A DNA stretch of 64,000 nt, taken from NCBI GenBank assembly GCA_965203175.1, contig OZ241867.1, forward strand, positions 192,001 through 256,000. The letters run 5' to 3'. Both the position numbers and the translations under genes were made by a program. Positions within the stretch are counted from its first letter, which is position 1, and every line of letters starts with the position of its first letter. Positions 1-64,000 of this stretch are shown one piece after another. Origin of the DNA: Candidatus Latescibacterota bacterium. Its GTDB lineage: Bacteria; Latescibacterota; UBA2968; UBA8231. The notes under the pieces are model-generated. The model was not told the DNA's origin. It worked only from the letters and a program-made list of their open reading frames with translations, and searched no databases.

Positions 1-884
1 AACTCCAGGGGTGGACGCTGGTTAGCCAAGCTATCGACAAAGGACCGAAGCTGATCTTGGACCGCTTGGGTGGGATCGTCGCTGACTAGCGGCAGCCCAG
101 CCCCCACCCAAGCCCTAAATTGACCCTCGGCATCTTCGATGATCGCACTGGTCTCGTCCCAATGCAGATAGCTGAAGCTAGCGGCCGGCACGCTGAAGGA
201 CAGCGGTTCTTCGGCCTTCAGCTCCTGCAATGCTCGTTGCACCTCGGCGAGGGCAACCACCGAAGTGTCGCCACTCACGGGCAGGCCCGCCCCCTGCCAA
301 GCTGCAATGGCCTCTTGCGTATCCGTAATGACCACACGCTCCCCCTCGCAGTAGAGTCGCCCTAGGGTCTCCGGCGACCAATAAAAGGGAATAGGCGGAT
401 TCTGAATGTCCATTTCCTCAATCAGCCTGTGCAACTGAGCGGGCGAAGCAGCGGGCGCGTCCACTGCTTTGCTGCGCCAGAAGGCCCAGTCTCCCAATAA
501 GCTCCAAGTATCAATGTCCTCGGCCTGGATGATCTCGCCGCGGTGATTGGTGATGATGCGCGGGAAATCGACTTTAGTGATCACCTCGGTGAAGAGGGTG
601 GGGATTTGGCCTTCAGATGCCTGCGGCGCGAACGATATCAGGTGCGCATAGAGATCGACCCGATTCTTTTCGTGTTCGCGCAATTCGGCGATGATCGATT
701 CATTGTAGAGCAGGAAGGCCAAGATAGCGGCAATGCTGCCGAGAAAGATGTACGCGCGGAAAACCGGCGACGCGCCCAAACTGGCTAGGGCACCGCGCCG
801 CCAGCGTCGCCAACCCCCTATAGACGACGCGCGTCGCGTCGGCCGATGCCGAGTACGCGAAGGCGGTACTGCGATCTCCTCCAT
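1..884 (-). CDS. Membrane protein, probably the N-terminal sensor half of a histidine kinase; partial, runs off the window start
   Basis: Not in the ORF track because there is no stop in the window. Manual translation from ATG 884 is open to base 1: MEEIAVPP...FRAYIFLGSIAAILAFLLYNESIIAELREHEKNRVDLYAHLI... One TM helix then a coiled segment, resembling N-termini of FCB-group sensor kinases. The kinase domains are not visible, so the product is inferred. Confidence 0.6.
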   Translation of the reverse strand, partial: MEEIAVPPSRTRHRPTRRASSIGGWRRWRRGALASLGASPVFRAYIFLGSIAAILAFLLYNESIIAELREHEKNRVDLYAHLISFAPQASEGQIPTLFTEVITKVDFPRIITNHRGEIIQAEDIDTWSLLGDWAFWRSKAVDAPAASPAQLHRLIEEMDIQNPPIPFYWSPETLGRLYCEGERVVITDTQEAIAAWQGAGLPVSGDTSVVALAEVQRALQELKAEEPLSFSVPAASFSYLHWDETSAIIEDAEGQFRAWVGAGLPLVSDDPTQAVQDQLRSFVDSLANQRPPLE

Positions 885-1006
885 TGGAGCCGAGCGGCGG
901 CGGCGTTTGGACGCAGTATGGTCGCGTTGGCTCATCAGCAATAAGAAAAATCCATCGGCAGCGCATGGTGCAGATGGATTTTCACGCAAAAACGAAGTGG
1001 GGAACG

Positions 1007-1459
1007 CTATTTCTTTTGGACTTGTGGTCTAGGCTCAAACGGGTCGGGCTTTGCAGCTTCGCCGCTTGGGGCACCTGTTGCCGGCGACTCGCTCTTTTTC
1101 TGGTGGTTTTCCATCGAACAAGAACCGTGGAAAATCGCGCCCTCGGAGACCGTGAACGAGTCGGTGTACACGTCGCCGGTAAAGCGCGACTGCGTGTCCA
1201 ACCGTACCTTATCGGCGCGCACGGTGCCACTTACGACGCCGTCGATGTACGCGTCTTTGCACTGCAACGTAGCATCGGCCTCGCCCGACTGGCTGATCGT
1301 TAGCTCCCCTGTGCAGGCCAGCTCCCCCTTGAATACGCCGTCGATTCTGACGCTGTTATCCACGGTCAGCTTGCCTTCAAAGTGGCTGCCGCGGCCGATA
1401 ATTGTATTGAGCGCTTGGCCATTGCTAGCGGAAGTACCCTTCTTTTTGTTGCTCAGCAT
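1007..1459 (-). CDS. Bactofilin (polymer-forming cytoskeletal protein)
   Basis: NTIIGRGSHFEGKL...VRIDGVFKGEL...IDGVVSGTV...VSEGAIFHGSCSM beta-helix pattern; start moved to ATG 1459 behind AGGA. Confidence 0.9.
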   Translation of the reverse strand: MLSNKKKGTSASNGQALNTIIGRGSHFEGKLTVDNSVRIDGVFKGELACTGELTISQSGEADATLQCKDAYIDGVVSGTVRADKVRLDTQSRFTGDVYTDSFTVSEGAIFHGSCSMENHQKKSESPATGAPSGEAAKPDPFEPRPQVQKK

Positions 1460-1557
1460 CTCTATCCTAACTTGATTGCGCGTTTCCACGGCCCATTAGC
1501 CGCGATTTTTGGAATATACAATACAGCCTTGGGCGAATCAACAAGCGGCGCGCTGTG

Positions 1558-2733
1558 TCAATTGGCCAAGCGCTTCTTGCGCGCGGCACGCAGGGCCTTG
1601 CGGATTTCCTCCTGCTCCTGCAGTTGCTCGCTGATCACCATGGCGACTTCGCTCGTCAGGCCCTCGACCGAGGTCGTGGTAATCACCGGAATGCCGTAGG
1701 CGGCACTCGTTTCAATGAGATAGTCCTGAATTTTGAGAATATCCTCTAAGTGCTCCATATAGCGATGGGCCGAACGAGACGGGGCCTCACTAGCACGCTG
1801 GGCAAAACGATCCTCAAAGGCATCGCGACCGGGAAGTTCCAAACAGACGGGCGTGATAAAAGCATCGCCAGCATATCCATCTAAGTCCAGCATGTCGCTG
1901 ATTAGGTGCACGCCGTCGATGATGACGCTGGTATTTTCCTCAATGCAGCGGCTGATGATAGCCTTGACCCCAACGTAGACGCTGCGCGCCTGCTCGCGAA
2001 ACCCGGCGACGACTACGTCGAGATGACCAGTCGCAGGAACGGCCTTCCAGGCGGTGTACGAGGAGGTGTGCAGGGCCGGCACCAGCTCCTGTGCAAGCGT
2101 CAGGCGCATGACTTGGCGCAAATCGTCGGTAGCTACCACCCGGGGAATGTCGAGCAAATTGGCCAGCGCAATCGCCAACGTGGTCTTGCCGACCCCGCTG
2201 GCACCGCCGATGAGAATGATCAGGGGTTTATCTACATCACCCCAAGCTCGCCACAAGCGGTAGCGCTCGGCAAAAGACTTATCAAAGGACTTTTCGATCA
2301 GTTCGGCCGCCAAATCCTCCAACTCCCAGTGCGCGATGTGCTGGCGGCGCTGGTCTATCAAGCGGGCTTCAATCGTTCGCGCAATCTCGTAGCTCTGGTC
2401 CGGAGCTAGCCCAGACGCCTGAATGGAATCCGACAGCAGTTCCTTGGAGAAAGGCCGCGACCCGCTCTTGCGCTCGACGATGATGGTGGTGGGCTGGCGC
2501 TCCCAGAAAATTAGGTCGCCGACTTCGTACGTGTCGAACCCCTTGCGAATGGCACTGTTTACGAGTTGCACCATATCCTTCTTGCGCACGGACTCTACTT
2601 TGCCCAAAGACGCGCGCACGGCATTGGCCACAGCGCGGGCGTCTTCGTAGCTGAAACCGCGCTCAATTAGGTAGTGCACCAGCATCCCACGCATAAAGGG
2701 GATGCGCTTTTTGCCATCGACTATGGTTGCCAC
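1558..2733 (-). CDS. 2-phosphoglycerate kinase-like P-loop protein with two N-terminal ATP-cone domains
   Basis: IPFMRGML and RPFSKELL ATP-cone starts; GGASGVGKTT Walker A; TDDLRQVMR, LHTSSY and IIDGVH motifs of the 2-PGK family; GTG 2733 behind AAAGGGAG. Confidence 0.8.
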   Translation of the reverse strand: MATIVDGKKRIPFMRGMLVHYLIERGFSYEDARAVANAVRASLGKVESVRKKDMVQLVNSAIRKGFDTYEVGDLIFWERQPTTIIVERKSGSRPFSKELLSDSIQASGLAPDQSYEIARTIEARLIDQRRQHIAHWELEDLAAELIEKSFDKSFAERYRLWRAWGDVDKPLIILIGGASGVGKTTLAIALANLLDIPRVVATDDLRQVMRLTLAQELVPALHTSSYTAWKAVPATGHLDVVVAGFREQARSVYVGVKAIISRCIEENTSVIIDGVHLISDMLDLDGYAGDAFITPVCLELPGRDAFEDRFAQRASEAPSRSAHRYMEHLEDILKIQDYLIETSAAYGIPVITTTSVEGLTSEVAMVISEQLQEQEEIRKALRAARKKRLAN

Positions 2734-2747
2734 AATAGCGCTCCCTT

Positions 2748-3695
2748 TTATTGCCTTGCAACGTTGGAGTCTTCCCACGCCGCAATCGTCTGCTCCAATC
2801 CCTCGACAAACCCAACCCTCGGCTCGTAGCCCAACTCGGCCCGGGCGCGCGATATATCGGCTGACGAGAAGTGGATATCGCCAGCCCGAGGCGGGGCGAA
2901 CATCGGCACCAACTCGGTCCCCAAAATCTGGTTGAGCCCAGCGATCAATTCCAGCAGCGACGCACTGCGGCCGCAGCCGATATTGTATATCCGCCCGGCG
3001 ACTCCCGGCGTAGTAGCGGCCCTCATATTGGCCTCTACCACATCGCCGACATAGACAAAATCGCGCGATTGGTGACCGTCGCCGCAAACGGTTGGCGACT
3101 CGCCGACCCGCATCCGCGCGACAAAAATCGAGATGACGCCCGAGTACGGGGAAGACGGCACCTGCCGAGGGCCAAAGACATTGAAGTAGCGCAAGCCGAC
3201 CACCTCTAAGCCGTAGAGCTGGCTGTACACTCGAGCGTAGTGCTCGGCCATGACCTTGGAAACCGCGTAGGGCGACTCGGGTTCGGGCAGCATGTCCTCG
3301 CGCTTGGGCATTTGCGGATTGTTGCCATACACCGAGGCCGAACTGGGGAAAACCACGCGGCGGACCCCGGCCTGCCGCGCCGCTTCCAACAGCCGCAGCG
3401 TTCCCACGGCGTTGACTTCCTGATCAACGAGGGGCTGCTCAACTGAAGCGGGCACCGACACGATGGCTGCGTGGTGCAGGACGCAATCGACCTGCTGCAC
3501 GACCTCGGCAAGCAAGGCCGCATCGCGAATATCGCCCTCGACGAACTCTATCTCGCTTAGGATGTCGGCCAAGTTTTCGCGCCGTCCCGTGCTCAAGTCG
3601 TCGAGAACCCGCACTGCGTGTCCTTCTGCACACAAGCGCTGACACAGGTGCGAACCAATAAATCCCGCTCCGCCCGTAACCAAATACCGACCCAT
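2748..3695 (-). CDS. NAD-dependent nucleotide-sugar epimerase (GalE/WbpP-like SDR)
   Basis: VTGGAGFIGSH, SSASVYG, YAVSK (YxxxK), RYFNVFGPRQ, RDFVYV. Confidence 0.92.
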   Translation of the reverse strand: MGRYLVTGGAGFIGSHLCQRLCAEGHAVRVLDDLSTGRRENLADILSEIEFVEGDIRDAALLAEVVQQVDCVLHHAAIVSVPASVEQPLVDQEVNAVGTLRLLEAARQAGVRRVVFPSSASVYGNNPQMPKREDMLPEPESPYAVSKVMAEHYARVYSQLYGLEVVGLRYFNVFGPRQVPSSPYSGVISIFVARMRVGESPTVCGDGHQSRDFVYVGDVVEANMRAATTPGVAGRIYNIGCGRSASLLELIAGLNQILGTELVPMFAPPRAGDIHFSSADISRARAELGYEPRVGFVEGLEQTIAAWEDSNVARQ

Positions 3696-3880
3696 ATTTC
3701 CTCGCATCAAAGTTAGCTGTGCTAATATAGCAACGCCAAGGCGGCTGTGCATAACGCCTTGAGTGGCACAATCGACTTGTTGATTTTCGCTCACACTTGT
3801 ATATTTGCAAAACTCACACGAGGCGGTGTGGGAGGCCATGGCATGCGCTGTGGCCTTTTTTATTTTCTACACACTACACT

Positions 3881-5361
<1,481 letters not shown>

Positions 5362-5365
<4 letters not shown>

Positions 5366-6336
5366 TCATCGGCGGTGATGTCGGCGGCACCAAAACGTAC
5401 CTCGCCGCTTTCGACCCAGCCGCCCAAGGCTTCGACCCTCTCGTCGAGCGGCGCTACCAAACTGCGTCCTACCCCAGCGCCGGTGCGCTACTCAAGGCCT
5501 TCGCCGACGAGACTCAGATCGCCCCCAGCCGCACGGTCTTAGGCGTACCCGGCCCCGTCCATCAGCTTCCCGTCCGCGCCGTCAATCTGCCCTGGCTCAT
5601 CGATCCCAGCGAGATTTCGGCCGTGCTCAACGGCACTGACGTTCACCTGCTCAACGACCTGCAAGCGACCGCCTACGGCACCTTGGTGTTGGAGCCGGAC
5701 GACCTGTGTCCGCTCAACGAAGGGCAGCGCGACCCAAAGGGCAACATCGCCGTCATTGCCGCCGGTACCGGACTGGGCGAGGGAGGCTTGTGCTGGGCCG
5801 AGGGCCGCTACGCAGCAATCGCCTCTGAAGGGGGACACGCGACCTTTGGACCAAGTTCCGCGCTCGAAGTCGAACTTTGGCGTTTTCTCAACGAGCGCTA
5901 CGGCCACGTTAGCTGGGAACGGGTGGTCTCGGGCCAAGGCTTGGCCGCGATCTACGACTTTCTGTGCGAACGGCATCCCGACCGCACCGACGCTTCTCTG
6001 GCCCCCGAGGCCGCACAGCCCGACCGCGCCGAGGCCATCGCTCGCGCTGGCCTCGAAAGCCACTCCGCGCTGGCCGTAACAGCCCTCGACCTTTTCGCAC
6101 TCCTCTACGGCCGCGAAGCGGGGAACTTAGCGCTGAAGTTAATGTCTTCGGGAGGAGTTTTCGTCGGCGGCGGCATTGCGCCCAAAATCCTCGCCAAGCT
6201 GCGCGACGGCCGCTTTATGGAGGGCTTTATGGACAAAGGCCGCATGGGCGAGCCTCTCGCGGCCATTCCCGTCCGCGTCGTGCTCAACGACAAGACCGCG
6301 CTGCTAGGTGCTGCCTATTGGGGGGCGCAGCTTTAG
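5362..6336 (+). CDS. glk: Glucokinase
   Basis: GDVGGTKT, LLND, AGTGLG, SEGGH, ERVVSG, GGGIAPK; GTGA overlap with the zwf stop. Confidence 0.95.
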
Positions 6337-6340
6337 TCTG

Positions 6341-7540
6341 CTAGCCGAGTAATTCTTTGAGGCGATGGGCGATCTGTTCGGGCTCGCCTTCCTTGAGACA
6401 CATCGGCCCAAAAATCACCGCACCCTCGTGCACATATGTCGGGTTAGCCGCGATTGGCGGCCGACCTTCCTGTAGCGCTCTGACCAGTTCCAGCGCCGTC
6501 ATGCCCGCGGCTTCCTCATCGAGTACCAGCCGCGCCGTCGGAATCTCGGCGCGCTTGCGGTCGGCTACCACCGCGATCTCGGCGCTTCTCAGCGCTCCAC
6601 ATGCGGCCACTAGTTCCTCCATCAGCGCATACCAGCGCTGCCGCCGCGCCTCCGGGTCTTCGGCCACAAAGAGACGCAGCGCCTTCATCAACCCCGCGAT
6701 TTCCTCCTTGCCGACCTTGCAGGGCCGCCCAATGCCGTGCTGCGGGGCACCGGGTAGCTGCGACTTGTCGATCAAACTCGCCGGCGGGTCCCAAAGCTCG
6801 GGCATCACGTCGAGGTCCTGGTGTTGCAGCGCGGCCGCGGCGATCAAATCCCGCCGTCCGCACAAAATCCCCGAAGCCTGTGGTCCACCGATGGCCTTGC
6901 CGCCGCTAAAGGCGACCAAATCGGCTCCAGCGGCAATGAAGCGCTGCAAATTGCTCGCCGGTGGCAACTGCCCTGCCGCATCCACAATCACCGGCACGCC
7001 GCCCTTGCGCGCCGCGGCCACCACCTCCTCCAGTGACGGTTGCGTATGCGCGTATGCCACGTACGCGATCGCCGCCGTTCGCTCGGTGATCGCCGCCTCG
7101 ATCTCCCAACCTTCTGCATCGCGTATTCCCGCCCCGGAAAAGCGGTCGGCAATCCCCACCTCCACCAACTCGATTCCCACTGAGCGCACCGCGTGGTCGT
7201 AGAAGTTTCGGTGGCTGCGTGCCATGATTACTTCGTTCTTCATCCCGGACGTATCCGGCAAGCGGTTCATCTTCCCTGGATCCAATCCGGTCACACAAGC
7301 GGCCGTCCCCAGCAACAAGCCCGCCGCCGCCCCGCTCGTCACATACCCGGCCTCCGCGCCAGTGATCTCGGCGATAACCTCCCCAGCCCGCGCCTGCATC
7401 TGCGCTATATCCACGCAGCACTCCGAAGCCTGCCGCATGGCCTCAGCTACCTCTGGGTGCATAATCGACCCGCTCAATCGCGTCGCCGGTCCTACGGCGT
7501 TGATAATGGGATCGACTCCTAATTCTCGATATATATCCAT
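6341..7540 (-). CDS. SelA-like PLP-dependent enzyme (DgaE / aminotransferase class V-like)
   Basis: PIINAVG..TRLSGS, VTSGAAAGL, VIVDAAG, FSGGKAIGGPQASG (PLP lysine), GIGRPCKVGKEEI. Confidence 0.85.
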   Translation of the reverse strand: MDIYRELGVDPIINAVGPATRLSGSIMHPEVAEAMRQASECCVDIAQMQARAGEVIAEITGAEAGYVTSGAAAGLLLGTAACVTGLDPGKMNRLPDTSGMKNEVIMARSHRNFYDHAVRSVGIELVEVGIADRFSGAGIRDAEGWEIEAAITERTAAIAYVAYAHTQPSLEEVVAAARKGGVPVIVDAAGQLPPASNLQRFIAAGADLVAFSGGKAIGGPQASGILCGRRDLIAAAALQHQDLDVMPELWDPPASLIDKSQLPGAPQHGIGRPCKVGKEEIAGLMKALRLFVAEDPEARRQRWYALMEELVAACGALRSAEIAVVADRKRAEIPTARLVLDEEAAGMTALELVRALQEGRPPIAANPTYVHEGAVIFGPMCLKEGEPEQIAHRLKELLG

Positions 7541-7543
7541 ATT

Positions 7544-8863
7544 TTAGAACGGCCTTCCCTCGCCGTCGTAGAGTAAGCCAGGGGCCGGGAAGCGAGCGCA
7601 GAGTGCCCGCACTTCAGCCGCTACCTCGGCGTACTCCGCTTTCCGGTCGTCGAGTTCAAGCGCTTTATTGGCCCGGACCTGAGCTACCTGATCCATCCAC
7701 TCGGCCAACTGCTCCATCTCCTCGGCACCAAAGCCCCGGCTGGTAATCGCCGGCGTACCGATGCGGATGCCGCTGGGCTTGCGCGCCGGCCGCGGATCAA
7801 AGGGCACGCGATTGAAATTGCAGACGATACCCGATGCGTCCAGCGCCTTGGCCATCGCGTAACCAGTAATGCCCTTATTAGTCATGTCCATGAGGATCAG
7901 GTGGTTGTCGGTGCCGCCCGAACTGAGGGCAAAACCCCGCGCCGACAGCGCATCGGCCAAGGTCTGAGCGTTGGCGACGATCTGCTGGGCATACAGCTTA
8001 AACTCCTCGCCCATCGCCTCCTTGAGCGCCACGGCAATCGCCGCGGTGGTGCTGTTGTGCGGCCCACCCTGCAAGCCTGGGAACACCGCTTTATCGAGGG
8101 CGTCGGCGTACTGCTCCCGGCACAAAATCATCCCGCCGCGCGGCCCCCGCAGCGACTTGTGCGTAGTCGTAGTTACCACGTCCACGTGCGGCACGGGACT
8201 GGGATGCACCCCAGTGGCCACCAACCCGGCAATATGCGCGATGTCGGCAACCACGATGGCCCCCACGGAATGCCCGATCTCAGCAAAGCGCGCAAAGTCA
8301 ACAATGCGTGGATAGGCCGTGCCCCCGCAGAAGAGCAGCTTGGGCCGGTGTTCCCTAGCCAGCGCTTCGACTTGGTCGAAGTCGATTTTGCCCGAGTTCC
8401 GGCACACTCCGTATTGCACGGACTTGTAGTGCATCCCCGAGATGCTGACTCGGTCGCCGTGCGTCAGATGACCTCCGTGCGCCAGCGCCAAGCCCATGAC
8501 CGTATCGCCCGGCGAGCACAGGCCGACGTACACGGCCTGATTGGCCGGCGAGCCCGAATAGGGCTGCACATTGACGTGCTCGGCACCAAAAACTTCCTTG
8601 GCTCGCTCGACGCACAGCCGCTCGATCTTATCAATTTCTCGCTGGCCTTCGTAGTAGCGCGCGCCTGCGTACCCTTCGGAGTACTTATTCGTCAGAATTG
8701 AACCGCTGGCTTCGAGTACGGCTTGACTGGCGTAGTTTTCAGATGGGATCAGGCGAATTTTGTTGTGTTGACGCCTGTTTTCAGCGCGAATGATGGCCTC
8801 GACTTCTGGGTCCACTGCTGCCAGCGTCCCCACGATTTCGGGCCGCACCGCCACTGCCTCCAT
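7544..8863 (-). CDS. glyA: Serine hydroxymethyltransferase
   Basis: LIPSEN, NKYSEGY, HGGHLTHG, TTTHKSLRGPRGG, FPGLQGGP, SGIRIGTPAITSRG; ATG 8863 behind GGAGG. Confidence 0.96.
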   Translation of the reverse strand: MEAVAVRPEIVGTLAAVDPEVEAIIRAENRRQHNKIRLIPSENYASQAVLEASGSILTNKYSEGYAGARYYEGQREIDKIERLCVERAKEVFGAEHVNVQPYSGSPANQAVYVGLCSPGDTVMGLALAHGGHLTHGDRVSISGMHYKSVQYGVCRNSGKIDFDQVEALAREHRPKLLFCGGTAYPRIVDFARFAEIGHSVGAIVVADIAHIAGLVATGVHPSPVPHVDVVTTTTHKSLRGPRGGMILCREQYADALDKAVFPGLQGGPHNSTTAAIAVALKEAMGEEFKLYAQQIVANAQTLADALSARGFALSSGGTDNHLILMDMTNKGITGYAMAKALDASGIVCNFNRVPFDPRPARKPSGIRIGTPAITSRGFGAEEMEQLAEWMDQVAQVRANKALELDDRKAEYAEVAAEVRALCARFPAPGLLYDGEGRPF

Positions 8864-8890
8864 TGGTTTTGTCCTCCCCAGCGCGTTTGT

Positions 8891-8921
8891 TAATTTTGGT
8901 GTGAACAGCTTACAAAAATTA
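8891..8921. promoter_or_regulatory. AT-rich imperfect inverted repeat in the divergent glyA/xylulokinase intergenic region (candidate operator)
   Basis: TAATTTTGGT-N11-ACAAAAATTA, 9 of 10 arm positions complementary. Confidence 0.35.
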
Positions 8922-8936
8922 CGGCGGAGCATTTCC

Positions 8937-10505
8937 ATGAGCAAGTATTTGGGCATCGACTCTAGTACCCAATCCATCACCGGCCTACTCATCGACGCAG
9001 AGCAGCGCGCCATCGTCGCCGAAGCGTCCATCAACTTCGACGAGCACTTCAAAGCCACTTATGGAGTCGTCAATGGCGTCCTCGACCTCGGTGAGGGCGT
9101 TGTCCACAGTGTGCCCCTGATGTGGGCCGAAGCGCTGGACCTGCTCCTGCAAACGCTCGCCGACCAAGGCCACGATCTCGGCGCAGTGCAAGCCATCGCC
9201 GGCAGCGGCCAACAGCACGGCACCGTTTATCTCAACGCCTGTGGCGGCCCAGTCCTAGCGCGTCTGTCGCCCAGCCAGCCGCTCAAAGACCAGCTAGCCG
9301 CCATCTTCGCCCGCCCAACTTCTCCCATTTGGATGGATACTTCCACGGCCTCGCAATGCGCCGAGATTGAAGCGGGCGTCGGTGGGCGCGATGCACTCCT
9401 CGCGCTCACGGGCAACGCGGCCTTTGAGCGCTTCAGCGGGCCGCAGGTCCGCAAATTTTACCAAACCGAACCCGCTGCTTACGCGGATACGACGTATATC
9501 GGCTTGGTCAGCTCCTACGTCGCCAGCCTGCTCGCTGGTCGGCTCGTTGGCGTTGACCTCGGTGACGGCAGCGGCACCAACATGATGAACATTGCCGCGC
9601 GCCAGTGGAGCACGCACGCGCTCGACGCGACCGCCCCCGGCCTAGCCGCCAAACTCCTGCCCATCGCCCCCTCGGGCCAGCCCGTCGGCTCCATCAGCCC
9701 TTATTACGTGGGTCGCTACGGCTTTGCGGACGACTGCCTTGTGCTGCCCTTTTCCGGCGACAATCCGTGCAGCCTCATCGGCCTCGGCCTCGTCGCCCCA
9801 GGGCAAGTCGCCCTGAGCTTGGGCACCTCAGACACTTTGTTCGCCTGCATGGACCAGCCGCGCACTTCCGCAGCCGGCGAGGGCGCGGTCTTCGCCTCAC
9901 CCGACGGCACGCACTATATGGCCCTGACTTGCTATCTCAACGGCAGCTTGGCCCGCGAAGCCGTGCGCGATCAATACGGCATGAATTGGAATCAGTTCAC
10001 CAGTGCCCTACGCGCCACGCCGCCGGGCAACAACGGTGCGCTCATGCTCCCTTACTTCGCGCCAGAAATCGTCCCCAAAGTCCCCCAACCCAACGTCATC
10101 CGCCAAAACCTCGAACCCGACGACGCACCAGCCAATGTCCGCGCCGTCATCGAGGCCCAAGCCCTTTCCTCGCGCATTCACGCGCGTTGGATGAGAGTAG
10201 AAATTTCCTCGCTCTACGTCACCGGCGGCGCTTCGGCCAACGCCGAAATCCTGCGCGTCTTCGCCAACGTCCACAACTGTCCAGTTCATCGCTTCGAGAC
10301 GACCAATTCAGCGGCCCTAGGCGCGGCCTTGCGCGCGGCCCACGCTCACCAATCCTCAGCCGGCCACGCACCTTCGTGGGCGGAAGTTGTCGAGCCATTT
10401 GCACAGCCGGTCGCCGGATCGACCATCGAACCAGAACCAATAGCCGTAGCCGAGTACGACGAACTCATCGGCCAGTACGCCGCTTTAGAGCAAGCACACA
10501 CTTAG
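8937..10505 (+). CDS. xylB: FGGY-family xylulokinase (eukaryotic XYLB/Xks1-like subfamily)
   Basis: LGIDSSTQS, GSGQQHGTVY, PIWMD.ST, ERFSGPQVRK, GDNP, LSLGTSDT, NGSLARE, TGGAS.N. Confidence 0.85.
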   Translation: MSKYLGIDSSTQSITGLLIDAEQRAIVAEASINFDEHFKATYGVVNGVLDLGEGVVHSVPLMWAEALDLLLQTLADQGHDLGAVQAIAGSGQQHGTVYLNACGGPVLARLSPSQPLKDQLAAIFARPTSPIWMDTSTASQCAEIEAGVGGRDALLALTGNAAFERFSGPQVRKFYQTEPAAYADTTYIGLVSSYVASLLAGRLVGVDLGDGSGTNMMNIAARQWSTHALDATAPGLAAKLLPIAPSGQPVGSISPYYVGRYGFADDCLVLPFSGDNPCSLIGLGLVAPGQVALSLGTSDTLFACMDQPRTSAAGEGAVFASPDGTHYMALTCYLNGSLAREAVRDQYGMNWNQFTSALRATPPGNNGALMLPYFAPEIVPKVPQPNVIRQNLEPDDAPANVRAVIEAQALSSRIHARWMRVEISSLYVTGGASANAEILRVFANVHNCPVHRFETTNSAALGAALRAAHAHQSSAGHAPSWAEVVEPFAQPVAGSTIEPEPIAVAEYDELIGQYAALEQAHT

Positions 10506-10663
10506 GGCGCAGTACAACACAAAAAAGATCGAGTTATATGCTAGGCCCGTCGGCATCTAAAATGGGTACTGGAAACGCAATGTTGATCAAACGGGTTTGT
10601 TATTAACGAACATAGTGGACAAGGCAACAACTCGGCTTGGTAGCTCGATGTAGAAGAAGCCGC

Positions 10664-10697
10664 TTGACACAGGGCCTTTTTTTCAACTATATATCAT
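10664..10697 (+). promoter_or_regulatory. Possible sigma70-type promoter upstream of the envelope cluster
   Basis: Perfect TTGACA at 10664-10669 followed by AT-rich TATATATCAT 18 nt downstream; -10 assignment is imperfect. Confidence 0.4.
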
Positions 10698-10817
10698 ATT
10701 TTTCACCACCTTGCGATGTCGCGAGCCCTGTATAAGACGGACATTCACAAGGTTGTAATACTGCTCTATGATCATTGAATTGGCTGCGACAAAAAGAGCG
10801 CAGGTTTGCGCGGACAG

Positions 10818-12494
10818 ATGGCTACTTGCTGGGCCGTGACGGTGATTGTCGGGCTGATGGCCGTCGATTCATGGGCTGTGAATTCAGCCGTGCTGGCCAG
10901 AGTCGGGAGCGAAGTCATTCTGGTAGATGACTTGCTCCGCGCCGGGCGCAATATGCGTCGTTTTGCAGCGGGAAATGCGCGGGAAATGCTACAGCCTTTT
11001 ATCGATCGCAAGCTTCTGGTCTTAGAGGCAAAGGCAAAGGGTTTGGATCAGCACCCCGACGTGGTCGCAATCGTGCAACAGGCGCGCGACCGGAGGCTGG
11101 TCGAGCGTCTGTACGGGGAAGTCACGGGAGATGTTTCTATATCAGAAGAGGAACTGCGATCGCATTTCCACCGGAGCGGATTGCACAAAAAACGAGAAGT
11201 GCGGGCGAGTCATATTCAGGTAGGCAGTCTCGAAGAAGCCCAAGCCGTGCAAGAGCAACTGTGGCAAGGTGCTGATTTTGCAGTACTGGCGCGTGAGCAG
11301 TCCCTCGATCGCACATCGGCGGCCAAAGGTGGAGACATGGGTTTCTGGCAGGAGGAGGAAGCACAGCACAGCGGGTTTGTCGCCGAGCTTTTTCACCTGC
11401 CGGTTGGCCAAGTGTCCGAACCGTACCGCAACTCGCAGGGAACCTACCACCTGATCAAGGCCGATGAAGAGCGCTACGTCAGTTTTGAGCGCCAAAAGAA
11501 GATGCTGCGCCAAACGCTGGAAAAGCAGCAAAAAAAAGATCGCTGGTCCAAATACTTAGCCGACCAAAAAACGCACTTTGGTTTTTCAGTAGATGCCCAG
11601 GTATTGGGCGTATTGTTGCAGCGGGGGCGATTAGCTGAAGGCGGTGTGCCCGTGCTAGAAGCAGGAGACCACGCGCGCATCCTGCTGAGCTATAGTGGAG
11701 GGAACATCGACCTGAACGCGTATATGGCTTTGGTAGAGGAGGCCGAACCCAAGCGCCGTCCCCACGCCATAGATAGCACTGCCGTGGTCGAATTTGCCCA
11801 AGACGAAGTACTGCGCAAAATCCTGCTGCCTCTACTGGCCCAACAACGGGGATTGGATCGCGAGGAAGCGGTGATTGAGTTCGTCCGAGATAAGCGCGAA
11901 GAGGCCCTAGTCGAGATGCTGCGGCGAACGGAAGTAGAAGAACACTTTGTCACAGAAGAACAACAGCGCGTTTTATATAGAGATTTGGCAGACGAATTCA
12001 CTCTGCCAATGCGCACGTTTTTTGCCGGTGCCTTGGTCAATTCGGAACCAGCTTCGCGCGCCATCGCCCAGCGCGTGCGCGCCGGCGAGGATATGGCTGA
12101 GATCATGTGCGAGTATCCGGCATTTAAAGGACGCGTGCGTCAGTTCGACATATTTAACTTCACGCTGGCTGACACGGCGACGGCCCAAGGCGCTATGGCC
12201 ACCATGATCCAAGCCGTGCGGGGTGTGCCGATTGGTGGCATCGAGGGTCCGCTCCCCATCCAGTTGAGCGGCGATATGAAGGGGTATCTCGTGCTCGAAG
12301 TACTGGCGATGCGTCCGGAAAAGACCCTCTCTTTTTCTACACCCAAGGTGCAGTCCAGAATATGGCGTCAATTGCGCTACGCCCATCGGCACGCGATTGA
12401 AGAAGACTTTGATAGCTATCTAGATGAGTTGAGGCATAAATATAGGACTGAGATAGTTGTCGATGAACAGGCCCTGTCTAATCTGGAAAAGTAG
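10818..12494 (+). CDS. Exported parvulin-type peptidyl-prolyl isomerase / chaperone (PpiC/PrsA/SurA-like)
   Basis: Signal peptide; VRASHIQV...GADFAVLAREQSLD..SAAKGGDMGF...VSEP...YHLIK rotamase domain; repeated helical chaperone segments and a second, degenerate parvulin-like domain. Confidence 0.85.
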   Translation: MATCWAVTVIVGLMAVDSWAVNSAVLARVGSEVILVDDLLRAGRNMRRFAAGNAREMLQPFIDRKLLVLEAKAKGLDQHPDVVAIVQQARDRRLVERLYGEVTGDVSISEEELRSHFHRSGLHKKREVRASHIQVGSLEEAQAVQEQLWQGADFAVLAREQSLDRTSAAKGGDMGFWQEEEAQHSGFVAELFHLPVGQVSEPYRNSQGTYHLIKADEERYVSFERQKKMLRQTLEKQQKKDRWSKYLADQKTHFGFSVDAQVLGVLLQRGRLAEGGVPVLEAGDHARILLSYSGGNIDLNAYMALVEEAEPKRRPHAIDSTAVVEFAQDEVLRKILLPLLAQQRGLDREEAVIEFVRDKREEALVEMLRRTEVEEHFVTEEQQRVLYRDLADEFTLPMRTFFAGALVNSEPASRAIAQRVRAGEDMAEIMCEYPAFKGRVRQFDIFNFTLADTATAQGAMATMIQAVRGVPIGGIEGPLPIQLSGDMKGYLVLEVLAMRPEKTLSFSTPKVQSRIWRQLRYAHRHAIEEDFDSYLDELRHKYRTEIVVDEQALSNLEK

Positions 12495-12636
12495 TGGCTC
12501 TGCGTTTCTACCCCTAGACGAGCCCAGATCTCTCTACTCTAAATGCGGAAGGAGGTGAATGGATACAGCGTTCGCAACTGCAACTGCAGGAGCAGAAAGA
12601 ACAATATCTCTAATTCCATCAGATAAGGAGAAAAAG

Positions 12637-13566
12637 ATGCGCAAAAACGCACTCATAGCAGCAATGTTGTCCGTGGCACTGGCTAGCTTCGCCTGGGGCC
12701 AGTCCAATGCCAACGGCATCGGTTACTTCGCCTTAGAGGTGCCTACTAATGTTACCATCACCATTGATGGCGACGATGGCGACTGGGCGTGGTTCGACCC
12801 CATTTTCACCGTTGGTCCCGACGAGATGTATGAAATCCAGAAGGCCGAAGTGCTGGACAAGAGCGATCTCGACGTGGCCATCATGACGGCGTGGACGGGC
12901 ACGGACCGCGACAACAGGCTCTACGGCTTTGTGCGCGCCACCGACGACACGCTAGTCGTCACCTCCGACGTCTTTGACGACGGCTGGCGCGACGATGATC
13001 TCGAGATCATCACTGACGCCAACGCCAGCGGCGGTCCACACGACGGCGACGGCGAGTCAGGCACGCGCGCTGAGGGGCAGCAGTTTACCATGCATTTGCC
13101 AGTCCCCGGCGTGTATGAAACGCCCTATGGCGGCGACGGCTCTTGGTGGTTGCGCTGGCAGGTGGTCGAGGAAATCCACTGGATGGATGAGTTTGCCGAG
13201 TCCAGAGTGACGACCAATCCTCCGGGAGCGACCACGGGTTCGACCAACGTCACGGTCAACTACGAGTACAGCATTCCCCTCTGGGATTACGCGTCGTTGG
13301 ACGGTGCGGATAACAGTATCCGCCACGAAAACGAGGCTGGGCAGATCATCCGCCTGACCTATCAGTTGAACGAAGCGGATAATCCCGAAGATCGCCGCAC
13401 CCACCAGCTAGCAACAACCGGTGAGGACGGCGCTTCGGGCAACTGCGATGTCTGCTCGGAGTACACGCTGCTCGGAGCCGACGAGTACGAACGCGCCGAC
13501 GGCGGCGCGGGCACCGCAGTGGAATCCAAGAGCTGGGCAAAAATCAAAGCGACCTTCAACGACTAA
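12637..13566 (+). CDS. Acidic secreted protein with a CBM9/DOMON-like fold and a C-terminal AVESKSWAKIK motif
   Basis: TAAGGAG RBS; signal peptide MRKNALIAAMLSVALASFAWG; ITIDGDDGDW, LYGFVRATDD, DDLEIITD and YEYSIP resemble CBM9-like/DOMON sugar-binding domains. Confidence 0.7.
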   Translation: MRKNALIAAMLSVALASFAWGQSNANGIGYFALEVPTNVTITIDGDDGDWAWFDPIFTVGPDEMYEIQKAEVLDKSDLDVAIMTAWTGTDRDNRLYGFVRATDDTLVVTSDVFDDGWRDDDLEIITDANASGGPHDGDGESGTRAEGQQFTMHLPVPGVYETPYGGDGSWWLRWQVVEEIHWMDEFAESRVTTNPPGATTGSTNVTVNYEYSIPLWDYASLDGADNSIRHENEAGQIIRLTYQLNEADNPEDRRTHQLATTGEDGASGNCDVCSEYTLLGADEYERADGGAGTAVESKSWAKIKATFND

Positions 13567-13586
13567 CCAAACGGTCCTTTGAACAC

Positions 13587-13618
13587 TATTGGGCGGCGGC
13601 ATCTGCCGCCGCCCAATA
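13587..13618 (+). terminator. Perfect GC-rich stem-loop without a U-tract (mRNA stabiliser or partial terminator)
   Basis: TATTGGGCGGCGGCA-TC-TGCCGCCGCCCAATA, a perfect 15-nt inverted repeat 20 nt after the stop of 12637..13566. Confidence 0.75.
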
Positions 13619-13651
13619 ACCGGCATTGCAATTACACTTCCCGAGGTTAAC

Positions 13652-14386
13652 ATGATGGTACGGTTCGGTGCGTGGCTGTGTTCCCTGGTGATGTTGGCAG
13701 GATGTGGACGTTATTTTGACGGGCCAATTCAGCCAGCTCCGCAGGGACAGCAAGAGGCCGATATGGTGATTAAAGACGATGGCTTGATCATCTATTCGTT
13801 CGAGCGTCTGGAGATCGGTCTGCGCCCTATGACCGACGCCGAATTGAACCGCAAATTCCCACAGCAGTCTACGCAAGGGGCCATATCGACCAATCCCTAT
13901 ACTTTCGGCAACTGGAAGCGCATGGGCGAAGAGTGGATGCCGCCCAAATACAGCATATGGCTGCTAAAAGTTAAAAATTACGCCTATCCTAAAGTCGGCG
14001 TCGATCCTCTCAGGATTGAGCTAATTTCAAAGGATGGATATCGCAAGTACGCGCCCCTAGAACCGCTGCAGATCCTAGAATACTACTATTCGTTTATTCA
14101 GGGATATGCCGGCAACGAATACCGGCGTTTTAACGAGCGCGAAGATATGCTCAAGCGCACTATGTTTCAGGAGCAGATCATCTTCAGCGGCCAAGAATCA
14201 GAGGGTTTTGTCGTTTTTCCGAGCCTCGCACCCGACGTGAAGGAGTTTTCTATCCACGTCAAGGGCATTGCATTGCGATACAATTACCGCGACGAGCCCG
14301 TGGAGACCAAGGATCTAACCTTTCACTTTCAGCGCGAGGTGTTTAAGGGGTTTAAGCCACCGCCCGAACTGGTGAATAAGCAATGA
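13652..14386 (+). CDS. Lipoprotein of unknown function
   Basis: Lipobox MLAG-C; C-terminal SGQESEGFVVFP beta-sandwich-like segment; ATGA overlap with the next gene. Confidence 0.75.
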   Translation: MMVRFGAWLCSLVMLAGCGRYFDGPIQPAPQGQQEADMVIKDDGLIIYSFERLEIGLRPMTDAELNRKFPQQSTQGAISTNPYTFGNWKRMGEEWMPPKYSIWLLKVKNYAYPKVGVDPLRIELISKDGYRKYAPLEPLQILEYYYSFIQGYAGNEYRRFNEREDMLKRTMFQEQIIFSGQESEGFVVFPSLAPDVKEFSIHVKGIALRYNYRDEPVETKDLTFHFQREVFKGFKPPPELVNKQ

Positions 14387-16290
14387 TGGCTTCCTTTCGG
14401 CGAACTGCTTCGGTCGGGCTGATCCTGTCGTTCTGTATTGGGACGGCGGAACTGCGAGCCGATGTCTGGGGGGTCGGCCTAGGTGGACAAGCCTGGGAGG
14501 AACCAGCGCAGACTATGGCGGGGGTAGTTGTAGGCGAAGGGCAAGCCCTGGGGCCGGCTAGCTTTTCGCTTGAGCAGAACATAACTCAGTTTATCGTCTG
14601 GGGAGTCGGCGCGCCCAGCAGTTTTATCGCCGAGGGCAACGGACAGGTGTGGAACAATTCGGCGCGGGGCATTGGGGGGTCTGAGGTCCTAGTGGACGGA
14701 GATGGCACGACCAGCACGGAAAATAGCTTTAAGGAAGTGGGGGTCAATCAGCGCGGACGCATTTTTTTTCTAGATCTCGGGGCTTCGTTTCCAGTTAGCC
14801 AGATTGTTTTTTACCCCCGCGAAGGAGAGGATGAATTCGTCGCCGGTTACGAGATATCACTCAATGACGGGCGCACTTTCGACGCCAATGACTCGCCCGT
14901 TTACGAGGCCGTTCGCCAAGTGACGATCAACCGCGATCCAAGAGTGGATGTGCGCTTCCCGACTCAATTGGTGCGCTTTATTCAACTCAGAGTGCTTTCA
15001 CCGAGCCCCTTTGAACTGGCAGAAATCGAAGTACACGGCGAAGGCTTTGTACCGCGTGGACTCTACGAAACACAGCTCATCCAGTTTGCACAGCCTGTCA
15101 ACTACGGTGCATTGACTTTTCGCGCGCACAGAGTTTCGCTGTCCGAGGAAGGCGAAAGCAGCGCGGGTGCCGACGAGCAAGTGCGGGTGATCGTGCAGAT
15201 GCGCAACGGCGTCGACGAAACGCCTCTCGACTACTACCAAATCGCCGACGTAGAGACCCGGTCGGAAGTGCTGATCAGCAAAGAGGAGTACGAAGAACTG
15301 CCGTTGGTCCTCAAGGGCAGCATTCGCCCGGATGCCACGCACTGGTCCTCTTGGACGGAGCCGCTCATCGCCGACTCTAGTGGCACGTATTCCATTCCGC
15401 TGGATCTGCCGGGGCCGCGCGATTTTTTCCAGGTGCGCCTGCGCTTTGAGGGCAATACCTCCGCCAGCATGCAGATCGATAGCCTAGCCATCGTGCACAC
15501 GCCGCCGTTGGCTGCGCTGGCATTGAGCGAAGTAGCCCTATTGGACGATCCCTTTCCGGCCGGTGGACGCGCGTCCGTTCCGGCCGGTCGGGATACGGTT
15601 TTCACCTACGACATAAAGGCCGACTTAGGCGAGGGAACGGGCTTTGACGGCGTGCGTATCTCGACGCTGATACAGCCCGAATTTCTCAAATTGGAAATGG
15701 GGCACGAGTTGGAGGAGATACAGCCGGATAGCGTGCACGTGGACGATACGGGTTTGCGCGTTTATTTCCCATCCCGGCGCATTAGCACAGGAGAAGATGT
15801 GCGTCTGCGGATTACGTTTCGCTCGCAGGCCCTACTTTTTTCCACCCAGTTTATAGGACAGCTTCTGGATACGACGGGCAGCCTTCCCCAGCGCATTGCC
15901 GAGGGCGACGCGACGCGGGAAGTAGGCACGGACTCGCAGGAGGTAATTTTCCTCGCCAGCGGCGAAAGCGTGCTGCAGTCCTTTGCCGTTTCTCCACCGG
16001 CGATAACGCCCAATGGCGATGGCATAAATGATTCGTCCGTCTTCTCTTTTGTGCTCATCCATTTGGTGCAGCCCGCCGCGGCGGAACTGCTCGTATACGA
16101 TCTTTCGGGTCGCTTAATAAAAAACGTGCTCTCCGATGCGCTGACCGCCGGGCGTTATACCCAGTGGCACTGGGACGGAACGAACAATGCCGGCGATCTG
16201 GTGCCACCAGGGACCTATATCGCCAGAGCCTCAATACAGGCAGCTGCCGACGAAGTCAACCGCATGCGCCTGATCTACGTGGCCTATTAA
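14383..16290 (+). CDS. Secreted discoidin-like protein with a C-terminal TPNGDG/FlgD-Ig domain (paralog 1)
   Basis: Signal peptide; LVDGD..T...FLDLG...LAEIEVHGEG (F5/8-like); ITPNGDGIND...YDLSGR...WDG...PPGTY...VAY. Confidence 0.75.
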   Translation: MMASFRRTASVGLILSFCIGTAELRADVWGVGLGGQAWEEPAQTMAGVVVGEGQALGPASFSLEQNITQFIVWGVGAPSSFIAEGNGQVWNNSARGIGGSEVLVDGDGTTSTENSFKEVGVNQRGRIFFLDLGASFPVSQIVFYPREGEDEFVAGYEISLNDGRTFDANDSPVYEAVRQVTINRDPRVDVRFPTQLVRFIQLRVLSPSPFELAEIEVHGEGFVPRGLYETQLIQFAQPVNYGALTFRAHRVSLSEEGESSAGADEQVRVIVQMRNGVDETPLDYYQIADVETRSEVLISKEEYEELPLVLKGSIRPDATHWSSWTEPLIADSSGTYSIPLDLPGPRDFFQVRLRFEGNTSASMQIDSLAIVHTPPLAALALSEVALLDDPFPAGGRASVPAGRDTVFTYDIKADLGEGTGFDGVRISTLIQPEFLKLEMGHELEEIQPDSVHVDDTGLRVYFPSRRISTGEDVRLRITFRSQALLFSTQFIGQLLDTTGSLPQRIAEGDATREVGTDSQEVIFLASGESVLQSFAVSPPAITPNGDGINDSSVFSFVLIHLVQPAAAELLVYDLSGRLIKNVLSDALTAGRYTQWHWDGTNNAGDLVPPGTYIARASIQAAADEVNRMRLIYVAY

Positions 16291-16317
16291 TGCCCATTTA
16301 AACGCGGAAAACTGAGT

Positions 16318-18267
16318 ATGACGTACAAAGTGGCGCTAGCTCTTTTGCTCTTGGCCCCTTGTTTTGCAAAGGCACAGGTAGAGCGATTCGTGCTAGGTAC
16401 AGGAGATAACGGCTGGGAAGAACTATCCGAGTTGATGGGCGGCATGTGGGTTGTGGACGGCGGTCTGCAGCCCTACGAATTGGATCCAGCGGTCAATATC
16501 GCGCTGGGCGAGAAGAAGGGCAGCTCGCGCGCCGACGTCTTCGGCAACCCTTGGGGGGGAGAACGGGGCGGGACGCAGAACGCACGTCTCATTCCCGGCC
16601 AGCCCGAGGTCCTCGGAGATAACGGCTTTGTATATACAATAGACGGTGACACGACCCGGTCAGTGGCCATTGTCTCCGGCTATTATTACTACAACCTAGG
16701 CTGGGAATTGCCCATCAATCGCATCCGCTTTTTTTCCCCGGCAGAAGGGCGCACCCAGACCGACGACCGCAAGCGGATCACACCGGGTTTACCGCTCAAA
16801 AACGCCTATCCCAAGCTTTATGAAGTTTGGGCTGCAATTGATGGAGAGCGCTTTAAGCGAGGGCAGTTTGACCTTTTACTAGAGCAGAATCTCAACCAAA
16901 CCACGCGCATCGCCAATGCTCGTTTTCCCACTCAGCCCCTGCAGTTCATTTTCATAAGCTTCCCGGAATTGGGCGTCATTGCCGAGGTGGAGTTTTACGG
17001 CGAGGGTTTTGTGCAAAAATCTCAATACCTCTCCAAGGTGATCGACATCGGCGAGCCGGTCAATTTCGGGCGGGTCATGCCCTATTTCAACGGGTTTGTC
17101 AAAGAGAGCATAGACAGCGAACCCGAACTTTTGGCAGAAAGCCCCATCTCCTTTTCGCTGGAAACGCAGACCGGTCGGGACGATACGCCGCAGGTCTACA
17201 GCATCTACACCGAACTGAGAACCGAACGCGAAGTGAGTTTTGCCGAATGGGATAAAGCGCCGTACGATGATTACGTGCGTCCTGGAGCTCAGGGGCCGGA
17301 GCGGCCCGACGTGGACAACTGGAGCTTCTGGTCGGTGCCACAAGAAGCGTCTGCGGGCGAAGGCATAGAGATCCTTTCGCCGGATAATCGGCAGTATCTC
17401 AAAATCAACTTCACGATGGCAAGCGAGGATTTGTTCACCTATGGCCGGATGGATTCGCTGGTCGTAGAATACTCGCCTCTGCTGGTCGATGCGGTCGTCG
17501 GGGAGGTCGCATTACAGGACGAACCACAACCGCTCGGGCGCAAGACGGAAGTACCCTTGGGCGAGGAGCGCATCTTCACTTTTGACGTGCGGGCCGACTT
17601 TGAATCGGAGACCAAGTCGGGTTTTGACGCCTTAAGGCTGCAAACCCCGGGCCGCGTCCAGTTTATAGGACTGGAAATGGGCGACCCCTTAGTCGCTGTG
17701 GAACCCGACAGCACCGCGGAAAAACGGGGCGAACTGATCGTCTATTTTCCGTCCAACCGCATCACAGCTACAGACAACAGGCCGCTGCGGCTGCTGTTCA
17801 AAACGGGTGTCTTCAGTTTTAACGCCCTATTTCAGGGCGAGATATTTGTCGTGGGGGGAGGAGGACAGCCCCAATCTATCGATCCGGGAGATGCCAACGC
17901 GGAGGTATCGACCAATTCCATCGAGGTGCTGGCACTGAGCGAGGAGTTAGATGTGCTGAGCGCATTGGACGTGGGATCAACCGTAGTGACGCCGAATGGC
18001 GACGGACTCAATGACACGTTTGAACTGGCCTATTCACTGCTGGGCGTGCAGGCGAGCCAAGTGGTCTTTGAAATCTACGATTTGCGCGGACGCAAAGTGC
18101 GAACGATATCGACCGTTTCTAGGAGTGAAGGGCGTTATGTCGAAGAGTGGGATGGACGGGGAGAGGGGATGGGGCGCGTGGCTCCGGGCCTATACCTCGC
18201 CCGACTTTCCGTCGAAACGGATGCAGGTGACTTCACGAGTACGCGCACCATTGCGGTGGCCTACTAA
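16318..18267 (+). CDS. Secreted discoidin-like protein with a C-terminal TPNGDG/FlgD-Ig domain (paralog 2)
   Basis: Signal peptide (AKA); TIDGD...IAEVEFYGEG; VTPNGDGLND...YDLRGR...WDG...APGLY...VAY; collinear with paralog 1. Confidence 0.75.
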   Translation: MTYKVALALLLLAPCFAKAQVERFVLGTGDNGWEELSELMGGMWVVDGGLQPYELDPAVNIALGEKKGSSRADVFGNPWGGERGGTQNARLIPGQPEVLGDNGFVYTIDGDTTRSVAIVSGYYYYNLGWELPINRIRFFSPAEGRTQTDDRKRITPGLPLKNAYPKLYEVWAAIDGERFKRGQFDLLLEQNLNQTTRIANARFPTQPLQFIFISFPELGVIAEVEFYGEGFVQKSQYLSKVIDIGEPVNFGRVMPYFNGFVKESIDSEPELLAESPISFSLETQTGRDDTPQVYSIYTELRTEREVSFAEWDKAPYDDYVRPGAQGPERPDVDNWSFWSVPQEASAGEGIEILSPDNRQYLKINFTMASEDLFTYGRMDSLVVEYSPLLVDAVVGEVALQDEPQPLGRKTEVPLGEERIFTFDVRADFESETKSGFDALRLQTPGRVQFIGLEMGDPLVAVEPDSTAEKRGELIVYFPSNRITATDNRPLRLLFKTGVFSFNALFQGEIFVVGGGGQPQSIDPGDANAEVSTNSIEVLALSEELDVLSALDVGSTVVTPNGDGLNDTFELAYSLLGVQASQVVFEIYDLRGRKVRTISTVSRSEGRYVEEWDGRGEGMGRVAPGLYLARLSVETDAGDFTSTRTIAVAY

Positions 18268-18308
18268 ACAGGTTGCGTATAAGCGCTAAACTCTGTCGAG
18301 GATGTACC

Positions 18309-20627
18309 ATGAGGAAATTCGCTGCAATTCGACTTTTGCTCGTCGCCACCCTGTGTGCAGCAGGTGCCTATGCCGACGAACTGCGCCTGAGCAGCCCGGC
18401 GGACTGGCAGACGTGGACCATTCCCAAGGGCACGCTGGAAATTGCCGACGACGGCAGCATCAGCCTGGCGTGGATGCGCCGCAATATAAACGCCGTGGCC
18501 GATGCGGCAGAGTTTTCCCATAGCGAAGGCAAGAAACAGGTTTTTGGTGGTATCCGCGCCGTGAATTCAAATCCCCAAGATGCGGCTAATATTATTGACC
18601 AAGACCCATCGACTTGGTGGCAGCCGTCTGCCGATGATCCGCTGGAAGATTGGTGGATCGAAATCGACCTCGGCCGACCAGTATTGGCACGCAAGTTGCG
18701 CCTTGTCTTTCCGGACTCACCCGACGCCAAGCCCTTTCGCAATTTCACGACTTACATAAGCAACGGTGTAGATACGCGTTATGGCGTGACCTACCACCCG
18801 GTCGCCGTCACGACAACACCCAATGTAGAGAGAGTTTTTGAAGTCGATCTGAAACGAATTGAGATCGGTGTGGCCAGCGGAGAACATCTCATAGAGCAGG
18901 ACACGCTGGATTTTAACCTCGTCCACCACGTGCGCCTAGTGCCCACGGAAAAGAATCCAGGCGCGGCGCTGGCTGAGGTCGAAGTGGATGCACTGGGAGA
19001 TAATCTCGCCATAGGTACAGTGGAACGGGGCGGGTCGGTGCGAGCGGGGCGGAGCGAAGATAAGATCGGGATGATCTTCGATGGGGATGTCAATACCAAC
19101 TGGCGACTTGCCGTCGGTGGTGACCAGGCCAAGGAGGGCAATCTCAGGACCTACGTCGAAGACGGCGATTGGTTCGAATGGGATCTGGGTGCCACGTTCT
19201 GGGTAGACCACCTTTCCCACATAGACCTGGCTGTCGGAGACGGAGAGGGGTCTCGTGGCTCCCACGGGTACGGGGCCAAGCTATTTATCCTCACCACTTC
19301 GGACGGTACGCCGGCCAGCGGCCTGACCAGCGACCGCATTCGCAGCAATTTCGACTACCAAGAACTCAGCGACGTATTCAACGATAGATTCCCCACCCAA
19401 CAGTCGTATCACTTTGCATTCCCGCTGCGGAAAATCCGCCATATCTTCTACCACCGCAGCGGCATTCCGATGCGCCTGCAGATCCGCCAGACGGTTTTTG
19501 AATACATACTCCACGGCGAGGGGCACGTCGCAGCGACGGAAATGATTTCGGACTTCATCGACCTAGGCTCAATGAAGAGCGTGCGCAAGCTGTCATGGGA
19601 CGCCGATTTACCTGCCGGCACGCAGATCGAAATTCGCTCGCAGACGGGCAATACCTTTGAACTGCAGAAGAAGTACTACCATAAGAACGGCACGGAACTG
19701 GACTCGGCCCGTTTTGGCAAGCTGCCCAAGAGCGTGCGCGGGCGCATCGACACCCTCAAGCTCAAAGGGCCGGATTGGAGCGGCTGGAGCCAGCCCTATG
19801 ATTTTCCCGAGGAGGCATTCCTCTCGCCTACGCCCAGACAATTTCTACAACTACAGATTCAACTAGCCAACGACGATCCACAACTGACGCCGGTACTGCA
19901 TTCCCTGACCCTGGAATTCGACGATCCCCTCGTCAGCGGTGGCATTGCTGCACGCATATTGCCGCGCGAGGTCGGACTAGATTCCCTGCAGCGCTTTACG
20001 TATTTGCTGCAACCGACCTTTGTGCGCAACGACCAAGGCTTTGACGAGGTCTTTATCCAAGTGCCGGGCGAGGTGCAAGAGGTTGGCGTCCGAGTCGGCG
20101 GACAGAGCGTGCAGCCGAGGGAAATTGAACTGGCAGACGGGTTGCTAAGAGTCGGACTGCCGGAGCGGGTGTGGGAGGATTCGGTGGAAGTGCTGTTTAC
20201 CGCGCAGGTAACAGCCAATGCCACGCTCTTTGAGGCTTGGGCCGGGGACAGCCAGCAGAATGTGCGCCAAGGCGTCGAACCCTTAGCGCCGCGCTCGATG
20301 ATCGTTTTTGTGCCCGACGTGGCCGGTGGGAATTTGCTGCGCAATGTGCAGGTGACTCCGGTCGTTACGCCCAACGGCGATGGCGTAAACGACGAAGCGC
20401 AAATCGACTTTATCGTGGTCCAGGTTGAGGGCAATCCCAACGTGGATATCTACGACCTAACCGGATCGCACCTGCGGACGCTCGAGCTAGGTGCCGCAGG
20501 TTTCGCGTGGGATGGCCGGGACGATGCGGGAGCGGTTTTGCCGCCGGGTGTGTATATCTGCCGCATCCAGATGGAAGCCGACTCTGGAGACCAGTCGGTA
20601 TATCGCACCATTAGTTTGGCCTATTAA
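18309..20627 (+). CDS. Secreted protein with two discoidin-like domains and a C-terminal TPNGDG/FlgD-Ig domain (paralog 3)
   Basis: Signal peptide (AYA); IIDQDPSTWW...IDLG and IFDGDVNTNW...WDLG; VTPNGDGVND...YDLTG...WDG...PPGVY...LAY. Confidence 0.75.
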   Translation: MRKFAAIRLLLVATLCAAGAYADELRLSSPADWQTWTIPKGTLEIADDGSISLAWMRRNINAVADAAEFSHSEGKKQVFGGIRAVNSNPQDAANIIDQDPSTWWQPSADDPLEDWWIEIDLGRPVLARKLRLVFPDSPDAKPFRNFTTYISNGVDTRYGVTYHPVAVTTTPNVERVFEVDLKRIEIGVASGEHLIEQDTLDFNLVHHVRLVPTEKNPGAALAEVEVDALGDNLAIGTVERGGSVRAGRSEDKIGMIFDGDVNTNWRLAVGGDQAKEGNLRTYVEDGDWFEWDLGATFWVDHLSHIDLAVGDGEGSRGSHGYGAKLFILTTSDGTPASGLTSDRIRSNFDYQELSDVFNDRFPTQQSYHFAFPLRKIRHIFYHRSGIPMRLQIRQTVFEYILHGEGHVAATEMISDFIDLGSMKSVRKLSWDADLPAGTQIEIRSQTGNTFELQKKYYHKNGTELDSARFGKLPKSVRGRIDTLKLKGPDWSGWSQPYDFPEEAFLSPTPRQFLQLQIQLANDDPQLTPVLHSLTLEFDDPLVSGGIAARILPREVGLDSLQRFTYLLQPTFVRNDQGFDEVFIQVPGEVQEVGVRVGGQSVQPREIELADGLLRVGLPERVWEDSVEVLFTAQVTANATLFEAWAGDSQQNVRQGVEPLAPRSMIVFVPDVAGGNLLRNVQVTPVVTPNGDGVNDEAQIDFIVVQVEGNPNVDIYDLTGSHLRTLELGAAGFAWDGRDDAGAVLPPGVYICRIQMEADSGDQSVYRTISLAY

Positions 20628-20668
20628 TAAACAACGTGTTGCGCAGCGGTAAAAAAGGGAGGGAACAA

Positions 20669-23323
20669 ATGGGCCGGAAGTTTTTCGGTGCTCTGCTAAC
20701 GGGTTGCCTTTTGGCAGGTGGAGTGTTAGCCGAAGGCCTGCAATCGGGCTTTCTCAACCCCTATGTCACCAGCGGTGTGCGGATATCGCCCCAGACCATC
20801 ACGCCAACTATGCGGAAATGGTATCTGCCCCAAACGCTCTACGATATCTACGGATGGAAAAACTGGGAGTACACCAACTACGCCAGGGATCGCTACGAGC
20901 GCTATACCGATATCGTGCTGCAGGGCCAGCGCTTTTACGATATCTACGGCAATTACATCACGCGCGGCTGGAAGGTCTACGAGTGGGCGCAACAGCACCC
21001 CACGGAAACGGGCAGCGCGATCGACAAGTCCGTGGAGTTCAACAACTGGTTCAATAACCTAGTCATTTCAACGGCGTCGCAGGGCCAATATCACATGGCG
21101 TTGACCGTGGGCGAGCAACTGAGGACGACGCTGACGCCGATGACCTTTTCCAAACCGCTGTTTAACGGCGTGCAATGGGATTTCCTCTCCGATAAATACG
21201 CCCTGACGCTGCTCGCCTCGCGCACAGACAATCCCGCTCTGGCGGCCACGGCGACCAACCGCGACCAAGGGGCCACGGTGCGGACGATCTTCACCAATCT
21301 GATTGGCCTGCGCGGTACGGCCCAAATCGGCGACTTTATCAAGCTGGGCACGACCTACGTCAATGCCGGGCACTGGAATAGCTCGGAAAGCTTCGGCAAC
21401 AACTCTCTCAAGGGCACGCTCGGCGGCAACCTGCAGGCGGGCAACGTGCAGCGTCTCCTAGTGCGTCTATCCGACGATTCGCCCGAGGACGGCGAAGGAG
21501 GGGCATTGCTCTTTCTGCACCGCGTGTACATAAATGGCGTAGAGCATCCCGAAATCTCCGACCGGGCGCTGGTAGACGGCGGCATCCGGCGGCAGGGACG
21601 TTGGGAGGCCAGCGGCGGCAACAACATCATCATTACCTACGACATCGAGCGCGACTTCACGCCCATTCCCGGCGAAGATGAGATCATCGACTTCAAGGAA
21701 ATCAAAAAGATCGAGATCGAATTGGTCCTAGCCAATGACTATGCCGTTGAAGTCACTTCCAATATGCAGGTCAACAACACGGGCGAGCCTGTATTTTTGC
21801 CCGTCACCCGCGCGGAGAAAAACATCAAAGACGGCTCCAACCAGCGCGTGGTGCGCTTTAGCTACGGCTTGCCGACGGCCAATGAAGTCGCCGGTCTCAC
21901 CATGGAAATCGACGACCTCTTCGGCGGGTTTAACTTGCGCGCCGAATACAATGTCAATCGCAAATACCGCCGCTTTCCCAACCAGAATTTCACCTACAAT
22001 CAGGCGCTGGGGAAAGAAAGCGCGGAGGGCTACTATGCAACGGCGTCGCACAATGTGTACCCGTGGTTTGCCTATGGCGAAATTTTTAGCATGGACCCGG
22101 GCTATCAGACATTCATGTTCGTGCCCGACAGCAACGGGCGCATTAACTACGAAAGTGCTGTAAACAACGTCTACGAATTCGTAGACGACAACGACGACCA
22201 GGACCGCTTTCCCGACTGGCGTAGGCGAGCCTTCAGCAGTTCCTCGTCGGAGCGCTTACTGATCCAACGGGCTGACGTGGCTGTCTTTCCCGGCTATGAT
22301 GAGAACAACGACTTAGTGTCGGACTTCAACCAGAACGACAACGGCATGCCGGACTATCTAGAGCCCTTTGTGCGCTACGATGTCGATCCGCTGGAGTTTC
22401 TCTACGGCACAGACATGAACAACAATACAGTGATCGACCGCTTTGAAAACGACGAGGAAGCGGACTACCCGTATCCCCGCGACCACCGAGGTTACAACTT
22501 CTACGGTGGCGCCGAACTCAAGCCGGGCAGCCGCATAATGGTCGGCCGCATGCGCGAATGGCTGCTGAGCAGCAACCGCCGCAACAAGTCGCTATACGGT
22601 CTGCTAACACTGACTCACGAGGTGCCTCGCCACGGTTTGCAGATGCAGCTCTACAACGGCCTTCGCAGCGTCGAAGACAATATCCCCGAAGACATCATTC
22701 TGTGGGTGCAGGGTCCGCGTACACGGGGCGATATGCGCCCCTTCGTCGATCCCATGATTGCGCAGGATGCGCTGATCAACACCACCTTTCTGAGTGCACG
22801 CACGCGTAAATACGCCCCGCTCAATCTAGAGACCAAGCTGAAGTACGAGATCTATCACCAGCGCGGAGACCAGCAGCCGCCAAACTGGCAGGACGAGAAG
22901 CTCTTCGCGCTGATCACCAAGGCGGATCTGCCCATTCCGGTAGGTAAACACGTGCTGTGGCCTAGGTGGAAACAGCTCTACAAGCGGCGCTCACCCACGG
23001 ATAAAACCGAGCTAGAGAATAACGAGCTGTCGGAAATTTTCTTCTTCGTGTGGCAGCAGGAGCTGATCAGTACAATGCGCCTAGAGTCCGGCATCGAGTA
23101 CGAGATTTTCAGGAATATGGTCGAACGCACCGATCCGCTGCCCGCCGGATACGTGGACGATTTCGAACAGTTCGTGATTGCTGCGCAACTATCCAATCGC
23201 TCGGACTATCTGGGCTATCGCCTGATGACCAACATCGGCGGACGCTGGGAACGGCGCGATTTTCGCGACGAGACGACGACGGATCTGGTGCTGTTTCTGA
23301 GCATGTTTGCCGGATTGCAATAA
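20669..23323 (+). CDS. Large putative outer-membrane beta-barrel protein with acidic Ca-binding-like repeats
   Basis: Signal peptide (VLA); aromatic-rich alternating strands (LESGIEYEIF, YRLMTNIGGRWE, VLFLSMFAGLQ); central DDNDDQD / DENND / DMNNN repeats. Confidence 0.6.
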   Translation: MGRKFFGALLTGCLLAGGVLAEGLQSGFLNPYVTSGVRISPQTITPTMRKWYLPQTLYDIYGWKNWEYTNYARDRYERYTDIVLQGQRFYDIYGNYITRGWKVYEWAQQHPTETGSAIDKSVEFNNWFNNLVISTASQGQYHMALTVGEQLRTTLTPMTFSKPLFNGVQWDFLSDKYALTLLASRTDNPALAATATNRDQGATVRTIFTNLIGLRGTAQIGDFIKLGTTYVNAGHWNSSESFGNNSLKGTLGGNLQAGNVQRLLVRLSDDSPEDGEGGALLFLHRVYINGVEHPEISDRALVDGGIRRQGRWEASGGNNIIITYDIERDFTPIPGEDEIIDFKEIKKIEIELVLANDYAVEVTSNMQVNNTGEPVFLPVTRAEKNIKDGSNQRVVRFSYGLPTANEVAGLTMEIDDLFGGFNLRAEYNVNRKYRRFPNQNFTYNQALGKESAEGYYATASHNVYPWFAYGEIFSMDPGYQTFMFVPDSNGRINYESAVNNVYEFVDDNDDQDRFPDWRRRAFSSSSSERLLIQRADVAVFPGYDENNDLVSDFNQNDNGMPDYLEPFVRYDVDPLEFLYGTDMNNNTVIDRFENDEEADYPYPRDHRGYNFYGGAELKPGSRIMVGRMREWLLSSNRRNKSLYGLLTLTHEVPRHGLQMQLYNGLRSVEDNIPEDIILWVQGPRTRGDMRPFVDPMIAQDALINTTFLSARTRKYAPLNLETKLKYEIYHQRGDQQPPNWQDEKLFALITKADLPIPVGKHVLWPRWKQLYKRRSPTDKTELENNELSEIFFFVWQQELISTMRLESGIEYEIFRNMVERTDPLPAGYVDDFEQFVIAAQLSNRSDYLGYRLMTNIGGRWERRDFRDETTTDLVLFLSMFAGLQ

Positions 23324-23417
23324 CGCCTGACAAATCTGCCTTTGTGCAGTCTGATGTCCGCGCTGGTTAATGGAATTGCATCGACTGCATATTCCCCGTG
23401 ATATGTGCTCTTTTTAT

Positions 23418-25118
23418 ATGCCCATCGTTGCGGTTCTCTTTAGCTGGGGTATGGCGCTGATTGTGGGGTGCTCAAATGAAACTTCCGCGCCATCGACAGA
23501 AGCTACTGCACCCAAGCCCAAATTGGCTAGAAGTACACTGCCGAAATTCGTCGATGCCACTGCCGCTGCCGGCATCCATTTTGCACATGTGAACGGCGGT
23601 AGCGGTCGCTTCTACTACGTGGAGACCTATGGCTCGGGAGCGGCTTTCGTCGACTACGATAGCGACGGCGACGAAGACTTGTACCTAGTCAATGGGGCTG
23701 TATTGCCGGGCTTTTTGGAGCGGCGGGTACCGAAAAACGTTCTATATCGAAACAAGGGCAATGGGAAGTTCGAGGAAATAACAGAAAAAGCAGGTGTCGG
23801 CGATGAGGGGTATGGCATGGGAGTCTGCGCGGGAGATTACGACAACGACGGTCATGTGGATCTCTATGTCACGAACTTCGGGGCCAATGTGCTGTATCGC
23901 AATGACGGCGACGGTTCATTTGCCGATGTGACGGAGACCGCCGGCATCGGCGACGAGCGCTTGAGCATGAGTGCAGCCTTTGCCGACATCGACAACGATG
24001 GCGATCTCGACCTCTACGTTTCCAACAATACCGATTTTACTCTCGAAAACCACAAAGAGTGCAGGCACGGTTCCATACGCGTCTACTGCGGTCCCGGTCA
24101 GTATAAGGGCGCGTCGGGGATTATGTATCGCAACGAAGGGGATGGAAAGTTTGCCGACGTAACGGAAGCAATGGGCGTTTACGACTACCGCTGCCGTCAA
24201 CTCGGCGTAGTGTTTGGCGATTACGACGAAGACGGCGATGCGGATCTGTTTGTCGCCAACGATATGACCCCGAACTTCCTCTTCCGCAACGAGGGGGGGA
24301 CGCGATTTTCCAATATTGGGCTGGATTCCGGCGTCGCCTTCAGCCCGGACGGCAAATCCGAGGCAGGCATGGGCACGGACTTTGGCGACTACGACCGGGA
24401 TGGACTCCTCGACATCGTCGTCTGCAACTTCCAGTGGGAGCACTGTCGCCTGTTAAAAAACGAGCGGGGCGATGTGTTTAAAGATCAGATACACGAATCC
24501 AAACTGGACGAACCGACCTTCTCGACATTGACCTTTGGCACGGACTTTTTCGACTACGACAACGACGGCTACCTCGACCTGTTCCTAGCCAACGGACACG
24601 TCGAACCGAATATAGAAATTATCGACCGCGCCGGACCTTCCTACGCGCAGCGGGATCAGCTATTCCACAACGAGACCGACGGCACGTTCACCGACGTCAG
24701 CGCCGACTCGCCAGGCCTAGCCACCGCTTGGGTCGGACGCGGATCGGCTACCGCCGACTACGACAACGACGGAGACCTCGACCTGTTCGTGAGCAACAAC
24801 AACCAGCGCGGCCTGCTGCTGCGCAACGACGGTGGCAACCGCCAGCACTGGCTATCGGTGCGCACCATAGGCACCCACAGTAACCGCGACGGCATCGGCG
24901 CGCGGATCCGGGTGGTCGCTGGCGACCTACACCAAGTGGCAGAAGTGCGTTCGGGCAGTTCGTATCTGTCGCAGAATGCGCTGCGAGTGCACTTTGGCTT
25001 AGGCACGCACGCGCGGGTGGATCGGGTGGAGATCCGCTGGCCGAGTGGGATGGAGCAGGTATTGGAGGACGTGGCGGCTGATCAGTTCCTCACGGTCCAG
25101 GAGCCGGAAAAACTATAG
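23418..25118 (+). CDS. CRTAC1-family protein (FG-GAP/VCBS repeats plus ASPIC/UnbV domain), probable lipoprotein
   Basis: Seven DYDxDGxxDL-type repeats; C-terminal SNRDGIGARIRV...GSSYLSQ...VHFGLG...IRWPSG; IVG-C lipobox; start uncertain (23370-23451). Confidence 0.9.
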   Translation: MPIVAVLFSWGMALIVGCSNETSAPSTEATAPKPKLARSTLPKFVDATAAAGIHFAHVNGGSGRFYYVETYGSGAAFVDYDSDGDEDLYLVNGAVLPGFLERRVPKNVLYRNKGNGKFEEITEKAGVGDEGYGMGVCAGDYDNDGHVDLYVTNFGANVLYRNDGDGSFADVTETAGIGDERLSMSAAFADIDNDGDLDLYVSNNTDFTLENHKECRHGSIRVYCGPGQYKGASGIMYRNEGDGKFADVTEAMGVYDYRCRQLGVVFGDYDEDGDADLFVANDMTPNFLFRNEGGTRFSNIGLDSGVAFSPDGKSEAGMGTDFGDYDRDGLLDIVVCNFQWEHCRLLKNERGDVFKDQIHESKLDEPTFSTLTFGTDFFDYDNDGYLDLFLANGHVEPNIEIIDRAGPSYAQRDQLFHNETDGTFTDVSADSPGLATAWVGRGSATADYDNDGDLDLFVSNNNQRGLLLRNDGGNRQHWLSVRTIGTHSNRDGIGARIRVVAGDLHQVAEVRSGSSYLSQNALRVHFGLGTHARVDRVEIRWPSGMEQVLEDVAADQFLTVQEPEKL

Positions 25119-25158
25119 GACCATTGTGCCAGAAATCCGCGAAAGGGCAAGGCAAAAC

Positions 25159-26697
25159 GTGAAGTGGTCTAACAGTGTGCTATGGCTGGCGTGGATAACG
25201 GCTCTTGGCTGCGGTGGCACGCGAGAAGAAGTGCCTGTAGTAGAGGAACAGGAAGACCCGCGCGCGATAGAACTGAATTATTTGGCTCGCATTCGCGCCG
25301 ATTCCAGCGACGTAGCAGCGCACTACGAGTTGGGGACGTTCTATTTAAAACACGCCGTGTATGGGGAAGCGCTGCGATATTTCAGTGAGACCTTCCGCAT
25401 CGACTCACTGCATGTACGTGCGTTACTAGGTGCCGGAGAAGTCATGACCCGGCAAGGCGAGTTGAAACGGGCGTTGGCCGTATATCGCAAGGCCATTGCG
25501 CTCGCGCCCGACAGTGCAGCGGCCTATCGCCAGCTCGGCCAGCTCTATTTGCGCACGGACGACGATGCCAAGGCGCGGGCGACATTTGCAAAGGCGTTGC
25601 AATTAGCACCTAAGCACGCTCCGGACCACTACAACTTAGGCGTGGCGCACGCTCGTGATCACGACTATGAGACCGCCGCCCAGCACATGCAGCGAGCACT
25701 GGAAATAGACCCCGAGTACGCGCTGGTGTACTACAGCCTAGGAGAGATGTACTGTACCAAGATGGGGCAATGCGAACGAGCCCTGGACATGGCGAGCAAA
25801 GCCGTCAAAATAGATCCTATGCGCGCCCGCTACCGCACGGCGTTAGGGCACGTCTACATGCGGTTGAATCGCCACGCAGAAGCGGAGACAGCCTTTCGCG
25901 CAGCCATTGAGCGCGATTCAGCTTATGTAGAGGCGCTAAATGGGCTGGGGATGGTGCTCGCCCGCCAAGGTAAAGAGGTCGAAGCAGCCGCTGTACTCGA
26001 GCAAAGTATCGCCCTGGACCCGGCCTATCCAGAAGCGCACTTGATCCTGTCCAAAGTGTATATGAAGCAAGGAAAGGCCGAGGAAGGCCAGAGGCAGATC
26101 GAGATATTCAAGCGCCTTCATCCGCATTCCGATACCATTCGCGATCAGCGTTTGCGCCTCAAAGGCCACGCCGACGATGCCGTAGCCCGCTATAACTTGG
26201 GCGTGATCTACGCGAAACTGGGTTTTGCTAAAATGGCTGCTCAAGAGTACAAAGCCTCGCTGAAGATCAACCCCGCCCAGATACAGGCCTGGCAGAATTT
26301 GGGCACGGCCTATATGCGGCTGCAGCGAGTTGACGATGCCATCACGGCCTATCGCCAAGCTCTGACTTTAGACGAGGGCTATGCGCTGGCGTGGTTTAAT
26401 CTCGGCAATGCCTATTTGATGAAAGACTATCCGGTGCAGGCCCGTGCTGCCTATGAACGCGCTTTGGCGATAAAGGAAAACTACATCGATGCAATAAACG
26501 GCCTAGGTAATGCCAAACTGCGCGAGGGCAATGCCCGGGAGGCCATCGACGATTTTAAAGCAGTTTTGCGAGCCGATTCCACCTATGTCGGTGCCCATTA
26601 TAGTTTGGCCTTGGCCTACCGAGAAGTGGGAGACTCACTTGCGGCGCAGCAGCAGATACGCCTTTTCGCGCTCAAACAAAAAGAGCGCACCCAGTGA
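25159..26697 (+). CDS. TPR-repeat lipoprotein
   Basis: ALG-C lipobox; many TPR units (AHYELG, DHYNLG, ALNGLG, ARYNLG, AWQNLG, AWFNLG). Confidence 0.9.
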   Translation: MKWSNSVLWLAWITALGCGGTREEVPVVEEQEDPRAIELNYLARIRADSSDVAAHYELGTFYLKHAVYGEALRYFSETFRIDSLHVRALLGAGEVMTRQGELKRALAVYRKAIALAPDSAAAYRQLGQLYLRTDDDAKARATFAKALQLAPKHAPDHYNLGVAHARDHDYETAAQHMQRALEIDPEYALVYYSLGEMYCTKMGQCERALDMASKAVKIDPMRARYRTALGHVYMRLNRHAEAETAFRAAIERDSAYVEALNGLGMVLARQGKEVEAAAVLEQSIALDPAYPEAHLILSKVYMKQGKAEEGQRQIEIFKRLHPHSDTIRDQRLRLKGHADDAVARYNLGVIYAKLGFAKMAAQEYKASLKINPAQIQAWQNLGTAYMRLQRVDDAITAYRQALTLDEGYALAWFNLGNAYLMKDYPVQARAAYERALAIKENYIDAINGLGNAKLREGNAREAIDDFKAVLRADSTYVGAHYSLALAYREVGDSLAAQQQIRLFALKQKERTQ

Positions 26698-26826
26698 ACG
26701 CAGCAGTCGCTTTTTATGTATCCGCTGGACGGGTGTTAAAAGACATAGCCGTCAATCAGTTCCTCATGATTCAAGAGCCAGAAATCCGCGAAAGGAAAAT
26801 GTGAACTTGCCACAATGGAGGTGCTT

Positions 26827-27093
26827 ATGAAACGCTGGAATTTTGTGGGCTATGTAGTTATGTCCCTGCTGTGGACTAGCTGTGCTACACTCTCTCAGCT
26901 CGAAGCAAAGCGCATCGATATTAATACGGCCTCGCGCGCACAGCTAGAAACGCTGCCCGGAATTGGGCCAGCAACGGCTCAGAGAATAATCGAGGGGCGC
27001 CCCTATTACAACTCAAAAGGCTTGCTCAACATAAAGGGCATCGATGCGCAGCGCCTAAAGGAAATCGAACCCTATATAACTGTCGTCAAGTAG
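26827..27093 (+). CDS. ComEA-like helix-hairpin-helix DNA-binding protein, probable lipoprotein
   Basis: IDINTAS..QLETLPGIGPATAQRII...IKGI; GGAGG RBS; WTS-C lipobox-like. Confidence 0.9.
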   Translation: MKRWNFVGYVVMSLLWTSCATLSQLEAKRIDINTASRAQLETLPGIGPATAQRIIEGRPYYNSKGLLNIKGIDAQRLKEIEPYITVVK

Positions 27094-27155
27094 CCCAAGC
27101 TCGACTTTTGGCAACCCGACCGCCGCTGGGACAAGTGATTACTAAGAAAGGATGA

Positions 27156-28070
27156 ATGATGGCGCGATTTGACGACATGAAGGGGGTCTTCGGCCTGCTG
27201 CCGACGCCGTACAGAGAAGACCTCGAGATTCACATCGACGACCTGAAGAAGGTGGCCAACTTCTGCTGCGAGAGTGGCCAGCACGGCATCGTCTGGCCGG
27301 TGATGGTCGGGGAGTTCTGGTTTTTGGGCGAAGAGGAGCGTATCCGGGGGCTGGATGCGGTACTGGAGGAAGTCAACGGCCGCCTGCCCGTGGTCTTCGG
27401 CTGTTCCGGGATTTCGGTGCCGCAAGTGCTGCTCTATGCGCGGGCAGCGCAAAAAGCCGGGGCGGATTCAATTATCGCCATGACGCCGGCGCGCACCGAC
27501 GCTGCCACGGCGATGGACATGTACCGACGCTTGGCTGAGGTGTTCGACGGGCCGATCATGGTGCAGAACGCCGACATGTACGCACCGTTGCGCGGCGAGC
27601 AAGTGGCGCAACTGGTCAATGAAATCCCGCAGGTCGAATACGTCAAGGAGGAGCGGCAGCCCGGCCCTAAGCACATCGCCGAGGTAGGCGAGATGGTGGG
27701 CGACCGAGTCAAGTGCATCTTCGGCGGGGCGGCAGGCAAGTTTTTGCCCGATGAGATGCGCCGCGGTGCCAATGGCAATATGCCAGCCTGCGAGCTAGCC
27801 GATGTGCTGGCCAAGATCACCGAACTGTGGTGGGCCGGGCAGGAGGAGGAGGCGCGCGCAATGCACCGTCGCCTATTGCCGCTGATCATTCTCGAAAACC
27901 ACCCCTTTATGCGCTATATCCTCAAGCGCCGTGGAGTGTTCAGCACACTGGTCGAACGGGCACCGGCGGGCAAGCTGGCGCTGGATGAGGGCGACAAGCG
28001 GGAGATCGCAACCCTGCTGGAGACCGTGGCGGGGGATATCGAGTCATTTCCGATACTACCGGAGCACTAA
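27156..28070 (+). CDS. DapA/DHDPS-family aldolase or lyase (non-canonical)
   Basis: LPTPY, PVMVGEF, GADSII, YVKEE Schiff-base lysine, FGG. Confidence 0.85.
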   Translation: MMARFDDMKGVFGLLPTPYREDLEIHIDDLKKVANFCCESGQHGIVWPVMVGEFWFLGEEERIRGLDAVLEEVNGRLPVVFGCSGISVPQVLLYARAAQKAGADSIIAMTPARTDAATAMDMYRRLAEVFDGPIMVQNADMYAPLRGEQVAQLVNEIPQVEYVKEERQPGPKHIAEVGEMVGDRVKCIFGGAAGKFLPDEMRRGANGNMPACELADVLAKITELWWAGQEEEARAMHRRLLPLIILENHPFMRYILKRRGVFSTLVERAPAGKLALDEGDKREIATLLETVAGDIESFPILPEH

Positions 28071-28086
28071 GTCACAGTGATGCATC

Positions 28087-29445
28087 ATGGACCGCTCTAC
28101 TCTGTTCTATAGCCTTTGTGCACTCGGCATTGTGGGCCTGCTCAGCGTGCCCACAGCGCGCTCCCTGCTACTGGGTCTCGACACGTCCGCACAAAAGGAA
28201 AGTGGACGCTCGGAGATCGTCCTGGCCGGCTGGGGCAATACGCAGGAAGTGGCCATGCTCAATCAACTCATGGCCGATTTTGAAGCTGGCAATCCAGATA
28301 TAAAGGTCAAGTTCATCCACATTCAGCAGAACTTCAATACCGTGCTGCTGACCATGATGGCCGGGGGGCGCTCGCCCGACATCTTTTACGTGGCACCGGT
28401 CACTTTGGGCAACATGTTGTCCAAAGGGGTCCTCCTCGACTTGGAGCCTTATCTGGAAAAGAGCCAAATAGTTGGCGTTGAGGACTTTTTTCCGCAAACG
28501 GTCGAGCCGTACCGCTGGGACGGCAAGCGCTTTGGCCAAGGGCCGATCTACGGGCTGTGCAAGGACTGGTCGCCTGACTTTCTGATTTTCTACAACAAGA
28601 ACCTATTTGACGAGGCGGGTATTCCCCATCCAGACGGCAGTTGGACGCGCGCAGAGTTCGTGGACATTGCCCGGCGCTTGACCAAGCGCGACGAGCAGGG
28701 GCGCATCATGCAGTTTGGCGTCTACAATAACGCCAATCCAGAGCAGTGGATCTGGCAGTCGGGCGGGCGAATTTTCTCCGCAGACCGGAGGCGCGTATTA
28801 CTCGAAAGCCCAGAAGTGATCGAGGCGCTGCAATTTGCCGCCGATCTGTCCACGCGCTGGCACGTGGCACCGGGCTACGCCGAGCAAGCGCAGAGTCCGG
28901 TAAACGTGATGTTCGAGACGGGACGCGTGGCCATGTGTTTTTACGGCCAGTGGTTCGTGCCCCAGTTCCGCAAAAACATCAAGAGCTTTGCGTGGGGAGT
29001 TACGACGCCTCCGCGCCACAAAGTAGATATTTATTTGTCCGGTGGCATGGTCGGTTATGGCATATACGCCCATACCAAACACCCGCAAGAGGCGTGGCGC
29101 TTTATGGAATATCTGGTTGGCCCCCAGGGCCAAGAGGCCATTGCCAAGATCGGCTGGAACATTCCCGGCCGCAGAGAAACCGCGTACAGCCCTATTTTCG
29201 TAGAAAATCCCAATCTGGATGCGGAGATTACCCAGACTTTTCTCAAGGCCGCGGAGCGCACCGAATTATTTCATCGCAGCCCCTATATCAATCCCACTGA
29301 ATACAATCTGCTGTTTCTCCCAGAGTGGGAACTGGTCATGCTGGGTGAAAAAAGCGTGCCTGCGGCGCTAGCAGATGCCGCCAGAAAAATCAACCAAGCC
29401 ATTCGCGACAATATGGCTCTGCAGAAGATCGAGGTGGACGGATGA
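28087..29445 (+). CDS. Sugar ABC transporter substrate-binding protein
   Basis: FEAGNPDIKV, PDIF, FYNKNLFDEAG, FETGRVAM, AWRFMEYL. Confidence 0.92.
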   Translation: MDRSTLFYSLCALGIVGLLSVPTARSLLLGLDTSAQKESGRSEIVLAGWGNTQEVAMLNQLMADFEAGNPDIKVKFIHIQQNFNTVLLTMMAGGRSPDIFYVAPVTLGNMLSKGVLLDLEPYLEKSQIVGVEDFFPQTVEPYRWDGKRFGQGPIYGLCKDWSPDFLIFYNKNLFDEAGIPHPDGSWTRAEFVDIARRLTKRDEQGRIMQFGVYNNANPEQWIWQSGGRIFSADRRRVLLESPEVIEALQFAADLSTRWHVAPGYAEQAQSPVNVMFETGRVAMCFYGQWFVPQFRKNIKSFAWGVTTPPRHKVDIYLSGGMVGYGIYAHTKHPQEAWRFMEYLVGPQGQEAIAKIGWNIPGRRETAYSPIFVENPNLDAEITQTFLKAAERTELFHRSPYINPTEYNLLFLPEWELVMLGEKSVPAALADAARKINQAIRDNMALQKIEVDG

Positions 29446-30341
29446 AACTAAACCTGCGAGAGCACCTAGAAGGATATCTCTTCATATCGCCGTGGATCTT
29501 GGGCATGGTGCTCTTTGCCCTCGGGCCGATACTGGCCAGCTTTGGTCTGGCCTTCACGCGCTGGAATCTCTTTACGGAGCCGGAGTACGTGGGATGGGCC
29601 AATTTTCAGAAGTTGGCGCACGACCCGCTCTTTTATAAATCGGTGTTTAATACGATCTACTACACGGTTTTTGCCGTGCCGTTGGGGCTCGTGCTGGCGC
29701 TAGGACTGGCCATGCTGGTCAACCACCGTCTGCGCGGAGTCAATTTTTTTCGCACGGCTTTTTTTCTGCCCAATGTCGTGGCAGGCATCGCGATGCTGCT
29801 GCTGTGGAAGTGGCTCTTCGATCCCAATTTTGGCTTGATCAACCTGTTCCTCGACTGGACCGGACTGATGGCGGTGTTCGAGTGGATCGGCATTGGCCGG
29901 CCCCAGTGGATCTCATCGCGGGCGGGTGCCATGCCGGGCCTAGTCTTTATGAGCATCTGGGGCTTGGGTGGATCGATGATGATTTTTCTCGCTGGCCTGC
30001 AGAATATTCCCCGCGAGTTGATCGAAGCTGCGGAACTGGACGGTGCCGGACCGTGGAAGCGCTTTAGATACGTCACCGTGCCGCTGCTGACCCCGACGAT
30101 TTTTTTCTTGACGATGGTCGGCGTGATTGCCTCGCTGCAAGTCTTCAACCAAGCCTATGTCATGACCCAAGGTGGGCCGGCGCACGCGACGTTATTCTAC
30201 GTCCTGTATCTCTTTCAAACGGCCTTCGAGCGCTTCCAGATGGGCTATGCCTGCGCCATGGCCTTGGTCCTCTTTATCATCACGCTGATCGTCTCGCTCA
30301 TCCAGTTAGCGATGGGCAAAAAATGGGTACACTACCAATGA
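29442..30341 (+). CDS. Carbohydrate ABC transporter permease
   Basis: LAGLQNIPRELIEAAELDGA EAA motif; multiple TM helices. Confidence 0.95.
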   Translation: MKLNLREHLEGYLFISPWILGMVLFALGPILASFGLAFTRWNLFTEPEYVGWANFQKLAHDPLFYKSVFNTIYYTVFAVPLGLVLALGLAMLVNHRLRGVNFFRTAFFLPNVVAGIAMLLLWKWLFDPNFGLINLFLDWTGLMAVFEWIGIGRPQWISSRAGAMPGLVFMSIWGLGGSMMIFLAGLQNIPRELIEAAELDGAGPWKRFRYVTVPLLTPTIFFLTMVGVIASLQVFNQAYVMTQGGPAHATLFYVLYLFQTAFERFQMGYACAMALVLFIITLIVSLIQLAMGKKWVHYQ

Positions 30342-31180
30342 GCAGTGCTTCTGGAGACACCCTGTCGCTGCGACGCCAGCTCATCCTCTACGCCGCACTG
30401 TCCTTTTTGGCGTTTTGGTTTCTAGTGCCTTTTGCCTGGATGCTCATCACCTCGGTCAAGACGCCGGACGAGGTCTTTTCCCGTCTCCTGCCTTCGGTGC
30501 TGCGGCTGGCCAATTTCGTGGAGATCTTCAATCAGCCGACGTTGCCTTTCGGGCGCTATTTTCTCAACAGCACGATCATCACGGTTTTTGGCACGGGGGC
30601 GAGTCTTTTTACTTCCGCCGTCGTGGCCTATGCCTTTGCCCGGCTGAATTTTTTCGGTCGCGACGTGCTGTTCGTCGCCGTGCTGTCGACCATGATGCTA
30701 CCCGCGGCGGTGACCATGATCCCAACGTTTGTGCTCTTCCAGAAGCTGGGCTGGGTCGATACATTTCTCCCCTTTTTGGTGCCAGCCTGTACGGGCAACG
30801 CCTTCCAGATATTCTTTTTGCGCCAGTTTTTTAAGACCCTGCCGGTAGATTTGATCGACGCCGCGCGCATAGACGGGTGCTCGAATTTGCGCATCTGCCT
30901 GTCGATTGCCATGCCACTGGCCAAGCCGACGCTGGCGACGCTGGCTATTCTCAGCTTTCTCAGTCTTTGGAACGATTTTATGGGGCCGCTCATCTACCTG
31001 CACAGCAACGAGAAGCGCACGCTGGCGCTGGGCCTGAATGCTTTTGCCGGCATGTACGGCACGCAGTGGCATCTGCTCATGGCCGCTTCCGTAGTCGCGA
31101 CCGTGCCCATTCTGGTGGTCTTTTTTATGGGACAGCGCTACTTCGAGCGCGGGCTAGTGATGACGGGGATGAAGGCGTAA
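30338..31180 (+). CDS. Carbohydrate ABC transporter permease
   Basis: LPVDLIDAARIDG EAA-like motif; WNDFMGPLIYL; ATGA overlap with the previous gene. Confidence 0.95.
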   Translation: MSSASGDTLSLRRQLILYAALSFLAFWFLVPFAWMLITSVKTPDEVFSRLLPSVLRLANFVEIFNQPTLPFGRYFLNSTIITVFGTGASLFTSAVVAYAFARLNFFGRDVLFVAVLSTMMLPAAVTMIPTFVLFQKLGWVDTFLPFLVPACTGNAFQIFFLRQFFKTLPVDLIDAARIDGCSNLRICLSIAMPLAKPTLATLAILSFLSLWNDFMGPLIYLHSNEKRTLALGLNAFAGMYGTQWHLLMAASVVATVPILVVFFMGQRYFERGLVMTGMKA

Positions 31181-31248
31181 CGCGTCTGAAGGCTACTGTC
31201 GTGTAATTGGCAATTAGACAATGCGGCAGGATAAAAATAGAACGCAAA

Positions 31249-31794
31249 TTATCCGCCATTGCCTCCTCCCCCCAGCAGCGCCTGATACGCCACCAGCGCC
31301 CCCGCCACGTGAACATTCATCGACGGCCCCTTGCCGTACATGGGGATATAGACCGCCCCGTCGCACAGCGCCAAGGTCTGGCGATAGACGCCTTTTGTCT
31401 CGTTGCCGAGCACCAAACACACTTTGTCCGGGAAATCGTATTCCAAATAACACACGGCCCCCTGCACCATTTCCAACGCCACCAAGTGATACCCCTCGTC
31501 CCGCAGTGCATTCGCCGCTTCGTCCATGCGCCCGATCCGCCGCCAAGTAACTCGCCGCTCATGGCCCCGCGCTGTGCGCTCAATATCCTCGTGCGGCGGC
31601 GCGGGCGTCACACCCGTAAAAACCAATTCCCGCGCCCCGCACGCATCGGCGATGCGAAACATCGAGCCGACGTTGAGCGGATCTTCGACGCTCTGCAACA
31701 GAAAGGCTAGCTCCACCTTGGGCGGATAGCTCCTTGCCGCGTCCGCAAAGAGCCGCTTCACTTCAACCTTGCGCAAGGGGCGCATCGGCTTCAA
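31249..31794 (-). CDS. TrmH/SpoU-family RNA methyltransferase
   Basis: DPLNVGSMFR, LVLGNETKG, IPMYG..SMNV. Confidence 0.9.
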   Translation of the reverse strand: MKPMRPLRKVEVKRLFADAARSYPPKVELAFLLQSVEDPLNVGSMFRIADACGARELVFTGVTPAPPHEDIERTARGHERRVTWRRIGRMDEAANALRDEGYHLVALEMVQGAVCYLEYDFPDKVCLVLGNETKGVYRQTLALCDGAVYIPMYGKGPSMNVHVAGALVAYQALLGGGGNGG

Positions 31795-31804
31795 CAGGGC
31801 CGGA

Positions 31805-32629
31805 TCAAAAGCGAATGGCCTTGTACTTCTTCACGTGCTCGGTAATGGCCACCTCCACCGGCAACCGCTCCATGCTCGACGCGCCGTAGAAGCCATCGAC
31901 GCCCGTCGTGTTTTGCAACACGTACTCGGCGTCCTCTGGCTCTGAAATCGGCCCCCCGTGGCACAGCACAATCACCTCTTCGGACACCCCCCGCGCCGCG
32001 TCGCATATCGCCTGCACAAACCCCACTGATTCCTCCAAAGTCAGCGCGGTCGTCGCGCCAATCACGCCTTTAGTAGTAAGCCCAGCGTGCGCCACCACAA
32101 TGTCGGCACCGGCCGCCGCCATCTGCTCGCCCTCCTCGGGATTAAACGCATACGGCGTCGTCAACAACCCCATCTCGTGCGCCGTGCGGATCATCTCCAC
32201 CTCCTCCCCATACCCCATCCCGGTTTCCTCCAAGTTCTGCCGATACAACCCGTCAATCAGGCCCACGGTCGGAAAATTCTGCACGCCGGAAAACCCGATG
32301 GCCTCAACCTCGCGCAAGAAAACATCCATCTGCCGGAACGGATCCGTCCCGCACACGCCGGCTAGCACCGGCGTATCCTCCACCACCGTCAACACCTCCC
32401 CGGCCATATCCATCACAATCGCATTGGCGTCCCCATATGGCATGGTCCCAGCCAGTGACCCCCGGCCCGCCATGCGAAATCGCCCGGAATTGTAAATCAC
32501 AATCAAATCAACCCCGCCAGCTTCCTCGAACTTCGCGCTGATTCCGGTACCAGCCCCTGCGCCGATAATGGGAACCCCATCGGCAATGTTCTGCCGCAGT
32601 CTCGCGAGCACTTCTTCTCTTGTAAACAT
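31805..32629 (-). CDS. Phosphoenolpyruvate hydrolase-like TIM-barrel protein (Tm-1 C-terminal domain homolog)
   Basis: [63 protein letters not shown]. Confidence 0.9.
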
Positions 32630-32635
32630 GGCTAC

Positions 32636-33049
32636 CTATCCGTTTAACGCCTTTTCTATCCGCACCCCCTCCATCTTCCGCAACTCGGCCTCCGGCCCAA
32701 ACGGCGCGTATATGGCGATCAACTTCATCGGGCCGTCCCCATTATTGACCGTCGAGTGATACACAGCCGTCGGAATGTGTACCAACTCGCCTGGGCCGAT
32801 CTCCTTTTCCAGCATGCCCGACTCCAGCTCCACCGTCTGGATTCCGGTTCCCTCTATCACGTAGAGAATCTCCTCGCTATACGGATGGTTGTGGCGCACG
32901 TGCCCCTTGCCCGGCGCCAGCTCCACTACGCCGCAGCTAAAGTGCTCGGCCGCAGTCACCAGCGGCTCGGAAAGCCAGTTTAACCGGCCCCAGTCAAAGA
33001 CTTGGGTCTCCACGTCGGCGCATTGGATAAATGTCTTTTTTTCGCTCAT
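32636..33049 (-). CDS. Cupin-domain protein
   Basis: HVRHNHPYSEEILYVIEG...IPTAVYHST metal-binding cupin motif. Confidence 0.9.
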   Translation of the reverse strand: MSEKKTFIQCADVETQVFDWGRLNWLSEPLVTAAEHFSCGVVELAPGKGHVRHNHPYSEEILYVIEGTGIQTVELESGMLEKEIGPGELVHIPTAVYHSTVNNGDGPMKLIAIYAPFGPEAELRKMEGVRIEKALNG

Positions 33050-34278
33050 TACTCTCCTGCTTTCTCGGCAATTAGCTCCAGTAGCAGCGCGGTCGCCGCG
33101 GCTGCAAACGCTGGATCGTTGATGTTGTGATCTACTTCGCGGACGAGGATGCCCTCGTCCAGATTGGCTTTGAGGGCGTCGCCAAAGGCGCGGTCAGCTT
33201 CGCGGTCGCAAAACAGCTCGCCGTCGCCGTCGAGGATCGACACGCCCCTGAGCGGAATGAGAACGGCGACCGGGCCTGTGGCGGCGTTGAGCTTGTCGGC
33301 GAATATCCGGCCCATCTGCGCATTTTCCTCGGCATTGGTGCGCATCAAGGTCACCTCTGGGTTCCACTCGTAAAAGAGCCGCGTGCCGTCCTTATACTGT
33401 TGCGGCACCGTATCCATGCCGCCAAAATTGGCCATGTCCACGCAACCGGGGACCACTAGCTGGGGCAAACCCGCCCGGCCCGCCGCGCTCAAGCGCTCCG
33501 GACCCGCGCTGAAGACGCCACCGCACACTTCGTCAGCCCACTCGGTGGTAGTGATGTCCAGCACTGCATCCACCAAGCCCTCGTCGATGAGTGACTCCAT
33601 GGTGCGGCCACCGGTGCCAGTGGCGTGAAAGATCAAGACCTCGTACCCGCTCGCCGACAGGGTCTCGCTGCACGCGTCTACGCATTCTGTGGTGTTGCCA
33701 AACATCGACACCACGACGATCGGTTTGTCGTCGCCAGCCGGCGCTGGCTCGGCTTCGACCATGCCGCAGATCGCGCCAGCGGCGCGCGTAAAAATCACTC
33801 GCGAAATCCGATTGACTCCGGCCACGTCCACAATCGACGGAATGAGCACCACGTCCTTGCTGCCCACGTATGCTCCCGTGTCGCCAGCCGCCACAGTCGA
33901 AACGCACACCTTGGGCACACCTACCGGCAGGGCGCGCATGGCCGCGGTCACCACGCTGCTGCCGCCGGACCCACCCATGCCGACGATGCCGTCAAACCGG
34001 CCCTCGGCGAACCCTTGCTCCGCCACCTTGGCCGCGCCCTCACCCATAACCTTCATGGCTGCACCGCGATCGCCAGCCGCGCGCAGCGACTCCAGCGATG
34101 CGCCCGCGGCCGCCGCCACCTCGCTGGCATCCACATCCACGGCAAAGGCTTCGCACTCGCCCATAACGCCCGTATTTACCGACAGGACTTCGTGGCCGCG
34201 GGCCAAAATCTGCTCGCGCAAGAAGGCGTATTCCACGCCCTTGGTGTCAAACGCCCCAACCATCATAATCGTAGCCAT
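33049..34278 (-). CDS. Tm-1-like ATP-binding domain protein (UPF0261)
   Basis: GAFDTKGVE, GGSGG, LPVGVPK, MFGNTT, FHATGTGG, DITTTEWAD, HNINDPAFA. Confidence 0.9.
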   Translation of the reverse strand: MATIMMVGAFDTKGVEYAFLREQILARGHEVLSVNTGVMGECEAFAVDVDASEVAAAAGASLESLRAAGDRGAAMKVMGEGAAKVAEQGFAEGRFDGIVGMGGSGGSSVVTAAMRALPVGVPKVCVSTVAAGDTGAYVGSKDVVLIPSIVDVAGVNRISRVIFTRAAGAICGMVEAEPAPAGDDKPIVVVSMFGNTTECVDACSETLSASGYEVLIFHATGTGGRTMESLIDEGLVDAVLDITTTEWADEVCGGVFSAGPERLSAAGRAGLPQLVVPGCVDMANFGGMDTVPQQYKDGTRLFYEWNPEVTLMRTNAEENAQMGRIFADKLNAATGPVAVLIPLRGVSILDGDGELFCDREADRAFGDALKANLDEGILVREVDHNINDPAFAAAATALLLELIAEKAGE

Positions 34279-34320
34279 AACGCTCTCCTCAAGCTGGCGT
34301 CGTTAGGTGCTTTCCTTTTC

Positions 34321-34347
34321 TGTCATGCTGAGCGTAGCGAAGCATCC
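34321..34347 (+). repeat. REP-like short repeat element (GTCATGCTGAGCG..AGCGAAGCATC type)
   Basis: TGTCATGCTGAGCGTAGCGAAGCATCC matches a widespread intergenic REP-like motif from memory; single copy in this window. Confidence 0.5.
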
Positions 34348-34395
34348 CATATCCAAAGTGTCCCGTGCACAACATCAGCCTGTAATATGGCGGCT

Positions 34396-36624
34396 TCAGC
34401 TAAAGCGCCGCAACCGGAGCGCGTTCATCACCACCGACACCGACGAAAAGGCCATCGCGAGGCTCGCCAGCATTGGATTGAGCAGCGGACCGCCGAATAG
34501 GTAAAGTGCGCCCGCAGCCACCGGAATGCCTGCGGCGTTGTAAAAAAACGCCCAGAATAAATTCTGCTTTATGGTCCGCACAACCGCTCGGCTCAACTCA
34601 ATGGCTCGCGCCACATCCGCCAACCGGCTGTGCATGAGCACCACGGGAGCAGACGCGGCCGCCACATCCGTCCCAGTGGCAAAGGCCATACCCACATCGG
34701 CGGTGGCTAGCGCTGGCGCGTCGTTGATCCCGTCGCCGACCATGGCCACGCAGCGGCCCTCGTCCTGCAATGCCTGCACGGTCGCGGCCTTGTCTGCGGG
34801 CAAGACCTCGGCACGCACGGTCTCAATCCCCACTTGACGCGCCACGGCTTCTGCGGCCGGACGGCTGTCGCCCGTGAGCATCACCACTTCCAAGCCGCCT
34901 TGGCGCAGCCGAGCCACGTCGTCCTTGCTCTGCGGACGGGGGCGGTCGGCCAAAGACACGCGACCTACCAATGCGCCCGCCACCGCAATCCACGCGACAG
35001 TGGCACCGTCCGCCGAGTCGCTGTCTTCATCTACGCGAACTCCCACCGCCGCCATCATGGCGCGATTGCCCACCACCACATCCTCGCCTTCTACCGTGGC
35101 CTGCGCACCTTTGCCCGGACTCGCCACAACTTCGGTAGCCTCCGGCACGGCAAGGTCCCGCTCTGTTGCGGCGGCCACAATCGCCGCAGCCAGTGGATGC
35201 TCTGAGCCGCGCTCCACGGCCGCGGCCAAGCTCAGCACTTCGTCGGCGCGGCGGCCGTTTAACGGCTCTACTGCCACCACCTGCGGCCGCCCCTCGGTAA
35301 TCGTGCCGGTTTTGTCCAGCACCACGGCATCTACTTTGTGCGCTGTTTCCAGCACTTCTGGACCTTTGAACAGGATGCCTAAATGCGCGCCGCGTCCCGT
35401 ACCGACCATGATCGCGGCCGGCGTGGCCAAGCCCAAGCTGCACGGGCAGGCGATGATCAACACGGCCACAAAGACTTGCAACGCAAAGCTCAGGCCCTCC
35501 CCAGCCCATAGCCAACCCACTGCGGCCACCGCGCCTATGACTAGCACGGCCGGCACGAAATACCCAGCAATGATATCGGCTAGGCGGGCAATCGGCGCTT
35601 TACCCGCCTGCGCGGCTTCGACTAAGCGCACCATTTGCATCAGCATCGCATCCCCGGCCGTGCGCGTTGCACGCACCATGAGTGCACCCGCGCCGTTGAG
35701 GCTACCACCAGTCACAGCATCGCCCAGTTCCTTGGCCACGGGCAGCGACTCGCCGGTCAGCAGCGACTCATCCACCGTAGAGTTTCCTTCGACGACTTCG
35801 CCGTCGGCTGGAATGCGCTCGCCCGGACGCACGCGCAGGCAGTCACCCACTTCGATGGCGTCGGCCGCGATTTCCCGCTCCCCATCGTCAGTCACCAGTG
35901 CGGCCTTGTCGGGTTTGAGCCGCAGCAGGGCACCTATGGCCTCCTCGGCCCGCAACCGCGAGCGCGCTTCGAGATAGCGGCCCATTAGCATGAAGGTGAG
36001 GATCGTCGCAACCGTCGGGAAATAGGAGTCAAACGCCGCAACCGCACCCACAGCGACGGACCCCAAGCCCCAAGCGCTGTAGATCCACGCCGCAGCCGTG
36101 CCAATGGCGATGAGCGAAAACATGTTGGGTCGGCCCCGCCACAGAGCTTGTCCGCCTTCGGCGTAGATCTGGCGGCCAACCCACATCACCGGCAGCACAA
36201 ACAGCAGATGCAAAACGCCTACCCGCAGAGGATGCTGGACCAAGGACAGCGCCGGGACAACGGGTGCGGCCATCTGCTCGACCATCTCCACTGCAAAGAG
36301 CGGCAGCCAAAATACAACAGCCCAGCGAAATGACCCCGCTTGCTCGGCGAGTTCGGTCCGCTTGCGCTCCTGCCGCCTAGCCGCGCCTTCGGCTTCGGGC
36401 GTTTGCACCCGCGCCCGGAACCCCGCCTTTACCACGGCCGCCGCAATGCTTTCCTCATCCACGGCTACCGGATCAAAGCGCACGGCCATCTGCTCGGTCG
36501 CCAAGTTGACATCAGCTACTTCAACGCCGGCCAAGCCGGACACCTGCTGCTCGACCTGCCGCACGCAGCCAGCGCAGTGCATGCCCTCAATGGCGAAATG
36601 TTGCTCTCTACTGTTTGCCGTCAT
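34396..36624 (-). CDS. copA: Copper-translocating P1B-type ATPase
   Basis: GMHCAGC HMA domain; LTGES; ACPC; DKTGT; SEHP; GDGIND; YN and MAFSS Cu(I)-type TM motifs. Confidence 0.93.
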
Positions 36625-36724
36625 GTTGCAACCTCGGAACTTGACCGACGAACCCACTCAGTACGGTGGTTTTCAATGCCGTCACGGGATTGAAAAATTG
36701 CCGCGACAAGCCATTCGATCAACC

Positions 36725-37168
36725 TCAGTCGAGCGCGCCGATCAGTTTCTTGATCTGCCCCCACGTCGTCTCCTCAACCGCCGTGTCTGGCGGTGGCAGC
36801 GGCGGGGTACTCTCGGGATCGCCGGGGTGAAACGTTTCGCCTTCTGGATTGTCATCGCCCGCCACCCAAGTGCCGTCGGGGTCGCCCAACTCCGCGCCAT
36901 TAGACGCTCCATCGCCGTCGGAATCCAACGCCGCCAGCTCTGGGCCCCAAATCACGTCACCGGGTGCACCGGCTGAGGTAAGGAAGTTGGTTGCAATCTC
37001 CAAGCCAAACGGATTGAGCGGCGAACCGCCTCCAGCCGTGTGGCAGGTGTTGCAACTCACTGCGGAGCCATTGGGAACCTGTCTTACGCGCTTGCTGCGC
37101 GCAGCCGCCTCATCGACAATCACGCCGCATAAAAAGAACACGGCTACCAGCAAAACTCTCAAAGTCAT
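36725..37168 (-). CDS. Small secreted temptin-like protein with a CxxCH motif and a C-terminal TAVEETTWGQIK motif
   Basis: AGGAG RBS; signal peptide; VPNG...CNTCH...GGG..NPFG...W...DSDGDG.SNG.ELGDP...HPG. Confidence 0.7.
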   Translation of the reverse strand: MTLRVLLVAVFFLCGVIVDEAAARSKRVRQVPNGSAVSCNTCHTAGGGSPLNPFGLEIATNFLTSAGAPGDVIWGPELAALDSDGDGASNGAELGDPDGTWVAGDDNPEGETFHPGDPESTPPLPPPDTAVEETTWGQIKKLIGALD

Positions 37169-37313
37169 GGAAAATCTCCTTTCCTCGTATTCGTCGTGAG
37201 ATGTCTCGCTCTTCAGAACATGCTCACGTGCAGCACTGTAAGTCAATACAAACCCTCGCCCCACACCGCCAAATCGCGCATATTTAAAGTCCATTCCACA
37301 GGAGGCAACGCTC

Positions 37314-39134
37314 ATGTCCACCGCTCAACGTCTCGACCTAAGCGAAGTGCGGCCGCAGATTGATGTCGATCCAGCGACTTGCGTCTATCACCGGCTCGCA
37401 CCGGCCAGCGAATTTGCCGCAGGCGAGGGCCGGCCCTTTACCATTGACGGCATTCACCTCGCAGTCTTTCTCTACGAAGGCTCCTTCCACGCCGTTGACA
37501 ATCGCTGTCCGCACATGGGCTATCCCATGTCCAAAGGCAGCATCCGCGACGGAGTGCTGATTTGCCACTGGCACCACTGGGAATTTGACCTAAAGACCGG
37601 CGGCTGCCTGCTGACTTCGGGCGACGACCTGAAAGCCTTTCCCGTGGAGGTGCGCGACGACGGCTACGCATGGGTCGGCATCCCACCCGGCGAGAAGGAG
37701 GAGGCCCGCCTGCGGCTCGTGGCCCGCGGCAAGCGCGCTCTCGAACAGGGGCTCAAAGACCGCAGTTCTTTCCTCATCGCCAAAGCGGTCGCCGCACTCC
37801 GCCAAACGGGTGCCACCCCGCAGGAAATCATCCAACAGGGACTTTACTACGGCGCACACAAAACCAGCGAAGGCTGGTCGTCGGGCGTCGCCATCCTAAC
37901 CCTCGCGGCGAACATGTGGGACGACATCGCCGAGGCCGATCAAAACCTCTTTCTCGTCCACGGTCTGACCCAGATTTCGCGGCGCACCTCCGGCTCGTCG
38001 CGCCGCCAGCGCTTCCCCTTTCCCCGCGCCAATGACGACCAAGACTTGGCCACCCTCAAGCGCTGGTTTCGCACCTTTGTCGATCAGCGGCACCACGGCG
38101 CGGCCGAGCGCATCTTGCTCACCCTGCACGACCGCGACTGCGGCAAGGAAACCCTCGCGGATTTCGTCTTCACCGCGGCCACGGATTTCTACTTCACCGG
38201 CGACGGGCACGCTCTCGACTTTGCCAACAAGATGTTCGAGGCTCTCGACTATGTAGAATGGGTTGGCGCGCACGAGATCCTCCGCCCGATCGCCGTCGAT
38301 TTGGTGAGTCGCACCCGCCACGAAGAGACCTCGCGCTGGGCCGACAGCCTGCCGCTCTTAGAAAGCATTTTCGCACGCCTAGACGAGATCTGGGAGGACA
38401 ATCAGCGCAACGAAGCGACCCTCGACGTCTCCGAGTTCACCCAAGTCATGCTCGGCGACGACTTTGAACCCATCCTCGCCCGCGTCGAAGAAGCCCTGCG
38501 CGCTGGCGTGCCGCCGACCCAACTCTGCCGTGCCATGACCTATGCCAGCGCACAGCGTACCCTGCGCTTCCACCTCAAGAACGAGGGCGACTGGCACGAC
38601 GTGGCCAACATTTATTCCTACGCCCACGCCCTGTACGCGACCTTCCACTACGCCGCCAGCAAAGAGCTGTTGCGCGCCATTTTCCACGGCGCGGTCTTCC
38701 TCACCTACCTGCGCTGGCTCAACATGCCCTCCGCCCGCGTCCCGCAGCACGGGCAGAAGCTCGACGAGCACTTCGCCTCCAGTGAGGACATGCTCAAGCG
38801 CCTCGGCGAACTAGCCGATTTCCAAAAGGTCTTCGAGGCCGAAATCCTCGTCAGCCAGTACCTCGAAGAAGGACGCGACGTCGCCAAGCTCCGCCACGCC
38901 TTGGCCCACATCATGCTCCGCGAAGACGCCGAGCTGCACATGTTCCAAGTGCTCGAAGCCGCGTTCCGGCACTACGACTTGAGCGACGATCCAGAGGAAA
39001 AGCGCGTCCACCTATTGGCGGCGACCCGCTACATCACCGCGCAAAAGGTGATGAAGAACATCCTCTGGGCCACGGAAAACGCCGAGCGGCTCCAGCGCGG
39101 CGAACTGCTCAGCGAGCGCGAAGACGACGATTGA
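37314..39134 (+). CDS. Rieske [2Fe-2S] domain fused to a long helical domain of unknown function
   Basis: CPHMG...CHWHHW Rieske ligands; AGGAGG RBS. Confidence 0.85.
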   Translation: MSTAQRLDLSEVRPQIDVDPATCVYHRLAPASEFAAGEGRPFTIDGIHLAVFLYEGSFHAVDNRCPHMGYPMSKGSIRDGVLICHWHHWEFDLKTGGCLLTSGDDLKAFPVEVRDDGYAWVGIPPGEKEEARLRLVARGKRALEQGLKDRSSFLIAKAVAALRQTGATPQEIIQQGLYYGAHKTSEGWSSGVAILTLAANMWDDIAEADQNLFLVHGLTQISRRTSGSSRRQRFPFPRANDDQDLATLKRWFRTFVDQRHHGAAERILLTLHDRDCGKETLADFVFTAATDFYFTGDGHALDFANKMFEALDYVEWVGAHEILRPIAVDLVSRTRHEETSRWADSLPLLESIFARLDEIWEDNQRNEATLDVSEFTQVMLGDDFEPILARVEEALRAGVPPTQLCRAMTYASAQRTLRFHLKNEGDWHDVANIYSYAHALYATFHYAASKELLRAIFHGAVFLTYLRWLNMPSARVPQHGQKLDEHFASSEDMLKRLGELADFQKVFEAEILVSQYLEEGRDVAKLRHALAHIMLREDAELHMFQVLEAAFRHYDLSDDPEEKRVHLLAATRYITAQKVMKNILWATENAERLQRGELLSEREDDD

Positions 39135-39140
39135 GGAGCG

Positions 39141-42986
<3,846 letters not shown>

Positions 42987-42995
42987 GGTAGCCTC

Positions 42996-44828
42996 CTACT
43001 CGTGGCCGGCGAAGGTCTCGCGCAGGCTGCCGCAACGGTACATCTGGCCGCCGAAGTAGGGATTTTGGGTCTGCATCGCCTGTTGCAGCCAAGCTGCCCC
43101 CTCGTTGTCAAAGGCCATTGGACAGTGAAAAAGATGCACTGGCCCGGCATGGACGCCCCCCTGCCGCGCCACCCGAATCAGCACCGTCGAGAGCTCAGCA
43201 AAGGCTTGGCGGGCCGCGGCGAGATCACCAGCTCCGCTGATCGCGTCTCCGATCTCCTGCGACGCCGGGTGGACCGCGAGCGTTGCGGCGGCGGCCTGTG
43301 CCCCCAACAGATCGTCCTTGCTCAACGCCTGTTGCGTGGCGAAATAGGCCGTCCAGACCGCGGACGGCGGGCCGTGCGCGTGGCCGTTTGGCTCGTCGTC
43401 GCGCTGGTCGGCCCGCGCTGGCGCATTCATCATGCTCGGCTGGGCGCGGATCTGGAGGGCACTGTCGATTTTGAACGCGCCATTGATCACCACTTGTTCT
43501 CCCTCGCGCAGACCCTCGCGGACCAAGTAGTAATCCCCAGCCCGCGGCCCGAGTACGACCTCGCGGCCCTCGTATAGGCCCTCGCCGAGCGCGACGTACA
43601 CCACGGCGCGTTTGCCCGTCAGCAGTGGTGCCGAAGCTGGCACCACCAGTGGCATCTCGCGCTCCGCCTCGTCGCCAGTGTCATACAACTCTTCGGCGCG
43701 CACTAGGGCCATGCCGCAAATGTCGCAGGCACCGGGCGCGTCGCGGACGATCTCTGGGTGCATCGGGCTGATCCACTTGCCCTTGAGCGCGGGCGACATA
43801 GCGCGCCCGTGGGCTCCGACCTCGGCTTGGGCCACGGCCCACACCAACATCCCCGGCTTCAGCCGACCTTGCTCGTTGGCCACGTTGACTCGCACGCGCA
43901 CCGTACGCGTGCGCTCGTCCAGCACTGGATCGACGAAGGATATTTGGCCGCTGAACACCTCGCCCGGATAGGCTTCGGCCGAGAATTCAACGGCCTGGCC
44001 GTAGTGGATCCAAGATATATCCGATTCGTAGGCGCGGAGTTCCAACCACAGCCGCGACAAGTCCGCAATGGTGTAAATCGGCGTCCCAGTCTGCACGTAC
44101 GCGCCCTCGCTGAGGTGCTTTTCTATCACCACGCCGCCGGTTGGCGCGTAAATCGTCAGATGGTCGGAGGCTTGGCGCTCGCGCTCGACGCGCTCGATTT
44201 GCTCCTCCTTCAGCCCGAGCAGACGCAGCTTTTCGCGCGCAGCCTCGACCGTCGCTTGCGCCGTCTGCCCAACGGACGTGCCGCTGTCAACCAAGCGCTC
44301 GCGGGCGCGCAGGGCCTGAATCAGCTCCTCTTGAGCGGTCAACAACTCGGGGCTGTAGAGATAGGCTATGTGGTCGCCCTTTTCGACTCGCACGCCCGTG
44401 TAGTCCACATACAGCCGGTCAATCCGGCCCGCTACCCAAGCGGTAATAGAGCGAACTTGCGTCTCATCTACCGCAATCTTACCGACCATCCGCGTCTCGA
44501 CCGGCGCGAAGCGGCGCTCGACCGGCGCGGTCTGGATGCTGGCAAGCTCCTGCGCGGCCGGCGAGAGACGCAACTGGCGCGGGGCCAAAATGTCGCCAGC
44601 CTCGGGCGCGGCCACCGGGATTAGGTCCATTCCGCATATTGGACAGTGACCCGGCTTAGGCTGGCGGATCTGCGGGTGCATTGAGCAGGTCCACGTTTCG
44701 CCCTGCTCGACGACTGCGGCGGGTGCATGTCCGCTGGGTGCATCCGAACCGCTCAAACCCCAGCCTACGGCCAAGCCGACGATCCCCGCCACGATACCGG
44801 TAGCTATTATTTGTTTCGTTGCTTTCAT
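42996..44828 (-). CDS. cusB: CusB-family membrane fusion protein with heavy-metal-binding domains and a C-terminal DUF3347-like region
   Basis: WTCSMHP...CPICGMDL; YSPEL; LKPGM; SPMHP...CDICGMAL; HCPMA...NPYFG.MYRCG. Confidence 0.9.
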   Translation of the reverse strand: MKATKQIIATGIVAGIVGLAVGWGLSGSDAPSGHAPAAVVEQGETWTCSMHPQIRQPKPGHCPICGMDLIPVAAPEAGDILAPRQLRLSPAAQELASIQTAPVERRFAPVETRMVGKIAVDETQVRSITAWVAGRIDRLYVDYTGVRVEKGDHIAYLYSPELLTAQEELIQALRARERLVDSGTSVGQTAQATVEAAREKLRLLGLKEEQIERVERERQASDHLTIYAPTGGVVIEKHLSEGAYVQTGTPIYTIADLSRLWLELRAYESDISWIHYGQAVEFSAEAYPGEVFSGQISFVDPVLDERTRTVRVRVNVANEQGRLKPGMLVWAVAQAEVGAHGRAMSPALKGKWISPMHPEIVRDAPGACDICGMALVRAEELYDTGDEAEREMPLVVPASAPLLTGKRAVVYVALGEGLYEGREVVLGPRAGDYYLVREGLREGEQVVINGAFKIDSALQIRAQPSMMNAPARADQRDDEPNGHAHGPPSAVWTAYFATQQALSKDDLLGAQAAAATLAVHPASQEIGDAISGAGDLAAARQAFAELSTVLIRVARQGGVHAGPVHLFHCPMAFDNEGAAWLQQAMQTQNPYFGGQMYRCGSLRETFAGHE

Positions 44829-46084
44829 GGTTGGATTTCCTCCGTGGGTTCGCCGACCAGCTTTTCAATCTCGGCCCAATGCAAGGCTTGGTCGGTCTGC
44901 GCCCGTTCGTACGCTAGCTGGAACTCCAGCAGAGTGCGTTGGGCGTCAATGACCGCGAGAAAATCACTGCGGTCGGCGGCAAAGGCGCGCTGCGTTACGT
45001 TGAGCGCCTGTTCGGCCTTGGGCAGCAAGCTGTCCCGGTAGAGAGCACTGCGGCTTTGGGCGTCGCGCTGCTTGTACAAGGCCAGTTCCAGTTCGGCAAC
45101 GAGCCTATTCTCCTCGTCCGCAACGCCCTGCACGGCGGCCTGATGGCTCAGTTTGGCCGCGCGTTCTCCGGCCTCGTAGGACGAGCGCCACAAGGGCAGG
45201 TTGAGCGAGGCCATGGCCATCAGCGGATTCTCGCCCCGGTCGCCGATGTGGATGTAATCGAGGCTCACGGTCAGGTCCGGGTAGAACTGCTTGCCGGCCA
45301 ATTCGACGCCTAGGGACTGCGCCCGCGCTTGCGTGTGCCGCATTTGCAGCGTCGGGTTCGCGGCCTGCAAGCGCGCCTTTAGCACTTCTTCGTCTAAGTC
45401 CAACGCAGCCATGGGCAGCGAATCGGGCACAGCTATTGGCGCGGTCGCCGCGCGGCCGAGCGCCGCATTTAACCGGGCTGCGGTTGGCCGCCGCTGCTGA
45501 CGCAAGCTGCGCAGTTGATCCTCTAAGCGCCCCAATTCTACCTGCGCCTTGAGAACTGGGGCGTGCTCTCCGGTGCCGCCGCGATAGCGGGTCCGGCCTA
45601 CTTCTTCTAGGTGAGCCAACAGGCGCAAGTTGCCCTCGGTGACGGCAATGGCTCGCTCCAAAAAGTAGCAGTCGTAGTACGCGGCCTTGACCTCGAAAAT
45701 CAGCGACCGCCGAGTGGCCTCATAGCGCTGGCTCTCGACTACGGCCTCTTGCTGGGCGATCCGTCCCTTGAGGTCCAGCTTGCCCTTCCACGGGAAGGTT
45801 TGCGCCGCGCTAAAGCGCATTTCCTGCGGGCCAGTGCGCGTCTCTACCGGGCGCGCGAAATAGCCGTAGGTCAGGCGGGGATCGACCCAAGCGCTCGCCG
45901 AGGGCACCTTTGCTAGGGCGGCTTGGTAGCGCGTCAAAGCCTGCTTGAGCTTAGGGTTGTGCTGTTCAGCGTAGCGCACGTATTCCGCGAGTTCGGCACG
46001 GGAATCGAACGCTGCTTCTTCCTGCGACCAAACCGGTCCTGCGAGCAGACTAGCTAGCAGCAGGACCATTTTATTTTTGAACAT
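44825..46084 (-). CDS. TolC/CusC-family outer-membrane efflux protein
   Basis: Signal peptide; QTFPWKGK, VKAAYYD, YPDLTV, LNLPLW, DAQRTLL; ATGA overlap with cusB. Confidence 0.88.
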   Translation of the reverse strand: MFKNKMVLLLASLLAGPVWSQEEAAFDSRAELAEYVRYAEQHNPKLKQALTRYQAALAKVPSASAWVDPRLTYGYFARPVETRTGPQEMRFSAAQTFPWKGKLDLKGRIAQQEAVVESQRYEATRRSLIFEVKAAYYDCYFLERAIAVTEGNLRLLAHLEEVGRTRYRGGTGEHAPVLKAQVELGRLEDQLRSLRQQRRPTAARLNAALGRAATAPIAVPDSLPMAALDLDEEVLKARLQAANPTLQMRHTQARAQSLGVELAGKQFYPDLTVSLDYIHIGDRGENPLMAMASLNLPLWRSSYEAGERAAKLSHQAAVQGVADEENRLVAELELALYKQRDAQSRSALYRDSLLPKAEQALNVTQRAFAADRSDFLAVIDAQRTLLEFQLAYERAQTDQALHWAEIEKLVGEPTEEIQP

Positions 46085-46231
46085 GCAAATACTCCTCGCC
46101 GCGCGGAGATCTGGGATTCGCGCACAGACCTCCGCAAATTGAGTGGAGTGTGAGACTTAGAAGCGTCTGGAAATTTCCGGGTATGCCCTAAGCTCGGACA
46201 GCTTCTTAGGACACACTCAGTGCGGCGAGAA

Positions 46232-46588
46232 TCAGATCAGGAAGGAGCAGTAGAGTTGGAAGAGCGGGGGATGTGGTTTGGGAATGCGGTTGGGCAGCGA
46301 CCGTAGCGCAGCCGAACGAGGCGGCAGCAAAGTGGTCGCCACTATTCCAATCGCGGGCGTTGAAACGGATGGCTGCTCGGCTGGGGGAACAAACGGAGGA
46401 GACGCGCTGTTGGATTCTGCACGCAGACAGCAACAACCCGCTTGCAGGCCCTCCTCGCCACAGGCATTGGCGACATGGCAGGGCATCGGGGCGGCCTCTG
46501 CAATAGGAGCACAGAGAACCTGCAAGCCGCTACAGGCAAAAGCCAGCAGCAGGACTAAAGACGCAGTTATGGGTCGAAAGTTTTTCAT
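46232..46588 (-). CDS. Small exported Cys/Pro-rich protein upstream of the cus operon
   Basis: Signal-like N-terminus; PCH...C...GCCC; C-terminal PKPHPPLFQLYCSFLI. Confidence 0.65.
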   Translation of the reverse strand: MKNFRPITASLVLLLAFACSGLQVLCAPIAEAAPMPCHVANACGEEGLQAGCCCLRAESNSASPPFVPPAEQPSVSTPAIGIVATTLLPPRSAALRSLPNRIPKPHPPLFQLYCSFLI

Positions 46589-46627
46589 TAGCAATCAATC
46601 GCTCGGCAGAAGGCCGAGTACGCAAAT

Positions 46628-46656
46628 AGACTACGGACCGAATAAAGAAGTTTCAA
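46628..46656 (-). promoter_or_regulatory. sigma70-type promoter for the Cys-rich ORF and cusCBA
   Basis: Minus strand TTGAAA-17 nt-TAGTCT, about 40 nt upstream of ATG 46588. Confidence 0.55.
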
Positions 46657-46682
46657 CAGAATTAGCGCAAGCGCAAAATTCG

Positions 46683-47399
46683 CTACTTGGACACCATCTT
46701 GCGCACGCCGCGCTCGTACACCACTTCGTACTCGCCCTCCGGCACCTCCATATTCCGCACGGCCAATTCGCCCATCGTCACCATTGGCTCAGACTTCAAT
46801 AGCAGTTCGTCGAACGACTCCTCGGGCGTCTTGCCGGTGGTGTCTAAGACGATTGTGCGGTTCTGATGGCTAAACAGCGACGCGGCGATTTCTTCCCCAA
46901 AGCGCGCTTTGACCTCGGCAATGTGTTCTTGGCGCACGACCGGATATTCGTGCGGGCTGTCCTGCATCCGCCGCGCGATTTCCTCGTCAGAGGCCGTTAC
47001 GTGGAATAGCACCACATCGGGCAGATGGGCCTCTAACACCAGCGATTCGTAGAGCCGCTGAAAGCCGTAGTGGAAGTTCGGGTAGTAAAAGCTATTCGGG
47101 TCGTCGCCGTAAAAACTGGTGTACACGGCCTCCTCTAAATGCCAGCCGACGATCAGCGGACAGGCGTACTTTTTGATGATGTCCACGTGGTAGTGGATCT
47201 GCATCCGCTGCCCGCGCTCCTTTATGTCGTTGGGCAGGCCGACCAAGATCTTGCGCGACTCTGGGCTGAGCGAGGCGTCGGGGAGGGTGAAGTGATCGTC
47301 GCCGTGGATGGGGACTCGCCGGTGCCGGTAGTACTCCCCAAGCATAGTGGCCAGCGTGCTTTTCCCTGCGTATTCAATACCTGCAAAAATGCTGCGCAT
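46683..47399 (-). CDS. P-loop NMP-kinase-like protein
   Basis: GIEYAGKST Walker A at the N-terminus; VTASDEEIARRM lid-like segment; LDTTGKTPEE. Confidence 0.7.
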   Translation of the reverse strand: MRSIFAGIEYAGKSTLATMLGEYYRHRRVPIHGDDHFTLPDASLSPESRKILVGLPNDIKERGQRMQIHYHVDIIKKYACPLIVGWHLEEAVYTSFYGDDPNSFYYPNFHYGFQRLYESLVLEAHLPDVVLFHVTASDEEIARRMQDSPHEYPVVRQEHIAEVKARFGEEIAASLFSHQNRTIVLDTTGKTPEESFDELLLKSEPMVTMGELAVRNMEVPEGEYEVVYERGVRKMVSK

Positions 47400-47488
47400 G
47401 TCTGCTCTCCTTTGGGCTTTTCAAGACGGCGTTCTCGGATATATTCTCAAAAGTAAGTCGCCGCACATCCTCCAGCAAACGCCCGCTT

Positions 47489-48505
47489 ATGCCCGCTAGC
47501 TCTTCCAAAATCGGCGTCCTCGTCGCCCAGCTCGGCACGCCGCAAGCACCGACCGCCCGCGCCCTGCGACCCTATCTGCGCCAATTTCTCTCCGACCCGC
47601 GCGTCATCGACCTCCACCCGCTCAGGTGGTATCCCATCCTCTATCTCTTTGTCCTCACCCGCCGACCCGCGCGCTCGGCCGCCCTGTACGCCAATATCTG
47701 GACCGACAAAGGCTCGCCTCTCATGGTCCATTCCCAAGCGCAGACCCGCGGCTTGCAAGAGCGGTTGGGCGCGGCGTATCGAGTCGTGCTCGGCATGCGC
47801 TACGGCGAGCCGAGCATCAAGCGCGCCGTACAGTCCCTAGAAAGTGAAGGCATCGAGCGCATCCTCGTCTTTCCCATGTTCCCGCAGTTTTCCTGCGCCA
47901 CCACCGGCTCGATCTATGACGCGGTCAACCGCGCGGCCTTGGGCAGACGCTGCCCTTGGTTTTTCGACCGCAAACGCCAAATGCCGGTGCTGCGTTTCGT
48001 CCCTCCCTACGCAGACCATCCCGCGTACATCAACGCGCTCAAACAGTCGGTCGCCGAAGCAGTCGCCCGCCTCAGTTGGACGCCCGACCGCTACCTAATC
48101 ACTTTCCACGGCATTCCCCAACGCTACGTCGATGAAGGCGATCCATACCGCCGCCAGTGCGAAGAAACCGCGCGCCAGCTGGCCACAGCGCTTGGCCTCG
48201 CAGACGACGAGTGGGTCAGCGGCTTCCAGTCGCGCTTCGGCAAAGAGCCTTGGCTAGAGCCTTATACCGAGGAAGTCCTAGAACGCCTCGGGGGGCAGGG
48301 CGTGCGCCGCTTAGTCGCCATCTGCCCCGGCTTCACCGCCGATTGCCTCGAAACGCTCGACGAGATTGGCCGCGAAGGAGCCGAGCAATTTTCCCACGGG
48401 GGCGGCCAGCAGTTCCACTTAGTGCCCTGCCTCAACAACCACCCGGCTTGGCTCGATGCTATGGCAGCCATCGCCCGCCAAGAACTGGCCGGTTGGGATG
48501 CCTGA
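47489..48505 (+). CDS. hemH: Ferrochelatase
   Basis: QLGTP, FLSDPRV, MRYGEP, FHGIP, GDPY, FQSRFG, WLEPYT, DCLETLDEI. Confidence 0.96.
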   Translation: MPASSSKIGVLVAQLGTPQAPTARALRPYLRQFLSDPRVIDLHPLRWYPILYLFVLTRRPARSAALYANIWTDKGSPLMVHSQAQTRGLQERLGAAYRVVLGMRYGEPSIKRAVQSLESEGIERILVFPMFPQFSCATTGSIYDAVNRAALGRRCPWFFDRKRQMPVLRFVPPYADHPAYINALKQSVAEAVARLSWTPDRYLITFHGIPQRYVDEGDPYRRQCEETARQLATALGLADDEWVSGFQSRFGKEPWLEPYTEEVLERLGGQGVRRLVAICPGFTADCLETLDEIGREGAEQFSHGGGQQFHLVPCLNNHPAWLDAMAAIARQELAGWDA

Positions 48506-48553
48506 CAGCAATGTGTCATTTACTTGACACTTTTGTGTCTTTTTTGTCATACT
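48503..48553 (+). promoter_or_regulatory. Tandem TGACA-N6-TGTC(A/T) palindromes overlapping a TTGACA -35 element
   Basis: TGACAGCAATGTGTCA (48503-48518) and TGACACTTTTGTGTCT (48525-48540); TTGACA at 48524; CATACT at 48548. Confidence 0.5.
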
Positions 48554-48568
48554 TAGCGCGGCTCTGTT

Positions 48569-49678
48569 ATGGACAAGCTACACCCCGCGCTCGAACGCAA
48601 ACTCATCCGACTCGGCACTCGTCTCATCGATCAAAAACGCGGCCGACGCCTCATCGAACCGACCAAAGACCGAGCTGGCTTCTGGTTTGGCGGCGGCAAT
48701 TCGGTCCGCGACCCCAGCGATGGTAGCCTCTATCTCATCGGCCGCTACCGCGATGCCGGCGACAGCCGCACCGGGCTGACCGCTGGCCCTCGAGGCCGCG
48801 CTCTGTCCATCTTTCGCTCGACGGACAATGGACGCAGTTTTGCCGAGGTTCGCACTTGGGACAAATCCGACCTCTACTGCGGCTCGGCCGTGCTCAGCAT
48901 TGAGGGCAGCGCTCTGCACCTCAACAAGCGCCGCGTTCAAGTGCTGGTCTCCACCGAGAAAGTCCGCCTCTATCCGCGGGCCGTCGCCGCTTTTCAGAAG
49001 CCGGGCACCGGTGTCTGGAGCATCGACACCTTCTCCGCCACCTCCATCGGCCAGCTCGACTCACAGGAGTCGATTCCCCCGCTGCTGACCAGCGACGACC
49101 CAGCCTATTTGCACCTCAAAGACCCCCACCTCTCGCCCGGGATGGGTCGGCGGCCCCTGCTCCTCTATTGCGCCCATCCGTACACTTGGTCTGCCAGCAC
49201 TTCGGGCCACGGCGTGCTCGCGGCCGACTCGTGCGAGAGCCACGGCCATGACTTCTTTCCCCGCGGCCCGACCTGGGACGTGGCAGCCTTGCGCGTCACC
49301 TGCCGCTTGCCCGTGCCCAAGCTGGGCGAATTCGCTCATTTGCCCTCGCTCTCACTCTATTTCTACGACGGGGCCGAATCCATGCACCCACTTAAAGCGC
49401 ATGAAAAGGGGGTCGTCCGGCCGCGCGGCTACTCCTGCGAGGAATTGGGCGGCTTGGCGTATGGCTTTGATCGCCAGTTCCCGCGCCTTCACCGCCTCAG
49501 CCACCTCCAGCCGCTCTTCGTCTCGCCGGAAGGCACGGGATGCTCGCGCTACGCGTCCGTGCTGACAGAAGCAGACGGAGGGCTTTTCGCCACTTGGCAG
49601 CGCTCGACCCCCACCCGCTCGCAGCCGCTTTTCGGCCACCGGCTCACACCAGCGCGGGTTGAGTCTCTACTTTCCTGA
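48569..49678 (+). CDS. Hypothetical protein with an Asp-box (BNR) motif, probable beta-propeller glycoside hydrolase-like
   Basis: FRSTDNGRSF Asp-box; LKDP and RY motifs seen in 5/6-bladed propeller enzymes; no signal peptide. Confidence 0.55.
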   Translation: MDKLHPALERKLIRLGTRLIDQKRGRRLIEPTKDRAGFWFGGGNSVRDPSDGSLYLIGRYRDAGDSRTGLTAGPRGRALSIFRSTDNGRSFAEVRTWDKSDLYCGSAVLSIEGSALHLNKRRVQVLVSTEKVRLYPRAVAAFQKPGTGVWSIDTFSATSIGQLDSQESIPPLLTSDDPAYLHLKDPHLSPGMGRRPLLLYCAHPYTWSASTSGHGVLAADSCESHGHDFFPRGPTWDVAALRVTCRLPVPKLGEFAHLPSLSLYFYDGAESMHPLKAHEKGVVRPRGYSCEELGGLAYGFDRQFPRLHRLSHLQPLFVSPEGTGCSRYASVLTEADGGLFATWQRSTPTRSQPLFGHRLTPARVESLLS

Positions 49679-49684
49679 AATTTG

Positions 49685-50335
49685 CTAAGGGGTATCCAAG
49701 CGCGCCCGTAGCCAAGCGTCCAAGTCCTCTAAGCACGGCTGGGCAATCGCGTGGGGCATGTCGTATTCTTTGTACTGCAAGTCCAGCCCGAAGGGAGCAA
49801 GCAAGTCTCTGGAGGCGCGGGCTTGGGCAATGGGAATGATCGGATCAAAGCGCCCGTGCGACATAAAAACCTTCAGGCCCTGCACCGACGCCGCATCCTG
49901 CGGCAACATCTCTGGACAGCACAGCCCACTCAATGCGATGACCCCGGCAAATTCCCGAGGCCGCTTTAGCGCGGCTGCCAGCGCCATGCTCGCCCCTTGG
50001 CTGAACCCCGCGATGAAGACGCGAGTGGGCCAGTGTTCTTGCCGCAGCGCATCCACCAAGGACAAGACCTGCACTAAGGGTTCTTCGGCCTCGGCAAAAG
50101 CAAAGCGCACTCCCTCCGCGACGATCTCGACATTAAACCATGCAAAGCCGCCAAAATCGAGCGCGTAGGGCGCGCGGGCACTGACGCAAACAAGCCGCGT
50201 ATCCAAGTACGGTGCCAAGCCCAGCAGATCCTCCTCATTAGCACCATAGCCGTGCAAAAGTAGAAGCAGCGGCGCACCTTCGGGGGGCGCGTCGGGCGAC
50301 TTGTGGACGACGTGGTAGAGAGATTCTGTGGTCAT
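49685..50335 (-). CDS. Phospholipase/carboxylesterase (alpha/beta hydrolase)
   Basis: LLHGYG, GFSQG nucleophile elbow, HGRFDP, MPH. Confidence 0.92.
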   Translation of the reverse strand: MTTESLYHVVHKSPDAPPEGAPLLLLLHGYGANEEDLLGLAPYLDTRLVCVSARAPYALDFGGFAWFNVEIVAEGVRFAFAEAEEPLVQVLSLVDALRQEHWPTRVFIAGFSQGASMALAAALKRPREFAGVIALSGLCCPEMLPQDAASVQGLKVFMSHGRFDPIIPIAQARASRDLLAPFGLDLQYKEYDMPHAIAQPCLEDLDAWLRARLDTP

Positions 50336-50342
50336 GTGGCTA

Positions 50343-52442
50343 CTACTCCACCGACACTTCGTACTGCCCGGCCCGCCGCAACACCATCACCACTCGCTCT
50401 TCTTGGCTGATTAGTTCCTGCACGTGGAAGTTGGGGTGGGCCTTCTCGTTGCGCCACACCGTCTCGCCGTTGATCTCAATTTGGGGGAAGCGCTTGTCGC
50501 AGCGGGGTACCGACAAGTGAGTTTCGCCGTCGTGCGGCACGGAAAGGCGCGCGGAAAAGCCGCCACCATACGCCCCCCAAGCGATCTCGACATCGCCGTG
50601 TGGCGTGGGCACGACGCCCTCGGCGCGTTCGAGCCCGGACAACTGCGGCCGAATCCCTAAGATCCCCTCGGCCGTAGGCACAACCCCTAGCACGTGCGCC
50701 GCCAACAAGCTCTCTGGCCCAGGTTGCGCGGCCACTGACCCGGCCTTCTCACCCCACGTCCGACCCGGACGTGCCAGCAAGCGGCCCCATTTTCTCTGTA
50801 CGTAAGCCAAGGCCGCCGTATCTGCGCCCGCCTGCCACAGCGCCCCAGCGACAAAAAACGCCTGCCACCAATCGTCTTCTGACGTCGAACTGCCGGATAG
50901 GTGTTGCGCCACCCGTACCTGCTGTCTAGAGTTGGCCAAATCGAAGTAGAGCACCAAGGCATTCGTCCAGCGGCTGCAATCGCCGGACCCGACGGCATCG
51001 GCAAAAAGCCCTTGCTCTTCGCTCCAAGCGGCTTGCAATGCCTTGCGCGCCCGGTGATGAGCGCGCTCGCATTGGACCGCTTGTTGACGGTCGCCCGTGC
51101 GTCGGCACAAGGCCGCGACCGCCAGCCAAGCCCCAGCCTGCAAAGCGACAACAGCAGTCGCCGACGCACCCTCGGCCTCGACCGTTTGCAAGCTGTTCAC
51201 TAGGTCCGCTAGCCGCTCGGCAGTCAAACGCTCGCCGTCGTAGCGCTGCGTCAGTTCGACGAACAGCGCGTGGAAACAAGCCTGTTCCCCGCCAATAGGT
51301 GTCTCGCTACCGGCCAGCACGGCGCGCGCCGTATCCACGCTGCCAGTCACATATAAATCGTTCATGGCCCAAACGTAGAGCTGATCCCAGTTGAGCTGTT
51401 GATCGCCGAGGGCGTACACTTCTTGGCGGCTAGCGGCCAAAGTTTGCTCCCCAGTCCCCCACAGCCGCTCCCAATCTTCGCCCACGGTTGTAAAACGCCC
51501 GCGCGCCGCGACATCCACGCGCCGCTCCACTAGCGAGACGCTGTCTATTTCCATGTCTTCTGGGCACGATCCGATTCGCACCACTAGGTAGCGGCACATC
51601 GCCAATTGCGGCGCTGTCCACTCCTGCAACCCATCGCGGCACACGTAGCGCAAGCGCGATTCCACCGCGCCTACCGCCCGCGTAAAACCTAAGTCAATCA
51701 CCGCGCCGAACTGGCCCCGCAGCCGCAGATGGGGAAATCCGCAGAGCAACCGCCCGAAATCCAAAACTATATACGCGGCCCGGGCAGCGTCTGTCGCCTG
51801 CACCAAGGAGTGAGTTTTACCACCTGTCAGAAACGCTTCCCGTCGCACGCATTTGGCAGTCTGCATGGTCTCGGGGAAAGCGATCCATTCGAGCGCACCT
51901 TCGCTAGCTACCTCGCCAAAAGCCGCCACCTCCCGCGCCCACGCCATGCTTTCCACCGCGGGCAACGGCGACCAATCCCTCGGCGCGGCTCCGGCCACTA
52001 CAGCCGCTTCCCGCCATCCCGCAAACCGCCCTTTGGCCCACCCAGCCGGTGCCAGCGCGGCTACATAGCCGGCTGCGCCCCAAGCATCGGCCGGCTGCAC
52101 CTGCCAAGGCTCGCCCGTGTACAGCACCTGCTCGGCCCCGTCGCTGCACTCAATCTTTCCTTCGGCGCAGAACCAGTCCGCTGTGCCGCAGCCTATGGCA
52201 AAGACCAACAGCACATTTTCGCCATCCCGCAGCGCAGCGTCCAACGCGAATTGCTCCCACATGGCCACCTCGGCCACCGCTGGCCCTAACCCCCTGCCCA
52301 CTCGCTCGCCATTCAAGTACACCTCGTACGGTCCACTCGCAGCACAGCGCAGCAGCCCTTTGGCTGCTGCGCTGTTCAGGTAGAATTCGAGACGGGTATA
52401 TACGGCCAAAGCGGCCGGGTGCCATATAGCTTGCGAGCGCAT
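50343..52442 (-). CDS. GH78 alpha-L-rhamnosidase-like protein (divergent)
   Basis: YEVYLNGERVGRG, LDFGR, RYLVV, C-terminal IRPQL..L..AEG.VPTPHGDVEIAW; catalytic region degenerate. Confidence 0.7.
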   Translation of the reverse strand: MRSQAIWHPAALAVYTRLEFYLNSAAAKGLLRCAASGPYEVYLNGERVGRGLGPAVAEVAMWEQFALDAALRDGENVLLVFAIGCGTADWFCAEGKIECSDGAEQVLYTGEPWQVQPADAWGAAGYVAALAPAGWAKGRFAGWREAAVVAGAAPRDWSPLPAVESMAWAREVAAFGEVASEGALEWIAFPETMQTAKCVRREAFLTGGKTHSLVQATDAARAAYIVLDFGRLLCGFPHLRLRGQFGAVIDLGFTRAVGAVESRLRYVCRDGLQEWTAPQLAMCRYLVVRIGSCPEDMEIDSVSLVERRVDVAARGRFTTVGEDWERLWGTGEQTLAASRQEVYALGDQQLNWDQLYVWAMNDLYVTGSVDTARAVLAGSETPIGGEQACFHALFVELTQRYDGERLTAERLADLVNSLQTVEAEGASATAVVALQAGAWLAVAALCRRTGDRQQAVQCERAHHRARKALQAAWSEEQGLFADAVGSGDCSRWTNALVLYFDLANSRQQVRVAQHLSGSSTSEDDWWQAFFVAGALWQAGADTAALAYVQRKWGRLLARPGRTWGEKAGSVAAQPGPESLLAAHVLGVVPTAEGILGIRPQLSGLERAEGVVPTPHGDVEIAWGAYGGGFSARLSVPHDGETHLSVPRCDKRFPQIEINGETVWRNEKAHPNFHVQELISQEERVVMVLRRAGQYEVSVE

Positions 52443-52444
52443 AC

Positions 52445-53848
52445 TCAATTTACGGGCATCCGCATCCCCACCAGCCGCGTCCCCCGATCTCCCAGCACCC
52501 GCATCATAAACGCGGCCCCCGGCTTAATTTCTTCCAATACGTCTTCATAATCTTCCACATTTTCCACCACGGTTTCCGCCTGTTTGTATTTGATCGCCTG
52601 AATGAGTTCCCCTCGACGCAAACCCCGCTTCGCCGCCTCGCTGCCTCTGGCCACTCGCACGACCATCACCCCAGATTCATCTTCGTATCCCAAGCGTTCC
52701 AAGCGTTCCGCCCACTCGTCTTTCAGGTTCTCTACCCTTATCCCCAACGGCCCCCTCGCCCCGTCGGAATCGCGGGAACCGGCTGTCGAGGCGAACACCT
52801 CCTCGGTCAGGGCCTCCAGTTCGACCTCAATGCGCTTTTGCTCGCCGTCGCGTAGCACCAGCAACTCGACCTCCACGCCGGGAGCCGTGCGCCCGATTAG
52901 GCTCCGCAGACCGACTGCGTTATGCACGGGCTGGCCATCGACTTCCAGCACGATGTCGTCCCTTTTGACGCCGGCCTTATCCGCCGCTCGGTCAGGGCTT
53001 ACGCCAGTGATCAACACACCTTGGGTATTGTCCAACCCCATGGCTTCAGCCAACAGCGGCTCCAAGTTGTCGATACTCACGCCGAGAAAACCGCGCCGCA
53101 CCTCACCGTGCTCAATGAGTTGCTCGGCCACATGCTTGACCAAGTTGATTGGAATGGCAAAGCCAATGCCTATATTGCCGCCGTCGTTGCTAGAAATGGC
53201 AGTGTTGATGCCCACAAGCTCCCCGCGCAAGTTGACCAAGGCACCGCCGCTATTGCCCATATTGATGGCGGCGTCGGTCTGGATGAAAGAGCCGTACTCA
53301 GGTCCGAAACGCGCCCGCCCCAACGCACTGACCGTGCCTATAGTCACGGAGTAAGCCAAGCCCAAGGGGTGGCCTATGGCTATCACCCACTCGCCCTCGC
53401 GCAGTTGGTCTGAGTCGCCCATTGTCAAGGTGGGTAGGTCGTCGGCATCGATCTTCAGCACGGCGACATCGCTCAACGAATCGCGGCCGACCACCTCGGC
53501 TGCAAAGAAGCGCGAATCCGTCCCCTCTACGCGGATGTCGTCGGCGTGGCGAATCACGTGGTTATTGGTGATGATGTACTGCTGGCCGTCAAATTCGGCG
53601 ACCACGCCCGAACCCTGGCCACGACGCGGCTGATCGGGAGTACGGAAGGGCCTTCCCCACGGAAGGTCAAATATGCGGCCTTCCTCAGTCCCCTCCGTAG
53701 TGATTTTTACGACGCCGGGCTTGAGCTGTGCAGCGAGTTCGGCGAAGCCATCGCTCATCTGGCGCAGGAACTGCAAGTTCTCGCTGGCTTGGGCACTGCC
53801 AGCCACGGCGAGGCTTAAAATGAGCAGGGACAGGTACAACTTCCGCAT
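52445..53848 (-). CDS. degP: Do/HtrA-family serine endopeptidase with two PDZ domains
   Basis: GSGV, TNNHV, DVAVLK, IQTDAAINMGNSGG, RGFLGV; signal peptide. Confidence 0.93.
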   Translation of the reverse strand: MRKLYLSLLILSLAVAGSAQASENLQFLRQMSDGFAELAAQLKPGVVKITTEGTEEGRIFDLPWGRPFRTPDQPRRGQGSGVVAEFDGQQYIITNNHVIRHADDIRVEGTDSRFFAAEVVGRDSLSDVAVLKIDADDLPTLTMGDSDQLREGEWVIAIGHPLGLAYSVTIGTVSALGRARFGPEYGSFIQTDAAINMGNSGGALVNLRGELVGINTAISSNDGGNIGIGFAIPINLVKHVAEQLIEHGEVRRGFLGVSIDNLEPLLAEAMGLDNTQGVLITGVSPDRAADKAGVKRDDIVLEVDGQPVHNAVGLRSLIGRTAPGVEVELLVLRDGEQKRIEVELEALTEEVFASTAGSRDSDGARGPLGIRVENLKDEWAERLERLGYEDESGVMVVRVARGSEAAKRGLRRGELIQAIKYKQAETVVENVEDYEDVLEEIKPGAAFMMRVLGDRGTRLVGMRMPVN

Positions 53849-53919
53849 GGTATTTCCTCTCTGAAAAGGGTGTGAAAATACGGATATTTCTCAATGTCCA
53901 CAAAAAAAGACGACAAGTG

Positions 53920-56070
53920 CTAACTATCGGTTCCCGCTTCCAGTGGCTGGTGTCGCACGGCCAATTGGCCTTCTTCGAGCACCACCTCAACCTGCGACCC
54001 CTCGGGCATGTCGCCGGCCACCAGCAAGCGAGCGATCCGCGTTTCGAGCTCGCGCTGCAAAAATCGCTTGAGTGGTCGAGCGCCATAGACTGGGTCGAAA
54101 CCTGCGTGGGCAATGTGCCGACGCGCCGGTGCAGCGACCGCGAGCTCAATGTGCTTGGCAGCCAGCCGCTGGCGCAGTTCGTCAATCAGCAGTTCGACGA
54201 TTTCCTCTATCTCCGCCAAGGTCAGCGGCTTGAAGAGCACCACGTCGTCGATCCGGTTGAGAAACTCCGGGCGAAAGTGCGCCCGCAACTCGCCCATGAC
54301 CTGCTGGCGCACAGACTCGGCGATCTCCCCTTTCGGCGTCAGCCCCTCGACCAAGTGCGGCGAGCCAATGTTGGAAGTCATAATCACCACGACGTTCTTA
54401 AAATCCACCACCCGGCCCTGCGCGTCGGTGAGCCGCCCATCGTCCAAAAGCTGCAACAGCGCGTTAAAAACGTCCGGGTTCGCCTTTTCAATTTCGTCGA
54501 AAAGCACCACCGAGTAGGGCTTGCGGCGCACGGCCTCGGTTAGCTGGCCGCCCTCCTCGTAGCCCACGTACCCAGGAGGAGCGCCCAATAGCTTGGACAC
54601 CGAGTGCTTTTCCATGTATTCGCTCATGTCTAAGCGCACTATGTTATCCTCGGCGTCGAAGAGGGCTTGCGCCAGAGCCTTGGCCAGCTCGGTCTTGCCC
54701 ACCCCCGTCGGTCCTAGGAAAACGAAAGAGCCGATCGGCTTTTGCTCGTCTTTGATGCCGGAGCGCGCCCGCATCACGGCGTCGGCCACCAGGCTCACGG
54801 CCTCGTCCTGACCCACGACTCGCTGGTGCAGGGTCTGGTCGAGGCGCGCTAGCTTCTCGCGCTCGCCCTCGGTCAGCCTCTGCAGCGGAATGCCAGTCCA
54901 GCGCGAGACAATCTCGGCCACCTCCTCTTGGGTGACTTCCTCGCGCAGCAGTCGCGGGCCATCGCCCTCGGCCGCTTGCTGCGCCGCCGCTAACTGCCGC
55001 TCCAACTCCGGCAATTTTCCGTGTTTCAGTTCAGCGGCGCGGTTCAGGTCGTATTGGCGCTCGGCTTCTTCGATTTGATGCCGAACCTGCTCAATTTCCT
55101 CGCGCAATGCGCGCTCGCCCACCAAGGACGCTCGCTCCTCCTCCCACTGGGCGCGCAAAGCACCGGCCTGTACCTTGAGGTCGGCCAGTTCCTTGAGCAG
55201 GCTTTCGAGGCGTTCCTCGCTGGTTTTGTCCTGCTCCTTTTTCAGCGCAGCTTCCTCGATCTCTAGCTGCATGACCCGGCGCTCTACTTGGTCTAACTCG
55301 GCTGGCACCGAGTCGATCTCCGTGCGAACGGTGGCGCACGCCTCGTCGATCAGATCGATGGCCTTGTCTGGCAAGAAGCGGTCCGAGATGTAGCGATTGG
55401 ACAGTACGGCTGCATCTACCAAGGCATTGTCTTGGATGCGCACGCCGTGGTGAACCTCGAATCGCTCGCGCAAGCCCCGCAGGATCGAGATCGAATCCTC
55501 TACTGTGGGAGCGTCTATTAGCACCGGCTGAAAGCGCCGCTCCAGCGCGGCGTCCTTCTCAATGTGCCGGCGGTGTTCGTCGAGCGTGGTCGCGCCGATG
55601 CAGTGCAGCTCGCCACGAGCCAGCATGGGTTTGAGCATATTGCCCGCGTCGGTCGATCCCTCGGTCTTGCCAGCGCCGACGATGGTGTGCAGCTCGTCGA
55701 TGAAGAGCAAGATACGCCCTTCGCTGGCACGGATTTCGTCGAGCACGGCCTTGAGCCGCTCTTCAAACTCGCCCCGGTACTTGGCCCCGGCCATCAGCGC
55801 ACCCATGTCCAGTGCAAAGATCGTCTGATCCTGCATCCACTCAGGGACATCGCCGCGCACAATGCGCTGTGCCAAACCCTCGATGATCGCGGTCTTGCCC
55901 ACGCCTGGCTCGCCGATGAGCACGGGGTTGTTCTTGGTCTTGCGCGAGAGGATGCGGATGGTGCGGCGTATCTCTTCGTCGCGCCCAATCACCGGGTCGA
56001 GCTGACCGGCGCGCGCCTGGGCCACCAAGTCGAGTCCGTAGCGCTCAAGGGCCTCATAGCTAGTATTCAT
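53920..56070 (-). CDS. clpB: ClpB disaggregase lacking the N-terminal Clp-repeat domain
   Basis: GEPGVGKT and GPTGVGKT; coiled-coil middle domain (RAAELKHG); GAPPGYVGY; GARPL. Confidence 0.93.
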
Positions 56071-56111
56071 GTCGGTTTCCTCTCAGAAGTCGGTTTTGCC
56101 TATCCGAATGA

Positions 56112-56128
56112 TTGCAAATACCGTACCA
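56112..56128 (-). promoter_or_regulatory. sigma54 (-24/-12) promoter of clpB
   Basis: Minus strand TGGTAC-GGTAT-TTGCA with exact GG-N10-GC spacing, about 40 nt upstream of the ATG. Confidence 0.65.
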
Positions 56129-56222
56129 GTGCCGATATGTATCCTTTTGACACATTTTGACCGTCGAATGGGACATTGTGGCACACAAACCATTGGAATG
56201 GGCAAAAAAGACCGAGGGGCCG

Positions 56223-57665
56223 TCAGACGATACTCAAGCGAAAGAACATCACGGAAATGGCAGTGCCCTTAGCTATTCCCGGTAAGAGGCCGCCGCGCAT
56301 GGCGAGGCTGGTCTCCAAGAAGCGGATCTGCATGGACGACAGCACAAACGGACCGAAGCCAAAGCCGACCGCCGAGCTGCTGCTCCGCCCGCCCAACGAC
56401 AGGCCAATGCGGGCCGGCAACCAGTCCGCCAACCAGTACTCGACTCCGCCGGCCAGCCGCGGCCGAGTCCGCATCCCAAACTTGGAGCTGAACGCCTGGT
56501 CCCAATTGCCAACCACCGTTAGCTGGGGCTTGGCCTGATAGGCCACTCCGAGCCGCAGCATGGCCGGTAGCGAGCGCGAGAACGGCTTTTGGCTGATCTG
56601 CTTGGTAAAGTCTGGATCGCCGTCGCCGTCGAAATCCGGGTTGTCGAATACTTCCTCAATGGACCGCGAGTCCGCGTCCAAAAAACGGGAGATGCGCAGT
56701 TCGTTGGTCGCAAGGAAAATGGAATCTTGGCGCACTTCCTCATTCCAAGAGAAGGTGTCGATCAAGTTGAGCGCACTGAAGCTGAAGGTCGTCTTGCGAT
56801 TTTTGGCTCGGCCAGCAATGCCGACGTCGATGCCAACGCCGACGCCCATTTTGGCGTGCTGGGCAATCAGCCAAGCATCCGCTTCGGCACCGCCGACATG
56901 GGCTACCAGTCCGGTGCCGCCGGATTCGATAATCTCTCCGTAGCTACCCATCGAGAGCTTGAGCGTACTGCCGACTGTGAACTCGCTTAGATAGGGCGCG
57001 AGACGCGCAGGCAGTGCGGGCTTCGCAACGGCGACATTGAGCGTACCCACCGCCCACCCCGATCCATTCCAGTCGCTGATGTCGTACCCTTCGCTCTTGC
57101 CGGCCGCCAAGCGGTCCTCCGCAAACTCATTGCCAAAAAAGAAAAGCTCTAACACGTCCTTGGGAATTTCGCTCTCGACCCCGCTGGTAAATCCCACGGC
57201 AATAGCCGAGCGCACTTCCTCGACTGCAAAGGCCACACCTCCGTTGAGCGGGAGACCCGCGACGACCGTCGGCTCGATATCCCCGTTCATGCGCAGGCCC
57301 GCATCTGGGATGTCGGCGAGCAGGTTCTTTTTCTCCACCGGGCTGATGTAGTACGGACTGCCGTTGGGAGATACGTTATCGTTGGCAGCCGTGAAGTTGG
57401 CGTTGTATGTGGCGACTGAAAAACTGTTGTTTTCGACAGCCAAGCAAAGACCCGCGCCGAGCAAGTCCCAAGAAAACTTGCGGCTGTCCGACAGAGCTAA
57501 ATTCGCCGGATTCCAAAACACGGCTTCCGGCCCCCGGGCCAGTGCCGTATAGGCTTGACCCAGCGCCATGGCCCGTGGACTGGCGTCGCCGGGGACGGCG
57601 GCCACCTGCCTGTAAGCCCCGGCGATGAGCAGGGCCGCTATAATAATCAATCCCTTGCCTTGCAT
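56223..57665 (-). CDS. Outer-membrane beta-barrel of the FadL/PorV/DUF5723-like group
   Basis: Signal peptide; SPRAMALGQAYTALA...VFWNPANL hatch motif; LP..LRLGVAY, GGVEY, ARIG strands. Confidence 0.75.
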   Translation of the reverse strand: MQGKGLIIIAALLIAGAYRQVAAVPGDASPRAMALGQAYTALARGPEAVFWNPANLALSDSRKFSWDLLGAGLCLAVENNSFSVATYNANFTAANDNVSPNGSPYYISPVEKKNLLADIPDAGLRMNGDIEPTVVAGLPLNGGVAFAVEEVRSAIAVGFTSGVESEIPKDVLELFFFGNEFAEDRLAAGKSEGYDISDWNGSGWAVGTLNVAVAKPALPARLAPYLSEFTVGSTLKLSMGSYGEIIESGGTGLVAHVGGAEADAWLIAQHAKMGVGVGIDVGIAGRAKNRKTTFSFSALNLIDTFSWNEEVRQDSIFLATNELRISRFLDADSRSIEEVFDNPDFDGDGDPDFTKQISQKPFSRSLPAMLRLGVAYQAKPQLTVVGNWDQAFSSKFGMRTRPRLAGGVEYWLADWLPARIGLSLGGRSSSSAVGFGFGPFVLSSMQIRFLETSLAMRGGLLPGIAKGTAISVMFFRLSIV

Positions 57666-57672
57666 CTGCGCC

Positions 57673-59241
57673 CTACTTGACCAAGTCCTTGTTGAACTCC
57701 ATGAAAATCACCGCCCCAGCTTCTACGGCGACGAAGTCGCTCCCCCGCATCACTACCTCGCGCGGTGTCTTGTCCAGCTCGACCAGCATGCCCGTATAGA
57801 CGCCTTCCTCCCGCAGAAAGACCTCCACGTCTTCGTCCGAGAGCGCGATCCGTTGGTGGCTGAATGCACTTGTCACAACCTGTCCTTCGGGACCTACCTC
57901 GCCAGCCCCCACTGCAAAGGAACCCTGCTTGGGAATCCGCAGATAGCCGTTGGCTTCGTTATCGGTGAACAGGTCTTTGCTGCCGTACACATCCTCGGCC
58001 CTCGGCGCGACCCACAGACTGACGCGGATCGCAGTGGGCAGGTGATTTTCAATCGCGGTAACTGCAACGGCACTGTCGAGGCCAGCGTGGATGCGGCGGC
58101 GGGCATCGTCGTCCTGTAGGCGGCGAAAGATCGGATCGAACTCGATGTGGGTGTTTTCTTTTAGCTGAAAATAGCCCCGCGTAGCAAAGCGGACGTGGTC
58201 GATCTGCACCCAATGATCGGAATCGATTACCTCCACGGACTCGCCGTCGCCAATGCGCACGGTCGGCGAGACCGCGACTTCGGTCGGCAGCAGGTTGAGA
58301 AACTCGGTCAGCTCTGCGGAGGCCAACGACAAGGTGAGCGATACTGGGCGATCTGGGTCGCCGCGCTGGAATATTTCGGAAATCGTCAGGGAATCCCGCT
58401 CGCCGTGGCTATTGATACCCGCGATGTGAAGGTCAATGCGGCTGCGGAAACCAACTCCTGACGTCAGGCCGACTTCCAAGGCGACCGAGTTGAAGGCGAT
58501 CTGATCTAAGCCCGAAGGGAAATTGACCGCGCGGGCGACCGGAGCGACTGGCAGGATGACTTCGTTGAGCACCCCCTCGACGCGGCTAAGTAGCAAATCC
58601 TCGGTTTCGACCTCCAGCAATAGCTCGTTGGTGGCGGCCTCTGCGAACTCGCCCTGCACTCGGTATGAGAACTGTAATTCAAGGGGATTCTGCGGGGCAA
58701 ATTCGCTGCCAGCTAAGTCAAAGGGCACCACCTTGCTCTCGCTAGGGGCGAGCGCGTCGATGAGGAAGGCAGGGGGCGTACCGTCCGGCCTTTTGACATC
58801 GTCCAAGACCAGCTCGACCTGCAAGGGAATCGCAGTCTGGTTAGTCGCCTTGAGGGTCAGGCCGCCCTCGGCGATGATCGCGTGCGCGATTTGGATGCGG
58901 TCGTCGACGAAGGCGAGGACCTCGGTCTTGGCCATCGCACCGTCAGCCGGCTCAATCGGCACCGCCAAGGCAGCAGAGACGGGCGCGACGCGAAGGCGGT
59001 CGCCAACTTCTTCGCGATGATTGAAGTCCGCTGTAAAATCTACCGCGAGCAGGCCCTCGTCGTCTATCTTCAGGAAGCCGGGGCGCTCGTCGGCCAAGTC
59101 CTGAACCGTCGTTCGGTCGTCGGCAACCGGGATGCTGATCTGGAAATTGGTGCTGGGAATTTGGGGGGGATGTACCTCGCAGCCCGTCAACGCTCCAGCC
59201 CCTAGGAGTGCACCTAACCATCGGCACGGCACGGCATTCAT
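57673..59241 (-). CDS. Beta-rich lipoprotein of unknown function
   Basis: LTG-C lipobox; acidic, beta-strand-rich; directly upstream of the barrel gene. Confidence 0.7.
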   Translation of the reverse strand: MNAVPCRWLGALLGAGALTGCEVHPPQIPSTNFQISIPVADDRTTVQDLADERPGFLKIDDEGLLAVDFTADFNHREEVGDRLRVAPVSAALAVPIEPADGAMAKTEVLAFVDDRIQIAHAIIAEGGLTLKATNQTAIPLQVELVLDDVKRPDGTPPAFLIDALAPSESKVVPFDLAGSEFAPQNPLELQFSYRVQGEFAEAATNELLLEVETEDLLLSRVEGVLNEVILPVAPVARAVNFPSGLDQIAFNSVALEVGLTSGVGFRSRIDLHIAGINSHGERDSLTISEIFQRGDPDRPVSLTLSLASAELTEFLNLLPTEVAVSPTVRIGDGESVEVIDSDHWVQIDHVRFATRGYFQLKENTHIEFDPIFRRLQDDDARRRIHAGLDSAVAVTAIENHLPTAIRVSLWVAPRAEDVYGSKDLFTDNEANGYLRIPKQGSFAVGAGEVGPEGQVVTSAFSHQRIALSDEDVEVFLREEGVYTGMLVELDKTPREVVMRGSDFVAVEAGAVIFMEFNKDLVK

Positions 59242-59263
59242 CTGCTACTAGCCGCCCAAGGCC

Positions 59264-60430
<1,167 letters not shown>

Positions 60431-60449
60431 AGTGTATTCTCAAGCTCCT

Positions 60450-62216
60450 TCAGTGATACCTCTGACGCCAGAAGGGTACGTACTCGCCGACGGCATCTCC
60501 CAAGTGCTCGCGCACCTCAGTTCCAGTGTCCATGGCCAAGCATTCGTCGGCGATCTCCCGCGCCTTTTCCGCGTGAATAGCGCGAATGACCTCCTTGACT
60601 TCCGGAATGAGACCGGGGCTTAGACTCAGACAATTTAGCCCGAGACCAAGCAAGAGCGTCGTGGCCAAGGGGTCGCCGGCCATCTCGCCGCAGATGCTCA
60701 CGGGCGTGTTGGTGCGCTGGCCGCTGTCGGCGACCATCTTGATCAAGCGCAAGACCGCCGGGTGAAACGGGTCGTAGAGCCAAGCCACTTTGCTCATGCC
60801 GCGATCTACGGCCAATGCGTACTGGGTCAGGTCGTTGGTGCCGAGGCTAAAAAAATCTACTTCGCCGGCAAAGTGATCGGCCATCAAAGCCACGGACGGC
60901 ACTTCGACCATAATGCCCAACTTGCAATGCTCGGCAAAGGGCCGCCCCGCCGCTCGCAACTCGTCTTTGGCTTCCTCCACTAGCACCCGGATGCGCCGCA
61001 GTTCGTTCAAGCTAGATATCATTGGCAACAAAATTTGCGCCTCGCCGCGTACTCCGGCTCTGAGCAGGGCGCGCAACTGCGTCTTGAACAGATCTGGGGT
61101 ATCGAGACAAATGCGGATGCCGCGCCACCCCAAGAAGGGGTTGGCCTCGGGCGGCACCTCCAAGACGTGGGACAGCTTATCGCCTCCCAAATCCATGGTG
61201 CGAATCACTACGGGATGCGGGACCAGCGATTCGACGAGGGCGGAATAGACTTTGAACTGCTCCTCCTCGGAGGGTAAGCGGTAGTTGAGATACAGGAACT
61301 CGGTGCGGTACATGCCCACGCCGTTAGCGCCGTTGTCGAGCGCCATCTGTACTTCGGTCTGCACATCGACGTTGGCCATCAATGCGATTTCCTTCCCATC
61401 TTGAGTAACAGCGGGCAAGTTGCGACGCCGCTCTAGGTTGCGCTCGCGCCGCAGTTGACGCCGGCGACGCGCCCGATAGCGGCGCTCGCCGAGAGCATCG
61501 GGCCGCAGATGGACCTGGCCTTCGTTGCCATCGACGACCACCAAGTCGCCGTCTGCTACTTGCTGCGAACAGTCGCCAGTGCCAACTACCGTGGGTAGCT
61601 GCAACGAGCGGGCGATGATGGCCGCGTGCGAAGCCGCGCCGCCGGCATCGAGCACCACGCCTTTAATCCGGCGGCGCTCTAAGCGCACCATCTCCGAGGG
61701 CAGCAAGTCGTGGGCTAGGACAATCGTGTTGGCGCGGAGCGAATCGAGTGCTTTGACTTCGCCCCCTGCTAACCGCATCAATACCTGATTTTCGATGTCT
61801 GCGATGTCGCTTACCCTCGCCCGCAGGTATTCGTTCTCAATGCTGCCGAAGGCCTCTTTGACTTTCTCCAGTTCCTCGGCGTACGCCCGCTCGGCCGAAT
61901 AGTGCTTTTCGAGGATCAATCCCTCGGTGCGCTCTATGATGGATGAGTCCTCTAGCATGGCTAGCTGGGCGTCGAATATCTGCGCCAGTTCCTCGCCCTG
62001 CTCGCTGGCGACCCAGCGGCGAATGCGCCGAATCTCGTCCCCAGCCTGGTGGAGTATGTTGCGAAAGCGCTCGATCTCCTCCCCAACCAGATACGGCGCA
62101 ACGCGCTGGCGAGTAATAACCGGGGCCTGCTTGTCGTATGCGAAAGCCCGGCCAATGCCAATACCGGGAGAAACGCATATACCATCGAAAACCCTATGTT
62201 CACTGGTCGCGGTCAA
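60450..62216 (-). CDS. ptsI: PTS enzyme I (PEP-protein phosphotransferase)
   Basis: SHAAIIARS phospho-His; RTEFLY; DLGGDK; ANPFLGWRGIR; GTNDLTQY; CGEMAGD. Confidence 0.96.
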   Translation of the reverse strand: MTATSEHRVFDGICVSPGIGIGRAFAYDKQAPVITRQRVAPYLVGEEIERFRNILHQAGDEIRRIRRWVASEQGEELAQIFDAQLAMLEDSSIIERTEGLILEKHYSAERAYAEELEKVKEAFGSIENEYLRARVSDIADIENQVLMRLAGGEVKALDSLRANTIVLAHDLLPSEMVRLERRRIKGVVLDAGGAASHAAIIARSLQLPTVVGTGDCSQQVADGDLVVVDGNEGQVHLRPDALGERRYRARRRRQLRRERNLERRRNLPAVTQDGKEIALMANVDVQTEVQMALDNGANGVGMYRTEFLYLNYRLPSEEEQFKVYSALVESLVPHPVVIRTMDLGGDKLSHVLEVPPEANPFLGWRGIRICLDTPDLFKTQLRALLRAGVRGEAQILLPMISSLNELRRIRVLVEEAKDELRAAGRPFAEHCKLGIMVEVPSVALMADHFAGEVDFFSLGTNDLTQYALAVDRGMSKVAWLYDPFHPAVLRLIKMVADSGQRTNTPVSICGEMAGDPLATTLLLGLGLNCLSLSPGLIPEVKEVIRAIHAEKAREIADECLAMDTGTEVREHLGDAVGEYVPFWRQRYH

Positions 62217-62485
62217 ATTTGCCCCTCGAATGTGCTCTCTAGCAGTGAGACCATGGCCTCGACGGCCGCGTCCTCGTCCTCGCCCTCGGCCCGGACGTCG
62301 ACTTGGGCACCTTGCTCGGCGGCCAGCATCATCACGCCCATGATGCTCTTGCCGTTGACCCCATCGACTTCGCCTTTAGACAGGTAAATCTCGGCCTTGA
62401 ATTTCGCCGCTGTCTGTACCAAAAGCGCGGCTGGACGAGCGTGAATACCCAGTGGATTGTTGATCGTGGCCGTCTTTTCAACCAT
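62213..62485 (-). CDS. ptsH: Phosphocarrier protein HPr
   Basis: GIHARPA (His15) and NGKSIMGV (Ser46). Confidence 0.96.
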   Translation of the reverse strand: MVEKTATINNPLGIHARPAALLVQTAAKFKAEIYLSKGEVDGVNGKSIMGVMMLAAEQGAQVDVRAEGEDEDAAVEAMVSLLESTFEGQI

Positions 62486-62505
62486 GGCCTATTGCTTTAC
62501 TCCTA

Positions 62506-63252
62506 TCATTCTTTTGCGTGTACTGCTCGGCTCAGAGCGCACAGGCGCTGCTGATCGTCTTCGACGACACTGCCCGTGACGACGAAGCCCGCGCCGGCCT
62601 CTACCTTGGCCCGCGCCACCCCCGGGTCGCGGATGCCACCGCCAACGACGACCGGCACCGAAACACAATCGGCGACCGCGCTCACCATTTCGTCGGGCAC
62701 AGAAGCGCACGCACCGCTGCCGGTCTCTAGATAAATAAGCCGCATGCCCAAGTACTCGGCCGCCAAGGCGTGGGCCATGGCGATGTCGATCTTGTCGCGC
62801 GGAATGGGCCGAGTATCGCTCATAAATTCCACGGATGTCAAGGTCCCCGACTCGACCAGCATATACCCAGTGGGGATGGTCTCAATGCCGTACTCGTGGA
62901 TCAAGGGAGCGGCCTTGACGTGCTCGCCGATCAAGAGCTCGGGGTTGCGCCCGCTGACCAGCGACAGAAAAAGGATCGCATCGGCTGTCGGCACCACTTG
63001 GCCCGAACTCCCTGGGAAGCTGATCACCGGCACATCGACCTTGGCTCGGACGCGCTCGAAACAGACCGCGTTGCGCGACGAAAACATCAGGCTCGTGCCG
63101 ATGAGGATGGCATCGGCCCCGGCTGCAACGCAGAGCTGGGCGCGATCCTCCAATTCGTCTGGAGCCAATCGATCTGGATCTAGCAAGGGCAGGTAGCCTG
63201 CGCCACGGCGGTGGCGGATGTCTAGTAGGTGTTGCAATACACTGCTAGTCAC
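62506..63252 (-). CDS. Geranylgeranylglyceryl/heptaprenylglyceryl phosphate synthase (group II-like)
   Basis: LLDPD, ADAILIG, FPG, SLVSGRNP..LIG, PTGY, YLETGSG, VGGGIR, VTGS. Confidence 0.9.
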   Translation of the reverse strand: MTSSVLQHLLDIRHRRGAGYLPLLDPDRLAPDELEDRAQLCVAAGADAILIGTSLMFSSRNAVCFERVRAKVDVPVISFPGSSGQVVPTADAILFLSLVSGRNPELLIGEHVKAAPLIHEYGIETIPTGYMLVESGTLTSVEFMSDTRPIPRDKIDIAMAHALAAEYLGMRLIYLETGSGACASVPDEMVSAVADCVSVPVVVGGGIRDPGVARAKVEAGAGFVVTGSVVEDDQQRLCALSRAVHAKE

Positions 63253-63264
63253 GAATCAGCTCGC

Positions 63265-64000
63265 CTATTTTAGCTGCTGCTCGACGATGCCCGCCACTTG
63301 CTCTAGCGCCTCGTCAAGTTTGCCCGGATCGCGTCCGCCCGCCTGGGCCAAATGCGGCTTGCCGCCACCCGAACCGCCGGCTAGCTGCGCCACCCCGCGC
63401 ACAATATCGCCGGCCTTCAGTCCACGGTCTTTGATCAGATCGTCGGTAACAACGGCAATAAAGGAAACCTTGCCGCTGATATCCGCCCCCAACACACCAA
63501 CTCCCGATCCCAAGCTCTCGCGCAGTCCGTCGGCCATGGCCCGCAGACTGGGCACATCCTCTGCCTCAGTGCGTCGCGCCACAACCCGGACTCCTTCTAC
63601 TTCGCGTGCCCCATTCGACAGATCGCTCGTCTCTAGCGCTGCGACCCGGCGTCGCAATTCGTCGAGGGATCGTTCCAACTGGCGGTTGCGCCCCAAGAGC
63701 GCCTCGATTTTGTCCGCTAATTCTTCGGGCGCGGCGTTGAGCCGAGTGCCCAAGTCCGCCAACACCTGCCGCCGTTGGCGCGCGGCCCGCTCGGCTCCTT
63801 CGCCGGTCAATGCCTCGCTGCGCCGGACGCCAGCGGCAATGCCGCTTTCGGAGAGCAAATCGAATGCGCCAATCTCGCCGGTCGAGCGCACGTGGGTACC
63901 CCCGCATAGCTCTAAGCTAAAGTCGCCAATGCGCACCACGCGAACCTGATCCTCGTATTTTTCGCCAAAGAGCGCTTGCGCCCCCATGGCCTTGGCCTTT
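63265..64000 (-). CDS. alaS: Alanine--tRNA ligase, C-terminal part (partial)
   Basis: [29 protein letters not shown]1 [14 protein letters not shown]. Confidence 0.96.

Follow-up and report, generated by a model that had tools for sequence, protein, structure and literature searches.

What might an uncultured bacterium do with seven adjacent genes whose products all appear to be exported? This question is raised by a locus from a member of the Latescibacterota, contained in the 64,000-nucleotide stretch of DNA that we analysed (the window). Between positions 10818 and 23323 of the + strand, seven co-oriented genes follow one another, and each translation opens with a hydrophobic N-terminal segment from which export of the protein is predicted. 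The upstream TTG and GTG starts listed by the ORF finder are probably too long, and we preferred the starts at 10818, 12637, 13652 (the lipoprotein) and 20669 because they fit signal peptides; counted from the probable true starts, the intergenic distances are 142, 85, -4, 27, 41 and 41 nt in turn. The order of this sub-type is CBM9-like protein, lipoprotein, three paralogs (parA, parB and parC) and barrel, with a parvulin gene alongside. Seven co-oriented, exported genes had been announced by a first-pass annotation and are borne out, and its statement that no SusC/SusD, usher, secretin or BamA/TpsB is found among them holds by sequence. The claimed absence of any core Por/Gld/Spr component has to be qualified, for the tails of the three paralogs are matched by models of T9SS sorting domains, namely CHU_C, FlgD_ig and the C-terminus of PorU. 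Nor does the block end at 23323, as had been proposed: co-oriented genes continue to 31180.

The module is real and conserved. In the 6.58-Mb genome, 62 barrel genes are spread over 40 loci, all of which have tailed paralogs no more than 10 kb from a barrel (exactly three of them at 30), a distance that covers only 15.2% of the genome. The gene set was also present in all three loci fetched from a genome belonging to another family of the phylum (G002), and the barrel was detected in 95 of the 151 Latescibacterota genomes searched. The earlier remark that such proteins recur as paralogs in this phylum was right and, with 62 barrels in one genome, understated. Sequence and profile comparisons revealed no match to an already described system, and the literature searched contained no description of the cassette.

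The last of the seven genes (20669..23323, + strand) encodes an 884-aa protein of an unnamed family that AlphaFold2 modelled, as had been guessed, as an outer-membrane beta-barrel: the model (mean pLDDT 73.2, pTM 0.72) is nearly all beta, large and plug-less, and its best fold matches are large outer-membrane barrels, at a generic level only. A Pfam scan of 47 barrel members gave no meaningful family (chance-level E-values of 0.053 and 0.18, in one member each), NCBIfam contained no relative and a profile search of the PDB no match. The genome contains 32 Plug-domain matches, all of them outside the barrel genes and more than 10 kb away from any. The N-terminal segment of the protein is conserved, and around residues 514-613 it is rich in Asp and Asn, with two putative EF-hand-like loops suggested there by inspection of motifs.

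Upstream of the barrel gene, and on the same strand, lie three collinear paralogs: parA (14383..16290, 635 aa), parB (16318..18267, 649 aa), which has the same architecture, and parC (18309..20627, about 772 aa from the ATG at 18309), which has an extra N-terminal discoidin-type domain. Alignment of parA with parB runs end to end (30% identity, E 1e-75), and residues 191-649 of parB align with residues 361-784 of parC (27% identity, E 8e-27). All three contain the motif TPNGDG(I/L/V)ND and end in VAY or LAY. Their C-terminal domains match FlgD_ig and CHU_C, both with a cut-off of 27 bits, at 27.3 and 24.9 bits for parA (which also matches the C-terminus of the PorU model), 29.5 and 32.3 for parB, and 29.9 and 32.2 for parC; one or both models were matched at E<=0.001 by 56 of 57 non-redundant paralogs. 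The N-termini of parA and parB gave no significant Pfam domain match, and the F5_F8_type_C match of parC (27.0 bits) is slightly below its cut-off of 28.2, which relatives of the parC class attain; F5/8 type C (discoidin) models were matched by 21 of the 57. The family numbers 248 genes in the genome. A barrel gene is found no more than 10 kb away for 129 of them but not for the remaining 119, so that tailed proteins do not need a barrel.

The first-pass annotation had asked about SprA, PorV and GldKLMN elsewhere in the genome. SprA (618 bits summed, cut-off 200) and PorU (632.5 bits, cut-off 420) are present, and next to PorU lies a PorV-like gene whose 147.5 bits are under the cut-off of 250. 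The GldL, GldM, GldN and PorP/SprF models found no match in the genome; since their controls were silent too, these searches show neither absence nor a complete T9SS. SprA occurs in 146 of the 151 genomes of the phylum, including two barrel-negative families, f2 (30/30) and f3 (19/19).

The gene at 12637..13566 (+ strand) encodes an exported, stand-alone protein without a Pfam match, for which a CBM9/DOMON-like nature had been suspected. Its fold backs the guess: the best Foldseek matches of the AlphaFold2 model (pLDDT 83.6) are CBM9 structures, namely those of Caldicellulosiruptor (7nwn, E 1e-10, target-normalised TM 0.73) and of Thermotoga maritima Xyn10A (1i82, TM 0.74), with E-values from 1e-10 to 5e-10. 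The beta-sandwich is shared with these family 9 modules, whereas the sequence is only 14-15% identical and the cassette protein is not part of an enzyme: it stands alone, opens with a signal peptide and has at its C-terminus the conserved tail TAVE-x2-SW(G/A)xIK-x3-F. By analogy, it is a putative sugar binder. The tail is conserved in 40 of its 45 paralogs in the genome; 35 of the 45 genes have a barrel gene no more than 10 kb away, at 33 of the 40 loci. Behind this gene and before that of the lipoprotein lies a perfect inverted repeat (13587..13618) with two fully complementary 15-nt arms (13587-13601 and 13604-13618) and a 2-nt spacer; no T-run follows, so that it is not a canonical intrinsic terminator. 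A perfect stem of at least 9 bp no more than 90 nt downstream is found for 14 of the 45 CBM9-like genes, compared with none of the 18 lipoprotein, 11 of the 248 tailed paralog, 2 of the 62 barrel and none of the 43 parvulin genes, a recurrence that suggests higher expression of the CBM9-like gene. Contigs from all four RNA-library runs fall on parts of the cassette, and in run X1 pieces of the CBM9-like gene had depths of 113.8 and 70.2, those of the lipoprotein and paralog genes 2.8-8.0; we take these depths as a hint only, because contig depth is unfit to rank genes and such libraries may contain DNA.

Two smaller parts accompany these proteins. The parvulin gene (10818..12494, + strand; about 558 aa when read from the ATG at 10818 rather than from the TTG at 10806 given by the ORF finder) encodes a SurA/PpiD-like periplasmic chaperone whose single PPIase domain occupies residues 143-220 (48.9 bits for Pfam Rotamase, with a cut-off of 21.7); the NCBIfam models PpiD, PrsA and SurA match below their cut-offs, in the parvulin part only. 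Of the 43 paralogs that the genome contains, 34 have a barrel gene no more than 10 kb away, and the family is represented at 33 of the 40 loci. The 244-aa lipoprotein (13652..14386, + strand; lipobox LAGC, Cys18 counted from the ATG at 13652) belongs to an unnamed family without matches in Pfam, NCBIfam or the PDB, its nearest Atlas clusters being unnamed clusters annotated as lipoprotein. Fifteen of its 18 paralogs lie within 10 kb of a barrel gene, at only 14 of the 40 loci, so the protein is dispensable at 26. A predicted complex of barrel and lipoprotein scored 0.47 (the best of three controls 0.00), on a scale where the pass mark was attained for 58 of 80 solved complexes and for 2 of 110 mismatched pairs, passes at or below 0.60 comprising only 7 of those 80 and both mismatches; at least 4% of the contacts agreed between runs and the partner pLDDT was at least 74, which tentatively suggests that the two may touch. 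These predictions covered the pair of barrel and lipoprotein, and the docking of the three paralogs and display of the WxxIK protein by that pair, as first proposed, would be hypothetical. A small lipoprotein encoded in the operon of a barrel of comparable size recalls LptD-LptE and MtrB-MtrA, and LptD and MtrB are among the Foldseek matches of the cassette barrel; these pairs differ in having no sequence relation to the cassette, with TM-scores of about 0.15-0.24, and in that the cassette lipoprotein is so often missing.

The genes beyond 23323 and around the other loci provide the functional context. On the same strand follow two lipoprotein genes, one of the FG-GAP/ASPIC (CRTAC1) type (23370..25118, lipobox IVGC; FG-GAP_3 169.6 bits, UnbV_ASPIC 86.5 bits) and one with TPR families (25045..26697, lipobox ALGC; its true start is probably downstream of the listed GTG), an enzyme of the DHDPS family of class I aldolase type (27156..28070, 79.8 bits) and a sugar-type ABC importer (28087..31180) composed of one solute-binding protein (SBP_bac_1 129.6 bits) and two permeases (BPD_transp_1); an FGGY sugar kinase gene lies upstream of the cassette. 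The TPR lipoprotein is a frequent companion, with a gene within 10 kb of the barrel at 26 of the 40 loci. We scanned the 117 co-directional, contiguous neighbours of the 40 loci against Pfam and found transporters and sugar-catabolic enzymes, other loci including dehydratases. In raw counts, there were 14 DUF6785+DUF6784 proteins, 4 enolase-superfamily (MR_MLE) proteins, 3 sulfatases, 2 FGE-sulfatase proteins, 4 PhyH, 3 solute-binding proteins, 3 ABC permeases, 1 SSF symporter, 1 PL4-type lyase, 1 rhamnose mutarotase and 1 HpcH aldolase, and 34 had no family. DUF6785-like proteins, polytopic by hydropathy, are encoded by 56 genes, one of which lies within 10 kb at 28 of the 40 cassettes. The cassette is thus wired to inner-membrane transporters, its lipoprotein is present at only 14 loci and the T9SS-type tails of its paralogs point to SprA, PorU and a PorV-like protein encoded elsewhere, so that it can hardly be called self-contained, as it first had been.

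These neighbourhoods favour, among the functions first proposed, that of a TonB-receptor-free analogue of a polysaccharide-utilisation capture system, and we would give an even chance to the locus being one copy of a multi-copy, Latescibacterota-specific outer-membrane cassette for such capture and uptake. At the cell surface, the cassette would most likely capture a polymer, which is probably a glycan, and hand fragments of it inward. All parts would be exported by Sec, as judged from their signal peptides. The three paralogs would be lectin-type proteins and, their C-terminal domain being in all likelihood a T9SS sorting domain, would exit by way of SprA, the only such translocon of the genome, together with PorV and PorU, to end on the surface, on or near their own barrel. 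The CBM9-fold protein would be the binder made in greatest amount, as its hairpin hints, and its tail may attach to a partner common to all cassettes. The barrel, lacking a Plug domain, would be the conduit, with the lipoprotein, where present, possibly in or on it, and the SurA-like parvulin would act, as its family suggests, as periplasmic chaperone for the barrel or the paralogs. Products would then cross the inner membrane through the adjacent ABC importer or, at 28 of the 40 loci, through the DUF6785/DUF6784 protein as the likely carrier, and reach the adjacent catabolic enzymes. Against this capture reading, a barrel of such size needs a gate and none was identified, the lipoprotein is found at a minority of loci, nearly half of the paralogs are barrel-free and the discoidin match of parC is sub-cut-off. 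The cassette itself contains no glycoside hydrolase or lyase, the PL4-type protein being the only lyase among the 117 neighbours, and no energy coupling is evident at the window locus, with no ExbB or ExbD gene nearby and any TonB-box-like role of the conserved N-terminus of the barrel being hypothetical.

The main rival, rather unlikely but still credible, is that the cassette would serve surface display only, its barrel anchoring or shuttling the three T9SS-tailed proteins to build an adhesive or binding structure that imports nothing. The logic would be that of SprB with SprF, or of PorP, in Bacteroidota, where genes for type-B cargo adjoin a cognate PorP/SprF-like gene, as for SprB and SprF of Flavobacterium johnsoniae. 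The best tail scores are indeed those of the type-B model CHU_C, for parB and parC, nearly all relatives carry such tails, and both the TPNGDGxND motif and the position beside a dedicated barrel gene, at every one of the 40 loci, are shared with SprB/SprF; nor was an alternative PorP/SprF-family gene found in the genome, the control being silent. However, the cassette barrel, with its roughly 880 aa, belongs to an unrelated family and is some three times the size of PorP/SprF, and none of the 47 members scanned matched PorP_SprF. It is also accompanied by three cargo paralogs per barrel, by a CBM9-fold protein, a lipoprotein and a parvulin, and by a host outside Bacteroidota in which GldL, GldM and GldN went undetected (controls silent too). 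Display alone would not account for a dedicated chaperone, for a CBM9-like protein whose tail is of another kind, or for the inner-membrane transporters and catabolic enzymes that so regularly accompany the cassette, and 119 of the 248 tailed genes have no barrel nearby.

We consider it improbable that each barrel and its parvulin form a small translocon private to the cassette and dedicated to export of the three paralogs, much as SprA acts together with PorV and a PPIase. The SprA structure was reportedly solved with a PPIase subunit, the parvulin gene is near the barrel at 33 of the 40 loci, the silence of the GldL, GldM and GldN models (and of their controls) agrees with a private pore, and SprA (6h3i) is among the fold matches of the barrel. 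Its Z of 10.4 is no better than that of dozens of unrelated barrels (top Z 13.7), and a comparison of the barrel-family profile with the genome's own SprA returned a probability of 0.4%. Moreover, the genome already has a full-length SprA, PorU and a PorV-like gene, and SprA is present in every genome of the barrel-negative families. Very improbable, finally, is a role of barrel and TPR lipoprotein as exit channel for an exopolysaccharide, like AlgE-AlgK, BcsC, PelB or PgaA: the frequency of the TPR gene and the PgaA, BcsC and PelB barrels among the generic fold matches would suit it, whereas the 117 neighbours contain importers and catabolic enzymes instead of any glycosyltransferase, synthase or polymerase, and the TPR protein is a separate lipoprotein missing at 14 of the 40 loci.

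If the capture reading is true, the cassette would be a non-homologous counterpart of the polysaccharide-utilisation locus that works without a TonB-dependent receptor, and would probably carry out a food capture that other bacteria achieve with very different parts. With the SusC/SusD loci of Bacteroidota it has in common that a genome contains dozens of paralogous loci and that each combines an outer-membrane barrel and binding proteins of the cell surface, next to genes for transport and catabolism. Unlike them, its barrel has neither a Plug domain nor a TonB-dependent-receptor match, there is no SusD-like protein, and its binders, instead of being lipoproteins, are T9SS-tailed proteins and a tail-tagged CBM9-fold protein; most of its loci carry their own SurA-like chaperone, and the neighbours scanned include no hybrid two-component or ECF regulator. 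FG-GAP/ASPIC companions also occur beside SusCD pairs, and at 22 of the 40 loci the gene of such a lipoprotein lies within 10 kb of the barrel.

The locus consists of a tight run of genes on the forward strand, extending from 10818 to 31180 of the window. It opens with a gene for a parvulin protein with one PPIC-type rotamase domain (10818-12494), followed by that of an exported protein of 310 residues with, according to its model, a CBM9 fold (the CBM9-like protein, 12637-13566), a perfect hairpin with 15-nt arms and a 2-nt loop (13587-13618), a gene for a lipoprotein with the lipobox LAGC (13652-14386), three paralogs called parA (14383-16290), parB (16318-18267) and parC (18309-20627), and BAR (20669-23323), coding for a predicted outer-membrane protein of 884 residues. 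On the 3' side of BAR are found a pair of genes for an FG-GAP/ASPIC (CRTAC1-type) lipoprotein and a TPR lipoprotein (23370-26697) and, past the latter, those of a DHDPS-family enzyme and of a sugar-type ABC importer, with which the run ends. Signal peptides and lipoboxes were assigned by eye from the translations. The G+C content of the block containing the cassette (10000-30000) is 0.555-0.575 versus 0.61-0.64 in both flanks, and the sign of the GC skew flips at the borders of this block, matching the change of coding strand. Promoter and terminator scans of the locus found no more sites than in shuffled sequence and are thus uninformative on the ends of the operon. Farther on, the reverse strand carries a heavy-metal efflux set (34396-46084) made of an HMA-domain P-type ATPase, an RND pump (ACR_tran), an outer-membrane factor and a membrane-fusion protein that carries heavy-metal-binding domains; the set is ordinary and unconnected to the cassette.

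The genome, a single contig of 6.58 Mb, contains this cassette many times. Its ORFs of at least 70 residues were called and searched with the window proteins, then with profiles built from the matches, which gave 62 BAR genes distributed over 40 loci, 248 genes of the tailed paralog family, 45 CBM9-like, 43 parvulin and 18 lipoprotein genes, together with the recurring pair of FG-GAP/ASPIC (59 copies) and TPR (53 copies) lipoprotein genes. Tailed paralogs are present within 10 kb of all 40 BAR loci, and 30 of these have exactly three. At the same distance, which covers 15.2% of the genome when counted from the BAR genes, a CBM9-like gene and a parvulin gene are each found at 33 of the 40 loci, a TPR gene at 26, an FG-GAP/ASPIC gene at 22 and a lipoprotein gene at 14. 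Three gene orders recur: that of the window (CBM9-like, lipoprotein, A, B, C and BAR, with the parvulin alongside); CBM9-like, three paralogs, two BAR genes and parvulin; and parvulin, paralog, BAR, another gene, two paralogs, BAR and CBM9-like. Assigning each paralog to type A, B or C from its best match is valid for the closest cassettes only.

The genome-level search, performed on Latescibacterota genomes, found BAR in 95 of the 151 sampled: every one of the 63 genomes from the family of the window has it, and three sister families, represented by 30, 19 and 2 genomes, gave no BAR. A first look gave up to 147 BAR candidates in one genome. In a genome of another family the same set of genes was present at the three loci fetched, and in more distant families BAR is retained, often as tandem copies, and the profiles of the other parts, which are specific to the window's genome, match less strongly or not at all. 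Among 1.84 billion cluster representatives, 712 proteins match BAR at E≤0.001 and 185 at E≤1e-30. A wider range reaching into the Gemmatimonadetes was considered and rejected: all five NCBI records checked under the name "Gemmatimonadetes bacterium" (loci L017, L046, L053, L057 and L091), which carry many copies of the barrel, group with the window's own Latescibacterota family, so the phylum names attached to database matches of the BAR family are unreliable.

The structure model of BAR (pLDDT 73.2, pTM 0.72) is nearly all beta. Foldseek ranks at the top the large barrels SlpA, MtrB, FimD and LptD, with a TM of about 0.2, and an exhaustive structural aligner matches the model to many unrelated barrels with Z of at most 13.7. 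Taken together, the model and the results of both aligners identify BAR as a predicted large outer-membrane barrel with no specific relative. Family searches agree: Pfam applied to 47 BAR members at E≤1 gave no family at a meaningful E-value and two matches at chance level only, a PDB profile search with the family matched no chain, and the NCBIfam scan of nine locus proteins returned no known relative of BAR. The nearest named Atlas cluster, DUF6029, was discarded, its score of 0.89 being below the level of more than a lead and Pfam not confirming it. In the alignment of the family, the N-terminal segment is strongly conserved, and an Asp/Asn-rich stretch contains two loops which read like EF-hand calcium sites.

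Known outer-membrane systems were then compared with BAR one family at a time. No Plug or TonB_dep_Rec match, which would indicate a TonB-dependent receptor or SusC, was obtained in the window's BAR and 46 relatives at E≤1, although the Plug search gave matches in the E. coli, Caulobacter and Bacteroides controls. The genome itself has 32 Plug matches, of which none is inside a BAR gene or within 10 kb of one; with about 15% of the genome lying that close to BAR, its two kinds of outer-membrane system, Plug receptors and BAR loci, are kept apart. None of the nine locus proteins matches a SusD-family (SusD/RagB) model of Pfam or NCBIfam, neither the window's BAR nor its 46 relatives match PorP_SprF (PF11751), and Pfam and NCBIfam gave no match to the POTRA, Usher and Secretin domains, looked for as signs of BamA/TpsB proteins, ushers and secretins. 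FhaC, BamA, TamA and FimD are only generic barrel fold matches, with an rmsd of 8-11 Å over about 260-320 residues. The fold likeness of BAR to SprA is likewise generic (Z of 10.4, where unrelated barrels reach 13.7).

The three paralogs may relate the cassette to type IX secretion (T9SS). parA and parB align end to end with 30% identity, and the alignment of parB to parC covers the C-terminal 420 residues of the latter with 27% identity. The last 80 or so residues of all three match CHU_C, FlgD_ig and the C-terminal domain of the PorU model. With the Pfam CHU_C model (cut-off of 27), parB and parC reach 32.3 and 32.2 bits and parA 24.9 bits; with the NCBIfam models, the tails reach 18.4-25.9 bits for type B (TIGR04131, cut-off of 35) and 16.9 bits for type A (TIGR04183, cut-off of 23). 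Among 57 non-redundant relatives of the paralogs, 56 have a match to CHU_C, FlgD_ig or both at E≤0.001, and discoidin (F5/8 type C) models match 21; the sole match of single-sequence PDB searches was that of FlgD to the paralog tail. The genome encodes about 250 such tailed proteins. It also has one SprA (2481570-2487959 of its contig; 618 bits summed, cut-off of 200), whose gene, encoding 2129 residues, is the only match of TIGR04189, as well as a PorU (2958213-2961962; 632.5 bits, cut-off of 420) directly followed by a PorV-like gene (2962060-2963109; 147.5 bits, below the cut-off of 250). GldL, GldM (two models), GldN and PorP/SprF (PF11751) gave no match in this genome, the control genomes being equally silent. 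Judged by its gene content, the genome appears to have the outer-membrane half of a T9SS. SprA is present in 146 of the 151 Latescibacterota genomes, including those of families without BAR; because of this distribution, and because hhalign gives a probability of 0.4% to the relation between the BAR alignment and the genome's own SprA, BAR is not a core part of the T9SS but a lineage-specific addition beside T9SS-type cargo.

The protein encoded at 12637 had been described in the first-pass annotation as CBM9- or DOMON-like, a proposal which holds at the level of the fold. Its model (pLDDT of 83.6) finds as best structural matches the CBM9 modules 7nwn (E of 1e-10) and 1i82 (E of 4.5e-10), with a TM by target of 0.73-0.74, and the DOMON-type haem subunits rank after them, so the predicted fold is that of CBM9. 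No CBM9 match of Pfam or NCBIfam is found in its sequence at E≤0.01. Of the 45 CBM9-like proteins of the genome, 40 end with TAVE-x2-SW(G/A)xIK-x3-F (13522-13566 in the window), and no membrane helix follows this tail, which stands 3 to 8 residues from the end of the protein. The core of the tail occurs in the last 16 residues of 93 of the 5036 gene models, versus about 8 expected. Since its other carriers include exported PD40/WD40 propellers of small size and Cache-domain proteins, it looks like a general C-terminal tag, and like a sorting or anchoring tag without prior description; we know of no signal that it matches. Genes of these other carriers often form tandem arrays, flanked by those of FG-GAP plus FlgD_ig proteins and of sigma-54 activators (e.g., at the fetched loci L146, L147 and L148).

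The hairpin following the CBM9-like gene is also a recurrent element. A perfect stem of at least 9 bp lies 3' of 14 of the 45 CBM9-like genes, versus none of the 18 lipoprotein and 43 parvulin genes, 11 of the 248 paralog genes and 2 of the 62 BAR genes. These hairpins (13587-13618 of the window and 13 others) are G+C-rich, perfect and without a T-run. Their position suggests differential expression within the operon, and the pattern is compatible with a CBM9-like message that would be stabilized or attenuated and a protein that would be made in excess. Four RNA-library runs, one from each of four studies, contain contigs falling on portions of the cassette, much of which is not covered in run X3 and in parts of X5 and X9, where the joints are of low quality. 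In one run, the depth is 113.8 and 70.2 on the CBM9-like gene versus 2.8-8.0 on the lipoprotein and paralog genes, values that cannot rank genes since they are contig depths, and DNA was possibly present.

The protein encoded at 10818 has an N-terminal hydrophobic segment, seen by eye in the translation, and exceeds the Pfam cut-offs for Rotamase (48.9 bits), Rotamase_2 (48.0 bits) and Rotamase_3 (47.3 bits), which makes it a predicted periplasmic chaperone of parvulin type belonging to the SurA/PpiD/PrsA group. It is assigned to this group and not to a subfamily, because none of the NCBIfam equivalog models of SurA, PpiD and PrsA reaches its cut-off. Pfam, NCBIfam and PDB gave no match for the lipoprotein, and the Atlas leads for it (LssY_C, DUF4352 and DUF5067; 0.77-0.81) were dismissed as being at chance level. 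Complex prediction for residues 130-895 of BAR with the mature lipoprotein gave a score of 0.47, the best of three controls being 0.00, with a contact agreement of at least 4% and a partner pLDDT of at least 74 in the runs. The pass mark of this procedure is reached by 58 of 80 solved complexes and by 2 of 110 mismatches; passes at a score of 0.60 or less comprise only 7 of the 80 solved complexes and both passing mismatches, and the prediction is thus weakly suggestive of a BAR-lipoprotein complex.

What surrounds the loci concerns to a large extent transport and carbohydrates. In the window, an FGGY kinase is encoded upstream of the cassette, and an aldolase-family enzyme and an ABC sugar importer downstream, on the same strand. 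Scanning against Pfam the 117 neighbours that are co-directional and contiguous with the 40 loci yielded, as raw counts, 14 proteins with DUF6785 and DUF6784, 4 enolase-superfamily proteins, 4 PhyH proteins, 3 sulfatases and 2 FGE-sulfatase proteins, 3 solute-binding proteins, 3 ABC permeases and 1 ABC ATPase, 1 SSF symporter, 1 PL4-type lyase, 1 rhamnose mutarotase, 1 HpcH aldolase and several sugar-type oxidoreductases, while 34 were without a family. The DUF6785/DUF6784 protein, of about 650 residues and polytopic by hydropathy (e.g., 7223-9208 on the reverse strand of the fetched locus L095), has 56 copies in the genome and is found within 10 kb of 28 of the 40 cassettes; it is a candidate inner-membrane permease family.

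Polymer uptake across the outer membrane is explained by small porins and by TonB-dependent receptors, with SusCD in Bacteroidota and the CUT loci of Proteobacteria, and Latescibacterota are common in sediments, sea water and sponges. The reading best supported by our data, to which we give about even chances, is that the cassette is a capture and uptake system resembling in its logic a polysaccharide utilization locus (PUL) but built from non-homologous parts. According to its main rival, the cassette would do no more than display proteins at the surface, BAR anchoring cargo of a type-B-like kind; the sole difference between the two proposals is the passage of anything through BAR, and we consider display alone rather unlikely. 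That BAR could be a private secretion pore, in a genome which already encodes SprA, fits the data less well than these two and appears improbable, and so, to a still much greater degree, does its use for the export of polymers, which also agrees less well with the data.

Extending the capture and uptake reading, we tentatively propose, as a joint statement whose parts are less likely than not to all be right, that Latescibacterota evolved a machine for nutrient acquisition independent of the SusCD/TonB-receptor solution. It would comprise a giant plug-less barrel with calcium loops, whose family has been encountered in none of the other phyla examined, fed by three lectin-type proteins delivered through the T9SS and by an abundant CBM9-fold protein held by the previously unrecognized sorting tail TAVE-x2-SWGxIK; each barrel would have its own SurA-like chaperone, the cassettes would be coupled to a new inner-membrane permease family (DUF6785/DUF6784), and diversification of the whole would have led to about 40 copies per genome, each specific for its substrate.

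A literature search conducted mostly at the level of titles and abstracts found no description of the cassette or of the BAR family and no paper naming DUF6785/DUF6784. The portion consulted of one article (PMC12993501) makes no mention of outer membrane or secretion, and the portion consulted of a study on Latescibacteria metabolism (PMC4454575) assumes passage through "non-specific porins". The cassette would mean that the whole phylum carries an expanded alternative to known outer-membrane uptake, with 40 loci and 62 barrels in one genome. If capture and import are true, the transport channel would be of a new type, T9SS cargo would have a new role, and both the sorting tail and the permease family would be candidates for novelty; the cassettes would also help to predict the diet of these uncultured bacteria, with one subtype per substrate. 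Even if the cassette serves display only, it is a large machine that has no name, and four or five of its protein families are devoid of present annotation.

Finally, divergent paralogs of the barrel (about 30% identity) occur two or three in tandem at four sites of the genome, namely 2791416-2812676, 5636664-5657523, 6152039-6173342 and 6508481-6526567 in approximate contig coordinates (fetched loci L104, L120, L129 and L130), the neighbours of the last being barely scanned. A TPR protein of about 1085 residues with a YfiO/BamD-like region is present at the first three, and DUF4159 at the second and third. ExbB/ExbD genes, absent at the window locus, adjoin the divergent barrels at the first and third sites, and these tandem barrels may be an energized variant of the cassette system.

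Follow-up and report, generated by a model that had tools for sequence, protein, structure and literature searches.

We found that 92 of the 5,175 genes called in a 6.58-Mb single-contig Latescibacterota genome (G000) have a common short C-terminal tail, T[AS]VExx[ST]WGx[ILV]Kxx[FLY], and that the proteins bearing it fall into 21 sequence clusters (the genes come from our own gene caller and the clusters from BLAST). As far as the searched libraries go, this tail, called the tag below, is probably a previously undescribed C-terminal sorting signal tied to T9SS-like machinery. We give a probability of roughly 0.55 to a reading, built on sequence comparisons, in which the tag would be a peptide-sized alternative to the 80-residue T9SS CTD, sending small cargo into a SprA/PorV/PorU-like outer-membrane pathway.

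The tag and the proteins that carry it

The window, that is, the whole 64-kb stretch of DNA analysed here (C1:192001-256000 of G000), contains two copies of the tag (Table 1). An earlier note on this DNA had reported the same tail on two unrelated proteins, and both copies were confirmed, one on a CBM9-like protein and the other on a Temptin_C protein. The Sec signal peptides that it had ascribed to both are matched by hydrophobic, signal-like N-termini, as judged from sequence by a heuristic. The low-complexity linker that it had placed before the tag is present in both window proteins, but is absent from many other members. The AlphaFold model of the 309-aa CBM9-like protein has a pLDDT of 85.5 and was matched by Foldseek to CBM9 1i82 (E 1.1e-9). 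In this model the tag follows a disordered linker and forms a helix of low confidence (pLDDT ~54); T293, V295, W300 and K304 are invariant across 34 aligned homologues. Among relatives, the strict motif is retained in 30 of 40 CBM9-like proteins and is C-terminal in 105 of the 120 temptin homologues listed, the remainder being mostly AW, NW or GW variants or apparent frameshifts. The CxxCH motif of the temptin-like protein reads CNTCH, a possible haem c site. Its gene is closely followed by one for a heavy-metal P-type ATPase (34396-36657), and a Cus-like efflux cluster (39141-46084) is encoded nearby.

Table 1. Tag copies, the genes that carry them and context genes, in window coordinates
Feature	Position	Strand	Basis
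CBM9-like protein, 309 aa, signal-like N-terminus; one of 40 tagged paralogues (family F0)	12637..13566	+	ORF/gene call, model, clustering
Tag copy 1, TAVESKSWAKIKATFND, then stop; T/AVE linker followed by a predicted helix (residues 299-308)	13513..13566	+	sequence and AlphaFold model
Predicted lipoprotein, 18-member family (context gene)	13589..14386	+	no Pfam/NCBIfam match
Three type-B-like (CHU_C/FlgD-like) CTD proteins, 635-784 aa (context)	14383..20627	+	domain matches
Putative outer-membrane barrel, ~880 aa, 62-member family, barrel fold inferred (context)	20669..23323	+	family search
Tag copy 2, TAVEETTWGQIKKLIGALD, then stop	36725..36784	-	sequence
Temptin_C protein, 147 aa, signal-like N-terminus, CxxCH motif	36725..37168	-	PF24784 E 3.2e-13; start from gene call
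PorV/PorQ-like barrel, 480 aa, one of 11 in the genome	56223..57665	-	

The tag is a property of protein C-termini. Its core, [ST]W[GA].[IVL]K, was found at 100 places in the 42,695 six-frame ORFs of at least 50 aa, and 95 of these occurrences lie within 14 residues of the stop. Among the called genes, 90 of 5,175 contain the core in their last 25 residues, compared to a mean of 0.2 (maximum 2) over 30 shuffles of the tails, and it was not found once in the 1.84 million internal residues of these genes. Positions that had not been requested in the search proved conserved in the 94 seed rows as well: T at -7 (93%), V at -5 (90%) and E at -4 (74%). A PSSM of the tail gave 94 matches scoring at least 20, every one of them C-terminal. 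The regular expression proposed in the earlier note, AVE.{2,6}[ST]W[GA].[IVL]K, held up in that all of its 40 matches are C-terminal, but it misses most tags; the spacing from V to W is fixed. Synonymous codons vary at the T, V, G and K of the tag, indicating that the constraint acts on the peptide; this variation also ruled out a DNA repeat or a mobile element.

The tail consists of two parts, a T[AS][VI]E linker and a predicted helix, [ST]WGx[ILV]Kxx[FLY]. W sits 7-18 residues from the protein end, and the distance from Thr to the end is 14-25 residues. As the earlier note had proposed, there is no transmembrane helix: the best 17-residue Kyte-Doolittle mean within the last 40 residues of tagged proteins has a median of 0.49 and a maximum of 1.95. 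We found no meaningful match to the tail in NCBIfam (0 of 102 tails match any model), in Pfam (three matches, all at chance level) or among PDB sequences (three matches at E 1.9). A truncated CTD was ruled out, because similarity to CTDs ends after the TAV linker, and so was the Bacteroidota O-glycosylation sequon D(S/T)X, Asp preceding Thr in only 8%. Three genes, g767, g768 and g1829 (C1:974463-975961 and 2331405-2331947), carry the SW[GA]x[LI][KR] half without the TAV linker, which hints that the halves are separable; g768 has a lipobox-like LSAC. A gene remnant at C1:1378016-1378123 has the signal-peptide start of the TolB-like family running into the tag tail in another frame. It apparently arose by internal deletion between short repeats, within an array of tagged and CTD-bearing paralogues.

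The tagged proteins appear to be exported. Signal-like N-termini were scored in 88 of 92 tagged genes and in 1,325 of 4,454 other genes, so that the enrichment suggested earlier as a check on the tag was indeed observed, albeit with a crude hydrophobic-window heuristic, used in place of SignalP, that also scores 30% of other genes as positive, and 2-15% of the members of five enzyme clusters that look cytoplasmic. One tagged gene without a signal-like N-terminus, g377 (C1:506297-507157), encodes a protein whose start resembles an anti-sigma factor, an impression gained from its sequence. The 92 tagged genes comprise 40 CBM9-like and 22 TolB/WD40-like members, clusters of 8, 3, 2 and 2, and 15 singletons. 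All 92 encode proteins of 60-364 aa, whereas just 8 of 79 type A CTD cargo proteins are shorter than 400 aa (Mann-Whitney p 2e-25 for tagged versus type A, with paralogues that are not independent) and all type-B-like proteins have at least 442 residues. In other genomes, 66 of 70 complete tagged ORFs among the matches listed are of at most 400 aa and three reach 453-560 aa; two tagged ORFs open at the 5′ end exceed 680 aa. The size ceiling is, thus, a strong preference and not absolute.

Exchange with known sorting signals

The tag occupies the slot that other sorting signals take in homologous proteins. None of the 92 tagged genes has both the tag and a CTD. The WD40 paralogues g1071 (174 aa, tagged) and g1365 (731 aa, with a type A CTD) align (52%) through PTAV/PTAI and then diverge, and the tagged family F2 (8 members) also has a CTD-bearing paralogue. 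Among 48 longer temptin-domain homologues, the C-terminus is a T9SS CTD in 16, MYXO-CTERM-like in 13 and EF-hand dockerin-like in 4; the tag itself was found in none of the 48. One of the 48, P0329, ends in SPVEEWSLYR, a shorter tail, the start and end of which are as in the Eisenbacteria-type form of the tag; this tail is possibly a sister signal. Three untagged CBM9-like paralogues (C1:1287079-1288149, 4692960-4694027 and 5377446-5378540) end in another domain, which we take to be PKD-like and the last strand of which resembles the CTD terminal strand. The exchange of tag, CTD and MYXO-CTERM-like tails, together with the size pattern, provides the strongest signs that the tag is a surface-sorting signal. 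The earlier proposal of a sorting signal is, therefore, supported by this slot as well as by the strict C-terminal position, the signal enrichment and the spread over 21 unrelated clusters.

The linker is a further feature in common with T9SS cargo. In 40 of the 76 type A CTD proteins of G000, T[AS][VI] precedes the PNP motif by 17-23 residues, compared to 73 of 1,771 control windows (p 2e-31); it is found in 75 of 92 tags and in 4 of 135 type-B-like proteins. TAV could, alternatively, be merely a habitual linker of the lineage. Passages of PMC4560394 describe the PorU cleavage motif as X/(GSA)(VLI), with measured sites EPT/ATEQ, LDD/SVED and KGE/GVEA, and report that the Cys690Ala substitution in PorU abolishes cleavage. 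The T[AS][VI]E linker of G000 tags fits this motif. Among the 112 tails listed from other genomes, 47 have Pro at the presumed +1 position, 39 have Ala, 14 Ser and 5 Gly. Thus 58 of the 112 have one of the (GSA) residues there, and the 47 tails with Pro are a misfit to this preference.

Tag-rich genomes and their T9SS genes

A DNA pattern for the tag had 89 matches in G000 and 2 for the reversed control. Across 120 other genomes of the phylum, the pattern separated the families: 56 of 57 genomes from nine tag-rich families (f1, f5-f7, f9 and f11-f14) have 6-120 matches, the exception being G116 with 2, and all 63 genomes from five families (f2, f3, f4, f8 and f10) have 0-4, which equals the control level. 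A profile search of five genomes gave 30 matches in G003 and 0-2 weak ones in each of the other four. In a GTDB scan, 127 of 131 motif matches among those listed lie within 15 residues of the stop, and the loci listed are titled Latescibacterota, Handelsmanbacteria, Eisenbacteria, Krumholzibacteriia and Gemmatimonadota. Twenty scan genomes were searched whole, of which 18 have 8-93 matches (control 0-2) and two have 2. The 18 tag-rich ones are titled Eisenbacteria/Eiseniibacteriota (7), Krumholzibacteriia (1), Latescibacterota (1), Gemmatimonadota (2) and 'bacterium' (7). The tag had been described as lineage-specific; given its abundance in Eisenbacteria- and Krumholzibacteriia-titled genomes, this is too narrow.

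A SprA match is present in all 24 tag-rich phylum members searched (in G015 below the family cut-off) and in all 18 tag-rich scan genomes; SprA was not found in the two scan genomes with only 2 tag matches. SprA, PorV and type A CTDs are, however, also present in all 31 tag-poor phylum members searched, so that co-occurrence shows at most that the machinery is necessary. PorV, SprA, type A CTDs and C25 were rejected as discriminating markers, since phylum members have them with or without the tag (54-55 of 55). A short, PorU-type C25 protein was found in 23 of 24 tag-rich phylum members, the 24th having a C25 gene directly upstream of porV, and also in the tag-poor families f8 and f10. Families f2-f4 have only a long C25 protein of 1,800-2,014 aa (20 of 20 genomes with a match), but, as kin are not independent, the absence of short PorU there may reflect one loss. 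Genomes of f2, f3 and f4 (for example, G029, G043 and G092) lack the tag, the cassette barrel described below and short PorU, have fewer type A CTD matches (7-29), and keep SprA and PorV.

The T9SS genes of G000 include SprA, a porU-porV pair, a PorZ-like match, 103 TIGR04183 matches and 11 PorV/PorQ-like barrels; models of GldM and GldN matched neither G000 nor any control genome. The sole C25 protein of G000 (C1:2958136-2961962; L001:36-3860, plus strand) is a PorU homologue (6ZA2 of P. gingivalis, E 5e-57) encoded directly upstream of porV. The His is kept in this protein, and the catalytic Cys is replaced by Ser (FTAASQ versus ITATCD in 6ZA2). All five of the short copies examined from f1, and the one from f6, have the same replacement. 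The His/Cys dyad is intact in the tag-rich families f5, f7, f9 and f13 and in 17 of 18 tag-rich scan genomes. In several f1 genomes there is, in addition, a long C25 protein with Cys, which is absent from G000. With Ser-PorU as their only C25 protein, the ~100 type A CTD proteins of G000 may be uncleaved, or else cleaved by a serine nucleophile.

How the tag may be read

The reading of the tag as a T9SS-pathway signal rests on its position and conservation, the signal enrichment, the exclusion of CTDs, the common T[AS][VI] linker, the ~365-residue ceiling and the SprA match in 42 tag-rich genomes. In such a pathway, cargo would be exported by Sec and fold in the periplasm, where a dedicated reader would bind the helix of the tag, [ST]WGx[ILV]Kxx[FLY], which has W0, I3 and F7 on one face and an invariant Lys. 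Since the tag is without the beta-strand motifs normally bound by PorV, this reader is probably a carrier or a barrel of the PorV family. The cargo would then pass through SprA and, where PorU keeps its Cys, would be cleaved at T/[AS][VI] and attached to surface glycan. The Ser at the PorU catalytic position means that this last step may be altered or absent in G000; cleavage and anchoring are, thus, plausible in Cys-PorU lineages and doubtful in G000.

The search for a reader gave leads at best and identified none. When PorV (residues 24-349, 21-row alignment) was modelled in complex with the 31-residue tail, the score was 0.02 and gave no answer. A tree of 95 barrel sequences (80 hand-picked from 194 matches, 44 of which were unlisted, with 11 from G000 and 4 PorV) contained one PorV/PorQ-like clade drawn from tag-rich genomes only (support 0.96). 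The profile of this clade scored at least 150 bits, a threshold chosen afterwards, in 19 of 31 held-out tag-rich genomes, in 0 of 16 tag-poor ones and in 0 of 3 from f10 (best 145). A tag-specific PorV/PorQ-like paralogue was nevertheless rejected, as the profile misses 12 tag-rich genomes, one match falls in another clade and several lie beside the cassette barrel. The clade, represented in G000 by L201 and L203 (C1:2798565-2799422 and 3054857-3055789) and often found beside the cassette, is a lead only, a candidate for either the reader or a partner of the cassette.

An unlikely alternative is that the tag is never cleaved and works as a docking peptide, a miniature dockerin whose helix would clip small binding proteins to a periplasmic or surface scaffold independently of T9SS translocation. 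The stereospecific conservation of W, G, I and K at fixed spacing would suit a docking surface. The Ser-for-Cys PorU of G000, the Pro at the presumed +1 position of many tails elsewhere, the dockerin-like C-termini in the same slot of four temptin homologues and the three genes with the SW half alone point the same way. However, no conserved gene or scaffold family recurs beside tagged genes in 47 distant loci (2-kb flanks), and docking leaves unexplained why the linker is common to type A but not to type B CTD proteins.

It is improbable that the tag is an amphipathic membrane-targeting helix, comparable to those of MinD and FtsA, that holds exported proteins on the membrane surface without any protein reader. 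The residue at W+7 is indeed hydrophobic in 81 of 92 tags, the median net charge is +1 and a helix is predicted in the CBM9-like protein at 299-308, but the hydrophobic moment is ordinary (median 0.39, with 43% of untagged C-termini higher). Furthermore, lipid binding would need neither the Gly and Lys nor a Val-to-Trp distance that stays fixed across phyla, and it would not explain the size ceiling.

The earlier note had suggested that the barrel or the lipoprotein encoded next to the CBM9-like gene recognises the tag, and would thereby export or anchor the cargo. These genes belong to a cassette, seen at 10806-23323 of the window and at dozens of other loci, that contains a PPIase, a tagged CBM9-like protein, the lipoprotein, type-B-like CTD proteins (169 in total) and putative barrels of ~900 aa (62). 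Within the phylum, the barrel does follow the tag family by family: a protein search detected it in 20 of 20 genomes from tag-rich families and in 0 of 15 genomes from f2, f3, f4 and f8 (0 of 16 with a profile), although also in 5 of 5 genomes of f10, which have 0-3 tag matches each. Of the 40 CBM9-like tagged genes, 31 have a barrel no more than five genes away, compared to only 5 of the 52 other tagged genes, where 4.5 would be expected at random. Nor was it found in the tag-rich scan genomes, with their 8-93 tag matches, either by protein search (0 of 15) or with a 20-row profile (0 of 18), from which a very divergent homologue could escape. In addition, the steady neighbours of the barrel are type-B-like CTD proteins, which fit better as its cargo; cassettes with type-B-like proteins and barrels adjoin 31-35 of the 40 CBM9-like tagged genes. 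As a general mechanism the suggestion is unsupported, and we rejected the barrel as a universal reader; recognition of the tag by this barrel or lipoprotein is thus a poor prospect, although a contact specific to the cassette may exist in view of the co-occurrence within the phylum. These observations are explained most simply by a cassette that has a single tagged component, and hence depends on the tag pathway, but is not that pathway.

Least credible is a role in periplasmic quality control or turnover, with a protease or chaperone as the reader, which would accommodate the anti-sigma-like g377 and the PPIase genes recurring in cassettes, but not the recognised surface-sorting signals that homologous domains bear in the same slot.

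Like a type A CTD (TIGR04183/PF18962), the tag is a C-terminal signal found with a signal peptide on unrelated cargo, has the same linker as the type A proteins of G000, is interchangeable with the CTD among homologues and occurs with SprA, PorU and PorV genes. It differs in length (14-25 residues from Thr, versus 67-88 for the CTD), in being a predicted helix and not a 7-stranded sandwich, in the lack of motifs B, D and E and of any model match, in its restriction to small cargo and, in G000, in the Ser-PorU. With type B CTDs (TIGR04131/PF13585), which have a cognate PorP/SprF-like barrel, the tag shares no domain similarity, and its adjacency to a barrel concerns one cargo family only; type-B-like proteins are mostly without the TAV linker, and most non-CBM9 tagged genes lie away from type-B cassettes. 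In the signals of LPXTG/sortase, PEP-CTERM/exosortase and MYXO-CTERM, the motif precedes a transmembrane helix and a basic cluster. Like the tag, these signals are short tails, homologous to one another, at the C-termini of many unrelated exported proteins, but the tag has no transmembrane helix, basic cluster or model match. Its fold and the lack of a model match place the tag outside both the type A and the type B family, while its position, linker and genomic context are T9SS-like.

A T9SS signal reduced in size, but with its cleavage-site motif retained, has a precedent. Passages of PMC11969387 describe short CTDs of Prevotella intermedia, of 43-55 residues and predicted to be three-stranded, that have motifs B, D and E and a modelled binding to PorV, and are cleaved and glycosylated; CTDs are characterized there as beta structures with a minimum length of about 40 residues. 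The tag is about one-third the length of these short CTDs and is unrelated to them in sequence after the linker. In the passages seen of PMC11285876, the list of FCB phyla in which T9SS may occur does not include Latescibacterota by name. We found no description of the tail motif in the literature searched, a body that left out most subscription journals and supplements.

Tentatively, and with somewhat less confidence than we would need to favour it, we suggest that FCB-related phyla (Latescibacterota, Eisenbacteria and Krumholzibacteriota) may have a second, peptide-addressed SprA lane for proteins under ~40 kDa, in which a 12-residue helix, graftable onto any small domain, would be read by an adaptor and which, in the present family, would work with Ser-PorU. 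In the passages cited, T9SS signals are described as folded beta domains that span 40-100 residues, and their fold, not their sequence, is thought to be recognised. If the T9SS-pathway reading is true, the tag would be a T9SS export signal without a domain fold, and an alternative of 12-17 residues would overturn the fold-reading rule and imply a new reader. Annotation as envelope or surface proteins would then be possible for hundreds of proteins now called 'hypothetical' in several uncultured phyla, at 6-120 copies per tag-rich genome searched.
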